From: a virus
Strand: one strand, 5' to 3'
DNA length: 64,000 nucleotides
Virus record (IMG/VR): IMGVR_UViG_3300028844_004205
Span: 2,366 to 66,365 of that record
Positions 1 through 64,000 of this stretch are shown here, piece by piece. Positions within the stretch are counted from its first letter, which is position 1; the number at the start of each line of letters is the position of its first letter. The translations under genes and the position numbers were made by a program. The notes below the pieces were generated by a model. The model searched no databases. It worked only from the letters and a program-made list of their open reading frames with translations, and was not told where the DNA came from.

Positions 1-105
1 CGGTGTATCATCCTTAACCCATATCTGCCCATCACCGGGGACATCTACCCCTGCACTTGACTGTTCCGTTAAAAAAACTCTGCCATCACCCGCTAATTTA
101 GTCAT
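1..105 (-). CDS. Partial tail-fibre/adhesin-like protein (N-terminus only, runs off the window edge)
   Basis: ATG at 105 overlaps the TAA of the 105..680 gene. Reads MTKLAGDGRVFLTEQSSAGVDVPGDGQIWVKDDTP with no stop. Confidence 0.6.
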   Translation of the reverse strand, partial: MTKLAGDGRVFLTEQSSAGVDVPGDGQIWVKDDTP

Positions 106-680
106 TATACTATTGTCCAAGTTGATCCAGCGGGTACTGTAATCGTATCACCAGCTTCTACTGTAAATGGTCCAGCGGTCACCATATTTCTAGTAGAGGT
201 TATTGTGTAATCACCAGAAGATGAGCTGTCATTCTCGTGCCCAATAGTGCTGCCACTTCCACCCGTTGAGGTGACATCTATCCAAGCATCACCTACATAT
301 ATGTAAGCCCGTTCAGTAGTCGTGTTAAATCTGCCGTCACCCTCTGTTGGGCTAGCCGGGAATCCTGCTCCAACCGTAAATGCGGTGCCGCCGGATGCCG
401 TAACATCAACCCACGCATCCCCTACATATAGATACGCTTTATCTGTAGTTGTGTTGAATCTTCCATCGCCCTCTGTCGGTGATCCGGGGAACCCTGCACC
501 TACTGTGAACCCTGCACCCCCACCACCTGATCCTACGGCGATACCACCTGCCGTTGAGCCATCACCAACATATAATAATTTAGTGTCAGTTACCCATATA
601 GGTACACCCGCATCAGGAGTGATACCTGATCGAGATGCTTCTAATCCCTGCCAAAATTTTATTTTGACTTTTTCAGCCAT
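105..680 (-). CDS. Tail-fibre-associated protein with Mtd_N/hyaluronidase-N-like attachment domain and internal duplication
   Basis: N-terminal GVPIWVTDTKLLYVGDGSTAGG motif. Two copies of FTVGAGFPxSPTEGDGRFNTTTxxAYxYVGDAWxDVT. Confidence 0.65.
   Translation of the reverse strand: MAEKVKIKFWQGLEASRSGITPDAGVPIWVTDTKLLYVGDGSTAGGIAVGSGGGGAGFTVGAGFPGSPTEGDGRFNTTTDKAYLYVGDAWVDVTASGGTAFTVGAGFPASPTEGDGRFNTTTERAYIYVGDAWIDVTSTGGSGSTIGHENDSSSSGDYTITSTRNMVTAGPFTVEAGDTITVPAGSTWTIV
270..509. repeat. Diverged intragenic direct repeat (270-380 and 399-509, period 129 bp)
   Basis: Near-identical 37-aa peptide with many synonymous DNA differences. Confidence 0.85.
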
Positions 681-2366
681 TTAGAAGTTGCCACCATCCA
701 TAGTTGTTGACCATGTGGGTACGCCGCCTGCAATCTGTAAGAATGTATCCGTTGCACCAACAGCAAGTTTACTCAGCACGTTACTTGCTGATGAGTATAA
801 TATATCACCTGTGGTGTAAGTAGTCAAACCTGTACCACCAGCAGTTGCTGCTATAGCTGTACCAGACCAAACACCAGTAGCGACAGTACCTAATTTGGTA
901 ATAGCACCAGAACCACCAGTCCAATCATTTAAACCATCTGGAGTAACTGCTCTAGTACCATCGGTACCTGTATTTGTTTCTGTTACAGTAGCTAATTCAA
1001 CATAACCTGCGACTGTATCAGAGGCAGCATCTAAGTTCTTCTGTACTATCGTCCAGTCTGCTAGTGCCGCTGCATCTACAGAGTCTACATCGGCTATTAG
1101 TACGTCACCAATTTCTAGAGCTTCCGTAAAGAAGGTACCTGCAACCGTAACGGTATACATATCACCGAGAACAAGAGTTGGCGATCCTGTATCAAGAGCT
1201 GGGGTGTTAGTCGAAGCGTTATACCCACCTTTATGTGTAAGCGCACCTGACACGGCTGCATTTAACTGCGCAACCGTTGCAGCATCTTGATCAGCCGTAC
1301 CGTCAGTAAGATCGGTAATCTTATTGGTGTTCATGCTGAAGTTTGCAATTGGTGCGGCTAAGCTATTTACATCCTGCAACTTCACATGCGCGGTAGTAGC
1401 TATCTGAGTTGTATTCGTTGCCTTTACTGCGGTGGCCGCGGTCGGCGCACCGGGAAGCGCGGTATTGTTTTCAAGAGAAAGAGTAACCGAAGCCGTGGCA
1501 CCTGCCGCTGCAATTGTGTCTATCTGACCCGCTGTACCTGCTATTAATAAATTATCAGTAGTGCTATCTGCTGTTGCCGTACCCGTGTCACCTGTCATTG
1601 TTAAGAACAAGTTCTGAGCAGGCGCATCGTCTGCTATCTGGGCAACAACAAAAGCAGTAGTAGCAATTTGAGTTGTGTTTGTGTCAACTGCTGCTGTAGC
1701 TGCGGTAGGTGCCCCCGGCAAAGCTGTGTTATTAGCCAGAGCGATAGTAATACTATCAGCACCTGAAGAGCCTACGGTAGTTATCTCAGTAGCTGTACCC
1801 AATATACTTAAAGTATCAGTAGTAGTATCTGCTACTGCATTTGTACCAGAGTCGCCCGCTACGTTTAAGAACAAGTTCTGATCCGGTGCACCGCCACCTA
1901 CATCAGGTTGGTCCCATGTAGCGCCGTTGTACCATTCTATAATATTGTCATCAGTGTTATATCTGAAAGTAGCTTCAGTATCGACTTGTTGTAATGTGGT
2001 ACCTTGTGGAAGTAGCATACCACCTGTACCAGAAAGCTGTGGGTTATCAGCAATATCAAAAGTAGGGTTGCCAGATATACCATCACCATTAGTCACGGTA
2101 AGCACATTGGCTGTACCTGTCATGGTTCGGGCTGCTACAGTCGGTGGTGTTGCTCCAGAGGCTGCTGCCGTCTGGGTTATGATGCCTACCCCCGGCCATG
2201 TTACGTGTTGACCAGAACCAGCGATGACATGTATGCCAGCCGACTCGATACCAATGTGAAGTTTCTGATCGTGCTCTGAATAAGCTACTTCGCCCTGCGC
2301 GAGCGAACCGGGGACACCCGTTCCACTTGCGAGCGTTCTGCGTTTAAGTCTAATAGTGTTAGCCAT
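681..2366 (-). CDS. Tail fibre protein
   Basis: N-terminal TIRLKR..GSLAQGEVAY...KLHIG attachment motif. Two copies of the fibre repeat ALPGAPTAATA..NTTQIATTA(F/H)V, plus AGYVELATVTET..GTDGTRAVTP. Thr/Ala/Gly-rich. Confidence 0.8.
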   Translation of the reverse strand: MANTIRLKRRTLASGTGVPGSLAQGEVAYSEHDQKLHIGIESAGIHVIAGSGQHVTWPGVGIITQTAAASGATPPTVAARTMTGTANVLTVTNGDGISGNPTFDIADNPQLSGTGGMLLPQGTTLQQVDTEATFRYNTDDNIIEWYNGATWDQPDVGGGAPDQNLFLNVAGDSGTNAVADTTTDTLSILGTATEITTVGSSGADSITIALANNTALPGAPTAATAAVDTNTTQIATTAFVVAQIADDAPAQNLFLTMTGDTGTATADSTTDNLLIAGTAGQIDTIAAAGATASVTLSLENNTALPGAPTAATAVKATNTTQIATTAHVKLQDVNSLAAPIANFSMNTNKITDLTDGTADQDAATVAQLNAAVSGALTHKGGYNASTNTPALDTGSPTLVLGDMYTVTVAGTFFTEALEIGDVLIADVDSVDAAALADWTIVQKNLDAASDTVAGYVELATVTETNTGTDGTRAVTPDGLNDWTGGSGAITKLGTVATGVWSGTAIAATAGGTGLTTYTTGDILYSSASNVLSKLAVGATDTFLQIAGGVPTWSTTMDGGNF

Positions 2367-2386
2367 GACAGCCCCCTGTTAATTAA

Positions 2387-2695
2387 TTAAAAAAAACCAG
2401 CATCGATATCATCTAAATCAGTAATTCTGACCCAAACTCCCGATACTTTTCTGTATAAATCTTCTACTAAGCTATTAATTGCGTAATCACCATCAACACC
2501 TAAACTATTACTCGGTACTCCGGCAACGGTTAGTATTCCGGCGCCCGCGGGACCAACTGCACCTACGGGTCCTGCGGGCCCTGTGGGTCCTTGGGTACCG
2601 CCAGTAACTACTTCCACAGTCTTTGTTGGAGCTATAACTAATGTGGTAGTTTCATTTTGTATTATTTGTCCGTCGCCGGTTACATTTACAGCCAC
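2387..2695 (-). CDS. Short collagen-like fibre/adaptor protein
   Basis: GTQGPTGPAGPVGAVGPAG Gly-X-Y repeat followed by PSNSLGVDGDYAIN...LYRKVSGVW. Confidence 0.7.
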   Translation of the reverse strand: MAVNVTGDGQIIQNETTTLVIAPTKTVEVVTGGTQGPTGPAGPVGAVGPAGAGILTVAGVPSNSLGVDGDYAINSLVEDLYRKVSGVWVRITDLDDIDAGFF

Positions 2696-3912
2696 TATTT
2701 AGCTCCGAACCAGAAGTTGCGTTCCAGTAATTTCTTAAGTTTTGCCCCCATACTTCCCGTTACTATTGCCGCAGTTTGTAGGAAATTCCAAACCGCCGCA
2801 GCTAATACAGAAGGTTCTGTTTGATCGATAATAGTCACAGCTCCTCCTGACAAATCAGTAACTATGAAAGGGCTGCCTCTGGTGTATACTGTCCCACCTG
2901 AGCAATCCGCTTCTATAATAATCCCACCTGAACTTACCCCTATAGTGTGGGTACCGCCGGTCATTCCTGAAAGACCAATAGAGCCTTTCATATTTCGTAC
3001 TTGTATTATACTGGTTCCTATAGTTGTTAGTCTTGCGTACTCAACTCCTTCTTTTCCTGAGTAACAATTAACCACATCAATATCTCCATTAACAGTTATA
3101 TCACTTCTTAATTCACTATCCTTAATTACCCCATTAACATTTGTAATATTTCCTATGATGCAGCTTGTGATATTATTTACACCATCTAATTCTCCGTTTA
3201 GGGTAAGGTTATTCATACTACAATTAGATAAGTTAACCCCTGTTCCGGCAGTAAACTCAATAAAGGGGGAATCCCCCATAATATCAAAACCTGCGGATAA
3301 ATCTGTATTAGGAGCGGCTGGGGACTGGGTATCAGTATTCAAATTACTAGTAATACTGATTACATGTAGTCCTTCCCTAACAGCTATAGTTACCGCGTCA
3401 TCAGTATTACTGGAAGGTGCTCGTCGCGACCCTATAGGGTCTGAGTCGCTCGTTCCTGTTCCTGAAACTCCTGTAACCGTATTAATAGCTACAGTATTTT
3501 GGAAGGTATTAAAAGCTAGTTGCTGCGCCATACTTTCAGTGACACCTTGCGTTACTGGTTGTAGTCCTAATATTGCGGTAGTGAATGTTCCATCTGTGGG
3601 TAGGAATGTTTCAATAGATGTATCTTCAACAGCTAAGTTGCCAACTATAAAATAAGTACCATCATTTTCAAATGGTTTGATTCTCCAACCATCAAGATTA
3701 TTTAAGAAGTAATATGACCCTTGGTTAATTATACCACTTAACGGAGCACCACCGTCTGGGCGGAATGCTTGTGGGTATTTTGCGTTCCCTGTAATCTTTA
3801 CCCATTCTTTCCAATCACTATATAAATCAATCTTTACATCCACCGTCAACACTCCATCAACTACTGCACTCAATGTAATGATTAAGTTATCGCCGTCGAA
3901 GGTAGTAGCCAT
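2695..3912 (-). CDS. Putative virion structural protein (beta-helix-like C-terminal half)
   Basis: 405 aa, translationally coupled within the fibre cluster, Ile/Asn/Gly periodicity. Confidence 0.55.
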   Translation of the reverse strand: MATTFDGDNLIITLSAVVDGVLTVDVKIDLYSDWKEWVKITGNAKYPQAFRPDGGAPLSGIINQGSYYFLNNLDGWRIKPFENDGTYFIVGNLAVEDTSIETFLPTDGTFTTAILGLQPVTQGVTESMAQQLAFNTFQNTVAINTVTGVSGTGTSDSDPIGSRRAPSSNTDDAVTIAVREGLHVISITSNLNTDTQSPAAPNTDLSAGFDIMGDSPFIEFTAGTGVNLSNCSMNNLTLNGELDGVNNITSCIIGNITNVNGVIKDSELRSDITVNGDIDVVNCYSGKEGVEYARLTTIGTSIIQVRNMKGSIGLSGMTGGTHTIGVSSGGIIIEADCSGGTVYTRGSPFIVTDLSGGAVTIIDQTEPSVLAAAVWNFLQTAAIVTGSMGAKLKKLLERNFWFGAK

Positions 3913-5534
3913 TATACTGGGTTATTATAGTTTCGATCAAAGCGTTGGGATATAGGTATATCCTGTGCTGCGGAAGGCCATGTAAAACCCTCTACCCTCA
4001 CAATTTCATATTGCGTGTTTACCACTGTATAATCAACACTGGTGCCACCTGAGATTGTTGCAGCGAATGATCGGTTGTCTGCTGTACCTGCTGTAGCATT
4101 TTCAACACCTGCTAATTCTGTTTTAGTACCAGCAGCATATACTCTTACCTCACTATTATCTCTCATTCCAGTAAAGGTACCAACAATATTAGTGCTTAGT
4201 GTAACAACAATACCTGCAGCATCATCTACGCCTACATTACTAGTTGTAGCAGCTACTCCGTCCACAGTACAGTTAATTAATGTTAATGTTAGTGATCCTG
4301 TAGTAGCGTTAAACCTTAGCGTTGCATCGTTAGCATCAGCAGTACTAGAAAATCCTGTAAACTCTACACCCTCAATAGTAAGGTCATCGTCTACGTTAAC
4401 ACCAAACTCAATAGCATGATGTGCTGTAGCACCCTTCTCGAATGTACAACCTGTATACTCCGTTAATGCTGTAGTGCCTGTAGTAGTCCTATCGTCAAAG
4501 ACTGCACCTTCATCTGCCAATACAGTCGGAGTCAATATATTGGAACCACTAATGTCTGCCCCACCAAGAGTAATCTGATCACTATTCTGCCATGTAGAGT
4601 TAATGCAAGAACCAGTACTAGCAAATACAGTTGTACTTGCACCAACAAACGTACAAGCACGTCCCGTAAAAGTGCCAACATTAAGAGTTAAAATAAAAGG
4701 GGAAGTAGTACCTAATGCCTCTATCTTAATATTTGTCCACTCCACATTCGATGAAGCGTTAATGATTTCAAACTCATTGAATCCTGCTGGTACAAACGGA
4801 TCATCTAATACTATGATGCTCCTATCAGCGTCCCGAAAGTCAACGGCTGTGCCAACCAATCCCATGACAAAATTACCATGATGTAAGTAACCGCCTGTGA
4901 CCGGTGTAAGTATGCCCCATCGTCTGGTAGTATCGGCATCAAAGGATGCTGCACCTTCAAATGTGGCATAGCCGTTACCTAGGTCACCATCTTGGCAGCG
5001 TAACTCTCTACCGTAACGAATAATCCCTATTGCATTCGGTGCACCTTTTAATGAACCTGAACCGAGGATTTTCCATTCAAATCCGAAGTGATCCCACGTA
5101 CTCGCAGCACCGGGAGAGCCTGACGTGTAGGAGTTAGTCTGTGTAGGGTCTACTGCGTAGTTTACCCAACTTAACAAATCCGAGCCTACGGCGTTACTTC
5201 CATCAACGTTGAAGCCCGCGAATACAGATCCAGATGTACCCATGATGACAGCACCACCAGAATTAGCAATAGTATCAAGGATATTTCTGTTTGCTTGTCT
5301 GGCCCAAATAAATACAGCATCACCAGCAGTGATAGAAGGGGCGCTAACATCATCTGCTAGCATCCCCTTCTGTGTTGCGGTAAAACCATTCTTACTGACA
5401 CACTGTGCCCCATTGATGAAGTAATCTGTTTCATCATTTAGTGCCGATGCACCTCCACCCGTAGCAGTAAAGTTACCTACGGCTTGAGCGTCATCGATCA
5501 GAGTTAAATCTGTCGTGTAAGAAGAAGCGGCCAT
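3912..5534 (-). CDS. Putative virion structural/adhesin protein (beta-rich)
   Basis: 540 aa, Thr/Gly/Ala-rich, coupled to both neighbours. Confidence 0.55.
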   Translation of the reverse strand: MAASSYTTDLTLIDDAQAVGNFTATGGGASALNDETDYFINGAQCVSKNGFTATQKGMLADDVSAPSITAGDAVFIWARQANRNILDTIANSGGAVIMGTSGSVFAGFNVDGSNAVGSDLLSWVNYAVDPTQTNSYTSGSPGAASTWDHFGFEWKILGSGSLKGAPNAIGIIRYGRELRCQDGDLGNGYATFEGAASFDADTTRRWGILTPVTGGYLHHGNFVMGLVGTAVDFRDADRSIIVLDDPFVPAGFNEFEIINASSNVEWTNIKIEALGTTSPFILTLNVGTFTGRACTFVGASTTVFASTGSCINSTWQNSDQITLGGADISGSNILTPTVLADEGAVFDDRTTTGTTALTEYTGCTFEKGATAHHAIEFGVNVDDDLTIEGVEFTGFSSTADANDATLRFNATTGSLTLTLINCTVDGVAATTSNVGVDDAAGIVVTLSTNIVGTFTGMRDNSEVRVYAAGTKTELAGVENATAGTADNRSFAATISGGTSVDYTVVNTQYEIVRVEGFTWPSAAQDIPISQRFDRNYNNPV

Positions 5535-5543
5535 TAGTAGTTA

Positions 5544-7985
5544 CTATGCTGCGTTAGCGTAGTTACGTTCCAACGGAGACGTAGCTGAAAAGGATAACCC
5601 AGTTGCTCGGGTTATTTGTAATCCAGTTACCTCAACATATTGACCTGTCTCCAGTCCAATTGCTTTGAGTACACATACCGCAGTCTCAGTAGTTCGTCCA
5701 CCTTGGCTATTGTTATCGTAGTCATAATCAAACGCGACTTGAGCCGTAGCTGCTGAACCAACAATATCAGAGCCTGAATTATTCTGCACGATAATAGCAT
5801 CAGGTGAGTTGTACGGATTTTCATCAATGTTAACTGTCTGATTAGTTTCCGCAATACCTACTGCTTGACCATCAACACGGATTACATCGTAATCAGCTGA
5901 TGGAGTTGTTTCAACAGTGACTCTGAACAAGCCGTTATTTTCTGGTTCAACAAACCCACTAATACGAATGTAATCATTCACAGCCATATTAGGTAACGTA
6001 CCTGTTAGGCTATAACCAGAACCTGATGGTGTAACTGTATCAATATCAGCACTTGTAGTACGTGCAGTATATTGATAATACAAGAAGTATTCAGGAGCTG
6101 TATCCGCTGTCAAGTTAGTGTTGAAGTTTAATGTTCCAGCTGCAACAAATGGGAAGTTACGAGTACCCGCTGCTGCACCAGTGTTATCAACGAAGAACAT
6201 GTTGTTAGTATCGTTTGCATCAAAGCCTTCGACAATAACACCTGCTCCACCGCCATTAGGATTAGTCGACTCTGCACCACCAAAGGTTACGTTATCACCA
6301 ACGTATGCAGCCAACGCGCCAGTCATCTTACCAATAACTGTTCCTTCACCATTATCATTAATGTTCGTAGCTTGTCTTAGTAAGTATTGGACACGCTCAT
6401 AGATGTTCTGAGCTGACACGTTTAATGGTGTGGCTCTTTGCATCGTAAATGATAAACTAGATTCCGTATCTGTTAATGCACCCGTAAGAACTACAGTTAG
6501 CACATTACCCGGAGCAGTTGGTGTACCACTAATAGTATGCACACCCTTATCAGTTCCTTCATGGATAATTAATGTTCCACCCGCATAATCTGCTAAAGCT
6601 TCACCTGTACCTAATGCATGATTCGCTGATGTAAAGGTAGTAGAAGTTGCACTAGCACCATTACTGTGAGAGTAAGTCCCTGCATCAATAACAACACCAA
6701 AAGTTCTTGGTACACCATCAGTATCAACATCACGGTTATATGCTGCGTCTAAGTAACGTAAGCGTACTTCATTCCAATCACCAGTTACCACGTTTGCATC
6801 AGTAACGTCGATCTTCTGATCCGCGTCATTCGCAAGTGGGAATTTGATAATCTTGGAAGATACAGCCGTTTCACCACCATCCGCTAAGGTTGATGATTGA
6901 AAGACTTTACCCTTCGCATCGCCATCTCGTATACGTAATGTGGTAGTAAACGCGTTACTATTGTCATAGGCAATTGTAGTAGTACCAATTGCTTCTGCAG
7001 TCCACGTAGTTGAGATAGTCATTGATAACGCTGTAACAGCCGTTAATAAATAAGTACCGTCATTGGATGTAGAGTTAGTGATTTCAATCTGACCACCAAC
7101 AACAAAACCATCAGTGATGAATGACCCACTAACACGATCAATCGTTGTAGTTGAATCAAACGATAGCGTATCGGCAGCTAAATCACCAAGGAACTGGTAA
7201 TACTGAACTGGTTCGTTTACGACGTTAGCAAACGCATAATCGACAGTGTTATCAGTAGTTGCATCATTACCAAAGAAGTAATACGCTTGATCAAGTGCAT
7301 CTTCGAACGTACCCAAGGTTGTTGAGTTAAAGAACTTCTTCTGTACAACACCTGCATTGTCTTTCTCATCCCAACCAGCGTTACGAATAAGGCGAACCGA
7401 ATCAGTACCAGATGCTGCATCAACCTTCAATGCCCAATCAGAGTTGTTACCTGATGGATCTTCACCAAATTCCCACTGACCAGCAGCGAACGAGATACCA
7501 ACCATTGGGAAGGCACCAGAATCTATTAACAGCTGATCTGTTTTCCATTCCTCTTTAATGAAGGAGTGAAGAGCAATCATCTGAACACCTGCAACATCTA
7601 AGTTACCTTGTTCCAGTAACCAGATCTCTTCAGTCAAAGTGTCTAGATAAACAGACTTTTCAGTAGTTGCTCCAGTCGCACCCAATATAGATGCGCCTTC
7701 ACTACCAGCGGTTGAAGGTACTGCCCCGTTAGATAGTTTATCTACGTTATAGTCAATAGTATCCGAATCAACACTAAACACTTGCCATAAACCGTTAACA
7801 AGCGGATCTGAGTGATCTCGTACTTCGAATATTTCACCTGCCGCCAAAGACGGCATGTTACCCCCGGCAGAGCCAAATGCTGAATCAGCACCTGTTCCCG
7901 GAGTTGTTACAACGAAATCAGTTAAGGCGGCGGGTAATACTATCGCCCCTTGATTGAGATCATCTGGGTCTGTAATTAGTGCCAT
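5544..7985 (-). CDS. Large putative virion structural protein
   Basis: 813 aa, acidic and beta-rich. GGAG RBS. LHSFIKEEW...FPM resembles LYSDWKEW...YPQ in 2695..3912. Confidence 0.55.
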   Translation of the reverse strand: MALITDPDDLNQGAIVLPAALTDFVVTTPGTGADSAFGSAGGNMPSLAAGEIFEVRDHSDPLVNGLWQVFSVDSDTIDYNVDKLSNGAVPSTAGSEGASILGATGATTEKSVYLDTLTEEIWLLEQGNLDVAGVQMIALHSFIKEEWKTDQLLIDSGAFPMVGISFAAGQWEFGEDPSGNNSDWALKVDAASGTDSVRLIRNAGWDEKDNAGVVQKKFFNSTTLGTFEDALDQAYYFFGNDATTDNTVDYAFANVVNEPVQYYQFLGDLAADTLSFDSTTTIDRVSGSFITDGFVVGGQIEITNSTSNDGTYLLTAVTALSMTISTTWTAEAIGTTTIAYDNSNAFTTTLRIRDGDAKGKVFQSSTLADGGETAVSSKIIKFPLANDADQKIDVTDANVVTGDWNEVRLRYLDAAYNRDVDTDGVPRTFGVVIDAGTYSHSNGASATSTTFTSANHALGTGEALADYAGGTLIIHEGTDKGVHTISGTPTAPGNVLTVVLTGALTDTESSLSFTMQRATPLNVSAQNIYERVQYLLRQATNINDNGEGTVIGKMTGALAAYVGDNVTFGGAESTNPNGGGAGVIVEGFDANDTNNMFFVDNTGAAAGTRNFPFVAAGTLNFNTNLTADTAPEYFLYYQYTARTTSADIDTVTPSGSGYSLTGTLPNMAVNDYIRISGFVEPENNGLFRVTVETTPSADYDVIRVDGQAVGIAETNQTVNIDENPYNSPDAIIVQNNSGSDIVGSAATAQVAFDYDYDNNSQGGRTTETAVCVLKAIGLETGQYVEVTGLQITRATGLSFSATSPLERNYANAA

Positions 7986-7999
7986 TTCTTATATCTCCA

Positions 8000-8410
8000 T
8001 TAGTATGTTAAACTTGCGCGGTTATCCCAGATTTGATTATATCCGGTAAATCCACCTTCTTCATTAATTCTCCTATATCCGCCTACCCCACTTGCCGGTA
8101 TAAAAGTTTTGAATATCTTAAACTTCGCTTCACTGCTTATTGCGGTTTCATCTATATAGTACCCTTCATAAATAGTTGTATCTCCAGCTGATGGAGTGTC
8201 ATCTAGTATTTCAAATTCTTTATCTTGATTCAATTGTTCCTCCTGCTGAGATAAGCCTGTAGGACCTATAGGTCCTTGAGTACCTCCTGTTAATACACTA
8301 GCTACTCTAGGAGTTGTTACTAGCGTTTGAGTAATAGGAGCAGTTTCTATAACGGCTACCTGCTCAGATACTATTAAGCTAAGCTCATTACCATTTACTG
8401 TAATGCTCAT
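8000..8410 (-). CDS. Fibre-cluster hypothetical protein
   Basis: Shares TGGTQGPxGPxG with 2387..2695. Ends WDNRASLTY. Confidence 0.55.
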   Translation of the reverse strand: MSITVNGNELSLIVSEQVAVIETAPITQTLVTTPRVASVLTGGTQGPIGPTGLSQQEEQLNQDKEFEILDDTPSAGDTTIYEGYYIDETAISSEAKFKIFKTFIPASGVGGYRRINEEGGFTGYNQIWDNRASLTY

Positions 8411-8772
8411 CTAGTTACTTCTTTAATTAGTTTAACCGTTCCTTTTACTAGTCTTGTTACCTCAGTACCATTCACCATTTCTAGGTCGTATGTAGCAGTT
8501 TCAAAAGTGAATGCTTCCGTGTCTGTGGCTGTAATTAGCAGCTCTATAGTACCAGCAGCATCACCTAAAGTTATGTCTGTAGGCGACACCATAGAATGAA
8601 GTGTGGCCGCATCATCTATATCCTCTCGGATCTGCATTCGCGCTGACCACCCGGTTAAATCTGTGGGCGTTCCATTCTCGTCATTCCATGTAAGTGTGAC
8701 TCTAAACGTAGCCCCTTGTTCAATCTCTATATCTAGCTTCTGTGCGAATTGTTCTATCTTAGGTGTAGCCAT
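8407..8772 (-). CDS. Beta-sandwich tail/fibre connector protein (BppU_N/LtfC-like)
   Basis: IEQGATF...DLTGWSARMQIR...YDLEM...RLVKG pattern typical of phage fibre adaptors. Confidence 0.65.
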   Translation of the reverse strand: MATPKIEQFAQKLDIEIEQGATFRVTLTWNDENGTPTDLTGWSARMQIREDIDDAATLHSMVSPTDITLGDAAGTIELLITATDTEAFTFETATYDLEMVNGTEVTRLVKGTVKLIKEVTR

Positions 8773-8773
8773 T

Positions 8774-9058
8774 TTAGACTCCTAATATCGTTGATATTGC
8801 CACAGTTAATACCCCGGCAAAAATAGTTATTAATATAGTGCGTCTAAAACTACGCATTTCTTTGCGTTCGTTTTTCATCTCTACCATATCTTTTTCAAGT
8901 ATCTCTAAAACAGTAGTTATGCCCGGTCTACCATTACCATATAACGAATGGTTATGCCCTTTGATAACTTCTTTTATATCTTTAATATCGCTTTTTAGAT
9001 CTTCTCGAATACCTTTTATTGCCCCAATTATCAGGTCCGTTTCTTTGTCAGTTCCCAT
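8774..9058 (-). CDS. Small membrane protein (coiled coil plus C-terminal TM), possible holin/antiholin
   Basis: C-terminal TILITIFAGVLTVAISTILGV, next to the spanins. Confidence 0.5.
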   Translation of the reverse strand: MGTDKETDLIIGAIKGIREDLKSDIKDIKEVIKGHNHSLYGNGRPGITTVLEILEKDMVEMKNERKEMRSFRRTILITIFAGVLTVAISTILGV

Positions 9059-9326
9059 TTGTCTCTACCCACTCCTTAAGTAGTTCCATGTTATCGCTAC
9101 ATTCTAATGCCGCGCCTTTTAGTTTGTTTATGTACAGAACCAGATCGCCATTCGTCTGCCCCTGAAATAGAGGTATTGTAGGCTTCCGCATCAATGCTTG
9201 GGGGGGAGTTACTACTTGTGTCACCGTCACCGTAGCTGGGCTCGTACTGCAGGAGCTCAATAATAGAATTAGGGATATCATCATCAGCCCAGTCAGCTGC
9301 TTCTTCACTTTCATTAATTGCGTCAT
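9048..9326 (-). CDS. Rz1: o-spanin (outer-membrane lipoprotein), largely embedded in the i-spanin gene
   Basis: Lipobox LLSSC, Pro-rich mature region, out-of-frame overlap with 9097..9621. True start probably at MMISL. Confidence 0.8.
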   Translation of the reverse strand: MTQLMKVKKQLTGLMMISLILLLSSCSTSPATVTVTQVVTPPQALMRKPTIPLFQGQTNGDLVLYINKLKGAALECSDNMELLKEWVETNGN

Positions 9327-9621
9327 TGTATAGCCCTTCCCAAGTATTAGCTTCTTGCTCTCGTATGGACAGTTTGGCCATAGCTCTAGACAGCAGATCG
9401 TCAGTGTTTTGAAGTATAGTATTAAGTTTCAAATACTCCTCCCTTTGGAACACTAAAGCGCTTCTGAGTTCAGCGTTATGTGCTTTTATTTCCCCTGATT
9501 TTTCAAGCGTGTAGGAGGTATACCATAAGGATGCGCCTAACCCTATAACTAAAACTGCTATAATACCTAGGAATACCTGATTTAACTTAACCCCTACAAA
9601 ACCTTTAATTGCTCCTATCAT
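9097..9621 (-). CDS. Rz: i-spanin
   Basis: N-terminal TM, coiled coil and WADDDIP motif, in the lysis cassette. Confidence 0.8.
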   Translation of the reverse strand: MIGAIKGFVGVKLNQVFLGIIAVLVIGLGASLWYTSYTLEKSGEIKAHNAELRSALVFQREEYLKLNTILQNTDDLLSRAMAKLSIREQEANTWEGLYNDAINESEEAADWADDDIPNSIIELLQYEPSYGDGDTSSNSPPSIDAEAYNTSISGADEWRSGSVHKQTKRRGIRM

Positions 9622-9835
9622 CTCTATCTACCTTCCATTTGTCATCTAAAGTGGCGAACCCCACGTAAGTTCCTACTACTGCAGCTAACGAATATACTAC
9701 AGCTATTATAACATCGGACTGCGGAGCAGCGAGCTTGTTGAATACCGCTGCTATTCCGATGCCTATTATAGCACATAACGACACCCACGCCATAGCTCTG
9801 CGGTTTTTCCATCTGTCTATTTCATTAGGTTGCAT
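9605..9835 (-). CDS. Holin (2 TM)
   Basis: RWKNRRAMAW, two hydrophobic helices and a charged tail, between endolysin and spanins. Confidence 0.7.
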   Translation of the reverse strand: MQPNEIDRWKNRRAMAWVSLCAIIGIGIAAVFNKLAAPQSDVIIAVVYSLAAVVGTYVGFATLDDKWKVDRDDRSN

Positions 9836-10241
9836 AAGACATTTTCTCCAGATATGCCCAAGGATTTACCTTCTTTCCTTCTAGATCCATAACCTCGAAA
9901 TGAACGTGGTTCGTGATCCCCGGGTAGGTGTCCGTCAGATCTTGGGCTAATCCTAACAGAGTTCCTTTGTCTACTTTGTTTCCCACCTCTACAGAAGGTT
10001 TCACATAGAAATATCTATACTTAATACCCTGAGGGGTTGTGACCTCTACATATCGATACTGTAGCTTATCTGCATATGGATACCCTAACTTCGTAACTTG
10101 CCCCGCGGACCCCGAATATATTTCAGTATCTGGGTAACAAGCGAAGTCAACGCCTTTGTGTTTACGAGAACCTCTTGGTGCCATCCATTTTCCTGATCCA
10201 TGTGTGTCTGTTCCTCTTGTTGGTAATCCTGCTAATATCAT
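9825..10241 (-). CDS. Endolysin, M23 family metallopeptidase
   Basis: HKGVD (HxxxD) and HVHFEV (HxH) zinc motifs, next to holin and spanins. Confidence 0.85.
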   Translation of the reverse strand: MILAGLPTRGTDTHGSGKWMAPRGSRKHKGVDFACYPDTEIYSGSAGQVTKLGYPYADKLQYRYVEVTTPQGIKYRYFYVKPSVEVGNKVDKGTLLGLAQDLTDTYPGITNHVHFEVMDLEGKKVNPWAYLEKMSYAT

Positions 10242-10251
10242 AGGGGGCTCC

Positions 10252-12525
10252 TTATATTATAACATGCGCGTCATAGAGATAGAGATACTTAAAAACATCA
10301 CTTGGATCCGCAACACCGTTGTTAATTATAACTGTATAGTTAACTATTATCTGAGCTGTTATTATAACATATATATCTTTTCGGGTTTGTAATATTTCCT
10401 CAGAAGGGTTTGGTATGAAAGTAGCTTCTAAGGCTTCTATTAATTCTTCAAAATCATACCCGCTTCCATCTTTAGAGACTAGGTGCAGGACTTTTATTTC
10501 AGCAGTTGGGCTAGTTGGGATAACCATAACAATTTTATCCCAATAATAACCCTCAGCGGCTAATAAAGATAAATAGTCTAAGTAGTTCCTAGTGTGATTT
10601 ACATATACTGTCCCATCGGTATGAAATGTATTATCATAATTCCCGCTAGAACCTAGCCCAGTCCATTTATTATAAGTCTCCTCACTAGTAAAAACAGTGG
10701 GAGGTGCGACTCCATGGGCGTAGCTAATTTGCCTATCTAAAGTAATGTCACTTAGATCCAGAGAATAAGTGGTTGTACTACTAGTTGTAAGAGTAGCTGA
10801 GAATTCGGTGTAATCAGCGGGGGGGCTTTCCTCGGTAGGGGGACTATAAAAAACAGCCCCCGCAAGTGATACTGAATCACCTCCGGGGTTTATGAGATTG
10901 TTAATAGTTTCTGATGTTAGACTAGTATCTGCATCATTTAGGTCAGGGTACTCATAAATAGATTCTAAGTTGTACTCGTTGTCAAAAAACGGTGGGGTAT
11001 TAGTATACTCATGTATTATACTACCGTCTCTATAATATGTTTCCTCAATGGGAGCGAAACCATCTTCCGACGGGGCTAAGGTAGTTAAGTATCTAATTTC
11101 AGGCTCTGAGATTACTATATCTAACTCTCTATCTATGTTAGTTACTGCAAAATAATAAGGGTCTACGGAATCTTTGAGCTGCGTAACTCTTGATTGTACC
11201 TCCCCTGTAGGAGCAGTATAGGTACGTATTCCTGCATTAGAAGCTAATATGTCTAAATCTACTGAATAGCCATTTGCTAAAATACTAACTCCTGTACCAC
11301 TATCATTATAATAAGTAGTTTTTTCTACCCACTCTGTTGTATAAGCTAATTTATATCCGTCGTCTGTAAGAACATAATTACTTTGCTCAGAAGAAACAGC
11401 TCTTAGCCCATACTCTGTAACTCTGGTTACTGTTCTTGAACCTTGTGGGGAGCTAAACGCGAGCAAACTTTCTTCTCTAATAAAACAATCTTGCACAGCC
11501 CCAACGGATGGTTTACCTACTCCTAGCTCTGTTTCGTCGAAAGTGTTAGAATATACTTCTACTTCTTCTAGTTCAAGAGTGGGCCAAGGGGAAGTATCGG
11601 TAACTCTAAAATATTTTCCTGCCCTCATATAGATTAACTCATCTTGTTCTGATAATTCAAAAGTTTGGCTCGTAGGGAATAATAAAGCGTTTCCTACCGG
11701 GACGTTCTCCTCCAATATATTAGAGCCTAAATCAGGGATGCCGTGCGTCCAAGCCGTACCGTACTCGGTACGTGCTGCTACCATAGCGTCAAAGTATATT
11801 TGTTCTATATTATAAGTAGTAGGATTAGGTATTACTGTTGGGTTAGCTTCATCTAATTCTGAGAACCAAAACCCTACTCCATAATCAAACTGGTACCCTA
11901 TCTGAGCGGCTCCGGCTGTATAAAGTATGATATAAAAGTCTTCTACTTCTACCTCATCAATAATCCTTGTTCGTTTTGCTATATATGTTTCAGGAGGTTT
12001 TAGTGTTGAAAGCACGGGTGTTACTAGAGCAAATACTGACGTAGGATCAAACGTAGGAAAGGTGCTTAAGTATTTTTTTAGGATTACATCTATCGAACGT
12101 CCTTGGCCTTTATCATAAAGGTACGTAAGGACCTTCAATAAGCGTTTCTTTCCTACTTTATTTGTATATTCTGTCTCGGATATGTAGTTATCAGTTAAAT
12201 CAACAACAGGACTAACTCGCTTATTTGTTAAGTAGACCTGATATTCAATTGCTGATGAAGGGTATTGAATCACGTTGGAAGAACCAACTACTGGCACCAT
12301 AAATGATGATGAGCCTTTAGTATATATATCCGCCCGAGCTATCCGGTTGAAGATCTGCATACGTATACGGACCCCTTTTTCTGGGTTAAGCCATTTGTTA
12401 TACACACTTATGTGGTGCTTATCCCTATGCTTACCAGCAACTATAAGATTCCTTTCGGTGAAGTTACGCCATTTATCAGCTAGAGTTTTATCCCCATGCG
12501 TGAATATTTTGTTGTAGCGTTTCAT
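10252..12525 (-). CDS. Large hypothetical protein, probably virion-associated
   Basis: 757-aa ORF with basic N-terminus and Tyr/Thr/Glu-rich body, coupled to the 2191-aa gene. Confidence 0.5.
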   Translation of the reverse strand: MKRYNKIFTHGDKTLADKWRNFTERNLIVAGKHRDKHHISVYNKWLNPEKGVRIRMQIFNRIARADIYTKGSSSFMVPVVGSSNVIQYPSSAIEYQVYLTNKRVSPVVDLTDNYISETEYTNKVGKKRLLKVLTYLYDKGQGRSIDVILKKYLSTFPTFDPTSVFALVTPVLSTLKPPETYIAKRTRIIDEVEVEDFYIILYTAGAAQIGYQFDYGVGFWFSELDEANPTVIPNPTTYNIEQIYFDAMVAARTEYGTAWTHGIPDLGSNILEENVPVGNALLFPTSQTFELSEQDELIYMRAGKYFRVTDTSPWPTLELEEVEVYSNTFDETELGVGKPSVGAVQDCFIREESLLAFSSPQGSRTVTRVTEYGLRAVSSEQSNYVLTDDGYKLAYTTEWVEKTTYYNDSGTGVSILANGYSVDLDILASNAGIRTYTAPTGEVQSRVTQLKDSVDPYYFAVTNIDRELDIVISEPEIRYLTTLAPSEDGFAPIEETYYRDGSIIHEYTNTPPFFDNEYNLESIYEYPDLNDADTSLTSETINNLINPGGDSVSLAGAVFYSPPTEESPPADYTEFSATLTTSSTTTYSLDLSDITLDRQISYAHGVAPPTVFTSEETYNKWTGLGSSGNYDNTFHTDGTVYVNHTRNYLDYLSLLAAEGYYWDKIVMVIPTSPTAEIKVLHLVSKDGSGYDFEELIEALEATFIPNPSEEILQTRKDIYVIITAQIIVNYTVIINNGVADPSDVFKYLYLYDAHVII

Positions 12526-15500
12526 TCTTCAGCCATAAAATCGGCGACAGCGGAGAACGGTTGAGTGCTATTACCGTAAGGTTCGTTCTTCTCCATTAAG
12601 TCTACCCATTCATTTCCTCCTTCTGTAAGCGCTTCTGCAAATTCAGTTACGCCATTTTGGTATGTTGGACCTAGGAAACTTTCTATCCCTGCTCCACCCA
12701 TTCTGATATCTTGACCGGCGTCCGCGAATATCTGACCAAGGCCTAATAAGCCTGATCGTTGAACGCTGTTCATTGCACGATCTCCTAAGGACCTAGCAGG
12801 GTTGCCAGATGGGTTACCAACAGCTTCTCTAAACAGATCTCTGAACAAGTCAGATATCATCATCATAGGCGCGAACAGTGCTAAGAACATAACTGGTCCG
12901 TAGTTATTGTGCCCTAATGCCTCTGAGAAAGCTCTACGTAATATGTTATCGTGGAACGCATACATGAAAGACTTCAAGTGGAACACTAGAATAAAATGAG
13001 GGTCACTAGCCCAAATAGGTCTTTGTGCCGCGTTAGGTCTTAGTATAGAAGTATCAACAAACCTACTGATAGCAGCTTTGACTCTTTCGTCTGCTGCTAA
13101 AATTTCTTCATACCCTTCTGGTTTTTTACGTGCCATATCTGATCTTTCAGAAGAGGTTAATAGTTTGACCCCACCTGTGGCGTCTGTAATTACATCTCCT
13201 TCTTGTAGATTTAGGTCTTCCATATACCGGACACTTAAAGGGTTATTCATTTTACCATGTCTTTTCAAGAACTGCATACCACCAGATACCGCCATAACGC
13301 GGGTAAGCTTAGTTAGTTGCGTAAGACCAATAGACTTAAAGAAGAACTCATTAGCTCGTTTAATACCCGGAGTTAACCAAGTGGCACCATACTCCCATTC
13401 CAAGGCTTCATTCAAAACGTGCCCTTCAATGACACCCAGTGATTCTGCTATCTTCAGCATTTCAGATCTGTATAGTTTCTTGTCACCACCAGCTAGTTGT
13501 TGCACGGCGTTGGTTATCTCTTTAGCACCTGCTTTAAGTGCAGTCATAGCAACGTCCATGCTGCCACCGCGCACTGCTATACCTATAGGATCTACAAGAC
13601 TCGTGAAAGTAGCTAAGCTAAGAACAGCGAAGTTCTGTGTAACTACTGCTGCACTGAATATTTTTTGTAGTGTAGGGTTGACTACTTCTCCCGGTGCTAC
13701 TTCTATATAAATAAGATTGCCTTCGTCGTCCCTTTTATTTCTTATTTTACTAAAGAATTTCATTAGGCGTTGGTTGTTACTATAACCTAATTTACCTATC
13801 ATAGCATCCACATAGTGATGAGCCATAGTAAGCTCTTCTTTAGTGGCACCGAATTCTTCAGCCGCTTCCAACAGGTCTTGAATAACGAGACCCTCGCTGC
13901 CAAACCTTTCAGTAAACTCTGAACGCTTTACTACTTGTCTAATATAAGAGTGCACTACATTGTCTATATCTTTAGAAAAGAATGATGTAAGCATCTCTTG
14001 GTCGGCTGCATTACCTATATCGGTTACGAAGCTCAATACGCGTTTGTTTATAGACCCCATGAATGGAGTGAACTCATTACGGTCTGGATTAATTTCTACG
14101 TCCGCGTAGCCATCCTTGTTGACGAGAGTATCTATAATAGACTCTACAAATTCTTCGGGTGTATCTACACCTATGTCTTCTAAGAATAGTTTCTCATCCT
14201 TTGGAAGATCTTTATTTGCTTTCGCCAATTTAACTTTAGCATTGGCTAAATTAATAGCTTCTATCTCAGCTTTAAACTTATCTTGAAGTAATAGATTCTT
14301 AAACTCATCACTGCGTTCTGCTAATTCTTTGCCATCATACACCCAAGGGAAATAGTCTTTTAAGAAGCCCACTTCTACACCTTTGTTTTTGCTGTACGCA
14401 GACATCTCTGTGAAAAGGTTTTTAGCTGCTCGCGCTCGTTGAGCTACTATATCGCCTTTAGGTAGAGCATTAAACTTATTAACATCTAGTAACACTTCAT
14501 GTAAATCAGCTTTTTCAAACTCATCTAACCCTGTTACAAGAGAAGCCCACTTATTAGTAAAGAACCCTATCTTCCTAGTACGCGCTGTGAAGTATGTCTC
14601 TGATACCCCTGCGCTATTAGACGAACGTATGTTAAACTTGTTAGCCAACTGAATAAAGAAAGGGTTATTTGTAGCTCTCATGCGTGCGTCAGCAGTACGA
14701 CCGAATGTATCCATAAGTGGATGCATCTTCTGAGAAGTAAAATCTACTATATTCTGTACTGCTCTTTTAGTGATAGTATCTCTTACCCTATTCTCCACTA
14801 CGTAGTTCTTACTTATCTGGCGACTAGCTATAGCTGCGAATATCTTCTCTGCTTGGTGATGGTCTTGTACATACCCAAAGACCTCTTCTAGTATTTCGCT
14901 AATATAATCAAACACAGTTCTAGTAGAAGGTCCTGTGTTTAAGAAAGACTTACCTGTGGTTATATCAGTGCCAGCTAAATGGAACTGGTAAGCATATGCC
15001 ATAGCTGCGTAAGGATCTACAGTAATCTCAAACTGTGCCTCTTTATCCTCAGCTAATAAATTATGTAGGCGTTTAAAAGTAAACCTGCTGCCTAGGAACC
15101 TAGCCATAGTTTTCTTATGCTCAGGTGACAACTCATTCATAAATACATCGCGTAGGGCTTCTTTAGCCTCTTCGCTGAATGGTTTTTCAGTTACTATTTT
15201 AGCAGCAGCAGCTAACTTCTGATCTAATTCTTCAGGCATACTGTTAGCCTTGTCTGTAAGATCGGCATTAAGAGTAGCTTTCTTGTTTCTGCTAATAACG
15301 TCATCTATATAAGCAGCAACAGTTACATCTGGACTAAACCCTAATGTTGATTTAGCTACTTTCAAAGCTTCAGCTAAAATATCTTTTAACCCTTTAAAGA
15401 ACTTAGCTACTATATCAGTAGGTTCTTTAACAACAGGATTCTCTCTAGTCCATCGCGACATATGATCCGCGAACCATTCTTGGAAGTCGAGCAAATAAGC

Positions 15501-18500
15501 TAACTCGCTCTTTGATAAATTTTGTATGCGCTCTTGGGCAAGAGGGTCTGTCATCAGATTCACTGTTTGCTCTAGTGTCTTTTTACTAGCGAATGTGACT
15601 AGTACACTATCATTGTTTCTTAGTTGTGCTTCTCTCCATTGGAGATAGGACTCATGCATAGCTTCAAACAAAGTAGTATCTGTGCTGTCTACCATGGCCT
15701 TCATTTCTTTCGATAGGAGGGCGTGTCCCACTTCGTGACCTATTAAATCTTGGCGTAGAGTTTTGCTCTGTATTCTAGGATCTATATATATCTTTCCATT
15801 TTCTATGAACGCCCGCGTACCTTGGACAAACGCACTTATAGCTTTAGGGTGATTTATTACTTCATCTAAAGCGGCCACACTAAGGCCTTCTAATCCTAGT
15901 TTCTCACTAAGTTTATTTACCATGAATGTTTCAGAGCGGTTAACTCTTCTGGTTACTTCCGCTTCTTCTACTGAGAGTTCGAAAGACTCTCCCGAGTTTA
16001 AGCCTATAGCAGCAGACTGGAATGTGTCCCCATATTTAGCCTTATTTAAGGCCTCTATTACTTCACTTATCTCTGCAATAAGTTTGGCTCTAACCTGATA
16101 TTCTTTCTCGGTTACCGCGTATCGTACAGTTTCGGTTTTTATGGCGTGGGCTAGTTCTTTTTCTAGCTCTCCTAACTCCTCTGTTTTAAGTCTTATTTGC
16201 TCATTTCTAGCTCGTACCTTCTTAGCTCTCTCTTTTTCATTTAAGTTTCTTGTTTCTATATTAAGCGCTCGAAGCTTTGCTAACTCCGCTTTAGTAGCTT
16301 GTATCTTTTTAGATAAAGGCAGTTTAACTGATTTAGGGGAATCTATTAACGTATTATAAAGTCCTTCCAATCTCTTCTCTAGCTCCTTTATCATAGGAGA
16401 TTCCCTATTAGCAGGGCCAGTAGTACCACCTTGATCTGACAAAGGTTGCTTTTGTCTTACCTGCTTCATTAGATCTTTTGATTCTAAAGAACCAGCTGTA
16501 GTAAAATTTAACTGCGCAGCAGCATCTCCTTTATCTGAAGTATCTGAATCTTGGTTAGAGCCTAGCTCTTGGCTACCTTCAGCGTTGTTGATGAAGTCAT
16601 CTATTAAAAAGTCAATACTACCTTCAATGTCTGGATTTTCTTCTAGCTGAGAAACTTCATCAAATAAGTCTCTTATCCTAGGGTTAGTAGTTTCATCTAC
16701 TTTCACGAAATCGGACAGCGCATTTGTATAAGTAAATCTTTCTGATATTTCTCCCTTGCCTGCATATTTTGATTTAGCATCTCTAGTTCTTATAAGCGCG
16801 GCGATAGCTTTAGGTATAGCCTCATCCTGAGAGCGCACAAACGTTTCGGGGAGAGTCGCGATTATCTTCTGCATCTCCTCGAATGTCATGTTAGGGCGAC
16901 CATCTCTATGGAACACTATTTCTTTAGGTCCCATTATATTGTTAAAGTCTGTTTCTCGGAGCTTAAGACCGTTTTGGTTAAGGGAAACAATGCCCTCTAA
17001 GAAAGCTACCGCTATATCTACATCTGATGCGGTTTTTTTGTTAACTTGCAGCTTGTTAAGCATACGCCTAATAAGGCGTGAAGGTTTGATATTGTAAACT
17101 CTATTAGGATTTCTAGGTTTACCAACACCAATAACCCTAGCCTCCGCGGTGTTGATGACTCTTACTTGGAACTCATTTCCCCCTCTTTCTCGTTTACCAT
17201 TAGGGTTAACCGCTATAGCTTCTTCGAAGTTACCAAAGTCCCCTTCGTTGCCTAATATTTCTGCTTCACTCAAACTTACATCTGCTGGGTCTATACCTTC
17301 TAATGGGTTAGACACAACCTTTATAACATGAAGGTTTTCTAACACAGCCATAGATTGGGCAAACGTTGGTTCTTTCGTTCCTTGGAAAGGTTTAACTAAC
17401 CCTTGGATCTTAGTGTTATTAGGATTCTTAGCTATTAGGTCCTTTGCTTCTCGTTTAGCTATACCCTTTATCACCCTTCTAGATAACCCTCTATCCTTCA
17501 AAGCATCAGCCATAGTAGATGGTTCATACACAGCGTTTTTATTCTGGGATTCTAGTTTAGCTATTCTATCCTTAACTGTGGATAATTTAATAGCCCCTGT
17601 TTTTATCTGGTTACCTTTGCCATCAATTCTCTCTCGGTCATTCTTGAATATAAACCTTTCCCTTATATCAGCGGAGAATTTACTAGCCACAGAATCTTGT
17701 AAGCGTGCATTAGCGTCTTCTTGAGATATAGTTTCCCTATATTCCAAATTGTTAAAGGCTTCTTCCTCTTGTATTATTCGGTCTTCGTTTACTTCTTCCA
17801 GTAAATCTTGTACATTATCTATCTCTGTTTCTCTTATAAAAGACTCTCTTCTAGCATCTTTTAATCCTCTTTTGTCAGCTTCCTTTATTACCTTATCACG
17901 TTGACCGAATGTTTCTCTTAACTCATCTATTACTTCTTCAGTGGGCTCTACCTTACCCGCAGCTATATCCATTATAACGTTTATATTGGAAGATGTTAAT
18001 GTGGTGCCTCCTGCTTCATCGGATCTCTTACGTAAGAAAGCTGCTGTGGTATCGATGCCACCTAACCCTCTAGCGTGCTTAACACCTAAGTCGTGTACCA
18101 ATTCTCTTACATCAGGGTCGTCCAAATCCTGAGGATCTATATTCGCGGCTTCTGGTATATCCTGCATTAACTTTAGTTGTTCTGACGCGCGTGTTATAGC
18201 TAACTCATCTTCGCCCTCTATATCATCCATAGCATCAGCTAATGGGTCAGAGTTAAAGTTAAGTGCTGAATTCGCTATAGACGCTCCACCACCAATACCG
18301 CCGCCAAATATGGCGCCACCTGCGGCAGCAGTAAGTATCTCATCTATGCCTTCTTCTGTGAATATCTCTCTGTTCTCATTTACGAATTTAATTGTGGCTC
18401 TTTCAATAATTGTTTGAGCTGTCTCAGTTCCGGCTTCTAGTAACCCTTGTTCTGTAGCATCTTTGAGAGCTCTCTTTATGAAGTTACTACCAGCTTTACC

Positions 18501-19097
18501 GGCACCAAACTTACTTAATACATTTACTACAGGCAGGCCTTCTAAAACACCAGCCGTTGTACCACCAGCAATAGATATACCTGCTAGTTCTCTAAGAGAT
18601 CTACCTTTTTCGTCTGCTTCTACTGCCTCTGGAAATATAGAACCTGTCTCAACGCCTGCACCTGCGCCTACGATGCCAGCAGTGGCCGCTTGCTTAGCTG
18701 TAACAGCACCCGCGAGTCCGAGTCCAGTTCTGGCGGCAAGGGCGGTAGGGGCTCCTAGTGCTAGAGCCCCGAACAAGGGGGCGTTAGTACCTAAAGTATT
18801 AACTACGAAGTCTGTTAAGTCTTCAAAGGTTTCTACTTGGCTAACAGTGGTAACTCGGTTCTGGGACCTAGATAACACTTCTTGCGAATCGTGTATTAAC
18901 CCTAGTTTTTTTCGGGCGTAATCATCTTGCCCTAGCACAGCAGCGCCTGCAGCCGCGGCTCCGCGGGCTGCATTGGTAACATTCTTTGCGCCGGTGTTAA
19001 GAGCATTACTAAGCTGCCCAGAGGCACGTAATCTTAAAGGTGCTTGTGAACTAGTATTAGGTAACTCTGTAGGCGGTAACGGGTTAAACCGCGCCAT
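12522..19097 (-). CDS. Giant internal virion / DNA-ejection protein with zincin-like motif
   Basis: 2191 aa with Gly/Ala-rich N-terminal hydrophobic segments, coiled coils and GHEVGH...QEWFAD. Typical podovirus position. Confidence 0.7.
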   Translation of the reverse strand: MARFNPLPPTELPNTSSQAPLRLRASGQLSNALNTGAKNVTNAARGAAAAGAAVLGQDDYARKKLGLIHDSQEVLSRSQNRVTTVSQVETFEDLTDFVVNTLGTNAPLFGALALGAPTALAARTGLGLAGAVTAKQAATAGIVGAGAGVETGSIFPEAVEADEKGRSLRELAGISIAGGTTAGVLEGLPVVNVLSKFGAGKAGSNFIKRALKDATEQGLLEAGTETAQTIIERATIKFVNENREIFTEEGIDEILTAAAGGAIFGGGIGGGASIANSALNFNSDPLADAMDDIEGEDELAITRASEQLKLMQDIPEAANIDPQDLDDPDVRELVHDLGVKHARGLGGIDTTAAFLRKRSDEAGGTTLTSSNINVIMDIAAGKVEPTEEVIDELRETFGQRDKVIKEADKRGLKDARRESFIRETEIDNVQDLLEEVNEDRIIQEEEAFNNLEYRETISQEDANARLQDSVASKFSADIRERFIFKNDRERIDGKGNQIKTGAIKLSTVKDRIAKLESQNKNAVYEPSTMADALKDRGLSRRVIKGIAKREAKDLIAKNPNNTKIQGLVKPFQGTKEPTFAQSMAVLENLHVIKVVSNPLEGIDPADVSLSEAEILGNEGDFGNFEEAIAVNPNGKRERGGNEFQVRVINTAEARVIGVGKPRNPNRVYNIKPSRLIRRMLNKLQVNKKTASDVDIAVAFLEGIVSLNQNGLKLRETDFNNIMGPKEIVFHRDGRPNMTFEEMQKIIATLPETFVRSQDEAIPKAIAALIRTRDAKSKYAGKGEISERFTYTNALSDFVKVDETTNPRIRDLFDEVSQLEENPDIEGSIDFLIDDFINNAEGSQELGSNQDSDTSDKGDAAAQLNFTTAGSLESKDLMKQVRQKQPLSDQGGTTGPANRESPMIKELEKRLEGLYNTLIDSPKSVKLPLSKKIQATKAELAKLRALNIETRNLNEKERAKKVRARNEQIRLKTEELGELEKELAHAIKTETVRYAVTEKEYQVRAKLIAEISEVIEALNKAKYGDTFQSAAIGLNSGESFELSVEEAEVTRRVNRSETFMVNKLSEKLGLEGLSVAALDEVINHPKAISAFVQGTRAFIENGKIYIDPRIQSKTLRQDLIGHEVGHALLSKEMKAMVDSTDTTLFEAMHESYLQWREAQLRNNDSVLVTFASKKTLEQTVNLMTDPLAQERIQNLSKSELAYLLDFQEWFADHMSRWTRENPVVKEPTDIVAKFFKGLKDILAEALKVAKSTLGFSPDVTVAAYIDDVISRNKKATLNADLTDKANSMPEELDQKLAAAAKIVTEKPFSEEAKEALRDVFMNELSPEHKKTMARFLGSRFTFKRLHNLLAEDKEAQFEITVDPYAAMAYAYQFHLAGTDITTGKSFLNTGPSTRTVFDYISEILEEVFGYVQDHHQAEKIFAAIASRQISKNYVVENRVRDTITKRAVQNIVDFTSQKMHPLMDTFGRTADARMRATNNPFFIQLANKFNIRSSNSAGVSETYFTARTRKIGFFTNKWASLVTGLDEFEKADLHEVLLDVNKFNALPKGDIVAQRARAAKNLFTEMSAYSKNKGVEVGFLKDYFPWVYDGKELAERSDEFKNLLLQDKFKAEIEAINLANAKVKLAKANKDLPKDEKLFLEDIGVDTPEEFVESIIDTLVNKDGYADVEINPDRNEFTPFMGSINKRVLSFVTDIGNAADQEMLTSFFSKDIDNVVHSYIRQVVKRSEFTERFGSEGLVIQDLLEAAEEFGATKEELTMAHHYVDAMIGKLGYSNNQRLMKFFSKIRNKRDDEGNLIYIEVAPGEVVNPTLQKIFSAAVVTQNFAVLSLATFTSLVDPIGIAVRGGSMDVAMTALKAGAKEITNAVQQLAGGDKKLYRSEMLKIAESLGVIEGHVLNEALEWEYGATWLTPGIKRANEFFFKSIGLTQLTKLTRVMAVSGGMQFLKRHGKMNNPLSVRYMEDLNLQEGDVITDATGGVKLLTSSERSDMARKKPEGYEEILAADERVKAAISRFVDTSILRPNAAQRPIWASDPHFILVFHLKSFMYAFHDNILRRAFSEALGHNNYGPVMFLALFAPMMMISDLFRDLFREAVGNPSGNPARSLGDRAMNSVQRSGLLGLGQIFADAGQDIRMGGAGIESFLGPTYQNGVTEFAEALTEGGNEWVDLMEKNEPYGNSTQPFSAVADFMAEE

Positions 19098-19101
19098 ATT
19101 A

Positions 19102-20514
19102 TTATTCTGCTCCTGCTTGTTTTAATCTATCTAGTTCTAATATTAAAAATTGAGCTTCTCTCTCGGGTAGATTTTCAATAGATACAGCCGCTTCATCATC
19201 TACATGAATAACTTTATCTTTTATAGATACTCTAGCTAACGATTCAGAAGGGGTTCCGGGGAACGCGAGATCTTGGCCAAAGAAAGTACCTTCTCCAAAA
19301 ATTTCATTCATCGTACTACCTTCCGCTTCAGCTATTGCCCTAAGTGTTTTTTGTGCTACAGCTTGATATACTTGGCTCCCCGGTCCTTCCTCAGAGGCTC
19401 GTTGGAACGCTATGTCTGCTTGTGCGGGATTCTTGTCTAAGAAATCTACTTCCACCTGTAGCTGTTTTTGTCTTTCGCCCGCCTGTTCGACACCTGCTTG
19501 CCGTTCTTCAAGATCTTGCTTACGCCTAGCTAAACCAAACTCACCTTCTGCTTTTCTATTATCAAATTCTTGTTGTCTAGCTTCGGCTCCTGCGGCTAGT
19601 CTACTTCGAGATCCTTCCTCCGCCGCGACTGCGTTATTTATATTAAGAATCCCCGCAACAGCTCCACCTTGTAAGGCTCTACTACGTCCTCCGCGTAATT
19701 GCTCCCCGCCTTCTACTTTTGGAGCAGGTCCTTGTGGGCCTTCACTAGGAGCGTTGAATAAAGTGTCTCTTATAGTAGGTAACTGCGGACCTTGTGGCCC
19801 AAACCTCGAAGGTTCATTTGGTATACTTGAACGTAAGAACCCTGTGCCCTTTGGTAAATTATAAGGGTTAGGAGAAGTGCCTCCTTGTTCTAGTACTTCA
19901 TCTATACTCCGCCCACCTAATGCTTGTCTCTGCTGACCTTGAGTAGGATCTGTTGTAGTTATAGGTCTAGCTGTTTTGTTAAGAGGCGTTTCATTTTCAA
20001 ATTCAGAGCCACCAAATTCTGGAAGAAGGCCAGCTATCCTATCCCCTTGGCCAAGAAGAGCTGCGTTACCTATATTCCTTAAAGTTCCTAACCCAAAATC
20101 ACCGGCATCATTACCTGTTAACTTATTATCATCTATAGTCCCTCCGGGATCCAACGCTGACTGGACTGTCCCAATTGCAGTTGCTACTGGTAAAGAACCT
20201 TTAACAAGTTTACCAAATCTTCCAAATCTTCCTTTTCCTTTACTCAGGTCGGTGTTTGTAACAGCGGGAGGAGGTTTTTGCCCGGGTTTCGTTTTTGAAT
20301 TATCAAAAGCAAATGGATCTCCTTTTCCACCTACTTTTTTTCCTTTCAAATACTCCTTACGTTCCCCCCTGTTACGTAGTTTCGTCCGTACTTTTGCGGC
20401 TCCTTTTTTTGCACCACCTGTAACAGCGCTGACCGCTTGGCCAAATCTTTTACGTGCACCGTCGAAAAAACCTGTTTTTTCATCTGGTATCTTAGTCGTC
20501 ATATTAGTCGTCAT
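19102..20514 (-). CDS. Putative internal virion (ejection) protein
   Basis: 470 aa, Gly/Lys-rich and low complexity, next to the giant ejection protein. Confidence 0.55.
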   Translation of the reverse strand: MTTNMTTKIPDEKTGFFDGARKRFGQAVSAVTGGAKKGAAKVRTKLRNRGERKEYLKGKKVGGKGDPFAFDNSKTKPGQKPPPAVTNTDLSKGKGRFGRFGKLVKGSLPVATAIGTVQSALDPGGTIDDNKLTGNDAGDFGLGTLRNIGNAALLGQGDRIAGLLPEFGGSEFENETPLNKTARPITTTDPTQGQQRQALGGRSIDEVLEQGGTSPNPYNLPKGTGFLRSSIPNEPSRFGPQGPQLPTIRDTLFNAPSEGPQGPAPKVEGGEQLRGGRSRALQGGAVAGILNINNAVAAEEGSRSRLAAGAEARQQEFDNRKAEGEFGLARRKQDLEERQAGVEQAGERQKQLQVEVDFLDKNPAQADIAFQRASEEGPGSQVYQAVAQKTLRAIAEAEGSTMNEIFGEGTFFGQDLAFPGTPSESLARVSIKDKVIHVDDEAAVSIENLPEREAQFLILELDRLKQAGAE

Positions 20515-22315
20515 CTGATGTTCCTTGTAAACTCTTCATTGATTGTGCTGTTGATAATAGAGAGTCATATGCTATAACACCCGTCTCAATACCTTTTAAT
20601 CTTAATTCCGCAGCGGCCTTTAATTTCTCTATTTGTAATCTAGCTGCCTCTTGGTCTAGAGAAGTTTCTTGCTCTTGCGCCTTATTAAACAAATCCCATG
20701 CGCCTTCTAAAGAACTAAAGAAGGAAGACCATCCTGCTATATTAGCCTTATATGCGTCTGTATCCGATGCGTATGTGGTTGTAAGAGACGCTACTCTGGC
20801 TACCTCAGTTCTGAGCTCTTCTTGGTATTTAGTTATATTAGCATTATATACTCTTAAGTCTAGCTCTTTAGCTCTTATCTGTGTTTCCACATTCTGTATC
20901 TCTACTGTGGTTTGAGTAGCTGCAGCGCTTACTTGAGTTCTATAAGCATCCACCTGTGACTTAAATATCTCAGTTTTAGCGAGTTCTCCTCTTATAGCAG
21001 ACTCATATAAACCAACTTCTGTTTTACGAGCATCTACTTGAGCTACAAATGCCTGTATCTGAGAAGTATACTGTGTTATCTTAGCTTGTTCAATAGATAC
21101 TTGTATCTCTGTAGCTCTTAGCTGGTTCTGGTATACTCGCACTAGCGCTTCTACTCCGGCTATTTGGGAGTTATATATTTCCAACTGTATTCTGTTAGCT
21201 TCTTGTTTAGCGATAGATGCTTCTACTTGCGTTTTAAATATCTGAGTTTGGGCTATAAGGCCTTGTATTTCAGCTTGGTAAGAATCAGTGAATGCTTTAT
21301 AGTGTTCAAGCTCAGTATTAAACCTTCGCACTTGAGCGTCAAATATCTTAATAGCAAATTCTGCGCCGAACTGTTCTACCCGCAATAAACGTTCTTGCCT
21401 GAACCCATAGTCTGTAAGCAACATCTGATTTACTGTAGTACCTTGGGTAAGAGCAAACTGCCTAGCTTGTCGAAGTATATCAGCGCGTTTTATATTTATA
21501 TCTCTGTTTACATCTGATAACTTATTTTGTAGATCTTGTTTGGCTTGGTTTACTAACTCAGCCATCGCGCCTGTAGGTAAGGAATGCCCCTTAGTAGAAA
21601 AGCTTCTTATCACTTCTCCTTCCTGCGCTATAGCGGCTCTTACTTCTCTATCTTTAGTCCGCTCATATAAGGCTTCTTCGTCGACTGAGGCTACCCCATA
21701 TCCACCGTCAGTTAAATCTGCTTTTAATAACGCCTGTACTAAATCTAGTACTTCATTCTCATAGCCCTCGTCTGCATATTCGAAAGTGTTACTAGGTGCT
21801 AGCAAATCTGGTATATCTGGAAATTGCTCAGAGAACTTAGGTATTGTTATCGTAGGGGCAGAAGGGAACTCCACATCTGTTAAAGTTGGGAGATCGGGTA
21901 ATACAACATCGTCTGCCACGGGTGCGAATATATCGTTAACTGTAGGAGCACTTGGCTCTGTTGGTAGTAATAAGCTAGGTGCTGCTGGTATAGTTACTTC
22001 AGGTGCTGCCCCTTCAAACCCGGGCACTGTTATAGGGTTAACTGTGTCAATACCTGAAACATCTGGCACACTGCCTGTTGCTGTGGGGCTATTAAACGTT
22101 GTATTAGGTCTTGTAGGGGGATTGTTTACTACCGATACAAAATCTGCGTAGTTTGGGGTGTACGCGAACACTCTCCCCCCGGGTATTGCTACATTAAAAG
22201 CTACAGTATCCACGAAATTACGAAGCTGGTCAATAAAGGACGACACACTTTCACCATAGGTGGTTAACTGTTCCTGCCCTATTGCTAATAATTCTGCATT
22301 GGTTTCCGTAGTCAT
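20504..22315 (-). CDS. Virion protein with Pro-rich linker and long coiled coil
   Basis: 603 aa, Pro-rich at roughly aa 65-175, Gln/Ala/Glu heptads afterwards. Confidence 0.6.
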   Translation of the reverse strand: MTTETNAELLAIGQEQLTTYGESVSSFIDQLRNFVDTVAFNVAIPGGRVFAYTPNYADFVSVVNNPPTRPNTTFNSPTATGSVPDVSGIDTVNPITVPGFEGAAPEVTIPAAPSLLLPTEPSAPTVNDIFAPVADDVVLPDLPTLTDVEFPSAPTITIPKFSEQFPDIPDLLAPSNTFEYADEGYENEVLDLVQALLKADLTDGGYGVASVDEEALYERTKDREVRAAIAQEGEVIRSFSTKGHSLPTGAMAELVNQAKQDLQNKLSDVNRDINIKRADILRQARQFALTQGTTVNQMLLTDYGFRQERLLRVEQFGAEFAIKIFDAQVRRFNTELEHYKAFTDSYQAEIQGLIAQTQIFKTQVEASIAKQEANRIQLEIYNSQIAGVEALVRVYQNQLRATEIQVSIEQAKITQYTSQIQAFVAQVDARKTEVGLYESAIRGELAKTEIFKSQVDAYRTQVSAAATQTTVEIQNVETQIRAKELDLRVYNANITKYQEELRTEVARVASLTTTYASDTDAYKANIAGWSSFFSSLEGAWDLFNKAQEQETSLDQEAARLQIEKLKAAAELRLKGIETGVIAYDSLLSTAQSMKSLQGTSDDD

Positions 22316-24897
22316 TAAGTTTTCCTTTCAGTGGATCGATAAAGAGTCTTTACATCTTCTATTAGGAAGTCCGACCCTGCTACATTCTTCATCCCTATTT
22401 GCCAATAACGTGATTTTATGCCCCTTGCTGGGGTAACTCTACTGGGTTTAGAGCCTGAATCATGGGCAATACGCTTTACAGCATACTCTCTTTGACTATC
22501 TTCTCCGTCGTTGTTCAGTATCATTTCCATATCTCCGTCAGATTTATAGCCCACATATACTTGGTCCAAGCGTTTTATAGTGGCATCGTCCAGATCATCG
22601 TACCCAGTTAACCATTCTGCGGCTATATTTGTACCGGCATCGTTGCAGCCGGTTAGCTCAAATATCCCGGCGGTAGTAACCCCATAGAATTTACCATCGA
22701 ATTCCCCTATTTCTAGGTAATCGTAATTCAGGTAGTTGGTAACTGCTCCGTTCTCAGTGTTCAAAGCATAGGTTGTTGTCACATAATCTACAGCATTTAC
22801 AACAAACGCTACTGTTATAAGCGCTGGAATCTCTACATCTACTGTAGAAAATACATCTGAGAACCCTACTATCTCTGCGGTCAGGGCTGGTAATATTTGA
22901 CTAGCTGTAGCAACACTTCCGGATGCTACAGATATTGTAGATGCTAAAGGTCTAAATTCAGCCTCTAAGGTGCTGTCTATACCTGTGATAGCTTTAGCAG
23001 TTATTCGTACCTTTGGAATGCTTCTAGCTAATGTAAAAACACCTAAAGTTGAAACCGCTGAGTTAATTGTTATGCTAGGAAGCTTACGGTTTACAGTAGC
23101 TGTAGCAGAACCATACATAGCGGCATTTACAGTTAGCTTTGGCAAACTTCCGCTGGCTGTAATACCTCCGCGTGTTTCTATAGTAAGTGCTGGAATAGAA
23201 GCGTTTGTGGATAAAAGCGATCCAGCCGCTAGAGCTGCAGCGCCTGTTAATTTAGGGAACTCCGTAACCCCTAATAAAATAGGAGCGGGTATTATAACAC
23301 CTTCAGAAGTTAATAATGGTAAAGTAGCATCACCACGGAAAGTATCCAAAACTGTGGCGGTACCGGAGGCTGATAAGGCCTGTATTTCTGCCCCACCAGC
23401 AGCGTGAATAGTAGTTCTAGCTGTTGCAGTTATAGAAGGTGTTGCGGTAACCCCGCCTGTAAGTAGAGTGGGAAGAGTTCCTGTGCCCTCTGACCCTAGC
23501 CTTAGTGTAACACCACCATCAACATGCCAAGTGGATACTGCAGTACCTGTTATAACTGGGGTTATTTCAACTATGCCATCAGCAAATAACTGAGTAGATC
23601 TAGTAGCTGTACTGGTTACACCAAGAACCATCTCGGCTCCACCAACACCGTGTTCTGTATCATTAGATGCAGTGGCATCAACAGCTAAGGTTATTTCAAC
23701 TGCGCCTGCAGTAGGTACAGGAGCGGTCCATGCACTAAACCCTGTCGGAGGCGTATAAGTGAAATCTGCAGGATCTGTATATATTTTAAATATAGGGTAA
23801 AATTGTGTTCCATCTGGCCTAGCGATTATAGTAAAACCAGAGCCTGTTAATGTCCCATGTTCTCCGGTACCGGCTACAGGGTCCCCACTATCGAACCAAG
23901 TATTAGCCGCCCCATACCATATTTTATTGGTGTCGAAGTTTACTGCGCAATGAAATACTGTGCCTTGTGTTTGGGCTGTCCCAATAGACGAATCATAAGT
24001 TGAACCATCATAGCCATCTGCTACACCCGAACCATTGCGTACCATCCAAGTATTGGCTGAAGAAAATGGTGCGGTAGTTGTTAGATCAAAAGAACTATTA
24101 GCTACACCGAACTCTACTCTTTCTGTGCCGCCCGTAGGTCCGAGATCTGCAAGTTCAAAATAATATAATCCTGATGACTTAGGGCTGTTAGTTTGAGCTG
24201 TATCGAAAGAGCTACGATAAGTTATTATAGATCTAGTTGAGTCAGGGACTGCACCTATAGGTAAAGTAGTACTATCTGACTCAACCTGCTCGAAAGTATC
24301 GAAATAAGCGTAGGTAGCATTTATATCATTAACTGAATCTGTCCACCCAGTGAACCCGGATGTAGGCGTATCAGAAAATGCTGATGCCCCGAAATTAGCG
24401 GTTACTGTATTAGCCCCACCTGCGTCTTGGTCAATATAGACAAACGGTGCCCATAGATTTCGAGCAAATTCAGCGTCTGCTGAACCCATAACTCCTTGGG
24501 TTGTGCCGTTCTTAAAAAATTCTACGGTCTCATTAACAAAATCTACTTCACATGTAATTCTGTCACTTGTGGTATAAGTAGCCCCATACGCTGAGGAAGT
24601 GCCATGTATATTTTTTTGACCATCACTGAAATATAGAAAGTTACCAGTAGATGTTGATATTCCTCCTGCTACAGGTCTACCATGGACTGCTATCCCTAGA
24701 CCTATAACTTTACCTGTTCCATTATGCGCATCTACATCAAATTCGAAATGAAACTTTTCAGTGTTATAGGTAAAATCTTTACCAAATACACCTAGCGTGT
24801 TGCCTCCACCTGAGGCTACAGACGTAGTGAGATCACCACCAGATAAAGTATTACCTGTAGCTACATGTGAGGGATTAAAAGTTGTATACGTAGGCAT
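22315..24897 (-). CDS. Tail structural protein with two N-terminal SPRY/B30.2-like domains
   Basis: KFHFEF...VDFVNETVEFFKNG...ANFGASAFSDTPTSGFTGW and SSGLYYFE...NFDTNKIWYG...FTYTPPTGFSAW. C-terminal YALNTENGAVTNY...GIKSRYWQ domain. Confidence 0.7.
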   Translation of the reverse strand: MPTYTTFNPSHVATGNTLSGGDLTTSVASGGGNTLGVFGKDFTYNTEKFHFEFDVDAHNGTGKVIGLGIAVHGRPVAGGISTSTGNFLYFSDGQKNIHGTSSAYGATYTTSDRITCEVDFVNETVEFFKNGTTQGVMGSADAEFARNLWAPFVYIDQDAGGANTVTANFGASAFSDTPTSGFTGWTDSVNDINATYAYFDTFEQVESDSTTLPIGAVPDSTRSIITYRSSFDTAQTNSPKSSGLYYFELADLGPTGGTERVEFGVANSSFDLTTTAPFSSANTWMVRNGSGVADGYDGSTYDSSIGTAQTQGTVFHCAVNFDTNKIWYGAANTWFDSGDPVAGTGEHGTLTGSGFTIIARPDGTQFYPIFKIYTDPADFTYTPPTGFSAWTAPVPTAGAVEITLAVDATASNDTEHGVGGAEMVLGVTSTATRSTQLFADGIVEITPVITGTAVSTWHVDGGVTLRLGSEGTGTLPTLLTGGVTATPSITATARTTIHAAGGAEIQALSASGTATVLDTFRGDATLPLLTSEGVIIPAPILLGVTEFPKLTGAAALAAGSLLSTNASIPALTIETRGGITASGSLPKLTVNAAMYGSATATVNRKLPSITINSAVSTLGVFTLARSIPKVRITAKAITGIDSTLEAEFRPLASTISVASGSVATASQILPALTAEIVGFSDVFSTVDVEIPALITVAFVVNAVDYVTTTYALNTENGAVTNYLNYDYLEIGEFDGKFYGVTTAGIFELTGCNDAGTNIAAEWLTGYDDLDDATIKRLDQVYVGYKSDGDMEMILNNDGEDSQREYAVKRIAHDSGSKPSRVTPARGIKSRYWQIGMKNVAGSDFLIEDVKTLYRSTERKT

Positions 24898-24903
24898 ACT
24901 TTA

Positions 24904-24921
24904 ACCTCCTGTATAGGAGGT
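24904..24921 (-). promoter_or_regulatory. Hairpin occluding the Shine-Dalgarno of the 860-aa gene
   Basis: Minus strand ACCTCCT-ATAC-AGGAGGT, 6 nt before the ATG. Confidence 0.65.
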
Positions 24922-24963
24922 CTCATCTTTATCAAAGAGGCACAACCCTTTCATGGGCTGCGT

Positions 24964-25401
24964 TTACTCTATGCTTACAGAAAAAGTATCTACTACTATT
25001 GGATCGCCTATTGTCAGAATATTGTTATTGATAACAATATCAGTCGTCGCAGTACCAACAGTTCCGTCGATTCGTCTGAAAGTAGTACTAGCCCCAGTTT
25101 CTGTACTTAATGCATAAATACGAAACCAAGTAGCAGTACCAGACGCATCAGCTGATGTATCTTCCCACGTACCTGCTTTTGCTATCGCCCCCGCTACTGC
25201 GGAAGCTGCGAACGCATTAGTAGTTGGCAGTACAATAGTAGCCAATACAGTACCTGCACCTTCTGTGGTATCGGCATCAGTTGGTTGAGTACCAGAATAC
25301 ATAACTAACTGTGCGGTCGCGCCATCAAACATAGATGTCATGTCTGTGCCATCAAGCAGTGCGTTTTTTAAACCTGTTGAAAATTTTGGATTAAGTGCCA
25401 T
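24964..25401 (-). CDS. Virion structural protein (paralog of 25413..25853)
   Basis: STGLKNALL...YSGTQPTDAD..GTVLATI..GTATWFR...RIDG. Confidence 0.7.
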   Translation of the reverse strand: MALNPKFSTGLKNALLDGTDMTSMFDGATAQLVMYSGTQPTDADTTEGAGTVLATIVLPTTNAFAASAVAGAIAKAGTWEDTSADASGTATWFRIYALSTETGASTTFRRIDGTVGTATTDIVINNNILTIGDPIVVDTFSVSIE

Positions 25402-25412
25402 TATCGCTCTCC

Positions 25413-25853
25413 TTAGCTAGCTGGTAAAGTGATATCGAACTGGCTAACAGTTTGCACTGCTGGAGCCACTAGTGAAGTACTAGATATGTTCATGTCCGCA
25501 CCACTTACGGCTATAGAGCCATCCAGACGAATCTCTGTAGTAGAGAGCGTATCAGGATCACCTGCTGTAGTAATTAGTCGGAAATAACCTGCAGTACCGT
25601 TAACAAGAGTAGTACCCTGCCACGTCTCTGCTACTGCCTTTGAAATAACACCCGCTACAGGCGCGTCGAAGGTTAGTTTGGTTCCACCACCATTTACTGT
25701 AATAGTTACAAGTAAGGTACCTGTTGCAGCTGCATCCGCTGTTGCGGGCTGTGTACCAGAATATATGTTTATAGAAGACAAGTTGTAAGTGGACAGAAAA
25801 TCATCTGTGCCCAATAACTGTTGTCGTAGTCCTGTTGATAATCGTAATGCCAT
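25413..25853 (-). CDS. Virion structural protein (paralog of 24964..25401)
   Basis: STGLRQQLL...YSGTQPATAD..GTLLVTI..GTAGYFR...RLDG. Confidence 0.7.
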   Translation of the reverse strand: MALRLSTGLRQQLLGTDDFLSTYNLSSINIYSGTQPATADAAATGTLLVTITVNGGGTKLTFDAPVAGVISKAVAETWQGTTLVNGTAGYFRLITTAGDPDTLSTTEIRLDGSIAVSGADMNISSTSLVAPAVQTVSQFDITLPAS

Positions 25854-25867
25854 TATGGCCTCCTTAG

Positions 25868-27067
25868 CTAAGAATTAATAACCGATACGTAATGGTTCTG
25901 CCCATCCTCGTGTCGGAACATTGCGGTGCCTTTCAAACCCTTCAGTACGTCTACTTTACGGGCAGTAATATTTACTATACTTCCGTCGGCCTGTCCAATA
26001 CAAATCCCTTTATGGGACGTCCACATAGGTAGACTATCTACACCCTCATTAGTGCCGAAATACTCAGCAGGAATATAAGATAATGTACCCGGTACTACAC
26101 CAGCATTCGTTGTGTCATCTACGCTAGCCTGAGCTATATCGCTACCGGAATAATAATTAGTTCGTTTAGTTGTGCCTATAAAGACCCCATTCTCCCCCGG
26201 TGCTATCATAGTGATGGCTTCTGGGAGTATAATAAAGTTGTATCTTTCATCCCGTTCTTCATAATCAAATGGTTCTGAGTATACCACTGTGTCTCCACAT
26301 GCGTACAGCATTCGACCATTATAAGATGCAGCATCCGTAAATGCTGGAATAGGCTTGTGGTACTGCCCTAATAAAGGCTTCTGTAGAGCATGAGTAGTGT
26401 CTCTAAATGTGGCTGAAGAAAACCCATTATCGACTACAGCGGCTAAGAAGTACTCCATGCCATCAGTAGTGGTTAGATACACATTTACCTTTTCTACATC
26501 TACATCAGAAGACATCGGTATACTGTTAAATATAATACCACTATTATCTTCTGTCAAATTTATAAGGGCCGGGTCTCCCGCTCCGCTCTCCTGACCGTTA
26601 TCTCTCTCATAGGTTAAAACTACTTGGTATCGACCTTTAGGTAGGTTACCAGTAGTAGCGGATAAAACAGCAGATCCCGGGCGATTTAAGCCCAAGGATC
26701 TGCTGACCCCCCCAGATATAACACCAGTCACAAATCCGTCGGAATAATATGTTTTTCCGTTCAGTGTGTGTGCTGCAATGTTACCCCCAGTTCTGAGATC
26801 GGTGCGTATAAGTGTTGAAATTGTTCCATCATATTGATAGAGATTGGCCCCAGTAGTATACAAGAATATCTCGTCATCTATATACGCCGAATCTATAGTA
26901 GCCGCTAAAGAAGCAGTATTACCTTTTCTCCTTTTAATCTTTTTATCAGCGGTTATGTCTATGTTTTCTGCTTTTGTAAAAGCTTTAAACCCTATCTCGA
27001 TAGGGTCTTGTACTGTAATTAGCCCATTAAACTCACCAAAGTTTTGAGTCCTATTGTCTAGAGCCAT
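25868..27067 (-). CDS. Tail nozzle / head-closure-like protein
   Basis: FNGL...AENIDIT..KIKRRKG N-terminus, beta-propeller-like. Follows the adaptor gene. Confidence 0.6.
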   Translation of the reverse strand: MALDNRTQNFGEFNGLITVQDPIEIGFKAFTKAENIDITADKKIKRRKGNTASLAATIDSAYIDDEIFLYTTGANLYQYDGTISTLIRTDLRTGGNIAAHTLNGKTYYSDGFVTGVISGGVSRSLGLNRPGSAVLSATTGNLPKGRYQVVLTYERDNGQESGAGDPALINLTEDNSGIIFNSIPMSSDVDVEKVNVYLTTTDGMEYFLAAVVDNGFSSATFRDTTHALQKPLLGQYHKPIPAFTDAASYNGRMLYACGDTVVYSEPFDYEERDERYNFIILPEAITMIAPGENGVFIGTTKRTNYYSGSDIAQASVDDTTNAGVVPGTLSYIPAEYFGTNEGVDSLPMWTSHKGICIGQADGSIVNITARKVDVLKGLKGTAMFRHEDGQNHYVSVINS

Positions 27068-27774
27068 TAAAGGCCTCCGTACTCAACAACACGGGCTGGC
27101 TTGTACCTCTTCTTTAATTCTTCCTGAATCTCTCTAGTCTTTAGCATGAAAGATGATCTGAACAGTTCTGCTTTTTCCTCATTGAAGATATCAGCATCGT
27201 GTTTTTTGTACGCATAATGCTGCATTAATTCTAGCATTATATACTGATGCTCTATCTCGGTTACTTCGAGAGCATTAGCTTTAGTAACTATGTCCACTAG
27301 TGGATAACGTATTACCGTCATATTAACAGTGTCATTAGCTATAGGTATAGGAACGAGCCGAGCTTCGTCTTTTTGCCAGTTAGTAACCAGTATCCGTGGT
27401 GTCCCGGTTTGTTCCTGCCAGTTAGAACTGAAGCTCAGGCCGTAGTCTTCATTTATCCAACCTGAATCAATCTCTTCATGCTTAAGTAGAACTACCTTAT
27501 ATTTGGTAGATGCCATTCTCGCACGTTTGATTTTGATTATTAGTGGACTCATTGGAAGCGAAGGATCATCAGCAGTAACTGGTGCGTCCACAATAGCTGT
27601 GGTAGAACTGTCGATGAATATTTCTGTCTCTCGTGCAAAAGCCCTTTGGGCTAAGTGCATGTAAGAGTATATCTCTAAATCAGTCCAAAGAGAATCTGAG
27701 TCGTCGCCATCACCGGGTTGTTCCGGATCGTCGGCAACAGCTCTAAATAAATTCTTTAGTTCTTCAGTCGTCAT
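27067..27774 (-). CDS. Head-tail adaptor protein
   Basis: LFRAVADD...LWTDLEIYSYMHLAQRAFARET...LVPIP...YAYKKHDADIF, downstream of the capsid genes. Confidence 0.7.
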   Translation of the reverse strand: MTTEELKNLFRAVADDPEQPGDGDDSDSLWTDLEIYSYMHLAQRAFARETEIFIDSSTTAIVDAPVTADDPSLPMSPLIIKIKRARMASTKYKVVLLKHEEIDSGWINEDYGLSFSSNWQEQTGTPRILVTNWQKDEARLVPIPIANDTVNMTVIRYPLVDIVTKANALEVTEIEHQYIMLELMQHYAYKKHDADIFNEEKAELFRSSFMLKTREIQEELKKRYKPARVVEYGGL

Positions 27775-28144
27775 TTATTTTTTCTTGGAATGTTGCCCAG
27801 TAAACGTCTCGCTCTTTGGCCTGCACATCGAACTCACAAATCTGTGATAGTGCTTTAACTGTAGGTGCGCCATTACCACCGAAATCTCCTCGCTCATTCC
27901 GAGAATACATTAGTTCAAGAGCGTCCATGACTGCTGCGTCTCTAGCAGCGCCTTTAGGGGTCTCTTTAACTTTGGGTGCTGGAATCTCTGGTGCGGTTTC
28001 TCCTTCAACTACTGTTGCGCCAATATATAAAGCTTCTTGGTACATAGGGAAAGGCACGTTAACTTCTTTATCCTTTTCGAAAAGAATAATAGGCCCATTA
28101 ATTGAGGCTAATCTAAAATTGCGGTTTAATACCATCTTAGGCAT
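27764..28144 (-). CDS. Conserved head-region hypothetical protein
   Basis: AAGGAG RBS, DFGGNGAPTVKALS motif. Confidence 0.6.
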   Translation of the reverse strand: MPKMVLNRNFRLASINGPIILFEKDKEVNVPFPMYQEALYIGATVVEGETAPEIPAPKVKETPKGAARDAAVMDALELMYSRNERGDFGGNGAPTVKALSQICEFDVQAKERDVYWATFQEKINDD

Positions 28145-28162
28145 AGGGGGTTCTCCTTAGAT

Positions 28163-28187
28163 AAAAAATGGGGGACCGAAGTCCCCC
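28163..28187 (-). terminator. Intrinsic terminator after the capsid operon
   Basis: GGGGGAC-TTCG-GTCCCCC followed by ATTTTTT on the minus strand. Confidence 0.9.
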
Positions 28188-28200
28188 GAACAGTGGTTTT

Positions 28201-28605
28201 TTAAGACTGCACTGGATGATTTTCGTGAGCTCTACCTTCGATGACATATTGAACTGCCAGTCTAGCGGTACCTACTGTAGGTGCGCCAACATTAGTCAAT
28301 ACTACATCTATGGTGTCATACGTGGAATATTTATACCCCGTAAGATCAAGAGCCGTTGCACCGAGAGTCTTCATATCTACAGTACTAACTGTATAACGAT
28401 TCGGATCAACCGCGTCGCCTACATCCAGAGCTGCTGTAGTTGCTGAGTCCCATGCAACGTCTACCATTACAGAACCGCCGATAATCGTCGCATTAGGCGG
28501 GATATCGATTGCTGCTGTAGCAGTCGCTTCAGTTGGGTCTCCAAAAGAGAATTCAACTTCTGCGTATATAGGCCATTGGCGGCCTCCATCTTTAGTAATT
28601 GCCAT
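28201..28605 (-). CDS. Capsid decoration/cement protein
   Basis: Directly after the MCP with AAGGAGG RBS, IPPNATIIGG...LDVGD beta motif. Confidence 0.7.
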   Translation of the reverse strand: MAITKDGGRQWPIYAEVEFSFGDPTEATATAAIDIPPNATIIGGSVMVDVAWDSATTAALDVGDAVDPNRYTVSTVDMKTLGATALDLTGYKYSTYDTIDVVLTNVGAPTVGTARLAVQYVIEGRAHENHPVQS

Positions 28606-28618
28606 TTGAAAAGCCTCC

Positions 28619-29731
28619 TTAAATAGCTGTGTCTAGTACCATAACGCCAAAATCCTCGTCAGTACCATTGATTGCGCTTCGGAAAACAGGTTTCTTCAAA
28701 CCACACATTTTGCCTACAGAAATAGCTTGTTGGTTTTCATAGTCAAAGCCTTTTTCCACCCAGTACGGATCGCCAATATCTGCAAAACCCATGGCCTGAG
28801 CGCCTGCGAAAATGATTCGTTGACCTTCAACGTCATTACTACCACCCCATTTATCAACACCAGAAGTAAGACCTTTGGTGTTATAAACATGACGGTACTC
28901 GTGAAGCATTAAGCCATCTACCATAATACCGGTAGTTTGACCCTTGAAGATAGGATTATCTTTAGAGCGAGGCATTGCGTGGCGCCAAGCTTGTAGGAAA
29001 TCCGAATCCTGTTTTAGTTGAGCAAAGCCTTGAGGAGTCATGAAAACATGATACAGCTCTAGACCTTCTTCGCCTCGAATAGGGCGTAAGAACTGGTCTT
29101 TAGCGTAAGCTTTCATTTCTACTAGCATAGCCCATGATGGTACATCCAACGCATCTACAGCGGCTGTATTACCAGCTTCGAGACCCGTGGTTACATCCCA
29201 TCGTCGATGGCGATTTGCTGTTGGAGCAGTTACATCAGCAGCGTACTCCAAGAAAGGCAAGTCAGAGCCTACGCGAGCCGCACCATTGGTTTGGTTTGCA
29301 TAAGAAACACCTGACAGAGTTAGAAAAGCTAATTGATCTAAACGATCAGAAAGCCAGTATGATAGTACATCTTTGGAGTTATCACGAAACGTGACAACAG
29401 ATTTTTGGTCAGCCATACGACCTTCGTGGCGGTTAGCATGACGAATCTGATCGATCTGGATCACTTGGTCATAACTCTTGAGAGCTTCTTCATTACCCTC
29501 TAAAGTACGATCACCTGCGATACCATCACCTTCAAGATCGGCGACTAACGTTAATACAGCACGAGCTCCTTTGTGATCTTTCTTAAGTTCACTGATTCGT
29601 TGAATCATAGAAGTGTTGCTATCACCTGTGAAGTTGTTCATGAACATGTTGTTCCGAGCTGCCTTCCAGATGTCGCGCTGCCACATCGTCAGTTGTTCTG
29701 ACGTTAAGTTGGCAAAATTAGTTAATGACAT
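28619..29731 (-). CDS. Major capsid protein (N4-gp56/DUF4043-like)
   Basis: IQRISELKKDHKGARAVLTLVADLEGDG..GDRTLEGNEEAL, GAQAMGFA, EDFGV. Strong RBS. Confidence 0.9.
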   Translation of the reverse strand: MSLTNFANLTSEQLTMWQRDIWKAARNNMFMNNFTGDSNTSMIQRISELKKDHKGARAVLTLVADLEGDGIAGDRTLEGNEEALKSYDQVIQIDQIRHANRHEGRMADQKSVVTFRDNSKDVLSYWLSDRLDQLAFLTLSGVSYANQTNGAARVGSDLPFLEYAADVTAPTANRHRRWDVTTGLEAGNTAAVDALDVPSWAMLVEMKAYAKDQFLRPIRGEEGLELYHVFMTPQGFAQLKQDSDFLQAWRHAMPRSKDNPIFKGQTTGIMVDGLMLHEYRHVYNTKGLTSGVDKWGGSNDVEGQRIIFAGAQAMGFADIGDPYWVEKGFDYENQQAISVGKMCGLKKPVFRSAINGTDEDFGVMVLDTAI

Positions 29732-29878
29732 ACGGTTACCTCCTAAGTAACACGATTAAAAGTATTTATCCCTTCTGAACTGTCGTGTCAGTAATCCCGT
29801 ATGTCGAATCTTTATCGAGGTTGCGATGCTCGTCTGGTTATCGACCCAGCACGTATAGTAAAAGACTACCTTTATATT

Positions 29879-29908
29879 AAAAAGTTCCCGGGTCCGAAGA
29901 CCCGGGAA
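29879..29908 (-). terminator. Intrinsic terminator after the scaffold gene
   Basis: TTCCCGGGTC-TTCG-GACCCGGGAA followed by CTTTTT. Confidence 0.9.
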
Positions 29909-29918
29909 AGGGGAGCTA

Positions 29919-30800
29919 CTACACGAAATCGCCTCTTAAGCGTTTACGAGTTTCTTCGGGTAGTTCATCTAAGTCCTTATCTGTTAATTTGTTTACATCC
30001 AGCTCGCCAGCGGAACCTGCTTTATTAGCATCTAAGCCTACTCCAGCGTCATTAGGGGGTAAATTATTGGCATCTTTTATATTCTTCTCGATGTCAGTAA
30101 CTTTCTTATCTATACCCTTTTCGTCTGGTGCAGCACCTAACACATAATTAACAGCCGCAGTTGTAGCCTTAGCTGGGGTATACCCCTTAAGCTCTAAAGC
30201 ATCAGCTAGTTCGTTAACCTCTCTGACAATATCTTCGTCATAGGAGCCTTCTTTCTCATGGTTAAGTATATCATACTTTTCTGTGAGAGTTTCTATAGTC
30301 CGGTCTAGCTCGGTGTCTTGCTGGCTCTGAACCCGGGTAGTATCAGCTGTTGATGATATTAGCTCTTGCGTTTGTTGTCGTGATAATTCGCGCATCTCTT
30401 TATTAAGAGCCGCTACTTTCTCCGCGTCTGCGTCTTTAATAGCATCTGCTACTTCTTTATCAATTGCTTCGAACCTAGCATCATAATCGAAACCTTCTGG
30501 ACTAGGGGTTGCCTTGTCCTGTTGGATAGCTTGGAGTTTAAGCTCTAGTGCATCTGCTCGATCTTTCTCTTTCTCAATTTGTCGATTCTTAAAATCGAGG
30601 CGAGACTTAGGAACCATGAAGTCTTTCTTACCTTCTTCCTTAGGTTCTTCTTCGGGTTCTTCCTTAGGTTCTTCCTTAGGTTCTTCCTTAGGTTCTTCCT
30701 TTGGCTCTTCTTCTAGTTCATCGCCTCTATCTTCTTTACCGCCACCTTCTTCAACTACGCTGAACGTAGCGAAGGCTAAAAACCACTTTAAATACCACAT
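29919..30800 (-). CDS. Capsid scaffolding protein
   Basis: Acidic EEPK repeats, MVPKSRLD, coiled coil, C-terminal LPEETRKRLRGD. Upstream of the MCP. Confidence 0.8.
   Translation of the reverse strand: MWYLKWFLAFATFSVVEEGGGKEDRGDELEEEPKEEPKEEPKEEPKEEPEEEPKEEGKKDFMVPKSRLDFKNRQIEKEKDRADALELKLQAIQQDKATPSPEGFDYDARFEAIDKEVADAIKDADAEKVAALNKEMRELSRQQTQELISSTADTTRVQSQQDTELDRTIETLTEKYDILNHEKEGSYDEDIVREVNELADALELKGYTPAKATTAAVNYVLGAAPDEKGIDKKVTDIEKNIKDANNLPPNDAGVGLDANKAGSAGELDVNKLTDKDLDELPEETRKRLRGDFV
30633..30713. repeat. 12-bp tandem repeat (TTCTTCCTTAGG) encoding EEPK units
   Basis: About six imperfect copies inside the scaffold gene. Confidence 0.85.
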
Positions 30801-30838
30801 ATCATCTACCTCCTAGGTAGTTATCATCCAGATTTTTG

Positions 30839-30997
30839 TTAGCTAGAAAACTTACTAACAGCTTTGTTCCATTTCTCAATAGCTTCTTTGGCTATTTCAG
30901 TTTGTGCTGCTACAACTTCTTCAACTTGCTTACAAGCTATTTGTGCTTGTTCTGTAAGCAACTCAAGTTGTGAGTCGAATAGATCTTTAATACCCAT
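30839..30997 (-). CDS. 52-aa helical protein (not in ORF track)
   Basis: MGIKDLFDSQLELLTEQAQIACKQVEEVVAAQTEIAKEAIEKWNKAVSKFSS, with GAGAGG upstream. Confidence 0.55.
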   Translation of the reverse strand: MGIKDLFDSQLELLTEQAQIACKQVEEVVAAQTEIAKEAIEKWNKAVSKFSS

Positions 30998-31024
30998 AGT
31001 ACATTTACCTCTCTTAGTTAAAAA

Positions 31025-31180
31025 TTATTTAAACCTGTTCATACGCCTGCCGTTTTCAGCGAGCTCTTTTTTCTTCCGATCTTTATCCTTTTTGTTCTTA
31101 AAAAAATTCTTAGCCTTATCTACTTCCCTTTTTAATCTATCAGCAGAAAAATCTTTAGGAGCGCTTCTTAGTGATTCCAT
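31025..31180 (-). CDS. 51-aa basic protein (not in ORF track)
   Basis: MESLRSAPKDFSADRLKREVDKAKNFLKNKKDKDRKKKELAENGRRMNRFK, TAATG-coupled to the upstream gene. Confidence 0.6.
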   Translation of the reverse strand: MESLRSAPKDFSADRLKREVDKAKNFFKNKKDKDRKKKELAENGRRMNRFK

Positions 31181-31779
31181 TACTTGAACCTCTTCCTTTT
31201 TGGCTGTATTCTATTAGAAATTTGTTGACCTACCTTACCTGCTAAATTCCCTGTTAGGTCATTACCTAATCTATTAAGTGTACTCATTAGAGCTTGCGTG
31301 GGTACGTTATTTCCCGGCATACCTTCTACAAATTTATCTGGATCTTGGTATGCTTCCCTAGCTGAGTTAACCCCACTGAGAGCGCTAGCTATCGTGCCTA
31401 CTCTACCAAGGCCTGCTTTTATAGAGTTACCTGATCTTATTAGAAAAGGCTGTTTTATACCTTTTTCGTTCTTCTGCTCCTGTAATGCTCTCTGTCTTTC
31501 AAGAGGTGCCGGTCTAGCTGCCTTTCTAGCTGCTCTCGCTTGACGAGCTTCTGCTTTCGCTTTAGCGGATGCTGCTTCTGCCGCCGCCTGCCGTTCTAAA
31601 ACCTTACGCTTATGTCTTCCCTCTCTGAACTCGTTGAAGTTATCGCCGAGCTTTTTACCAAAATATATGTCAGAAGCTAGCCCTAGTACTGGGTTTAATT
31701 CTGAAGCTCCTGCTATTATACCAGCTTCGCCGATCCTTGCCAAGGCTTTCTGTCTGTCAGTTCTTTTATCTTCAGCCAT
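31180..31779 (-). CDS. Basic hypothetical protein, possible internal virion protein
   Basis: 199 aa. C-terminal module shared with 31781..32812. Confidence 0.6.
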   Translation of the reverse strand: MAEDKRTDRQKALARIGEAGIIAGASELNPVLGLASDIYFGKKLGDNFNEFREGRHKRKVLERQAAAEAASAKAKAEARQARAARKAARPAPLERQRALQEQKNEKGIKQPFLIRSGNSIKAGLGRVGTIASALSGVNSAREAYQDPDKFVEGMPGNNVPTQALMSTLNRLGNDLTGNLAGKVGQQISNRIQPKRKRFK

Positions 31780-31780
31780 T

Positions 31781-32812
31781 CTATTTAAATCTCTTTTTTC
31801 TAAGGGCTAAGCCCCTTTTAAGTAGGGGCATCGCGTTTAGAATAGAAGAGCTTTCATCCTCTCCTGATATAGCGTTACCTACATTTCCTGCTTGCCCAAA
31901 GGTTATATCATTACCTAAGTTCCGTAAACCTGATGTAATCCCCTGAATAAATTTATTTGGTCCTACCCCATTATCAAAGAACTGCTTTGGGTTATCCACT
32001 GCATCTTTTACAGAAAGCCCTGTGCTAACAGCCCCTGCAACAGGGCCACCTTTTGTCGCCAGCGACCGCAGCAGTTTTTTTCTAGCCACCATTTTTTCAA
32101 AAGTCTTTAAGTCTTTAGCTCTTTGCTCAGGGGACTTAGCTCTGAATTTTTTATCCATTTCTATTCTTTGCTGCTTTGATAAATGAGATCCTTTATTCGC
32201 ATTCTCAAGTATCTTTTGCTCCTTCCTGTCGCTAGCTGTAGTTGCACTAGCGAGGGGTTTTCTCTGGTCCTTGTCAAACAGTTGTTGCGTTATAAGGTGG
32301 TCGCCTAGCTCTTTCCCGAAAACCTTTCTCATTTTGCTTCTGCGTTCTAAGTTCTTGTTAAGAGCTTTCGCTATGCTTTTATTTTTTGTGTCCTCCACTC
32401 TTCTCGCATTACTCTCCATTTTATCCACGGTGTCGTTATCTAGTATAGATCTAAGTACTTCATTACTCCGTGAAGGAGGGGGTCTTTTGGCACCCCTTAT
32501 TTGCTCAGGTTTTTGGTTTTCTGGTTTAAACTTATCATTAATCTCCGGAAATTTCTCACGTAGCGCGGTCCTTCTAGGAGGGCTTAAATTACTTTTCCTA
32601 ACCTGCTTATTCGCTTCTGTGGGTATATTAGTGGTTGGTAAGTCTGCTCTTTTATTTATCCGGGCGTTACGTTCTAGCTTCCTTTTTTCCGCCGCAGTTA
32701 AACCCCCTCGGTCTGCGAGGGCTCTCCGGTCTTGACTCTGCCTTTCCATTACCGATAGTTCCCTATCAGTAAAGGGGCTTTCACCGGGTTTTGTTTTATT
32801 ACCCTTACCCAC
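31781..32812 (-). CDS. Highly basic hypothetical protein, possible internal virion protein
   Basis: 343 aa, Lys/Arg-rich, start overlaps the portal stop. Confidence 0.6.
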   Translation of the reverse strand: MGKGNKTKPGESPFTDRELSVMERQSQDRRALADRGGLTAAEKRKLERNARINKRADLPTTNIPTEANKQVRKSNLSPPRRTALREKFPEINDKFKPENQKPEQIRGAKRPPPSRSNEVLRSILDNDTVDKMESNARRVEDTKNKSIAKALNKNLERRSKMRKVFGKELGDHLITQQLFDKDQRKPLASATTASDRKEQKILENANKGSHLSKQQRIEMDKKFRAKSPEQRAKDLKTFEKMVARKKLLRSLATKGGPVAGAVSTGLSVKDAVDNPKQFFDNGVGPNKFIQGITSGLRNLGNDITFGQAGNVGNAISGEDESSSILNAMPLLKRGLALRKKRFK

Positions 32813-35000
32813 TCTTCTTCTCCAATTTAGCTGCTGGCGCTGGTTTTTGTTCGGCTTCTTTCTTAGCTATCTTAAGAGTCTCAGCAGCTTTTTCCGCTTC
32901 TATTCGCATCTTAGCTCGTTCGACTAATGCTTTGTTTCTAACCTCTTCCTTCTTAATCTGGAAGTCAGCTATCATCTTCTCTCTGGCCAGTTGTATCTCA
33001 GCTTCTACCTGTTGCCGCTTCAACTCCATCTCTGCTTGTGTTTTCTCTTGTTCTAAGAGGAATCTACCGGTCTCAAGTTCCAATTCTTCTTGCCCACCTT
33101 GTTGATCGGGTGTAGCTTCAGTCTGCGCTTTGGCCATTTTATGGGCCGCGTCTGCTTTCTTGACTAGTAGATCTGCGGATGCGTTCTCAGCTTCTAACTG
33201 TTTAAGCTGCATCTCTAACTGAGCTAACTGCTGTTCGGTCTCTGTAGCTTCTCCGCCTCCATTAAGATCCCGCACTCTCTGAGCTATCTCGCTCTTGCGT
33301 GGCAGTCTGCTAGCCTCGATGATAATATCATCTGGTATGGCTATGCCTAACTCGCGCATTCGTAGGGCTTCGTCGAATACCTGATCTTCATAGGTGTCTT
33401 TAGCTGGTACGTCAATTACGACTACCTCATATTCACCTAATGTTAAATCGTTAAACACTTGCCCTTGGTCACCTGCCTGATTAACTGTAACATCCTCTGC
33501 GTTAGAAAGTAACCCATTACCTGTAATCTTGAAGGATCTTTCTTCTGTATAATACGCCTGTACAATGTCTAGCACTCTCGTTGCTAGCATGTGTCTTGTG
33601 CGTACTAGGTTCTCCATCGGTACTGCCAAGTTAATAGATCCAGCCCTCTGTTTGGCCTGAATAGCCTTGGCAGCTACGTCTGCGCGGTCAAATCCGCGTT
33701 TGGAGTCTGATACACCTGAGATCTCTTTGATAGCTTCATCTGATAAATATACCATCCGGTCAAGGCCTGTTGGCACTTGGTTGGGAGCTATCTTCTCGAT
33801 ATCATTGATATCGTTCATCTCAAGTACAAGTCCTGTTTCCGCGCCTCTAGTTTCTAGTTCGTCTGGATCCATATTAAGTAATGACCCGCGTTTCACCTTG
33901 TAACCAGAGTTTGCTGTGGTGTTTATAACATGTAGCATTTGAGAGCTAGTCTTGTTAAGTTGATCTTGCGGAGACAGGATATGCTCGATTAGTCCCATAG
34001 TCTGCCCTTCATGGAAGAAGGGGAAGTATGGAACAATGGTAAAGTGTTTCAAAGGACTTGTGCTTTCAAATAATACAAAGTCATCCACTGTTACCATGAA
34101 TTTTATACTTTCTGCTCGTTTCTTAATAATAGCTAGACCAAGATTCTCTACCGCATATTTAATCTTATCTTTAGCCCAGTCTTTAGGTACCACCCGTGTA
34201 TCACCGGTACGGGTATCTACGAAGTGTTCTCTTAGCTCCACTTCTCTATATTGACGTTTAACAACCCGTGCGAGTTTACGTACGTTTTTATCGGACCTAT
34301 AAGCAGCATCTACTATAGGACCAAGGTTGTATGACTTACCAAACGAATTCATCTGGTGGTCTAAGCTGTCGTACCCCATCTGGAACTGCGACTGTTTACG
34401 GTTCTTAATCTCCGTGGCCACGTCCTTACGGTTGTACATTGTTTCTATTTGGTTAGGTGTTAGCCATTTAGTTACAAACACCTCATTCCACTTATCAGTA
34501 TCATACTCGTCGGCATCAGGATCTGGAATCACGTTCATAGGTGACTCGTAATTGATCCGCGCTTCGCCCTGCATATGATCATCAAACGCTACATCAACGT
34601 CGAAGTATCCGCGTGATGTTATAATACCTGCGTTGAATACATCTTCCTCAAGCCACTTGAGCTTGTTGTTGTTAGCTATGTTAATCCATAACTTTGTTAG
34701 CGCTTCAGCAGTATCTGGGTTACCAGTAGCTGTTGGATGGAACGATACATCTGCTGCTGAGTTAATCTGCTCCCCTGCTACTGTAGCGATGGTAGAGAAG
34801 ACTTTGTTGATAGTAAGTGCTGGTCGACGCTGCCTCTCTAACTTAGCTATTACATCGCTGTCCCACTGCTCGCCGTAAAAGTACTTTTGGCACTTCTCGG
34901 CTTTCCTAATAAATTCTCGATGTCCTGAGTCACGCGCATATGCATACTTCTCGAAATTCTCTTTTGCTTTCTGTTCTTCAGTTGACATTACTGTCCCCAC
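32805..35000 (-). CDS. Portal protein (P22-like, long C-terminal coiled coil)
   Basis: YFYGEQW...RRPALTINK, PDPDA, FTIVPYFP, PQDQLNK. Follows TerL. Start may be the ATG at 34988. Confidence 0.9.
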   Translation of the reverse strand: MGTVMSTEEQKAKENFEKYAYARDSGHREFIRKAEKCQKYFYGEQWDSDVIAKLERQRRPALTINKVFSTIATVAGEQINSAADVSFHPTATGNPDTAEALTKLWINIANNNKLKWLEEDVFNAGIITSRGYFDVDVAFDDHMQGEARINYESPMNVIPDPDADEYDTDKWNEVFVTKWLTPNQIETMYNRKDVATEIKNRKQSQFQMGYDSLDHQMNSFGKSYNLGPIVDAAYRSDKNVRKLARVVKRQYREVELREHFVDTRTGDTRVVPKDWAKDKIKYAVENLGLAIIKKRAESIKFMVTVDDFVLFESTSPLKHFTIVPYFPFFHEGQTMGLIEHILSPQDQLNKTSSQMLHVINTTANSGYKVKRGSLLNMDPDELETRGAETGLVLEMNDINDIEKIAPNQVPTGLDRMVYLSDEAIKEISGVSDSKRGFDRADVAAKAIQAKQRAGSINLAVPMENLVRTRHMLATRVLDIVQAYYTEERSFKITGNGLLSNAEDVTVNQAGDQGQVFNDLTLGEYEVVVIDVPAKDTYEDQVFDEALRMRELGIAIPDDIIIEASRLPRKSEIAQRVRDLNGGGEATETEQQLAQLEMQLKQLEAENASADLLVKKADAAHKMAKAQTEATPDQQGGQEELELETGRFLLEQEKTQAEMELKRQQVEAEIQLAREKMIADFQIKKEEVRNKALVERAKMRIEAEKAAETLKIAKKEAEQKPAPAAKLEKKSG

Positions 35001-35123
35001 CTGTTTTTAATACTATATTTCCAAGATGACCATCGGAGTGAGAAAGGTAGCTTTATTCTATAAGCCTTATCTTTTATTAGGATTCCTATTTGGTTTCCAT
35101 TGTCAAATAAACACATTTTCATT

Positions 35124-37097
35124 TTATGCTCCCATGAACCCAGAGCCGTCTTTACCTTTGCCCTGATTTCTTACATATTTGTTTAGTTTTTCTTTCCATG
35201 ATTTAGGCTGTGACTTCTTAGGTCTAGTGGGTGCATGTGCGTGTAGTACCATGCGTGCTAGCCATGCGAGTGCGTCGACTATATCGTCGTTGACCCCGCC
35301 CGGGAACCTAAGTAGCTCGTGTTGTATAGTCTCTACCCAAGGGTTTAGCTCAGGAGAAGGAAATAGTACCATGCCTTGTGTCATACGTCCTTGTAAGGGT
35401 CTCGCTCTCATAGGTTTATCTGTTATTGGTTTAAGTTCCGGGTCAAATGTTAAGTACTGTCTTCGTTCCGCCATTCGTTTATTCATTTGTGGTGCAATAG
35501 CTTTATCCAAAGTACCCACCTCTATACCTACAACACACCCACCTGCCTTATCAGAGAATCTCTTCTCCATGTCCAATATAGCTTCTACTATCTCAAATGT
35601 ATCCATGCGTGCACGGACCATATCTATAACATGAAGCCTATCTTCATAATCTAATACTCCGGCTACACCTACGGTATAGTCGTTCGATTCCTTCTGTCCA
35701 ATAGCTAAATCCCATGCCATATAAACTGGTAACCCTCTCCAATCGACTGTGTTAGGTACATACCTAAACATATCTTTCTTAAAGTACATACCTTCATCAG
35801 GTACAGGGTTCTGCTGGTATAATGCAGACCAATGTCGCGGCTGTAAAGTTCGTTTTATCCTCATCAACCTGCCACGCGGGAAACGCGCAGCATGAAGCGC
35901 ATCTCCTTCTTCTCGTAGTAGGACGCTTTTAGTGGACTTCGGTTCCTCAGTTACTGTCCAATCTTCGTTCTTATATTCTTCACCAGTTGCAATGGCTGGG
36001 TAGCTTATAACTTCCCACTGATCTATCTCCTCTTTAAACTGATCTACATTACGGTTAATCACTCGTTCCGCGACCATTAGCTCAGCATCGCTCATACCCG
36101 GTTTTATCAGGTCTTGGCGCAGAGAGTTCTCTAACTCCCCGGCCTCTTTAAGTAAGCCCTCCATCTGGGCTATGCAACGCCCGGACAGATCATCATCATG
36201 CCAGCGAGTCTGAATTACTAGGACCCCGGACAGCGGAGCAAGGCGCGTATACGCAGTCGACCCGTACCAATCCCAGTTGCTCTCGCGTGTGGTTTCTGAG
36301 TCCGCTTCCTCCGCATCTTTGACAGGGTCGTCAATTATGAGAATATTTGCACCTTTGCCCGTGACCCCCGATCCGACGCCCGCCGGAACATACATACCGC
36401 CTTCGGTAGTCTGCCACCCCTCTATGTTCTGTGCTTCAGGGTTCAATTTACAATCGGGAAATATCTTCTGATATGCTGGATCTCGTAACTGCCCTCTAAT
36501 AGCTCGTGAGAAGCCCATAGGGAGAGATACCGCATAAGAGGCAGCTATGATCTCTAACTGTGGATAAAGGCCAAGGGCCCACGCAGGGAACTTCTTAGAG
36601 GCCAATTCAGACTTCCCATGCCGTGGAGGCATGAATAACATCAATCTAGGGTCTTCACCATTAAGAACTGCTTGTAAAAAGCGCTCTAGTCGTGCACATA
36701 TGTCCTCATGTATCCAACCTGCTACATAATTTGGTTGAAACCGTTGTACAAAGCGTAGTAATTTCTTGCGTGACAGGATACGTCGCGCATATTCTCGTTC
36801 GAATGCGTCGGTAGACGCGTTTTTAATATCTAAATCTGCTTTTTTCTTAGTTTTCTTAGCCGAAGCGTACTTCTCTTCAGTTTCACGGAGACTTTTCTCC
36901 ATTTCGGCGGTCTGCTTCTTTAATTTCCTGTCCCTGCATTGTGCTTTGAAGTCCAACATCTCCTCTTCGTGAGCGCAGACGAGACAAACATCAGCATATA
37001 CTACAGGATTCCGGCTCAGTTGAGAAAAGTACGCCTTTTTCTTGGATTTCCCGCACGGACCGGTGCAAACTTTCAAGGTGTTCTTATTATTCTCCAA
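35124..37097 (-). CDS. terL: Terminase large subunit
   Basis: Walker A MPPRHGKS, Walker B ILIIDDPVK, QTRWHDDDL, LYQQNP, nuclease WDLA...NDDIVDA. Confidence 0.95.
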   Translation of the reverse strand: MENNKNTLKVCTGPCGKSKKKAYFSQLSRNPVVYADVCLVCAHEEEMLDFKAQCRDRKLKKQTAEMEKSLRETEEKYASAKKTKKKADLDIKNASTDAFEREYARRILSRKKLLRFVQRFQPNYVAGWIHEDICARLERFLQAVLNGEDPRLMLFMPPRHGKSELASKKFPAWALGLYPQLEIIAASYAVSLPMGFSRAIRGQLRDPAYQKIFPDCKLNPEAQNIEGWQTTEGGMYVPAGVGSGVTGKGANILIIDDPVKDAEEADSETTRESNWDWYGSTAYTRLAPLSGVLVIQTRWHDDDLSGRCIAQMEGLLKEAGELENSLRQDLIKPGMSDAELMVAERVINRNVDQFKEEIDQWEVISYPAIATGEEYKNEDWTVTEEPKSTKSVLLREEGDALHAARFPRGRLMRIKRTLQPRHWSALYQQNPVPDEGMYFKKDMFRYVPNTVDWRGLPVYMAWDLAIGQKESNDYTVGVAGVLDYEDRLHVIDMVRARMDTFEIVEAILDMEKRFSDKAGGCVVGIEVGTLDKAIAPQMNKRMAERRQYLTFDPELKPITDKPMRARPLQGRMTQGMVLFPSPELNPWVETIQHELLRFPGGVNDDIVDALAWLARMVLHAHAPTRPKKSQPKSWKEKLNKYVRNQGKGKDGSGFMGA

Positions 37098-37569
37098 CCG
37101 GTTCGGCCTCTATGTCGATAGTCATGCCAGCTTCACCGCCGATCTTCTCTAACAACACACTCTCGTCCATATTCTCCATCAATCTTAAGTTCGGCGCCTT
37201 TGGGTTGTGCCCAAGCGCGTGCGTAAACTCCTTCTTCTCTGCTGCTAACCAGCCGTGCATCTTATTCAGCTCATTAACACATCTGGCCAAGGCCATAGGA
37301 TCTCCCTTCGCTTTAGACAGCGCGACACCATCGATCAAGTCTTGAACTGCCTGCTCTCGCGTGTACATTGCTTTCGCTCTAGTCTTCTCTTGCATACCGG
37401 CTATCTCTTTTTTAACATATTCATCTTTATTCTCTAGCTCCCAGCTCTTGTTCCGCGGGTCCGCGTACCCGGCCCGGCGGGCCGCGGCTGTGGGCTTCAT
37501 GCCCATAAGCCTCCCTTCCAGATACTTTTCCCGTATCGGCAGGTTATACTCGCGTTTTAGTCGACCCAT
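37087..37569 (-). CDS. terS: Terminase small subunit
   Basis: TAAARRAGY HTH motif, ELNKMHG, directly upstream of terL. Confidence 0.8.
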   Translation of the reverse strand: MGRLKREYNLPIREKYLEGRLMGMKPTAAARRAGYADPRNKSWELENKDEYVKKEIAGMQEKTRAKAMYTREQAVQDLIDGVALSKAKGDPMALARCVNELNKMHGWLAAEKKEFTHALGHNPKAPNLRLMENMDESVLLEKIGGEAGMTIDIEAEPVGE

Positions 37570-37771
37570 TTTTCATTCTTAGTGGTATACTCCAAGTGAC
37601 CTCTTTCCAGAACACGAGGGACGTGAATATGGCCCATGTATCGCCTAACCACACAAGCGAGGCGAACGTGCACGCGTAAACTATGTTACTCACACCGATA
37701 ATGTCCTTATTCTCATCCCAATGCACTGGTAAAAAGCCAAAGGCTACCGCATTATTTTTCTGGTTCATCAT
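37544..37771 (-). CDS. Hypothetical protein
   Basis: Fills the gap between the HNH gene and terS with short overlaps. Confidence 0.4.
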   Translation of the reverse strand: MMNQKNNAVAFGFLPVHWDENKDIIGVSNIVYACTFASLVWLGDTWAIFTSLVFWKEVTWSIPLRMKNGSTKTRV

Positions 37772-38204
37772 ATGGATTCTTGTTCCCCTTGAGTGAATTT
37801 TCTTCTAGTGTTATCACTTGTAAATTATTGGGAATATGTAGCCCACATACATTCTCACCCTTCAAAGGAACAATGTGGTCGACTACATACCCCCAACCCA
37901 GCTCGCATCTCTCTCTGTATATTGGCACAGTTTCTTCTAATTTGCAATAAACAGCGTTCGGGGATTTCTTTTTAACATACTTCCATGCGTTTAGCGCGGC
38001 TGAGTAACCGGGGTCCTCGGTCCGGCGGCGCTTGGTATACGCTTTATTGCGTGCGCGGATCGCGTCCCTGTTTTCCAGATAGTGTAGCTGCGAGCGTTCT
38101 CGAAGACAGACCTTACAGTTCGCGGTCCGCCCGTCCTTGGCCCGGGACCTCTTGGCGAATTCGTCATGTAACTTAAGGTCCTGGCACCGCGTGCATCGCT
38201 TCAT
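37752..38204 (-). CDS. HNH endonuclease with N-terminal zinc ribbon
   Basis: CTRC...CKVC and VDHIVPLKGENVCGLHIPNNLQVIT..N..KGNK. Confidence 0.9.
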   Translation of the reverse strand: MKRCTRCQDLKLHDEFAKRSRAKDGRTANCKVCLRERSQLHYLENRDAIRARNKAYTKRRRTEDPGYSAALNAWKYVKKKSPNAVYCKLEETVPIYRERCELGWGYVVDHIVPLKGENVCGLHIPNNLQVITLEENSLKGNKNPYDEPEK

Positions 38205-38843
38205 TAAGCCTTCGACCTATGTCTACCCTCTTCGGTTCAATTATATCGTAAATATATAAAAAATAATAAAAAAAAATAAAATATAAAAAATAAAATATAA
38301 AAAATAATAGTTGGTTCCGTGCAGGGGTGGTCCCCCACCAACTGCTTACCCCACCACCCCACTTCGGATTCACAACATTCGAAGGCGGATAAGGAGTCTC
38401 TTCACCGCTAACGCGGAAAGCGAACAGCGAGCCCCTGCCCTCGATCCCACAGAGAAACATCCGTGATGCGCTAGCCACGGCCCACCGTATGCTACCTATA
38501 GTCCGAGTACATAAACAGGAGAAAGAATATGACCATCATAGAAATAGTAATAACATGCACCATCGGCTTAATCATTGGCGCAGTGTTTGGTGTCCTAGAC
38601 CTTGTAGGCTACGCGTGCGTGGCCTACGTGTGCTACGCAGTGGCGCGTGCCATACTCACCGATGTGATACACATGTACAACCGTACGAACCGTGGCCTGC
38701 GCACCGTGGCCCGCATTACGAAGTGCTAAGATACGCGGTCCGCGCTCCGCGGACAGGGGATAAAGAGCGTCCGGTGTCATAACCCCCAAAAAGTGGTTCA
38801 TATAAACCAATAACTAACTGATTTACAAAGAGAGGAACACATC

Positions 38844-41246
38844 ATGAAAATTACCTTAAACCAAGAAAAGCACAGCCTTCGTTCAGAAACCATAAATGGC
38901 AACAACTACATCGTTTTATACCTGAAAGGTACTAAAACCCGCTATATACTAAAACAGCGCATCCCTACCAAAGAGATTTGTCGCTCTTTAGGCAAAGAAA
39001 TAATGAGCCTAGGCTCCATCGACACCAAACATTGGTTTCGTCAACGTGCAAACAAAGGAGTATAACATGACAATCTATAAAGCAAACTGCGAATCAACAA
39101 CAGCCTATGGTGAACCAACACTAATAGGCTTCACCGTAGAAGCAGAATCTAAACAAGAAGCCTTGGACAAACTTCAAGGCACAACCATATTGGTAGATGA
39201 AACATGCCCATTCACATTCACTACATTTAAACAAGAACATACCTTCGACAACAATTACTGCTACGGCATACAAGGGGAATAATCATGGAAAAAATAAGCG
39301 AATTACAAGTAATGCAAAGCGCAGCTGGCTACTACTTAGGTCATACCTACTATGACGAAGAAATGGAAGGCTGGTTTCCTTGGTCAAGAGAAACAGAGTA
39401 CATGACCAAAGAAGACGCTGTTAAAACACTGGAGGATAAATAACATGCTCACCAAAGACTTAATAGCTCTACTACAAGCTAAGCTTGATACAGATAAAGA
39501 ACACGAACATATAATGGGCGTCTCAACCATAGAGATAGACACATTCTCATGGAATAAAGACAAAGAAGCTTTTGACTATAGAGGCATCACTGGTGATGTC
39601 CGCATAACTAGAACACCAGATGGTGTATACGATGTACTAACCGCAATAGAGGATAAATAACATGAACATATTAAAACGCATAAAAAACGCATTCAAACCT
39701 GAATTGGTAGAGATTACTTACATAGAAAGAATATACCAAGAAATCCCAGACTACGCTGATGCATTAAAATCAACAGTAGTTATATCAAGAGGTGATTTAT
39801 CATTCTCAATAGCTTCACTAAGTGCAAGCAACGCGAAGATAATAACTATCAGAAATATATAACCATCCCCTACCTAAATACGGGGAGTTAATAACAGGAG
39901 TAATACCATGATTGAATCAGTCGTTGGAATAGCAGTAATCAGTACTGCTGCGGTAATTGTAATACTATCTAAGTCATTTGATATGCACAAAGTCTTAGGC
40001 TTTGAAATATGGATAGACTTAGTATTCACCATTATATTCCCTTTGCTGTTTGCTAACAGCACATTTGGTATGATGGTTGGTGTAACAACCGGACTAATAC
40101 TATCCTGTACATTACGCTTAATGCGTTACTGTATGGGATGCACTAAGATCGAGTTCCGTCAGGGCTCGTTTGTATGGGTATATTATGAACCTAACTAATG
40201 GGAGAAATAACACCATGAAAATGAAACAAATCACATATCTAGACCCTGCTACTCAGGTAACAGATCAAACAACCGTATTTATCGAAGATCTAGCAGGATA
40301 CGTAGAAGATCTCGTTGAACTCGGTAACATAGTACTATCCGTAAAGAATGTACAATCACCAACCATTCGCTACCCAAGTCCATTGTTCAAATATAGATAA
40401 AGGAGTAATACCATGCATACAGATATGTATCAAGAAATATTAACAGAGCGTTCTAAACTAATTAGCATGACTGTAGAGGAGGCTTTAATAATTGCTAATA
40501 CCCCAATAGTAGCAACCCCAGCAGATATACTGCCGGGATCAAATGCGGTTGTATGTTCAACTGCATTCTTCAAGAAACAATGCCATGCATTGAGACTACT
40601 AGAATTGAAATCTACATACCCATCACAAACGCACCATATACTTCATGCGGATGGAACAATAGAACCAATATATGACCTTAAAGACTTTAACTAAAGGAGG
40701 AACCTTTATTGAATTAATTTACGCGGACTCATAAAACTAGGAGCAAGTAAGATGTACAGCTTGCTAACAATAACGTACCAGAAGGGAGTATATTATGCCT
40801 TATAAAATAAAATCACTACACGCTGATGTAGCATATAACTTAGCAAAGAAACGCAACAGCATACTAGCGCACCTACCTAAGGAGGACTTTGATAAACTTT
40901 ACTGTAGTGTTAAAAACAAGGCTATGCCTATCAACAATGAACGGCACTAGCACTTGTGACTAATCAACACTATAAGGACAAAGACCGGAAAGAGCTAGAA
41001 GCACCTGAACTTGTAGATGAATTTGGCAATTCTAAAATGCACCTTGTTCATAAGGACTACTCAGATCCACTTTCTATAATTCTCATAGCCGAAGAGGAGG
41101 CACTCGAAAGAGACACAACAATCGAGATAGAGTTATCTCACAAATTTGAAATACATACCACTTTAACTAGGAGTACTAAATATCATGAATACAATTCTAA
41201 AGTTATTAACCTTATCAAGCGTAGCAAATTCATTTGTAGTAGCTGA
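38844..41246 (+). other. Cluster of small early hypothetical genes (38844..39065, 39066..39282, 39285..39443, 39445..39660, 39662..39862, 39908..40198 multi-TM, 40215..40400, 40413..40694, 40956..41246)
   Basis: Tightly packed co-oriented ORFs, most with a GGAG/GAGG RBS. 39285..39443 (QSAAGYYLG motif) is below the ORF-track cut-off. Confidence 0.65.
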
Positions 41247-41880
41247 AGGCGGCGGTAGCGCAAAAGCTATGGACGCTGAAACAGCTGTTATGAACGACGC
41301 TGATGCACTAAGTGCCGCAGAACCTGAAATAGAAATGGTTGATATTGCGCTTCCCGCAGACTTCGTTGCACATATGAAGGAAGAGTATAGCGCGGAACTA
41401 CACACACGTGTAATACGTGACCTATTCTGGGGAGCGATACATTACGACACCTCTTACTCAGATAACTTCGTACCTACATTCGAAGATGTATTTGATCTAA
41501 TGCCTGCTATATTCGTAGATATAGAAGGCGCCGTGTTTGATAGAGGTGCTGAACGCATCCAAACACCGATAGCTGGTGATTCTAACATACCTGCTAACGC
41601 AGACCGCAAGGGCTTACCTACTAACAAGTATAAAAACCTTTGTGATTCTGCTGAATCATTCTTACGTAACAATGCAAGTTATGCTTGGATGGTACGTGCA
41701 GGATGGCAATCACCACACAGTCGTGAAGATGTATACTTAGAACTAGCGACTGAACAACGTGAACGTAATGAGCAATTCGCATCTCAACGCCGCAAGCGCC
41801 AAGAAGCTGAAGAAAACGCGCGTAAAGAGAAACTTCTTTCGCGTAAAACAGCAGCTGCTAGCATTTCGGTCTCCGTTTAA
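41185..41880 (+). CDS. Hypothetical protein, probably highly expressed
   Basis: 231 aa, AGGAG RBS, followed by its own terminator. Confidence 0.7.
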   Translation: MNTILKLLTLSSVANSFVVAEGGGSAKAMDAETAVMNDADALSAAEPEIEMVDIALPADFVAHMKEEYSAELHTRVIRDLFWGAIHYDTSYSDNFVPTFEDVFDLMPAIFVDIEGAVFDRGAERIQTPIAGDSNIPANADRKGLPTNKYKNLCDSAESFLRNNASYAWMVRAGWQSPHSREDVYLELATEQRERNEQFASQRRKRQEAEENARKEKLLSRKTAAASISVSV

Positions 41881-41890
41881 CTCCCACCTT

Positions 41891-41930
41891 AGCTGACTTC
41901 TCAGATCCTTGAGGAGTCAGCTCTTTTTTT
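41891..41930 (+). terminator. Intrinsic terminator
   Basis: AGCTGACTTCTCA-GATCCT-TGAGGAGTCAGCT followed by CTTTTTTT. Confidence 0.9.
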
Positions 41931-42079
41931 AAATCCCTTCAAAAACTTCCCTGAAACCAGGCCTGCGGCGCTAACCCCGGGGGCTTCGTGGGAGTCGTGG
42001 GAGTAAAGGAGAACACCATGATATTAGCATTAGCCATAATAATAACTGTTGTCTGGTTTTTAGTAGTAAAAATAGAGTA

Positions 42080-42500
42080 AATGGTCATTATTACGACTTT
42101 GAAATGGCAATTACGACTTTGTAATTGTTATTTAGTATACACATCAATAGCTTACATCAATTATTACGTTATTACCAAATATTTCAATATTAAAAAACTT
42201 TCCCCCCCACAATTTATAGATAAACCCTTATTCTCTTATATATACTTTTTTAAAAAAGCGTAATAAACCGTAATAGTTGGATAAGTTGTTGTCTTTGTTG
42301 AAATATTATCGTAATAAAACCGTAACAAGGTCGTAATAATATTACGATTATCAGCTGTAAGTCATTGATATTTTTTTACCCTATTTTCTTTAAAGATTAT
42401 AGATAATTTTTAAAAGGTCAGTGAACACTAACTTTGTTGCACTGCACCATGCCCCCGGACCCCGGAAAACGCCTCTAAGTCATTGATTCTGTCTCTGATG
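42080..42500. other. Putative replication origin region
   Basis: AT-rich non-coding stretch with ATTACG copies on the left, CGTAAT copies on the right, and TAAGTCATTGAT twice. Confidence 0.5.
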
Positions 42501-42538
42501 AGAACAAATATCCTCGGACCTTGGGCCTCGGACCCCGA

Positions 42539-42567
42539 TTCTCAAAAATGTAAACATTTTCTATAAT
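42539..42567 (+). promoter_or_regulatory. Possible sigma70 promoter with palindromic spacer
   Basis: TTCTCA-N17-TATAAT. The spacer contains AAAATG-TAAA-CATTTT. Confidence 0.4.
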
Positions 42568-42732
42568 TCGCGAGCGCAAGCGCTTGTTTTTCTTACACAT
42601 CTATAATTTACCTAATTTATAGGAGCATAATGGACAGATACAATCCAGATTATTATTGCCAAGAGCATAAGAGAGACTTTAAGCCTGATGAGTGTATTTC
42701 ATGCGAAATATCCAAAGACTTGATAGATAAAG

Positions 42733-43343
42733 ATGATGAAATCAAACGACTGCGAGAGGCGTTGGAGGATATTAAAAAGCATCAAGAAATAGCGTCAGGC
42801 ACATTGTCCAGTCTGTCGGCAACATACCTTATCGCCAGTAAAGCATTGGAGGTGAAGTCATGAAAGGTAAAGAACTCGCCATAAAAGTTGCTGAGAAGTT
42901 GGGCGATGGGTACAAATATCTTGACGATGATGACATAGGATATATGTACCACAAAGACAGGGATGATGATTTAGATATTGATAAATACCTACACGCCAAA
43001 GCCGCAGAGATTTTGTTTAGCGAAGGTACGGCGGAGAAGATAAGATGGCAGGTTGAATATAATTATTATCATCATGATGGTGATCCATTTATCTATTGGT
43101 TCGATACATTAACACCACAAAAGATAATAACTACTTACTTAGAAATGGAGGGTGAGTGATGAGTGATGAATGTAATTGTGATTGCTGCAAGATATACAGG
43201 AAAGAACTAACCGCAGCCAATGATGAAATCAAACGACTGCGAGAAGCTTTGGAGGATATTAAAAAGCATCAAGAAATAGCGTCAGGCACATTGTCCAGTC
43301 TGTCGGCAACATACCTTATCGCCAGTAAAGCATTGGAGGTGAA
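42733..43343 (+). repeat. 124-bp direct repeat (42733-42856 and 43220-43343)
   Basis: Two synonymous mismatches. Both copies encode DEIKRLREALEDIKKHQEIASGTLSSLSATYLIASKALEV. Confidence 0.95.
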
Positions 43344-43646
43344 AAAATGAGCACTGACAAAGATACAATTATAGAATTGAGAAGAAGAATAGATTACCTT
43401 ATAAAAGAAATAGATGATCTTAGATTTACTTGTAGAGAGCAAGCGAATGAATTAACTAGGTTGAAAGTTGGATATAAATCAGTCATCTACATTAAGGCAA
43501 AAAGATTTGTGCACTGGATATTGCTTTGGATGAATGGTTGGAGGTGAAGGATGATTGAATTACTTACAAATAAGCAAGGAGAAGATACAATGAAAATACG
43601 ATTAACTCTTGAAGAGATAGATAACATAATAGGTAAAAAATTACGA

Positions 43647-43789
43647 AAAGAAGCAAAGCAAGCTATACGAGAATATAAAAGTAAAAATATGTACGGGCTA
43701 AATAAAAAACAATTGAAAGAAGCAAAGCAAGCTATACGAGAATATAAAAGTAAAAATATGTACGGGCTAAATAAAAAACAATTGAAAGA
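43647..43789 (+). repeat. Perfect 69-bp tandem duplication
   Basis: KEAKQAIREYKSKNMYGLNKKQL twice, identical at DNA level. Confidence 0.95.
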
Positions 43790-44970
43790 GCTCTTATTTC
43801 AACTGCTAACTATTATAACGCACCTAATAAATGGCTGGAATTCAAATGCAAAAAGAAAGAATCATAGAAATTGGTGACAGAATAATACCACCTTGTTCTT
43901 ATTTCGGGCCTTCAACTGCGCCCGAAGCAGAAAAGACTTGCTGGTTTGTAAAAAATACACCTTACAAAGTAACTCAATCAACCAATATTAGACGTCAAAG
44001 CACTACCATAATATGTGAGGACGGCATAAAAAGAGTATTCCTACCTGTAAAAGGTGGAATGACTACAAATAACAGACCTTGGACAATAATCCCTAAGCAC
44101 CATTTTGGAGAATAGCAATGAGCGATAAAATAGACGCCGACAAAATAGACGCCGACAAAAGAAGAACAATTGTAATGTGCGCGGTAACAGGAAAAAATAT
44201 ATCCGCGGCTTTTACTTGGGAGAAAACCAAAGAAGGTCATATTTACTGGTCTGAAAGAGCAAATAACCCTTCTCTACTAACCTTTGAAGACAGAGCTAGA
44301 ATACTAAGCTTTAAGGATGGACAAACAGATGAGAGAGTATGAAAGAACCTATATAAGTAAAGATTTTACAAAAGCAGAAATGAGACAGGAATTAGTAAAC
44401 GCAGCTCTCGGCGATAAAACTGCTTTGCAAAGATCCTTTAAATGGGGTGCTACTTCTGAAGGAAATGACTATTGGATGACAATATACGAAGGAATTATAC
44501 CATTATCGCCTGAAAAAACCGCTAAAATACTGAGTTTCTTAGCTTTTGAGCAGGGTGAGTAATGGACTGGCAGATAGGAGATATGGCCATCTGGATATCC
44601 AGAGGCTGGTTAGTACAAATAGACTCCACTGTACAAAAACTATCATGCCAAGAGCATCACTACTACCCATGCCCTTTCCATAAAGTTAAAACCTTTATGG
44701 GTAATGAAGGATTAGGTGTTTACGCACATGTAAACGACCTTAAACCAATTGAAGGAGATGACATAGAAGTGAAAGAAGAATTTAAACTAGGACAACCCTT
44801 GGAGAAATTGTTATGAAAAGGCGTCGTTTTAGTGAAGGCTGGTGCTCAGTAGCACAAGGCTTAAACAGCTGGATAATTATCCCAAAAAAACATTTTTTAG
44901 ATTAGAATAGAACTTTTAACTAAATAAGTTCTCAACTTATATCCCCTACGTAATAAAAAGAGAAACTAAA

Positions 44971-47304
44971 TTGGAACTATCCTTCCTGAAAGCAGAAGTA
45001 CCTCTCACCAAAACATACCGCCTTGTAAAAAATGAATTAATCAAAGAACCATACCCTCATGTAAAAAACTTCTCTTCCATGTCCGTAGAAGTAGAGTCCC
45101 TTGAGGAAATGTATGACTTAGTTAAGTCGCACGCAGAACAAAATAATTGTCTCCTAAAAGGAGTCATACGTGGGGAAAGACTGGACAACGAACCACGGGC
45201 CGGGAAAACCGATTCAATTGCACCCACACAATGGATATGCCTTGACATAGACGGCCTTCCCGGTATAACTAACCCAGATAGCTTACTCGCAGAGATACCT
45301 TGCTTAAAAGACGTCTCATACATATCACAAGCCTCATCATCAATGGGCGTGGAGCCCGAAAAAGGACTCTCTTATCATTTGTTCTTAATGCTTGACAGAG
45401 GACATTCACCACAGGAGTTAAAAGAATGGTTAATGCATCTAAATATGACGGTACCGCTGTTATACTCCAATATCCACTTAAACGCCGCAAAGACTACATT
45501 GAAGTGGCCACTGGACATATCTACGTGCCAAAACGACAAATTGCTTTACATAGCTCCCCCCATATTAGTGGGCAAAGTAAAAGACCACTATGACGGAGAC
45601 AGAATTACACTTATCCAAAAGAATAAAAGCACAGCGGTCATACCTTCGTTTTCTTTTGACACAACTGGATCACTCAAGCTCTTTAACAGATTCCGTGCAG
45701 AAGCAGATCTGCCTCAACGTCGTAAAAGCTCAACGCGGCTTGTGTCGGGATTTGAAATACTCAATAATGCTGGAACAGCACAAGTTACAGATATTAGAGA
45801 AGACAGAGGCTTTGTTTACCTAAACCTAAACGGAGGAGATTCATTTGGATACTATCACCCAGCAGACAATAAAGAAGTACTATTTAATTTCAAAGGTGAG
45901 CCTAATTATTCTATTAAAGAGTTACTACCAGAATATTATAAGGGCGAAGAAGAGGCTAAAGAGGCCAAGGGTATTCACTACCTCTCCCTAATTGATAAGA
46001 AAACCGACGCATATTATAAAGGAGCATACAACTATGATACCGAATCACTTGAGCTTAACCAGACATCTTCACTCAGAAAACTTATCGACTATCTTAAACA
46101 ACACGGACAACCTTCCCCCGATTTTATCCCCGAGTGGAATATCGGATACGATTTCGAATCAGATAAAGTCTTCGACCCAGAAAACAAATGGATCAATCGT
46201 TACCAAAAGTCGATCTATCTACGTAGGCCTAAAGAGGGATCATGGGAAATAATTAAACAGGTTATTGACCATGTCCTTGGATACAATCCGGAAGTAATAG
46301 AGTACTTCTTAAACTGGCTAGCAGTCATAATACAACAACGCAAAATGACTGGTACTGCATGGATATTACACGGAACGCAGGGCACGGGCAAAGGAGTTTT
46401 ATTCAATCAAATACTCTCACCTATCATAGGACATGACTACGTTAACCGTTGCCATCTCACTAGTTTCGAGGGAGAATTTAATTCATTCATAGAATCTAGC
46501 TTACTAGTATTAGTAGACGAGGTGCAAATCAGTGAACTTCACAAACGCTCAATGGCAATGTCACGGATTAAACAATATATCGTCGAGCCTGAGATCCCTA
46601 TTAGAAGAATGTATTGCAACCCGTACATCATACGAAACACCTGTAACTACATATTTGCTTCAAACAAACACGACCCAGTGGAAATTGACCCTGAGGATCG
46701 AAGGTTCAATGTTGCTCTACGCCAGAATATCCCTTTACTCAAAGCCGTCCCGGTATCAAGCATTAAAGCTATTCCTAGCGAGCTTGCCGCTTTCGCGTTT
46801 TATCTTCTCAATAGACCAGCTAACAGACATCTCGCTGCTACCCCCATGGACACGTATGAAAGGACCCGTTTACAAGAACTTACGCGCGATGTCAATGAGT
46901 CAATACTTGACCATCTTATCTCCGGAAACTTGCAATTCTTCGTCGACAACAAACCCGATTCAGAATCCGACATGAAAATGGAATTAGAATTAGCATCAGG
47001 TATGCGTAAAACACTATCCTATGATGCTATTATAGATGAAGCGTTCGCCACTAAAGGAGAACCTTCAAACATACCTCGTAATCATCTAGAAGTTATATAC
47101 TACTATATTTCTGGTATTAGTTTTAAAACTAGACACAAGTTTACTAAATTCTTAAATTATAAAGGACTAGATATTAAATCTATATCCTATGGCGGTAACA
47201 CCGTCAAAGGGATTCATAACGTGGAGTGGAAGATAACTCCAGAACTAGAAGAACGCTGGGAAGAACATAAAAAGGTGAAAAACAATGTCGATACAGTGCC
47301 CTGA
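44971..47304 (+). CDS. DNA primase / SF3 (D5-type, DUF5906-like) helicase fusion
   Basis: N-terminal CLDID and SYHLF primase-like motifs, Walker A GTQGTGKG, Walker B VLVDE, FASN, EDRRF. TTG start. Confidence 0.85.
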   Translation: MELSFLKAEVPLTKTYRLVKNELIKEPYPHVKNFSSMSVEVESLEEMYDLVKSHAEQNNCLLKGVIRGERLDNEPRAGKTDSIAPTQWICLDIDGLPGITNPDSLLAEIPCLKDVSYISQASSSMGVEPEKGLSYHLFLMLDRGHSPQELKEWLMHLNMTVPLLYSNIHLNAAKTTLKWPLDISTCQNDKLLYIAPPILVGKVKDHYDGDRITLIQKNKSTAVIPSFSFDTTGSLKLFNRFRAEADLPQRRKSSTRLVSGFEILNNAGTAQVTDIREDRGFVYLNLNGGDSFGYYHPADNKEVLFNFKGEPNYSIKELLPEYYKGEEEAKEAKGIHYLSLIDKKTDAYYKGAYNYDTESLELNQTSSLRKLIDYLKQHGQPSPDFIPEWNIGYDFESDKVFDPENKWINRYQKSIYLRRPKEGSWEIIKQVIDHVLGYNPEVIEYFLNWLAVIIQQRKMTGTAWILHGTQGTGKGVLFNQILSPIIGHDYVNRCHLTSFEGEFNSFIESSLLVLVDEVQISELHKRSMAMSRIKQYIVEPEIPIRRMYCNPYIIRNTCNYIFASNKHDPVEIDPEDRRFNVALRQNIPLLKAVPVSSIKAIPSELAAFAFYLLNRPANRHLAATPMDTYERTRLQELTRDVNESILDHLISGNLQFFVDNKPDSESDMKMELELASGMRKTLSYDAIIDEAFATKGEPSNIPRNHLEVIYYYISGISFKTRHKFTKFLNYKGLDIKSISYGGNTVKGIHNVEWKITPELEERWEEHKKVKNNVDTVP

Positions 47305-47557
47305 TATTAGCGCAAGAAAATATAAAATACATGTACCAAACAAATCGCTACAAACTGCTGTACAGCAAAAACTATTTTCACTAGAATATACTTGGTGGTC
47401 TGGAATATCCCCAAAACCAACAGAACCAGCAGAGTTTTTATTTATATACACTGAAGATAAAGTCATAACTTGGGGAAGCGCAAAAGTTTATTTTATGCAA
47501 GTAGACGTACGAGAAATTTCTTTAGAAAAGCTGTTCGCAGCGAAATACTTAAATTAG
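47285..47557 (+). CDS. Hypothetical protein
   Basis: AAGGTG upstream, VQQKLFSLEYTWWSG motif. Confidence 0.55.
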   Translation: MSIQCPDISARKYKIHVPNKSLQTAVQQKLFSLEYTWWSGISPKPTEPAEFLFIYTEDKVITWGSAKVYFMQVDVREISLEKLFAAKYLN

Positions 47558-47704
47558 ACTGAACCCTCCGCTCCTCATACTTCGATAATAATGTGAATTT
47601 TGGGCGCTATCAAACGTCCTTTTCTTTTTAAGCTATCTCACAATAGTATTGATGTTTATTTTCAAAATTAACTGAGGAGCGGAGATTTTAACAGGGAGAA
47701 AAAA

Positions 47705-47956
47705 GTGAAAGATTACATAATACGCACAACTCAACTCGATGATGCAACTCATGAGGCGATATTAGATAAACTTCAACAAGTAGGGTTTCATCATTATAAT
47801 TGGGAAGCATTAAAACAAAATAAACAAGGGCATATTAGGATAATAATAGGTGATTCACCTAGACAATCTTTTCTTCAAAAATACCATAGAAAATCTTCAT
47901 GGTTGAGAAGCACACCTATAACAGTAGGTGAAATATTTCACTTGACATCTATATAA
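47705..47956 (+). CDS. Hypothetical protein
   Basis: GGGAG RBS, GTG start. Confidence 0.5.
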   Translation: MKDYIIRTTQLDDATHEAILDKLQQVGFHHYNWEALKQNKQGHIRIIIGDSPRQSFLQKYHRKSSWLRSTPITVGEIFHLTSI

Positions 47957-47969
47957 AATACTATATATT
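47942..47969 (+). promoter_or_regulatory. Possible sigma70 promoter
   Basis: TTGACA-N16-TATATT upstream of the exonuclease gene. Confidence 0.45.
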
Positions 47970-48003
47970 CATGGAAAAATATAAATAAATAAAGGATTAT
48001 TTA

Positions 48004-48717
48004 ATGATTATACAAGCAGGAAGTTTTTCTCGCCTAGATGTATTCGAAAGTTGTAAATACCGTGCTAAATTAGCATTTGTAGATAAAGAAAAAGAACCCC
48101 CTCGTGCCAAACTACCAGAAGGTGGAGAATATCCTGATGAACGCGGATCGCGGATACATGACGAATGCGAACAGTTCGTATTAGGCGAAGGTGAATTCAC
48201 CGAAGGTATGCGTCATTTTAAACCAGAATTCAATAAATTACGTCAAGAGTGCAAAGATGGCAAAGTCGTTGTTGAAAATATGTGGTGTTACAAAGACGAT
48301 TGGACATACTTTAGTCCTCACGTATTTTGGGATCCCGATATTAGATTTAGAATTAAAACAGATGCAACAGTATTTACTTCAGATACTTCAGCCCTTATTA
48401 TCGATTACAAAACAGGGAAACGTTATAATAACGAAGTAAAACACGGAGAACAATTAGAGTTATACGTGGCTGGTGCATTTTTAACCTATGACCAATTAGA
48501 AAAAGCAACTGCTGAACTATGGTATTTAGATCAAAATGAATTAGTAGATTTATCTTTATCTCGCAAAGAAGCTTTTAAAATACTAAGAAAATGGAAAGAT
48601 AGAAACGAAACTATGTTAAATGCAACAGAATTTCCTCCTAACCCTAACGTATATACCTGTAAATGGTGCCCATTCGGTCCAGCTAAAGGCGGGCAGTGTA
48701 CGGTAGGTGTTCAATAG
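48004..48717 (+). CDS. PD-(D/E)XK exonuclease (Cas4/RecB-like)
   Basis: SFSRLDVFESC, RGSRIH, KTD..IIDYKTG, QLELY, CKWCPF...C. Confidence 0.9.
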   Translation: MIIQAGSFSRLDVFESCKYRAKLAFVDKEKEPPRAKLPEGGEYPDERGSRIHDECEQFVLGEGEFTEGMRHFKPEFNKLRQECKDGKVVVENMWCYKDDWTYFSPHVFWDPDIRFRIKTDATVFTSDTSALIIDYKTGKRYNNEVKHGEQLELYVAGAFLTYDQLEKATAELWYLDQNELVDLSLSRKEAFKILRKWKDRNETMLNATEFPPNPNVYTCKWCPFGPAKGGQCTVGVQ

Positions 48718-48741
48718 GGGCAACATACAAAATAAAAACAT

Positions 48742-49086
48742 ATGAGGATGGCGAATATGACAAAACAGATTGTGGATGCTGAAGCAGAAATAGATAAGTT
48801 CCTAGAAAATTCAAAGTTTAAAGATCTCATAAAGATGAAGATTGAGAACGCTGAACAACTAGCTACAACTATAAACACTTACACAGAAAATATACTTCAA
48901 ATTACAATGAATCAAGAAGTACCAAAAGATTTAATGAACCGCTTATCTTTTGCTGAAACTTTTATATCAAGTATATGTGATATTATAAAAATAGAATGTA
49001 CTATATCCGAAGATTTTTCAGACAAACTAAACACTTTAATTGAAGAGAAACTTAGAACTAAACTAAGAGATTCTCTCAGCCCGTAG
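48742..49086 (+). CDS. Hypothetical helical protein
   Basis: Co-oriented ORF, probable start at MTKQ. Confidence 0.5.
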   Translation: MRMANMTKQIVDAEAEIDKFLENSKFKDLIKMKIENAEQLATTINTYTENILQITMNQEVPKDLMNRLSFAETFISSICDIIKIECTISEDFSDKLNTLIEEKLRTKLRDSLSP

Positions 49087-49094
49087 GAGGAAAT

Positions 49095-49340
49095 ATGCAT
49101 TACGCTATAATAGCTAAACTAGAACATTGGGACGAAGTAGAAACTTATTTTTTAAAAGCTACAACTCCAGAAGTAGCAGCAACTAAATTTAAAGAACAGA
49201 TATTTAACCAATGTAGAGACGAGAACGATGCATCTGGAGATATTTATATAGATAGCATAGTTATATCTGCAGTACCTATGCAGGAAATACCTTATAATGG
49301 TTGCTTTAATAATATACATTATCGAGATGAAAACGAATGA
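49095..49340 (+). CDS. Hypothetical protein
   Basis: AGGAGG RBS. Confidence 0.6.
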   Translation: MHYAIIAKLEHWDEVETYFLKATTPEVAATKFKEQIFNQCRDENDASGDIYIDSIVISAVPMQEIPYNGCFNNIHYRDENE

Positions 49341-49867
49341 CCTCTTGGATGGCAACTACTGCTAAAAACAAATTCGACTTCTTGGATTTAACTAGTAATA
49401 AATTCGACATGAGAGAAATAGCAAATTCTCTTTCTATGCTATGTAGATTCAATGGGCATGTACCTACGTTTTATTCAGTAGCTCAACATAGTGTACTCGT
49501 ATCAAATCTTTGTCCAAAGAGACATAAACTAACGGGGTTACTACATGATGCTATGGAAACATACATTGGAGACATAGTCTCCCCTCTTAAGCAGCAAGTA
49601 GAAATATGTGGTTTTACCGCAGAAGAATATGAACAACTACTATGGGAAAAATTCTCAGAGCAATACAATGTACCTAAAAAAATACCCGAAGTAGTAAAAT
49701 TAGCAGATATTGAAGCAACATTACAAGAAGCTGTATTTCTAGGTATGGATATAAGTGAATGGGAGTTGGGAAAACCAAATAGCAAATTTCCTATGGATAA
49801 AGCGTGGAGCTGGTATGAAGCAAAGATAGAATTTTTAACTACACTAAAAAAGGTAGCAACTTTATAA
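49337..49867 (+). CDS. HD-domain phosphohydrolase (YfdR/YfbR-like 5'-deoxynucleotidase)
   Basis: LCRFNGH..FYSVAQHS..LLHDAMETYIGDIVSPLK...VKLAD. Confidence 0.9.
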   Translation: MTSWMATTAKNKFDFLDLTSNKFDMREIANSLSMLCRFNGHVPTFYSVAQHSVLVSNLCPKRHKLTGLLHDAMETYIGDIVSPLKQQVEICGFTAEEYEQLLWEKFSEQYNVPKKIPEVVKLADIEATLQEAVFLGMDISEWELGKPNSKFPMDKAWSWYEAKIEFLTTLKKVATL

Positions 49868-50160
49868 TGCTTAATACAATAAACATAACACTAAACTACG
49901 ATATAGCAGGAAAAGAAAAAATAGATGGGAAATCCATTGAAGAAATATCACAACTCGTAGTAAAATCAAATCCTGTATTCGACTCATTACTGGAAGATGG
50001 ATGGACAATAACGATACATGGTACGTAAAATGTTACCAAAAAATTGATGGGATAACAGAATACCCATTTAAAGGTAAAATCAAATCACAATCTAGTAACT
50101 ACTGGTTTGTGCTCACCGCAGGAAGCGATGATGTTATACGCACATTAAAAGGAGCGTGCA

Positions 50161-51555
50161 GTGACCCTTTCAAGGACCGAAAGACCCCTATTCGAACACC
50201 AAAAAATAACCGTAAACGCAAGCCAAAAGACTGATAGACTATTCGATATGAGCGACCCCGGAACGGGGAAAACAAGAGCTCATTTAGAAGCTTGGTCTAT
50301 TCGTAGAAAAGAAGGAGGTAAATGCCTCTTAGTTATTGCGCCTAAATCTTTATTAGAACCCGCATGGGGCAATGATATAGAAGAGTTTACTCCAGACTTC
50401 ACTTACTCTGTAGCGTATGCTAATAACAGAGAGAAAGCGTTTGCAGCAGAAGCTGATATTTATATTACTAACACCGATGCAGTTAAATGGTTAGCTCTTA
50501 AAAAACCAGCCTTCTTTGAAAAATTTGATTCTATAGTAATAGATGAGAGTACAGCTTTTAAGCACAGAACATCTGGTAGATCTAAAGCACTTAATAAAAT
50601 AAAGAAATATTTTAAATATAGAGCTGCTTTAACCGGTACACCCAATTCTAATTCAATCACAGAAATATGGAATCAAGTATTCTTTCTAGATGATGGAAAA
50701 CGATTAAGCACTAAATTCTTTGCTTTCCGTAATCAAGTGTGCACACCTACACAAGTCGGTGCTCAAGCTCACATGATTAAATGGACAGATAGACCCGGAT
50801 CATTAGAAGCAGTAACAGGTTTAATAAAAGATATTTCAGTAAGACATAACATAGATGAATGTATGGACTTACCAGAAAATATTGATAGGTACATTAAATT
50901 TAATCTTAATCCAGCTCACTTAGTGAAATACATAAAGATGGAGAAGGATGCATTCTTGAAGTTAGAAGACGGAAATGTAGATGCAGTTAATGCAGCAGTA
51001 CTTAGAAATAAATTACTCCAAATAGCTTCTGGTGCGGTATACACAGAAGGTGGAGAATATACTTTACTAGATTCCAAACGATATGAATTAGTAACTGACT
51101 TAGCCCAAGAAAGAGAAAACACTGTAGTATTTTTCTTGTGGAGACACCAAAAAGAACAACTTATAAAAGAAGCAGATAAACGTGGTATAAGTTTCGAAGT
51201 AATCGATGGAACTGTACCAGTAAGAAGACGTAAACTAATAGTTGACGCTTTTCAAGCTGGTTTCTTTAAAGAACTTTTAATACATCCTAAAACAGGGGCT
51301 CATGGCTTAACTTTAACAAAAGGCAGAGCTACTATCTGGCCATCCCCTATATACGAACCTGAATTATTCAAACAAGGTAAACATAGAATAGTTAGAAGTG
51401 GTCAAGAAAAGAAAACAGAAAACCTTATGGTACTGGCTACTGGTACTGTAGAAAAGAATGTATACGAAACATTTTCTGGGAAAAACACAAAGATGGTCAA
51501 TTTCCTAGATTTAATAAATTACTGTCAAAATGAAAGGAGTGACGATAATGAGTGA
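50161..51555 (+). CDS. SNF2-family helicase
   Basis: DPGTGKT, APKS, VIDES, LTGTP, KLLQIASG, GAHGLTL, RIVRSGQ. Confidence 0.9.
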   Translation: MTLSRTERPLFEHQKITVNASQKTDRLFDMSDPGTGKTRAHLEAWSIRRKEGGKCLLVIAPKSLLEPAWGNDIEEFTPDFTYSVAYANNREKAFAAEADIYITNTDAVKWLALKKPAFFEKFDSIVIDESTAFKHRTSGRSKALNKIKKYFKYRAALTGTPNSNSITEIWNQVFFLDDGKRLSTKFFAFRNQVCTPTQVGAQAHMIKWTDRPGSLEAVTGLIKDISVRHNIDECMDLPENIDRYIKFNLNPAHLVKYIKMEKDAFLKLEDGNVDAVNAAVLRNKLLQIASGAVYTEGGEYTLLDSKRYELVTDLAQERENTVVFFLWRHQKEQLIKEADKRGISFEVIDGTVPVRRRKLIVDAFQAGFFKELLIHPKTGAHGLTLTKGRATIWPSPIYEPELFKQGKHRIVRSGQEKKTENLMVLATGTVEKNVYETFSGKNTKMVNFLDLINYCQNERSDDNE

Positions 51556-52909
51556 AACACAATATTTAACTATTGATAATAGTATACTAAATATACCAGA
51601 TGCAACTTTCGCGGAAGTACTAAATGATGCATCCGCAGATGAAGCATTTAAATATGATGCAACAAACGACAAAATATTAGTAAAACATTCTTGGGCTATG
51701 AATTATTTCAAATCCATGGAATGTGATGAAGATTTTAAATTAGTTAATGTTAAAGTAAACAAGACTTTATTTATGCCTTCTTCTCGAATAAACATACAAA
51801 GCTTATTCGAATCTATTTTTATTGGTAGAGAATATAATTTACATATAGGTATAGAGGAGTCTATAAATCCTATTAATGCTAATAGGTTAAAAAAAGACGA
51901 TGCTACTTTAAATATAATAATTCCTAGCGCCTTGGAAGCAAGTAATTCAAGTCAGCAATTTATGATAAAGAATTCTACTTTCTTTGTCCTAAAAGAAACT
52001 GACGCCCTTAACACTATAGGCGTCTCATACAACCCTGAAGATATGTTCAAGGAATTAATAGCTTACGCTGAGGAATCAGGTGAAGTTCGACACGATGATA
52101 AAAGTATTGCTTATTTTATATATCCTAATACATTAGTATTAAATCATTACTTCAATACTGGTGTAACACGATGTAATGATATATTTAGAGATATGTATAA
52201 AGATATATTCAACTGGACTAATCTATGTATGGCGCAACCCAAAGAATCTTTTGAGGAAGCTAGAGAAACTAAAGAACGAGAGCAAGCTGTAAAATGTATA
52301 ACCAAATACCTAGAATCAGAAATAGCTAGTAAGGGTAGCGAAATATCAGATACTGAACGTACTATTGAACAAAATAGAATTAATCTATCTTCTAATATAA
52401 GAAAATTGGAAGATCTTAAATTCTTTATCAAAGATTATTCAGAAGATATGGATACTTTAATAACACGCACTATTGATAGTGTAATGACTTTAAAAAGTAA
52501 TGCTAAAATTAGAGATGTAAAACTTAACTCTACAGGTTTTTGTGTTTACACTGACCCTTTACTTATGACTGTTCCAGCTAATCATTCGGACCAAGTAGAA
52601 GGTGATCAGCGAACCGCGACCAGAGTTGGTGGACCATACATAATAAACTTCACTTTTAATCAATCACGAATTATTATTCTTGCAGCTAATCCTGACACAG
52701 ATAACAGACAAGGTGCTTGGGGCGGTCAATGCCACCCTCATGTAAGTAATCATGGAGAAGCCTGTTGGGGAAATGCATCTGAAACAATAGCAGAAATGCA
52801 TGGTAAACGAGAGTTTGCTATGCTCACAGAATTCGTAATGGCTTACTTAGAAACATGTAATCCTGCGGACAGTGCTGGGGCACACTTCCATAAATGGCCC
52901 ATTTTTTAA
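51530..52909 (+). CDS. Coiled-coil protein with C-terminal E2 (UBC-fold) ubiquitin-conjugating-like domain
   Basis: HPHVSNHGEACWGN matches HP[NH]-x7-C spacing. Directly upstream of Ubl, JAB and E1. Likely start 51548 (AAGGAG RBS). Confidence 0.75.
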   Translation: MKGVTIMSETQYLTIDNSILNIPDATFAEVLNDASADEAFKYDATNDKILVKHSWAMNYFKSMECDEDFKLVNVKVNKTLFMPSSRINIQSLFESIFIGREYNLHIGIEESINPINANRLKKDDATLNIIIPSALEASNSSQQFMIKNSTFFVLKETDALNTIGVSYNPEDMFKELIAYAEESGEVRHDDKSIAYFIYPNTLVLNHYFNTGVTRCNDIFRDMYKDIFNWTNLCMAQPKESFEEARETKEREQAVKCITKYLESEIASKGSEISDTERTIEQNRINLSSNIRKLEDLKFFIKDYSEDMDTLITRTIDSVMTLKSNAKIRDVKLNSTGFCVYTDPLLMTVPANHSDQVEGDQRTATRVGGPYIINFTFNQSRIIILAANPDTDNRQGAWGGQCHPHVSNHGEACWGNASETIAEMHGKREFAMLTEFVMAYLETCNPADSAGAHFHKWPIF

Positions 52910-52939
52910 ATAATTAACCCTTCAAAAGGAGGACATAAT

Positions 52940-53152
52940 ATGTCTATTACAGTTAAAGTTGGTGTTGTACCCGGTTCTATTAACGAATTCGGTTTAAACG
53001 ATGGCGCTAAAGTTTCAGACGCGCTATCTGCAGCTCGTTTATCAGGTGCTGGTTATGCTATCACCGTAAATGGTGAAAAGGCTACAGCCGATACTTCATT
53101 AAGTAACTGCGACCGCATTCTGTTGACTAAATCAATTAAAGGCAACAGCTAA
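52940..53152 (+). CDS. Ubiquitin-like (beta-grasp, ThiS/MoaD-like) protein
   Basis: 70 aa: ITVKV...GAKVSDALSAA...ITVNG.....LSNCDRILL...KGNS. AGGAGG RBS. Confidence 0.85.
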   Translation: MSITVKVGVVPGSINEFGLNDGAKVSDALSAARLSGAGYAITVNGEKATADTSLSNCDRILLTKSIKGNS

Positions 53153-53173
53153 GCCAAAACAATGGCAAAATCT

Positions 53174-53205
53174 AAAGGGGCCGCTAAATAGTAGCCCCTT
53201 TTTTT
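53174..53205 (+). terminator. Intrinsic terminator between Ubl and JAB
   Basis: AAAGGGGCCGCT-AAAT-AGTAGCCCC followed by TTTTTTT, imperfect stem. Confidence 0.7.
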
Positions 53206-53218
53206 CCGGAGAAAATTT

Positions 53219-54025
53219 ATGAAAATTAAGAAACTAGGACCGGATCCATGTGTATGGCTAACGGTAGAAGCAAAAGCAAAAATTGATTACCTAGTAAAAC
53301 TAGCTTCTAAAGAAGTAGGCTGGCTGGGTAAAGTACAAGAATATACTGACATGCAATATGTTATAGAAGACATATTCTTAGTCAAACAAGAAGTAACAAG
53401 CGCAGAAACAGAACTAGATGATGAAGCACTTGGAACATTTTTCAATGAACATTTTGACGATATTGAGAAATTCCATTACTGGGGGCATAGCCATGTTAAC
53501 ATGCCGGTTAATCCTTCTGGGCAAGATGTAAAACAGATTACGGAATTCATCGTCGATAAACAAACAAAAACCATAAAAAATGAATACTTTATTATGGGTA
53601 TTCATAACAAAAGCGGACAAGTACGCTGGGATATTTATACCCCTACTATTATTTATGAAGAAGTAGAAAGTAAATTATACTATGGTGAAATGGGTTTTGA
53701 AGAAGAACTTAAAGCTCAATTTAAAGAATTAGTTTCGGAGAGAACTTATGCAACAAACACATACAACACATGGCCCAATGGCCGTAACAACAGATCCCCT
53801 CAATATCCAGCGACATCAAGAAGTGTTCACGGAAAGGATGATGCGGGGAAAAACAATCGATCTGATAGGTTGCGGGGCGACAGGGTCAAAGATAGCATTG
53901 AGTATGATGAAGCTTGGGATTCAGAAGTTGCGTATCTGGGACGGCGACATAATCGAGGAGCACAACATCCCAAATCAGGCGTTCTTGACACCGATGATTG
54001 GACAGAAGAAGGCTGGTTCAATTAA
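53219..54025 (+). CDS. JAB/MPN+ (JAMM) metallopeptidase
   Basis: EVGWLG...HSHVNMPVNPSGQD, i.e. E-xn-HxH-x7-S-x2-D. Confidence 0.9.
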   Translation: MKIKKLGPDPCVWLTVEAKAKIDYLVKLASKEVGWLGKVQEYTDMQYVIEDIFLVKQEVTSAETELDDEALGTFFNEHFDDIEKFHYWGHSHVNMPVNPSGQDVKQITEFIVDKQTKTIKNEYFIMGIHNKSGQVRWDIYTPTIIYEEVESKLYYGEMGFEEELKAQFKELVSERTYATNTYNTWPNGRNNRSPQYPATSRSVHGKDDAGKNNRSDRLRGDRVKDSIEYDEAWDSEVAYLGRRHNRGAQHPKSGVLDTDDWTEEGWFN

Positions 54026-54461
54026 AGAAATGGCTCCATGGGCCACAGATGTAGAAATACGTAACGAGCATTATACCGGACAAGAGCCTTTAGGTAATAT
54101 AGTATTCTTACTAGTAGATAGTATGGAAGTAAGAAAAGAAATTTTCGAACGAGATATCAAACTGAAACCTAACGTAGAACTCATGATAGAAACTAGAGCG
54201 GGTACTAATATAGGTATGGTATATACTATTAACCCTAGAAAGCATAGCGATATAAAACTCTGGGAAGACAAGTGGTACCCGGACAGCGAAGCAGAAGTAT
54301 CCGCTTGCGGAGCAGTATTAAGTGTAGGCCCTACGGGTGACATAATATCTGGATATGCTGTATGGGCAATGATGGCATACTTCAGAGGTAAAGAGAATAT
54401 AGCAAACAGAGAATTAATCTTCTGTACTGAAGGTGATACTCTCATAATGAATAAGCATTAA
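53748..54461 (+). CDS. ThiF/MoeB-family E1-like adenylyltransferase
   Basis: IGCGATGS, WDGDIIEEHNIPNQ, GQKK, LVDSMEVR, ETRAG, candidate catalytic Cys in SACG. GGAG 7 nt before the ATG. Confidence 0.92.
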   Translation: MQQTHTTHGPMAVTTDPLNIQRHQEVFTERMMRGKTIDLIGCGATGSKIALSMMKLGIQKLRIWDGDIIEEHNIPNQAFLTPMIGQKKAGSIKEMAPWATDVEIRNEHYTGQEPLGNIVFLLVDSMEVRKEIFERDIKLKPNVELMIETRAGTNIGMVYTINPRKHSDIKLWEDKWYPDSEAEVSACGAVLSVGPTGDIISGYAVWAMMAYFRGKENIANRELIFCTEGDTLIMNKH

Positions 54462-54476
54462 TAAAGGAGGCTATGG

Positions 54477-55043
54477 ATGGCCGAGCAATATAATTTACAA
54501 ACACTCATAGGTATTACTGGACCCGCAACCGCTGGCAAAGATACAGCAGCAGCATGTCTAGTTCATAACTTTGGGTTCAAACGTTACGCACTAGCAGATA
54601 ATCTTAAAGCAGCAGCTTGCTATATTTTTGGTGTAACAGACTTTGATATACAAAATAGAAAAGAAACTAAAGTGCCTTTCTGGGATAAATCCCCTAGGGA
54701 ATTACTTCAGCTTATGGGCACACAAGCTATGCGAGAAACATTTGGTCCTGATATATGGGTTAAATCTTTAACGAAAAATATCATAGATACTCATCCCCAG
54801 AAAGTAGTAGTAACAGACATCCGCTTTGATAACGAAGCAGAATGGATCAAAAAAACTGGGGGAGTAATATGGAAAATAGAACGTGATGCAGCTGCTAAAG
54901 TAGCCGCGCATGTTTCTGAAGATGGTATAGATGATAAATTGGTAGATGTTGTGTTCAATAATAACGATACTATCGAAGCTTTATACGAACAACTAATACG
55001 TGAGTATATGGCTAATTTAATAGAAAACCTAGCAAATAAATGA
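54477..55043 (+). CDS. Deoxynucleoside monophosphate kinase
   Basis: GITGPATAGKDTAA, ALADNLK, SPRELLQLMGT, VTDIRFDNEA, HVSE. Confidence 0.92.
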   Translation: MAEQYNLQTLIGITGPATAGKDTAAACLVHNFGFKRYALADNLKAAACYIFGVTDFDIQNRKETKVPFWDKSPRELLQLMGTQAMRETFGPDIWVKSLTKNIIDTHPQKVVVTDIRFDNEAEWIKKTGGVIWKIERDAAAKVAAHVSEDGIDDKLVDVVFNNNDTIEALYEQLIREYMANLIENLANK

Positions 55044-55154
55044 GTACCGCGAGGTATATATACCTCGTCTTCATAAGCACAGGCTTGGTATTAAAGACAA
55101 TAGTATTAGCTAGAGAGATAGTTAAACATTACAAAGAACATAAAAAGGAACAAG

Positions 55155-56975
55155 ATGAAGCTACCGAAAAAGATAGCGATACTTGATTTTGAGACTTACT
55201 TCGATAAGGACTACTCCTTAAAGAAGATGTCTACAACCAATTATATAAGAGATACTCGGTTCAAGGCGCAAGGCGTCGGAATTAGGATGAGCGATGAGAA
55301 ATGTGCTAAATGGTATTCCTCCGTAAATATTAAACAAGCGCTGGGTGACATCGATTGGTCCGAAACCGGCGTTTTGTGCCATCATTCTCACTTTGATGGC
55401 GGGATACTGAGTTACCATTTTGATATTGTTCCATGTTTCTATTTCTGTACACTTAGTATGGCTAGACCTTTACATGGCGGAACCATACGAAATGACCTAG
55501 ATAGTTTATCTCACCACTATGGAGGGGCAGGTAAAAAACCTGATATACTAGGTAAAACAAAAGGGATAAGAGATTTACCCCCCGAATTAGATAAAGAATT
55601 AGGCGAGTATTGTGAGCAAGATGTGGATGAAACCTTCCGCATATTCAAATGTATGGTTTCTAAGTATCCTAAAGAAGAGCTATTCTTAATAGATATCACT
55701 GTTAGAGCTTATGCAGACCCTGTATTTGATACAAACAAAGTAGAACTACAGCGAATACATGATGAAGAAATACAGCGCAAGAATGACCTCTTAGAGCGTC
55801 TAGGCATAGAAGATCGCACAGAGCTCAGAAGTAATGACAAACTAGCAGATAAATTCAGGTTACTTGGCATAGAACCACCTAAGAAAATAAGTCCTACAAC
55901 AGGCAAAACTACTTACGCTTTTGCTAAGACAGACATAGGATTCCAAAAACTAGCATTTGATGCTAATCAAGATGTAGTAGATCTACAAGAAGCGCGGCTC
56001 GCGGTCAAATCAGACCAAGTCGAGAGCAGAGCTCAACGGATGATAGAACACAGTGCCACCGGTCCGTTGCCTATATACTTAGCATATGGCAAAGCTCATA
56101 CTTTGAGATGGGCAGGTGGAGACAAAATGAACCCTCAGAACTTAGGCCGGGATACAGGCTTAAGGGAATGTATGGTAGCACCAGAGGGATTTGAATTAGT
56201 AATTGGTGACTCCGCTCAGATTGAAGCTCGTATGAATGCGTGGCTCGCGGGCGAAGAAGCACTAATCGAGGCCTTCAGAAATGGATATGATATATATTCA
56301 GAGTTCGCTGGAGATCAAATATATAACAGAAAGATTACTAAGAAAGAAAACCCAATAGAGAGATTTGTAGGTAAAACCTCTATACTAGGATTAGGCTTTA
56401 ATATGGGTGTTCCTAAATTTAAGAACACTCTTGAGGCTGGTACGATGGGCCCACCCGTGAAACTTGAGGAGGAGCTCTACGCGAAAGCAGTTTATGGATA
56501 CCGGAACAAGTATACAAAAATTGTGGATCAGTGGGGGACTTTTCAGAGTATGTTAGCAAAGATGTACAACTCTGATTGTCACGAGGAGTATGGGCCCATC
56601 ACTTTTTTACACGAAAGAGTTCTATTACCTAATGGTATGGAGTTAATGTATCCAAACATAGATGGGGAGTGGAATGAATATAGACAAAAAGTAGATAACT
56701 ATACTTACTCCGGAAAGAAAATATACGGCGGCTTGTTTGTAGAGAATGTAGTACAATCACTCGCTAGGTTAGTAGTTGCTTACCAAGCTTTAATGTTGGC
56801 CGATAAATATCGCATAGTGTTGTTAGTGCATGATGAAATAGTACTAATGGTGCCGACAGACCAAGTAGAACAAGCTTTAATAGATATAGAAACAGCACTT
56901 AAAACACCTTTAGATTGGTGTCCTGACTTACCTTTAGATGCTGAAGTTTGTAGAAGTAAGTATTACAAAAAATAA
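55155..56975 (+). CDS. polA: Family A DNA polymerase with 3'-5' exonuclease
   Basis: ExoI LDFET, YCEQDV, NPQNL, motif A DSAQIEAR, motif B RFVGKTSILGLGF, motif C VHDE. Confidence 0.93.
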   Translation: MKLPKKIAILDFETYFDKDYSLKKMSTTNYIRDTRFKAQGVGIRMSDEKCAKWYSSVNIKQALGDIDWSETGVLCHHSHFDGGILSYHFDIVPCFYFCTLSMARPLHGGTIRNDLDSLSHHYGGAGKKPDILGKTKGIRDLPPELDKELGEYCEQDVDETFRIFKCMVSKYPKEELFLIDITVRAYADPVFDTNKVELQRIHDEEIQRKNDLLERLGIEDRTELRSNDKLADKFRLLGIEPPKKISPTTGKTTYAFAKTDIGFQKLAFDANQDVVDLQEARLAVKSDQVESRAQRMIEHSATGPLPIYLAYGKAHTLRWAGGDKMNPQNLGRDTGLRECMVAPEGFELVIGDSAQIEARMNAWLAGEEALIEAFRNGYDIYSEFAGDQIYNRKITKKENPIERFVGKTSILGLGFNMGVPKFKNTLEAGTMGPPVKLEEELYAKAVYGYRNKYTKIVDQWGTFQSMLAKMYNSDCHEEYGPITFLHERVLLPNGMELMYPNIDGEWNEYRQKVDNYTYSGKKIYGGLFVENVVQSLARLVVAYQALMLADKYRIVLLVHDEIVLMVPTDQVEQALIDIETALKTPLDWCPDLPLDAEVCRSKYYKK

Positions 56976-57516
56976 GGAGAAAGTAGTGAAACAAAAACCA
57001 GAATTAGGACCGGGATGGATAGAAAACACAGTTGAAATCTCTGCTCCTAAAGAAGAATTAGATGCTATCCATACTATAGTATCTGGGCCTGTCCATAGAT
57101 TTTATAATAGCTACATACTAGAAAAAGACCAGCCTAAAATATATTTAAATCAAACAAGAAAAAATGCTCTATTCTCTTTTCATAGAATAAAACCTATGCC
57201 CTATGAAATACAATTAACAAGAGATATATTCACTTTTGATGGTAAAAATGATATCGAACAAGCTTGGATGGAACACCGCTATGGTGCAAACCATTGGTAT
57301 GAGTGGGCACTCGCTAACTGGGGATGTAAATGGGAAGCTAGAGATGTTCAAGTAGATATGTATGATGATTGTATAGAGTATGTGTTCTATACTTACGATA
57401 CACCCCCATATCATATAGCAGATGAATTAGATAATATATCACATATATTTGGGGGATTATTATCTTGGTCATTCAACGCAGTAGGGGATGAAGGCAATTT
57501 AGAATTCTTAGTTTAA
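56938..57516 (+). CDS. DUF1281/YubB ferredoxin-like domain protein
   Basis: WYEWALANWGCKW...FYTYDTPP. Probable GTG start near 56986. Confidence 0.7.
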   Translation: MLKFVEVSITKNKEKVVKQKPELGPGWIENTVEISAPKEELDAIHTIVSGPVHRFYNSYILEKDQPKIYLNQTRKNALFSFHRIKPMPYEIQLTRDIFTFDGKNDIEQAWMEHRYGANHWYEWALANWGCKWEARDVQVDMYDDCIEYVFYTYDTPPYHIADELDNISHIFGGLLSWSFNAVGDEGNLEFLV

Positions 57517-57548
57517 ATTTATTAACAACAGTTTAAAGGAACAAACTT

Positions 57549-57926
57549 ATGACTACAGGGACTAAAGTAGATGAATTAGAAGCTTTACGAGAACGTATCC
57601 GAGCAAAGGAGAGTGATCTTAAAGAGCTTAAAGAGATGAAGGCTTCAATGGAAATGGAGCTTTTGGACATCATGGAAACGCAGGGCATGACAAAATTGTC
57701 AGGCTCTAAAGGAACTATATCCATTTCAGAAACGGTCGTACCGACTGTAGATGATTGGGACGCCTTTTACAAATTCCTTCACAGGAGTAAAGCATATCAC
57801 ATGATGGAGCGTAGAGTTTCCTCTACCGCATACCGCGAGGAGTTGGAAACTAGACGTGGTCAGCAAATACCGGGCGTGAGTTCTTACACGAAACGGAAGC
57901 TGAATCTTAGATCAATTAATAGTTGA
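57549..57926 (+). CDS. Conserved phage replication-module hypothetical protein
   Basis: N-terminal coiled coil, PTVDDWDAFY, ERRVS, IPGV. Confidence 0.7.
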   Translation: MTTGTKVDELEALRERIRAKESDLKELKEMKASMEMELLDIMETQGMTKLSGSKGTISISETVVPTVDDWDAFYKFLHRSKAYHMMERRVSSTAYREELETRRGQQIPGVSSYTKRKLNLRSINS

Positions 57927-57954
57927 TCCGTTAACCTAGAAAGGAGATCCGTAA

Positions 57955-58689
57955 ATGGTTAAACAAGTAGATAGCAAGGATGTTGCTAACATTTCAAAAG
58001 GTATTGCCGATATCCCAGATTATATGAAATCTGATGGTGGTATGGGTAATGAAAACCTTACTAGTGATGACCTCACTATCCCACGCTTGTCATTACTTCA
58101 AGCGTTAAGTCAAGAACTAAAGAAAACTAATAGCAAATACATCGAGGACGCTGAAGCCGGACAAATAGCTAATTCTATTTCGAAAGAAGCAGTAGATGAA
58201 ATACAGCTTATTAATGTTTTCTATAGAAAAGACTTCCCTATTTTTACTAAACGTAAATTTGGTGGTGGTTTCAACGCAGTATTCTCAACTAAAGCAGAAG
58301 CTTGGGAATGGGTAAATGAGCAGCCTTCAACCGACCAAGAAAAGTATGAGGTCGTAGAAACAGCTAATCATTTTGTATTAATAGTAGAAGATGGAAGAAT
58401 AGTAAGTCAAGCTATAATGGCTATGGCTAGCACTAAGCTTAAATTTTCTCGGGAGTGGAATAGCAAACTAGCTCAACAAGGTGATACTATTCCGCGCTTC
58501 GCTACAATATGGACAGTCTCTGGTAACTTAGAGGCAAACAAAAAGGGTGATGAGTATTACAACTATACTATCAAACAGAACCCGGAGTTCGCTAGCGAAG
58601 AAACATATGCAGAAGCTAGAAAGGCCTATGAAACGGTCTCTATAATGTCTGCAGAGCAAACAGCTCGAAGTGATAAACAAGCTGCATAA
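57955..58689 (+). CDS. Putative ssDNA-binding / recombination protein
   Basis: GNENLTSDDLTIPRLSLLQALS, KFSREWN, NKKGDEYY. Strong RBS. Confidence 0.55.
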   Translation: MVKQVDSKDVANISKGIADIPDYMKSDGGMGNENLTSDDLTIPRLSLLQALSQELKKTNSKYIEDAEAGQIANSISKEAVDEIQLINVFYRKDFPIFTKRKFGGGFNAVFSTKAEAWEWVNEQPSTDQEKYEVVETANHFVLIVEDGRIVSQAIMAMASTKLKFSREWNSKLAQQGDTIPRFATIWTVSGNLEANKKGDEYYNYTIKQNPEFASEETYAEARKAYETVSIMSAEQTARSDKQAA

Positions 58690-58910
58690 ATCACTTGCCG
58701 TGACGTAAAACCTTAATAAGGTTATACACGCGTGGGGGCGGCGAACAGCCCCCAACTTCTAAAGGAGAATTAGATGATTTTATTATGGCTTTATATATTT
58801 ATAGGTTATACATGTGCTGTAGCAGTATTCTCAGAAGCACGAGAAGAGGCAGTAAAAGAAACAATGGTTGTTAATATAGTAGCCTTTGTAATTATTCTTG
58901 TAGCTTTCCC

Positions 58911-59818
58911 TTGGTTCTGGTTAAAAAACGGAGCACCTTGGAAATGAAAAAACTGTTCAATCTAGCTTATAATTTCGGTACTCCTGTAGATCCAATCAAA
59001 ACTGAAAAAGCAATAAAAGATATGTGGTACACTCATCCTTCCGGACCCGGGTGCTCGATTACTATGGGAGGAAGTACAACGACAGAATTGTTTGTAGAAA
59101 AACCTGTATCCCAGAACAAACCACACGAAGTGCCGGATGACATAGATGGTTTTTCTTGTGGAAGAACTAATTTCGAAAAGTCGAAACACTCATGACAGGC
59201 TTAGAGTTACCAACGATCTTTATCTATTTAGTAGGAACCTGCGCCATGCACTGGTGTAGTTTTAATTTTGAAATAGAAAAAGATGATAGCTATATAATTG
59301 TAAAGGTGCAAGATGTACCAACACAAACTATAGAGACAATGAAATTCTCTATACAAGATCTTATAATGGATGGATACAAAAAGGAATTTAAATCATGCCC
59401 AGAGCAAACTCAGCCTTACTTACCTCTTCAGAAGCTGCAGAAGCAAACAGCTCCTTAGCTACGGAGCTAGAAGCAGAGCAACAACAAATAATAGAATCTA
59501 CTGAAATTATAGAAGAGCTTTCTCAAAAGGTTAAATCCCATAAAAAAGATGTAGCCGCGTCTAAAAGAAATATTAAACGTTTAGAGAAAGAAATTGCAGC
59601 CCGCTTTAAATAAGTATACAGTTATTTGGCTTGGTGAAGTACAAGCTGAAGATCATGTAAATGCAGCTAAAGCAGTATTCTCCGCGTTCCATGATCCAAC
59701 TCCCTACAGTGCTATATTCGATGTAGCCAGAGAAGATGGGGAAATAATAACTATAAACTTAGTAGAAGAACAAAAGAAATTACTATCTACCAAACTAGAA
59801 GAGACTAACCCTTTCTAA
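58911..59818 (+). other. Small hypothetical genes (58911..59195, 59192..59458, 59395..59613, 59594..59818)
   Basis: Co-oriented overlapping short ORFs. Confidence 0.5.
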
Positions 59819-60228
59819 TGGCTACAGAAGCACAGTATAAAAATAAAATAAAGCGTATACTCAACCGGGATCATACTGAAGTATTTGTGCAGGCTATGGC
59901 AACTATGTATAGCAATGGTACACCTGATGTATACTACGAAGGTGATGGCGCTTGTATCTGGATTGAATATAAATACTATTCAAAGAAACTTCCTAAGATA
60001 CTAGATTTAATAGGAAAAGGAAAACTATCCGTTAAGCAGGCCATATGGCTAGAACGCGCTCATAATAATAATCAAAAAGTAGCTGTAATAGTAGGAACAC
60101 CCACAGGTGGTGTTATACTAGAAGGCCTAAACTGGAAAGGAGAACACATAAGTGCAGAATTGGATCCATTACTCAATGATAAAGAAATTTGCAGCTGGAT
60201 AGCTGAACAGGTTCATGCGGGAAGGTAA
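59818..60228 (+). CDS. VRR-NUC / Holliday-junction-resolvase-like nuclease
   Basis: NGTPDVYY...WIEYK...LSVKQAIWL. Confidence 0.8.
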   Translation: MATEAQYKNKIKRILNRDHTEVFVQAMATMYSNGTPDVYYEGDGACIWIEYKYYSKKLPKILDLIGKGKLSVKQAIWLERAHNNNQKVAVIVGTPTGGVILEGLNWKGEHISAELDPLLNDKEICSWIAEQVHAGR

Positions 60229-60440
60229 AACTCCGTGGTGACCGCAGCGGCATCTCCAACTAGAATATAAATAAGCCTTCCCGGGGGTATGGTACCCTTT
60301 TCATACTTATTTATAATCAATCGCTGCAACAAATTTAAAATTATTTCACAAGGAATGTGATATGATTCATATTATAAGAAAAGCCATTATAGTAATCGAC
60401 GGGATTACCTTCATAATACGCTCGTTAAAAGGAACTAAAA

Positions 60441-60677
60441 ATGACCATAATAAAAGAAGGCCTAATAAAAAGACTCCACGTAAATAAGCATACTATCACT
60501 TCTAATAGAAAGCGTAACTCAAATGAGCCTTCTATTACAATTCAGACGTCTCGTATGCCACACCACGCTCGTAAAGTTGAGATTAAGGGACCCAGTACCT
60601 TCATACAATCACCAACGCCACTGTCCTGCGGTGCGCGGGTCTGGATTGAAACACACGCGGAAGTAGAGTATGAATGA
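60441..60677 (+). CDS. Conserved phage hypothetical protein
   Basis: RLHVNKHTI..N...VEIKGPS....PLSCGARVWIET. Confidence 0.7.
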   Translation: MTIIKEGLIKRLHVNKHTITSNRKRNSNEPSITIQTSRMPHHARKVEIKGPSTFIQSPTPLSCGARVWIETHAEVEYE

Positions 60678-60959
60678 CATACTCTCCTACAGAATACTAA
60701 CTCTTGCAGAGAACATAGAACGACATTCCCGTCATGGGTATAGTAAAGAGCTAGATGAGGTAAGAGCAGATGAATTATTTATAGCTATACATGATGATGC
60801 AGACCGGATAATAAAAGGAATTAGAGATGACAAATAACAAGCCAGATTATCTACACTCTGATATGTGGTGTAATGAACATGACATAAGAAAAAGCTGGGA
60901 AGTAGATAAGAAACCTTCCCTTAAAACTCTGTACTGTACTAAGTGTAAGGAAGAGAAAA

Positions 60960-61343
60960 ATGGAAGAACTATTACTGAACCAGATAAAAACACCTGACGG
61001 CACAATATTAAGAAGCCATAGTAGGCATGACTACGTTACCCATGTAGATGCTAACGGGCATGAATATATGGTAGATGGGGGCTTATCTTATCTACGTAGA
61101 AGCTTCTTTAATAACGCCCCCTTCAAAGAGATGTCGCAATATTACAAACCTAATGACCATGCGCATAACAGAGAATATGCTAGCTGGGGTACATATGGCA
61201 AAAATGGAGATATGCCGCTACACTATAAATTAGTAAAGGATATGGAAACAAGCCACTTATGGGCAGTTCTTGCTATGCAAGCTCCTGTTGCCCGAATACT
61301 AAAATTAATAATGGAGAAAGAACTTGAACAACGTAATGATTGA
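60960..61343 (+). CDS. Conserved phage hypothetical protein
   Basis: TPDGTILRS.SRHDYVTH...MVDGGLSYLRR...WGTYGKNG. Confidence 0.7.
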   Translation: MEELLLNQIKTPDGTILRSHSRHDYVTHVDANGHEYMVDGGLSYLRRSFFNNAPFKEMSQYYKPNDHAHNREYASWGTYGKNGDMPLHYKLVKDMETSHLWAVLAMQAPVARILKLIMEKELEQRND

Positions 61344-61860
61344 CCTAGAAACAATGGGTACTTCACACCATTCTCTTATCATAGCTATTGGGGCAACGTT
61401 CTTTAACCCGTTGTCCGAGGAGCTCGGTCACCAGTTCTATATGAATATAGACTGGCAATCTGGTATGGATGCGGGTATGGAAATGGATACAGCAACTGTA
61501 AAGTGGTGGCTACAACAATCACCAGAAGCTATACAAAGTATTCTAGAACACGGTGAAGATATAGATCATGCACTAGATGAGTTTAGTAAATTCTTAAAGC
61601 AAGATGAAAAACTAGATGGTTCTATAAAAGTATGGGGTAATGGTGCTACCTTCGATATATCTATATTAGAAAACGCATATAACTTCGACACCCCTTGGGA
61701 TTTCTATAATACTAGAGATTGTAGAACAGTAGAAGATTTGGCCAAAGGTATAGTAGATAGGAAAGACATAGAACGCAAAGGTATTCATCATAATGCTCTT
61801 GATGATTCTATATACCAAGCTAAGTATATATCTAAAATGATTCAGGCTTTGACAAGATAA
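61324..61860 (+). CDS. DEDDh 3'-5' exonuclease (DUF5051/Rv2179c-like)
   Basis: VMIDLETMG, TVKWW, VWGNGATFD, RDCRT, HNALDD. Confidence 0.9.
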   Translation: MNNVMIDLETMGTSHHSLIIAIGATFFNPLSEELGHQFYMNIDWQSGMDAGMEMDTATVKWWLQQSPEAIQSILEHGEDIDHALDEFSKFLKQDEKLDGSIKVWGNGATFDISILENAYNFDTPWDFYNTRDCRTVEDLAKGIVDRKDIERKGIHHNALDDSIYQAKYISKMIQALTR

Positions 61861-62020
61861 TGGGCTGCGTAGTAGGGGCTGGCCTATACAAACAAGTAGA
61901 AGCGAAAAAGAAAGAACTTAACTACTTATTAAAACAAATAAAAGTTCAACTGTTAAAAGTTGCAGATTTGAAAAAAGATATAAAAGAACTAGAACTAGCT
62001 ATGCTAGAGGAAATGAGATG

Positions 62021-62049
62021 ATGGCGGACACTAATCCGCCATTTATTTT
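62021..62049 (+). terminator. Terminator where the two transcription arms converge
   Basis: ATGGCGGA-CACTAA-TCCGCCAT followed by TTATTTT. Confidence 0.75.
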
Positions 62050-62071
62050 ACATCACACCCAACCGTGGTGC

Positions 62072-62449
62072 TTAAAATGTGTCTCTATCATTAGCATGGT
62101 AATCAATACACATCTCATAACCTTCTTTGTATGAGTCTTCCTGTGCTATATTAGAATGATAATAGATCCACTGGGCCGCGGACCGCGTTAACATCTTAAC
62201 ATTATCAGGCATAACAGTAGCTGGGAAACTCATAATAGCATCTACTAGATCCTCTATTGGCATTCCGCCGTCCCGCTTCTCCGCGGCTTGGGATGCGCTA
62301 GCCGCCCAATATTGGCACATACTACGCTCCTGTTCCGTAACTAGCGAGTCTGCTGATAAGCAGATACTTCCTAAAAGTAAGAATGTACTTATAATTATTT
62401 TCATGTTATATATCCTGTCGTTAAAATAAATAAACCCATGGCTAACCAA
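62072..62449 (-). CDS. Putative exported protein
   Basis: Signal-peptide-like MKIIISTFLLLGSICLSA from the ATG at 62404, with a Cys pair in the mature part. Confidence 0.6.
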   Translation of the reverse strand: MVSHGFIYFNDRIYNMKIIISTFLLLGSICLSADSLVTEQERSMCQYWAASASQAAEKRDGGMPIEDLVDAIMSFPATVMPDNVKMLTRSAAQWIYYHSNIAQEDSYKEGYEMCIDYHANDRDTF

Positions 62450-62940
62450 CCGCGAATCTTCTCTATATATGACCAGTTTCTATCAGCATAATTCCTAGCC
62501 ATGATACCCGCTGCAGGGGTAGCTAGTGCATAAGCAATAGAGATAGCTGCCCATGACAGGTCTTGTGTATAGATAGCTAAAGGTATACACGGAGCCGTGA
62601 TATATAATCCCATAAGCGCGGCTGACCACCAAGCGTTATCGGTTATCTGCCCTCGTTCCCAGTTGTCTTCATTGTACTCATACCCTGAGTGTCCCATTAA
62701 CATCTTACCGAAAATGTCACCTGTCCCCATGAACTGCTTGAACGCAACAAACCATACCAAGAATATGGCTGACTCCCACGACCAACCAATTAAATAACAA
62801 TAGATAGATGCCGTTGCTGTGTTGGCCGGGATCTTTAAACTATAGGGGTACCAGTTTGGTAGATGTTTGTGGTAGCTACCTCCGTGGGCCGTATCCAAGT
62901 AGCCCGCTACTATGATGAAGGATATATATAGATAAATCAT
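62401..62940 (-). CDS. Multi-pass membrane protein
   Basis: Several hydrophobic Trp/Tyr-rich helices. Confidence 0.6.
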   Translation of the reverse strand: MIYLYISFIIVAGYLDTAHGGSYHKHLPNWYPYSLKIPANTATASIYCYLIGWSWESAIFLVWFVAFKQFMGTGDIFGKMLMGHSGYEYNEDNWERGQITDNAWWSAALMGLYITAPCIPLAIYTQDLSWAAISIAYALATPAAGIMARNYADRNWSYIEKIRGWLAMGLFILTTGYIT

Positions 62941-63602
62941 AGTTTTATCATTAAGTTTAAGAACGAAGTAGGCTGTACTACGTTAAATGCTGTACTACTA
63001 CCAGAGCTACTTGTAGTTCTAGTGTTACTACCATTGGGAAATCCGGTACTGTCATTAACCCCTTTTGGCTCAGAACCAGCAGTTGTGGTTGCTGTATTAG
63101 TAGTTCTTTCTATGTGATCATGTGCGAAAGTCTCTGCTAATGTCGGAGTATGATTCTCTTCACCAACAGTATCACCCAAAGTTCTAGCTGTTAAACTTGC
63201 GCCTGTGCCTGATATGCCTAATGCTCTACCTAAAGTTAAAGGAACAGTTAATGTCTTATTAGCTGCAAAATCTGCTGCTGCGCTTGCGCCCCTGCCAGAT
63301 GAAACGGGACATTCAGCATCAGACATATTGGTATAAAGTAAGGTGTATAAATCTTCTGTATCATCATTAGCGCGATTACTAGCCCCACTTGATGCACTAC
63401 CAATAGATCCGTCATCGGCTAATATCCACCCATCATCTGCAGTTGTCCTATAAGTTAATTTAGTATCTCCGGTGAATGCAGCAATAAGACCGGAAGTAGA
63501 TGCTATAATATCCCAACTATCAGTCGCTAGGGTATATACGTACTGCGCTCCGTTAACTGAGTTATATACTTGACCGTCTGTTGGGCTGCTTGGAAATGCC
63601 AT
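62937..63602 (-). CDS. Short tail fibre with collar domain
   Basis: TGDTK...GWILADDGSIG...LYTLL...ARTLGDTVGEENH..LAETFAHDH...FNVVQPT..LNLMIKL. Confidence 0.85.
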   Translation of the reverse strand: MAFPSSPTDGQVYNSVNGAQYVYTLATDSWDIIASTSGLIAAFTGDTKLTYRTTADDGWILADDGSIGSASSGASNRANDDTEDLYTLLYTNMSDAECPVSSGRGASAAADFAANKTLTVPLTLGRALGISGTGASLTARTLGDTVGEENHTPTLAETFAHDHIERTTNTATTTAGSEPKGVNDSTGFPNGSNTRTTSSSGSSTAFNVVQPTSFLNLMIKL

Positions 63603-63605
63603 AAT

Positions 63606-63983
63606 TTATTTTATCCGTTTAGCTTTACTTTCTTTATACAGAACAGCCTTAGCATTATTAGAAGTTTCTAATAACTCTTCTATGGCTTCTTCTCTCTTTG
63701 TAAGTATCTCTATTTCTAGATTAGATGCATCTATCTCTGCTTGCGTGGGGGGTGGATTAAGAAATAATTCATATGCCGCAGCATACTCCGCCTCTTTAGC
63801 TATGTAGGCTTCGCCCTCTGCCCATACGTGATTCTCGTGTTCACCTTCACACTGACAAGGTGTTTCACCTTTCATCATAGTGACGTGGTGCCGTTTGCCG
63901 GGGACATAGAGCCTACCGATGCAATTCTCTGGTAACTCAGAGTAATTTGGCTCTTGAGTTAGGAACCACTCTTTTGGGACCAT
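63606..63983 (-). CDS. Fibre-associated hypothetical protein (chaperone-like position)
   Basis: 125-aa ORF directly upstream of the collar-domain gene. Confidence 0.5.
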   Translation of the reverse strand: MVPKEWFLTQEPNYSELPENCIGRLYVPGKRHHVTMMKGETPCQCEGEHENHVWAEGEAYIAKEAEYAAAYELFLNPPPTQAEIDASNLEIEILTKREEAIEELLETSNNAKAVLYKESKAKRIK

Positions 63984-64000
63984 TGTATTGTTAATAAATA

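What the first reader, a model, noticed from the sequence alone, without database searches (positions are those of the whole stretch)
51530..54461. Phage-encoded complete ubiquitin-like conjugation cassette: E2, Ubl, JAB, E1
Seen in sequence: four consecutive plus-strand genes with intact motifs, namely E2-like HPH-x7-C, a 70-aa beta-grasp Ubl, JAMM E...HSH-x7-S-x2-D, and ThiF GxGxxG/NxxNQ/DS with SACG. They lie between the SNF2 helicase and the dNMP kinase/PolA genes. Established: E1-E2-JAB-Ubl operons occur in bacteria, and the characterised ones (Bil, CBASS Cap2/Cap3) act in anti-phage defence. Inference: here the phage owns the machinery and could tag host proteins, tag its own proteins, or jam host Ubl-based immunity. 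No ThiG, MoaE or cysteine desulfurase is nearby and an E2 is present, which favours protein conjugation over sulfur transfer. I cannot establish from sequence alone that this arrangement is unreported.
Basis: partly seen in the sequence, partly recalled or inferred. Interest (0 to 1): 0.96.

Follow-up and report, generated by a model that had tools for sequence, protein, structure and literature searches.

The report
Phage-borne ubiquitin-like protein tagging cassette
A marine phage carries four adjacent genes that look like a complete ubiquitin-style protein-tagging kit, and the same kit turns up in hundreds of other viral contigs and in some little-studied bacteria, apparently without having been described.

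Summary
Window 51530-54461 carries four same-strand genes. (1) A 453/459-aa protein whose C-terminal 155 residues model as a UBC/E2 fold with HPH-x7-C. (2) A 70-aa beta-grasp Ubl ending KG-NS. (3) A JAB/JAMM peptidase. (4) A single-domain ThiF-type E1 with a conserved Cys. The contig is a complete 66-kb virus record with terminase, portal and capsid genes.

The cassette is not a one-off. The E1 family is in 462 IMG/VR contigs and 273 species genomes. In the 160 loci fetched, the same E2-like, JAB and Ubl genes lie next to it in most.

Family traits:
- The Ubl glycine is nearly always capped, usually by Asn.
- 25 of 127 Ubl genes are 2-3 tandem repeats, like polyubiquitin, which explains the JAB.
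- The E2-like family has no Pfam, PHROG, NCBIfam or PADLOC model.

It works like Bil but fails Bil, Bub and CBASS membership tests: the E1 is single-domain, E1 and E2 are separate, and both keep their Cys.

Protein conjugation is favoured over sulfur transfer. The target and the role in infection are unknown. Ten literature searches found no description, but three key comparative papers could not be read. No biochemistry exists, and the complex predictor was unavailable.

The parts
51530..52909 (+). E2-like protein, 459 aa from 51530 and more likely 453 aa from 51548. It has an orphan N-terminal region (residues 1-~235), a long helix (238-305) and a UBC-like domain (304-459).
   Evidence: No Pfam, PHROG, PADLOC or NCBIfam hit. 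537 representatives at E<=1e-3 share residues ~190-458. AlphaFold pLDDT exceeds 90 over 250-459 except one block of ten near residue 355, which is 74. VIA-align: UBE2S 1zdn_A Z 7.9, 120 residues aligned, rmsd 3.7, model 304-459. The start at 51548 has a ribosome site.
52733..52765 (+). E2 active-site motif HPH-x7-C (H402, P403, H404, C412).
   Evidence: Located. P403, C412 and G414 are invariant, and H404 is kept in >=90% of 116 aligned relatives.
52940..53152 (+). Ubl precursor of 70 aa with a beta-grasp fold. Gly68 is capped by Asn-Ser.
   Evidence: Model pLDDT 89.6. Foldseek PDB hits: Mth1743 2.5e-4, SUMO2, MoaD, SAMP1, TM ~0.75. G68 and N69 are kept in >=90% of 39 aligned relatives.
53174..53205 (+). 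Hairpin plus U-run between the Ubl and JAB genes; terminator-like.
   Evidence: The 69-nt stretch folds at -21.3 kcal/mol, z = -3.29, and 2 of 200 shuffles fold as well. The simple terminator scan did not list it.
53219..54025 (+). JAB/JAMM metallopeptidase of 268 aa. The domain is ~1-165, followed by a low-complexity tail.
   Evidence: PADLOC JAB 3.3e-8. H-x-H-x7-S-x2-D at 53486-53527. The motif is present in 144 of 148 distinct family members. Homology fades after residue ~180.
53748..54461 (+). Single-domain E1 (ThiF-type adenylating enzyme) of 237 aa, with GxGxxG at 53868-53885 and the candidate catalytic Cys187 at 54306-54308.
   Evidence: Pfam ThiF 7e-13. Homologues are 215-260 aa, and G41, G43, G46, D124, R129, R150, S185 and C187 are invariant. 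In the profile alignment C187 falls on the Cys of E. coli ThiF.
53748..54025 (+). 278-nt out-of-frame overlap of the JAB tail with the E1 N-terminus.
   Evidence: Seen. The E1 frame opens only at 53733. The matching alternate frame is stop-free in 4 of 161 E1 homologues, median 5 stops. Three other metagenome assemblies and one RNA-library assembly show no indels.

Best explanation
This is a working ubiquitin-like protein conjugation module carried by a phage that appears to be lytic.

Proposed steps, all inferred from homology:
1. The JAB peptidase trims Asn-Ser from the 70-aa Ubl and exposes Gly68.
2. The single-domain E1, probably a homodimer like ThiF/MoeB, adenylates Gly68 and takes it as a thioester on Cys187.
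3. The Ubl moves to Cys412 of the UBC-like domain of the 453-aa protein.
4. That protein's variable N-terminal region and coiled coil choose the target, with no separate E3 (as proposed for Bil), and the Ubl is joined to a target lysine.
5. JAB can also reverse the mark.

The cassette lies in the replication module, so it probably acts early to mid infection. My best guess for its job is modification of host proteins, or of the phage's own replication or assembly proteins, to favour the phage. The target is unknown.
For: Shown here:
- The four folds or families are identified.
- Catalytic residues are kept across the families.
- Of the 80 viral loci fetched (the best 80 of 462 positive contigs), the E2-like gene is next to the E1 in 75, JAB in 78 and Ubl in 60, nearly all on one strand and in several gene orders.
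- Of the 80 genome loci fetched (the best 80 of 273), the figures are 72, 75 and 66.
- The Ubl Gly is capped. Only 3 of 127 distinct Ubl proteins end at the Gly, and 108 of 161 domain ends read Gly-Asn.
- 25 of 127 Ubl genes hold 2-3 head-to-tail repeats, so a peptidase is needed.
- E2-like N-termini vary, and many loci carry 2-4 E2 paralogues.
- Neighbours in the window and in related viral loci are replication genes: PolA in 26 and primase in 22 of the clustered loci, counts that include the window itself.
- DNA at least 99% identical, with no indels, occurs in three other marine metagenome runs. Contigs from one RNA library cover parts of the Ubl, JAB and E1 genes.

Inferred: every chemical step, the homodimer, target choice by the E2 N-terminus, and timing.
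Against: - There is no biochemical evidence.
- The UBC match is moderate: Foldseek E 0.15, VIA Z 7.9. The tool itself warns that Z under 8 can reflect a common arrangement.
- The E1 lacks any known E2-docking domain, so how the E2 is recruited is open.
- The Asn after the Gly is conserved more strongly than a throw-away cap would seem to need.
- E1-profile hits in the PDB are led by PaaA, ThiF and MccB rather than conjugating E1s, though the PaaA and MccB matches cover only the Rossmann part.
- RNA-library contigs do not prove transcription.
- The lytic lifestyle rests only on finding no integrase or repressor among the ORFs scanned.
Confidence: 0.72

Rival explanations
1. Same chemistry, different purpose. 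The cassette is a Bil-like defence system carried by the phage. It tags a structural protein of competing phages, giving superinfection exclusion, rather than acting on the host.
For: [quoted passage not shown]
- 11 of 80 viral loci have the Bil gene order Ubl-E2-DUB-E1 (order given in PMC10557695 section 5).
- The family also lives in bacterial chromosomes.
- Viral and bacterial E1s are mixed in the tree, with at least 9 label changes forced by well-supported branches.
Against: - No integrase or repressor was found among the window ORFs scanned.
- The cassette sits among replication genes.
- The seven bacterial loci inspected showed housekeeping neighbours, not defence genes.
- The E1 architecture differs from BilD.
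Confidence: 0.13
2. It is a sulfur-carrier auxiliary metabolic module. The E1 adenylates a ThiS/MoaD-like carrier to form a thiocarboxylate, JAB acts like Mec+, and no protein is tagged.
For: - Pfam ThiF hit, and NCBIfam ThiF models at 2e-12.
- Weak SAMP2-like hit for the Ubl, 0.0023, below the curated cutoff.
- C187 aligns with the ThiF Cys.
- Marine virome papers list viral thiF, moeB and mec as sulfur-relay genes (PMC10134843, passages seen).
Against: - An E2-like gene with an invariant Cys accompanies the E1 in 147 of 160 loci.
- No ThiG, MoaE, rhodanese or desulfurase was found among the 44 window ORFs scanned with Pfam.
- The Gly is capped rather than a free GG, and tandem-repeat Ubl genes occur.
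- All NCBIfam ThiF and MoeB scores lie far below their cutoffs.
Confidence: 0.07
3. The chemistry is unusual and centres on the conserved C-terminal Asn. As in MccB, the E1 acts on a terminal Asn through a succinimide intermediate. The reactive residue would then be Asn69 rather than Gly68.
For: - Asn follows the Gly at 108 of 161 Ubl-domain ends, and 55 of 127 proteins end one residue after the Gly.
- PaaA and MccB are among the best PDB hits of the E1 profile.
- That MccB needs a C-terminal Asn is recalled, not tested here.
Against: - The PaaA and MccB matches cover only the Rossmann part. They begin at chain residue ~107-116, so the N-terminal peptide-clamp region of those enzymes has no counterpart here.
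- 11 domain ends have Gly-Ala, and some have other residues.
- Many proteins carry further residues after the Asn.
- Bil type II shows removal of a single capping residue after the Gly (PMC10557695 section 7).
Confidence: 0.05

Closest known systems
Bil (BilABCD) type I/II bacterial ubiquitination-like defence systems
   Same: Both have four separate genes for a Ubl, an E2, a JAB peptidase and an E1. In both the Ubl glycine is capped and a JAB is present; BilC was shown to remove one residue after the Gly. Neither has an E3 gene. The Bil gene order is seen in 11 of 80 related viral loci (PMC10557695 sections 5 and 7).
   Different: BilD is a multi-domain E1 (IAD-AAD-CYS; PMC11601596 section 5), whereas this E1 is a single ~230-aa domain. 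The E2 here has a canonical-looking HPH-x7-C and a long coiled coil. The window's gene order is E2-Ubl-JAB-E1. The carrier here is a phage, not a defence island.
Bub / 6E (DUF6527) operons
   Same: Both combine an E1, an E2, a JAB and a Ubl. Both include Ubl proteins with 1-3 beta-grasp repeats, and JAB and E1 are tightly coupled.
   Different: Bub uses Ubl-E2 and JAB-E1 fusions, lacks the catalytic Cys in both E1 and E2 (oxyester chemistry), and has a DUF6527 serine protease (PMC11601596). Here E1 and E2 keep invariant Cys residues, and no DUF6527 hit appeared in the window ORFs scanned.
Type II CBASS Cap2/Cap3
   Same: E1 and E2 chemistry plus a JAB. PADLOC Cap2-type 'E1-E2' and JAB models are the only defence models that hit.
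   Different: Cap2 is an E1-E2 fusion that conjugates a cGAS-like enzyme, with no beta-grasp Ubl. The PADLOC hits cover only E1 residues ~7-113. No nucleotidyltransferase is present.
ThiF/ThiS, MoeB/MoaD and archaeal SAMP/UbaA systems
   Same: A small single-domain E1 with the Cys at the ThiF position, and a small beta-grasp carrier.
   Different: Those carriers end in a free Gly-Gly (recalled) and work without an E2. Here an E2-like partner is the rule and the Gly is capped.
Eukaryotic ubiquitin genes
   Same: Head-to-tail Ubl repeats that must be cut apart, a capping residue after the last Gly, and an E2 with an HPN-like motif seven residues before the Cys. The eukaryotic details are recalled.
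   Different: No multi-domain E1, no E3, no proteasome link in the phage, and sequence identity near background (7-18% to UBC chains).

Membership tests
Prokaryotic E1-E2-JAB-Ubl conjugation operons (the general kind; Iyer et al. 2006) | E1 adenylation domain with a nucleotide loop and a conserved Cys | tested here: met
   Pfam ThiF 7e-13. GxGxxG is present in 151 of 152 distinct E1s and S-x-C in 140 of 152. C187 is invariant in 25 aligned sequences.
Prokaryotic E1-E2-JAB-Ubl conjugation operons (the general kind; Iyer et al. 2006) | E2 with a UBC fold and an active-site His/Cys | tested here: met
   UBC chains are the only globular matches: Z 7.0-7.9, 108-122 residues aligned, Foldseek probability 0.72. 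C412 is invariant in 116 sequences. The match strength is moderate. Among 197 distinct E2-like ORFs, 73 have HP[HN]-x6-9-C and 85 have a looser P[HNQ]-x6-9-C.
Prokaryotic E1-E2-JAB-Ubl conjugation operons (the general kind; Iyer et al. 2006) | JAB/JAMM peptidase with H-x-H...S-x-x-D | tested here: met
   The motif is present in 144 of 148 distinct members.
Prokaryotic E1-E2-JAB-Ubl conjugation operons (the general kind; Iyer et al. 2006) | Beta-grasp Ubl with a conserved C-terminal Gly | tested here: met
Prokaryotic E1-E2-JAB-Ubl conjugation operons (the general kind; Iyer et al. 2006) | Covalent Ubl-protein conjugates are formed | not testable with these tools
   Needs biochemistry. The complex predictor was unavailable.
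Bil (BilABCD) | [quoted passage not shown] | tested here: not met
   The E1 is 237 aa with one adenylation domain, and relatives are 215-260 aa. The definition comes from PMC11601596 section 5.
Bil (BilABCD) | Gene order Ubl-E2-DUB-E1 | tested here: not met
   The window order is E2-Ubl-JAB-E1. The Bil order occurs in 11 of 80 related viral loci.
Bil (BilABCD) | Sequence match to Bil protein models | tested here: inconclusive
   PADLOC gave only CBASS-type JAB and E1-E2 hits. I do not know whether this PADLOC release holds Bil models.
Bub / 6E | E1 and E2 lack the catalytic Cys; a DUF6527 protease is present; Ubl-E2 or JAB-E1 fusions | tested here: not met
   Both Cys residues are invariant. 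The genes are separate. No DUF6527 hit in the scanned ORFs.
Type II CBASS Cap2/Cap3 | E1-E2 fusion protein with a CD-NTase as the conjugated moiety | tested here: not met
   E1 and E2 are separate genes and a stand-alone Ubl is present. No nucleotidyltransferase was found in the scanned neighbours.
ThiF/MoeB sulfur-carrier pathway | Free Gly-Gly carrier and a sulfur-acceptor partner (ThiG, MoaE or rhodanese), with no E2 | tested here: not met
   The Gly is capped, an E2-like partner is present, and no partner families were found in the 44 ORFs scanned. NCBIfam ThiF scores are 47 bits or less against cutoffs of 152 or more.
MccB/PaaA peptide-modifying ThiF-like enzymes | N-terminal peptide-clamp domain ahead of the adenylation domain | tested here: not met
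   The E1 has only ~40 residues before GxGxxG. The PaaA and MccB alignments start at chain residues 107-116.

The most novel reading that the evidence does not exclude
The window holds a phage member of an undescribed family of prokaryotic ubiquitination systems. Its marks are a single-domain Cys-bearing E1, one to four coiled-coil E2s with a eukaryote-like HPH-x7-C site that double as target selectors, a JAB, and Gly-Asn-capped Ubls that are often encoded as polyubiquitin-like repeats. The family moves between phages and bacteria. Phages would use it offensively to tag host or rival proteins. In Melainabacteria it is wired to a ClpB/ClpC-type unfoldase, which would make it a bacterial tag-and-unfold pathway parallel to ubiquitin-Cdc48/proteasome.
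Probability: 0.35. Interest if true: 0.92.

Novelty: new variant of a known kind. Interest (0 to 1): 0.8.

Why it matters
All experimentally characterised bacterial E1-E2-Ubl systems that I read about (type II CBASS, Bil; Bub by inference from its context) are host weapons against phages. Here a virus carries the complete kit, and hundreds of other viral contigs carry it too, which reverses that picture.

If the phage tags host proteins, this would be a new class of phage takeover or counter-defence tool. It would be a bacterial-virus parallel to the way eukaryotic viruses exploit ubiquitin.

The family bears on the origin of ubiquitin signalling in three ways:
- The E1 is as small as ThiF but is paired with an E2 whose active site looks canonical.
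- Some Ubl genes are polyubiquitin-like repeats.
- In Melainabacteria a Clp-type AAA+ ATPase follows the operon in 27 of the 80 genome loci fetched.

The proteins are small and separate, so the cascade should be easy to rebuild in vitro.

Tried and rejected
Searches that found nothing:
- blastn of 50161-56975 and tblastn of the E2-like protein against 50,697 phage records gave no match.
- Single-sequence scans of viral contigs with the E2-like protein and with the E1 found no relatives. An alignment was needed.
- The word-based search with the E2-like protein returned only its own cluster.
- A profile of 40 E2-like proteins against PDB sequences gave only coiled-coil noise.
- Pfam scans of 40 and then 68 E2-like proteins gave no UBC or Prok-E2 family, only scattered zinc-finger hits and one weak Prok-RING_1 hit.
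- The ESM Atlas gave no usable hit for N-terminal residues 1-235. For residues 300-459 it gave only unnamed, mostly viral clusters, plus one structural row at TM 0.50 to a CBASS E2 cluster, which is a lead only.

Cultured phages. Only 6 records hold a distant E1 (27-28% identity). In Xanthomonas phage PhiXhv-15 the neighbouring genes did not match my E2, JAB or Ubl profiles.

Relatives of this phage. The two nearest PolA relatives among viral contigs (41% and 35% identity) lack the cassette within the DNA fetched.

Ideas dropped:
- A JAB-E1 frameshift fusion. The E1 frame opens only 15 nt before its ATG.
- An apparent 'joint' between 51023 and 53269 in two runs. It rests on two 18-nt low-complexity matches.
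- The terminator scan did not list the hairpin after the Ubl gene, although folding supports it.

Read laying. Parts of the cassette had no cover in the RNA-library run. That is not evidence of silence.

Papers. Four papers could not be opened: PMC2732565, PMC5938088, PMC2701696 and PMC11476048.

Full report
WHAT THE WINDOW IS

The window is bases 2366-66365 of a 66,365-bp IMG/VR virus record that CheckV rates 100% complete.
- The minus-strand half carries a large terminase (35124-37097), a portal (32805-35000), a major head protein (28619-29731) and a 2191-aa virion protein.
- The plus-strand half carries a primase, a PD-(D/E)XK nuclease, an SNF2 helicase, a dNMP kinase and PolA.
- The nearest cultured relatives by terminase are Pseudomonas phages KPP25 and phiR18, at 41-42% identity.
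- No integrase or repressor family appeared among the ORFs scanned: 44 by Pfam and 19 by PHROGs.
- DNA near-identical to the cassette occurs in marine and estuary metagenomes. Twenty runs from 11 studies held at least part of its sampled words; two of those runs, from one study, may be the source sample.

CHECK OF THE OBSERVATION

E1 (53748-54461).
- It hits Pfam ThiF at 7e-13.
- Relatives found in the 5.8-billion-protein set are mostly 215-260 aa.
- An alignment of 25 has these invariant: G41, G43, G46, D65, D67, E70, H72, N73, N76, Q77, K88, D124, R129, R150, S185 and C187.
- In a profile search of PDB sequences, the stretch around C187 aligns over the Cys-bearing stretch of E. coli ThiF. 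That this is ThiF Cys184 is recalled.

JAB (53219-54025).
- It hits PADLOC JAB models at 3.3e-8.
- It carries H-x-H-x7-S-x2-D, which 144 of 148 distinct family members also have.

Ubl (52940-53152).
- By sequence it had only sub-threshold hits: SAMP2 at 0.0023 and an NCBIfam model at 0.0018.
- A model built on 39 relatives has pLDDT 89.6.
- Its Foldseek matches are Ubls and sulfur carriers: Mth1743, SUMO2/3, MoaD, SAMP1, Caldiarchaeum ubiquitin and NEDD8. Probability is 1.0 and TM is about 0.6-0.76.

E2-like protein (51530-52909).
- It has no hit in Pfam, PHROGs, PADLOC or NCBIfam.
- An exhaustive HMMER search found 537 cluster representatives at E<=1e-3, and all share the C-terminal ~200-270 residues.
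- In 116 aligned sequences P403, C412 and G414 are invariant, and H404 is kept in at least 90%.
- The model is confident over 250-459 (pLDDT >90 apart from one block at 74). The element order fits a UBC core: helix, beta-meander, the HPH loop, Cys, then three helices.
- Foldseek's best PDB rows are UBC enzymes, led by UBE2S at E 0.15 and probability 0.72.
- An independent all-against-representatives structural search put UBE2S, UbcH10, Ube2K, UBE2D2 and Ubc13 on top: Z 7.0-7.9, 108-122 residues aligned, rmsd 3.1-3.9, model range 304-459. The only other rows were single long helices matching the coiled coil.
- The tool warns that Z below 8 can be a common arrangement, so the fold call rests on fold, motif and context together.
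- The spacing H-P-(H/N)-x7-C equals that of canonical E2s (recalled).

THE CASSETTE IS A CONSERVED MODULE

A degenerate-pattern scan with the E1 alignment found 462 IMG/VR contigs encoding a relative. The best 80 loci were fetched, from contigs of 5.7 to 395 kb.

I made three search queries: an HMM of the E2-like C-terminus, the window's JAB sequence, and the window's Ubl sequence (later a Ubl family HMM). I ran them over all ORFs of those loci.
- The E2-like gene is present in 75 of 80 loci, JAB in 78 and Ubl in 60.
- They lie next to the E1 and on the same strand.
- Gene order varies: Ubl-E1-JAB-E2 (21 loci), Ubl-E2-JAB-E1 (11), E2-JAB-E1-Ubl (8) and E2-E2-JAB-E1-Ubl (6).
- The window's order, E2-Ubl-JAB-E1, was otherwise seen only in one bacterial MAG locus, L093.
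- Linkage that survives such shuffling argues for a functional unit.

The other conserved neighbours are replication genes: a PolA family in 26 and a primase family in 22 of the clustered loci, the window included. No fifth cassette gene emerged.

THE FAMILY ALSO LIVES IN BACTERIA

The same scan of one genome per species (185,579 species) found 273 relatives. The best 80 are mostly MAGs of Melainabacteria/Obscuribacterales, Saccharibacteria and other Patescibacteria. Several lie on contigs of 0.7 to 7 Mb.
- E2-like, JAB and Ubl genes accompany the E1 in 72, 75 and 66 of these 80 loci.
- In seven loci whose flanks I scanned, the neighbours are housekeeping genes (CTP synthase, D-Ala-D-Ala ligase, endonuclease V, malic enzyme, PilM), not phage or obvious defence genes.
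- In 27 of the 80 loci, all of the Melainabacteria type, a ~800-aa ClpB/ClpC-like AAA+ ATPase follows the E1 directly.
- A FastTree of 161 E1s mixes viral and genomic rows: 18 label changes by parsimony, at least 9 forced by well-supported branches, against about 53 for shuffled labels. This suggests repeated exchange.
- Caveat: some MAG contigs may be mis-binned phages, and some IMG/VR contigs may be prophages.

THE UBL IS MADE AS A PRECURSOR

Among 127 distinct Ubl proteins with 161 Ubl domains:
- Only 3 end at the conserved Gly.
- 55 have one further residue and 26 have two. Some have tails of 10 to more than 100 residues.
- The residue after the Gly is Asn at 108 domain ends and Ala at 11.
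- 25 proteins have two or three head-to-tail domains. Examples are L002 and L028, where each repeat ends ...IKGN followed by one linker residue.

Such genes cannot yield a reactive C-terminus without a peptidase, which accounts for the near-constant JAB. In type II Bil, the JAB enzyme BilC was shown to cut between Gly97 and the single capping Ala98 (PMC10557695, section 7, read in full).

MECHANISM

From these parts I infer the usual relay:
1. JAB trims the Ubl.
2. The E1 adenylates the exposed Gly.
3. A thioester forms on E1 Cys187.
4. The Ubl is transferred to E2 Cys412.
5. It is transferred to a lysine on the target.

None of these steps is shown.

The E2-like proteins differ widely in length (about 130 to 1320 aa) and in their N-terminal parts. 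Many loci have two to four paralogues. The window's N-terminal ~185 residues have no relative outside its own cluster. This pattern fits target selection by the E2 protein itself, as proposed for Bil (PMC11601596, section 5).

Most relatives carry a C-terminal CxxC...CxxC motif after the UBC domain, visible in the consensus. The window's protein lacks it.

COMPARISON WITH KNOWN SYSTEMS

The kind is known. Iyer et al. 2006 defined operon types 6a-6e (PMC1779556, section 14 read in full), and CBASS type II, Bil and Bub have since been characterised.

This family does not fit them.
- BilD is a three-part E1. This E1 is a single domain.
- Bub lacks both catalytic Cys residues, fuses its proteins and has a DUF6527 protease.
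- Cap2 is an E1-E2 fusion that conjugates a cGAS-like enzyme.
- The 6d E2 lacks the canonical His.

The E1 profile scores PaaA, ThiF, MccB and Uba5 (4e-12 to 2e-10) above BubCD (8e-8) and Cap2 (4e-7). All of these matches are weak.

So it works like Bil, but it is not a member by the features I could test.

IS IT IN PRINT?

Ten full-text searches found no paper describing a phage-encoded E1-E2-JAB-Ubl cassette or this family.
- Marine virome papers list viral thiF, moeB and mec as sulfur-relay auxiliary genes (PMC10134843, passages).
- One paper notes that MoeB/ThiF genes are common in archaeal viruses and links them loosely to ubiquitination (PMC8276007, passages).
- The comparative survey of 224 jumbo phages contains no occurrence of JAB, ThiF, E1-like, E2-like or Ubl (PMC7824862, term search).
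- In cultured phages the only E1 relatives are distant. Where annotated, they are labelled 'thiamine biosynthesis protein'.
- I could not open Burroughs et al. 2008, 2009 or 2011, or the published Bil paper. bioRxiv supplements are closed. These may list the family.

ODDITIES

JAB-E1 overlap.
- The two ORFs overlap by 278 nt in different frames.
- The E1 start at 53748 has a GGAG-type site, and the conserved E1 N-terminus begins by about residue 17. The overlap is therefore at least ~230 nt.
- In 161 homologous E1 genes the matching alternate frame has a median of 5 stops over the first 92 codons and is open in only 4.
- Contigs from three other metagenome runs and one RNA library show no indels here.
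- The JAB tail is low-complexity and not conserved.

Hairpin after the Ubl gene. A hairpin with a U-run lies at 53174-53205. It could give more Ubl transcript than enzyme transcript.

VERDICT

The cassette is one member of a large, apparently uncurated family shared by phages and some bacterial lineages. Its target and its role in infection are unknown.

Noticed in passing
window 53748-54025: The JAB and E1 ORFs overlap out of frame by 278 nt, across the E1 nucleotide-binding motifs. The matching alternate frame is stop-free in only 4 of 161 E1 homologues. Other assemblies show no indels.
   Followed up: partly
window 53174-53205: A GC-rich hairpin followed by seven U lies between the Ubl and JAB genes (z = -3.29). 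It may be a leaky terminator that raises Ubl transcript over enzyme transcript.
   Followed up: partly
L002:6737-7405, L028:1875-2507, L004:6710-7141, L047:6663-7088: Polyubiquitin-like genes with two or three head-to-tail Ubl repeats, each ending ...KGN (in L047 ...KGA); the inner repeats are followed by a linker residue or two.
   Followed up: partly
L114:8796-11240, L118:8763-11102 and 25 further genome loci: In Melainabacteria/Obscuribacterales MAGs a ~800-aa ClpB/ClpC-like AAA+ ATPase directly follows the E1 gene (27 of 80 genome loci). This hints at a tag-and-unfold pathway.
   Followed up: partly
Alignments A2 and A3 (relatives of window 51530-52909): Most E2-like relatives carry a C-terminal CxxC...CxxC zinc-ribbon-like motif after the UBC domain, and a few hit zf-FCS or TRASH models. 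The window's protein ends before it.
   Followed up: no
L082:1733-2158 and 4929-5612 (Xanthomonas phage PhiXhv-15): A cultured jumbo phage has a distant E1 annotated 'thiamine biosynthesis protein'. Three genes upstream is a 141-aa protein ending ...SGG. The neighbours do not match this family's E2, JAB or Ubl profiles, so it may be a different variant.
   Followed up: partly
window 12522-19097 (- strand): A 2191-aa ORF matches a PHROG 'virion structural protein' family (1.3e-72) over its C-terminal 800 residues.
   Followed up: no
window 105-680 (- strand): A 191-aa ORF has a short hit to Mtd_N, the major tropism determinant N-terminal domain (2.1e-6, 28 bits against a cutoff of 26.3). It may be a receptor-binding protein.
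   Followed up: no
window 51000-55200: Contigs at least 99% identical occur in marine metagenome runs from other studies. Contigs from a metatranscriptome library cover parts of the SNF2, Ubl, JAB and E1 genes. DNA carry-over cannot be excluded.
   Followed up: partly
window 57549-58689: Two adjacent genes match Pam3 gp33-like and gp34-like families of a Pseudanabaena phage (8.6e-8 and 2.2e-57).
   Followed up: no
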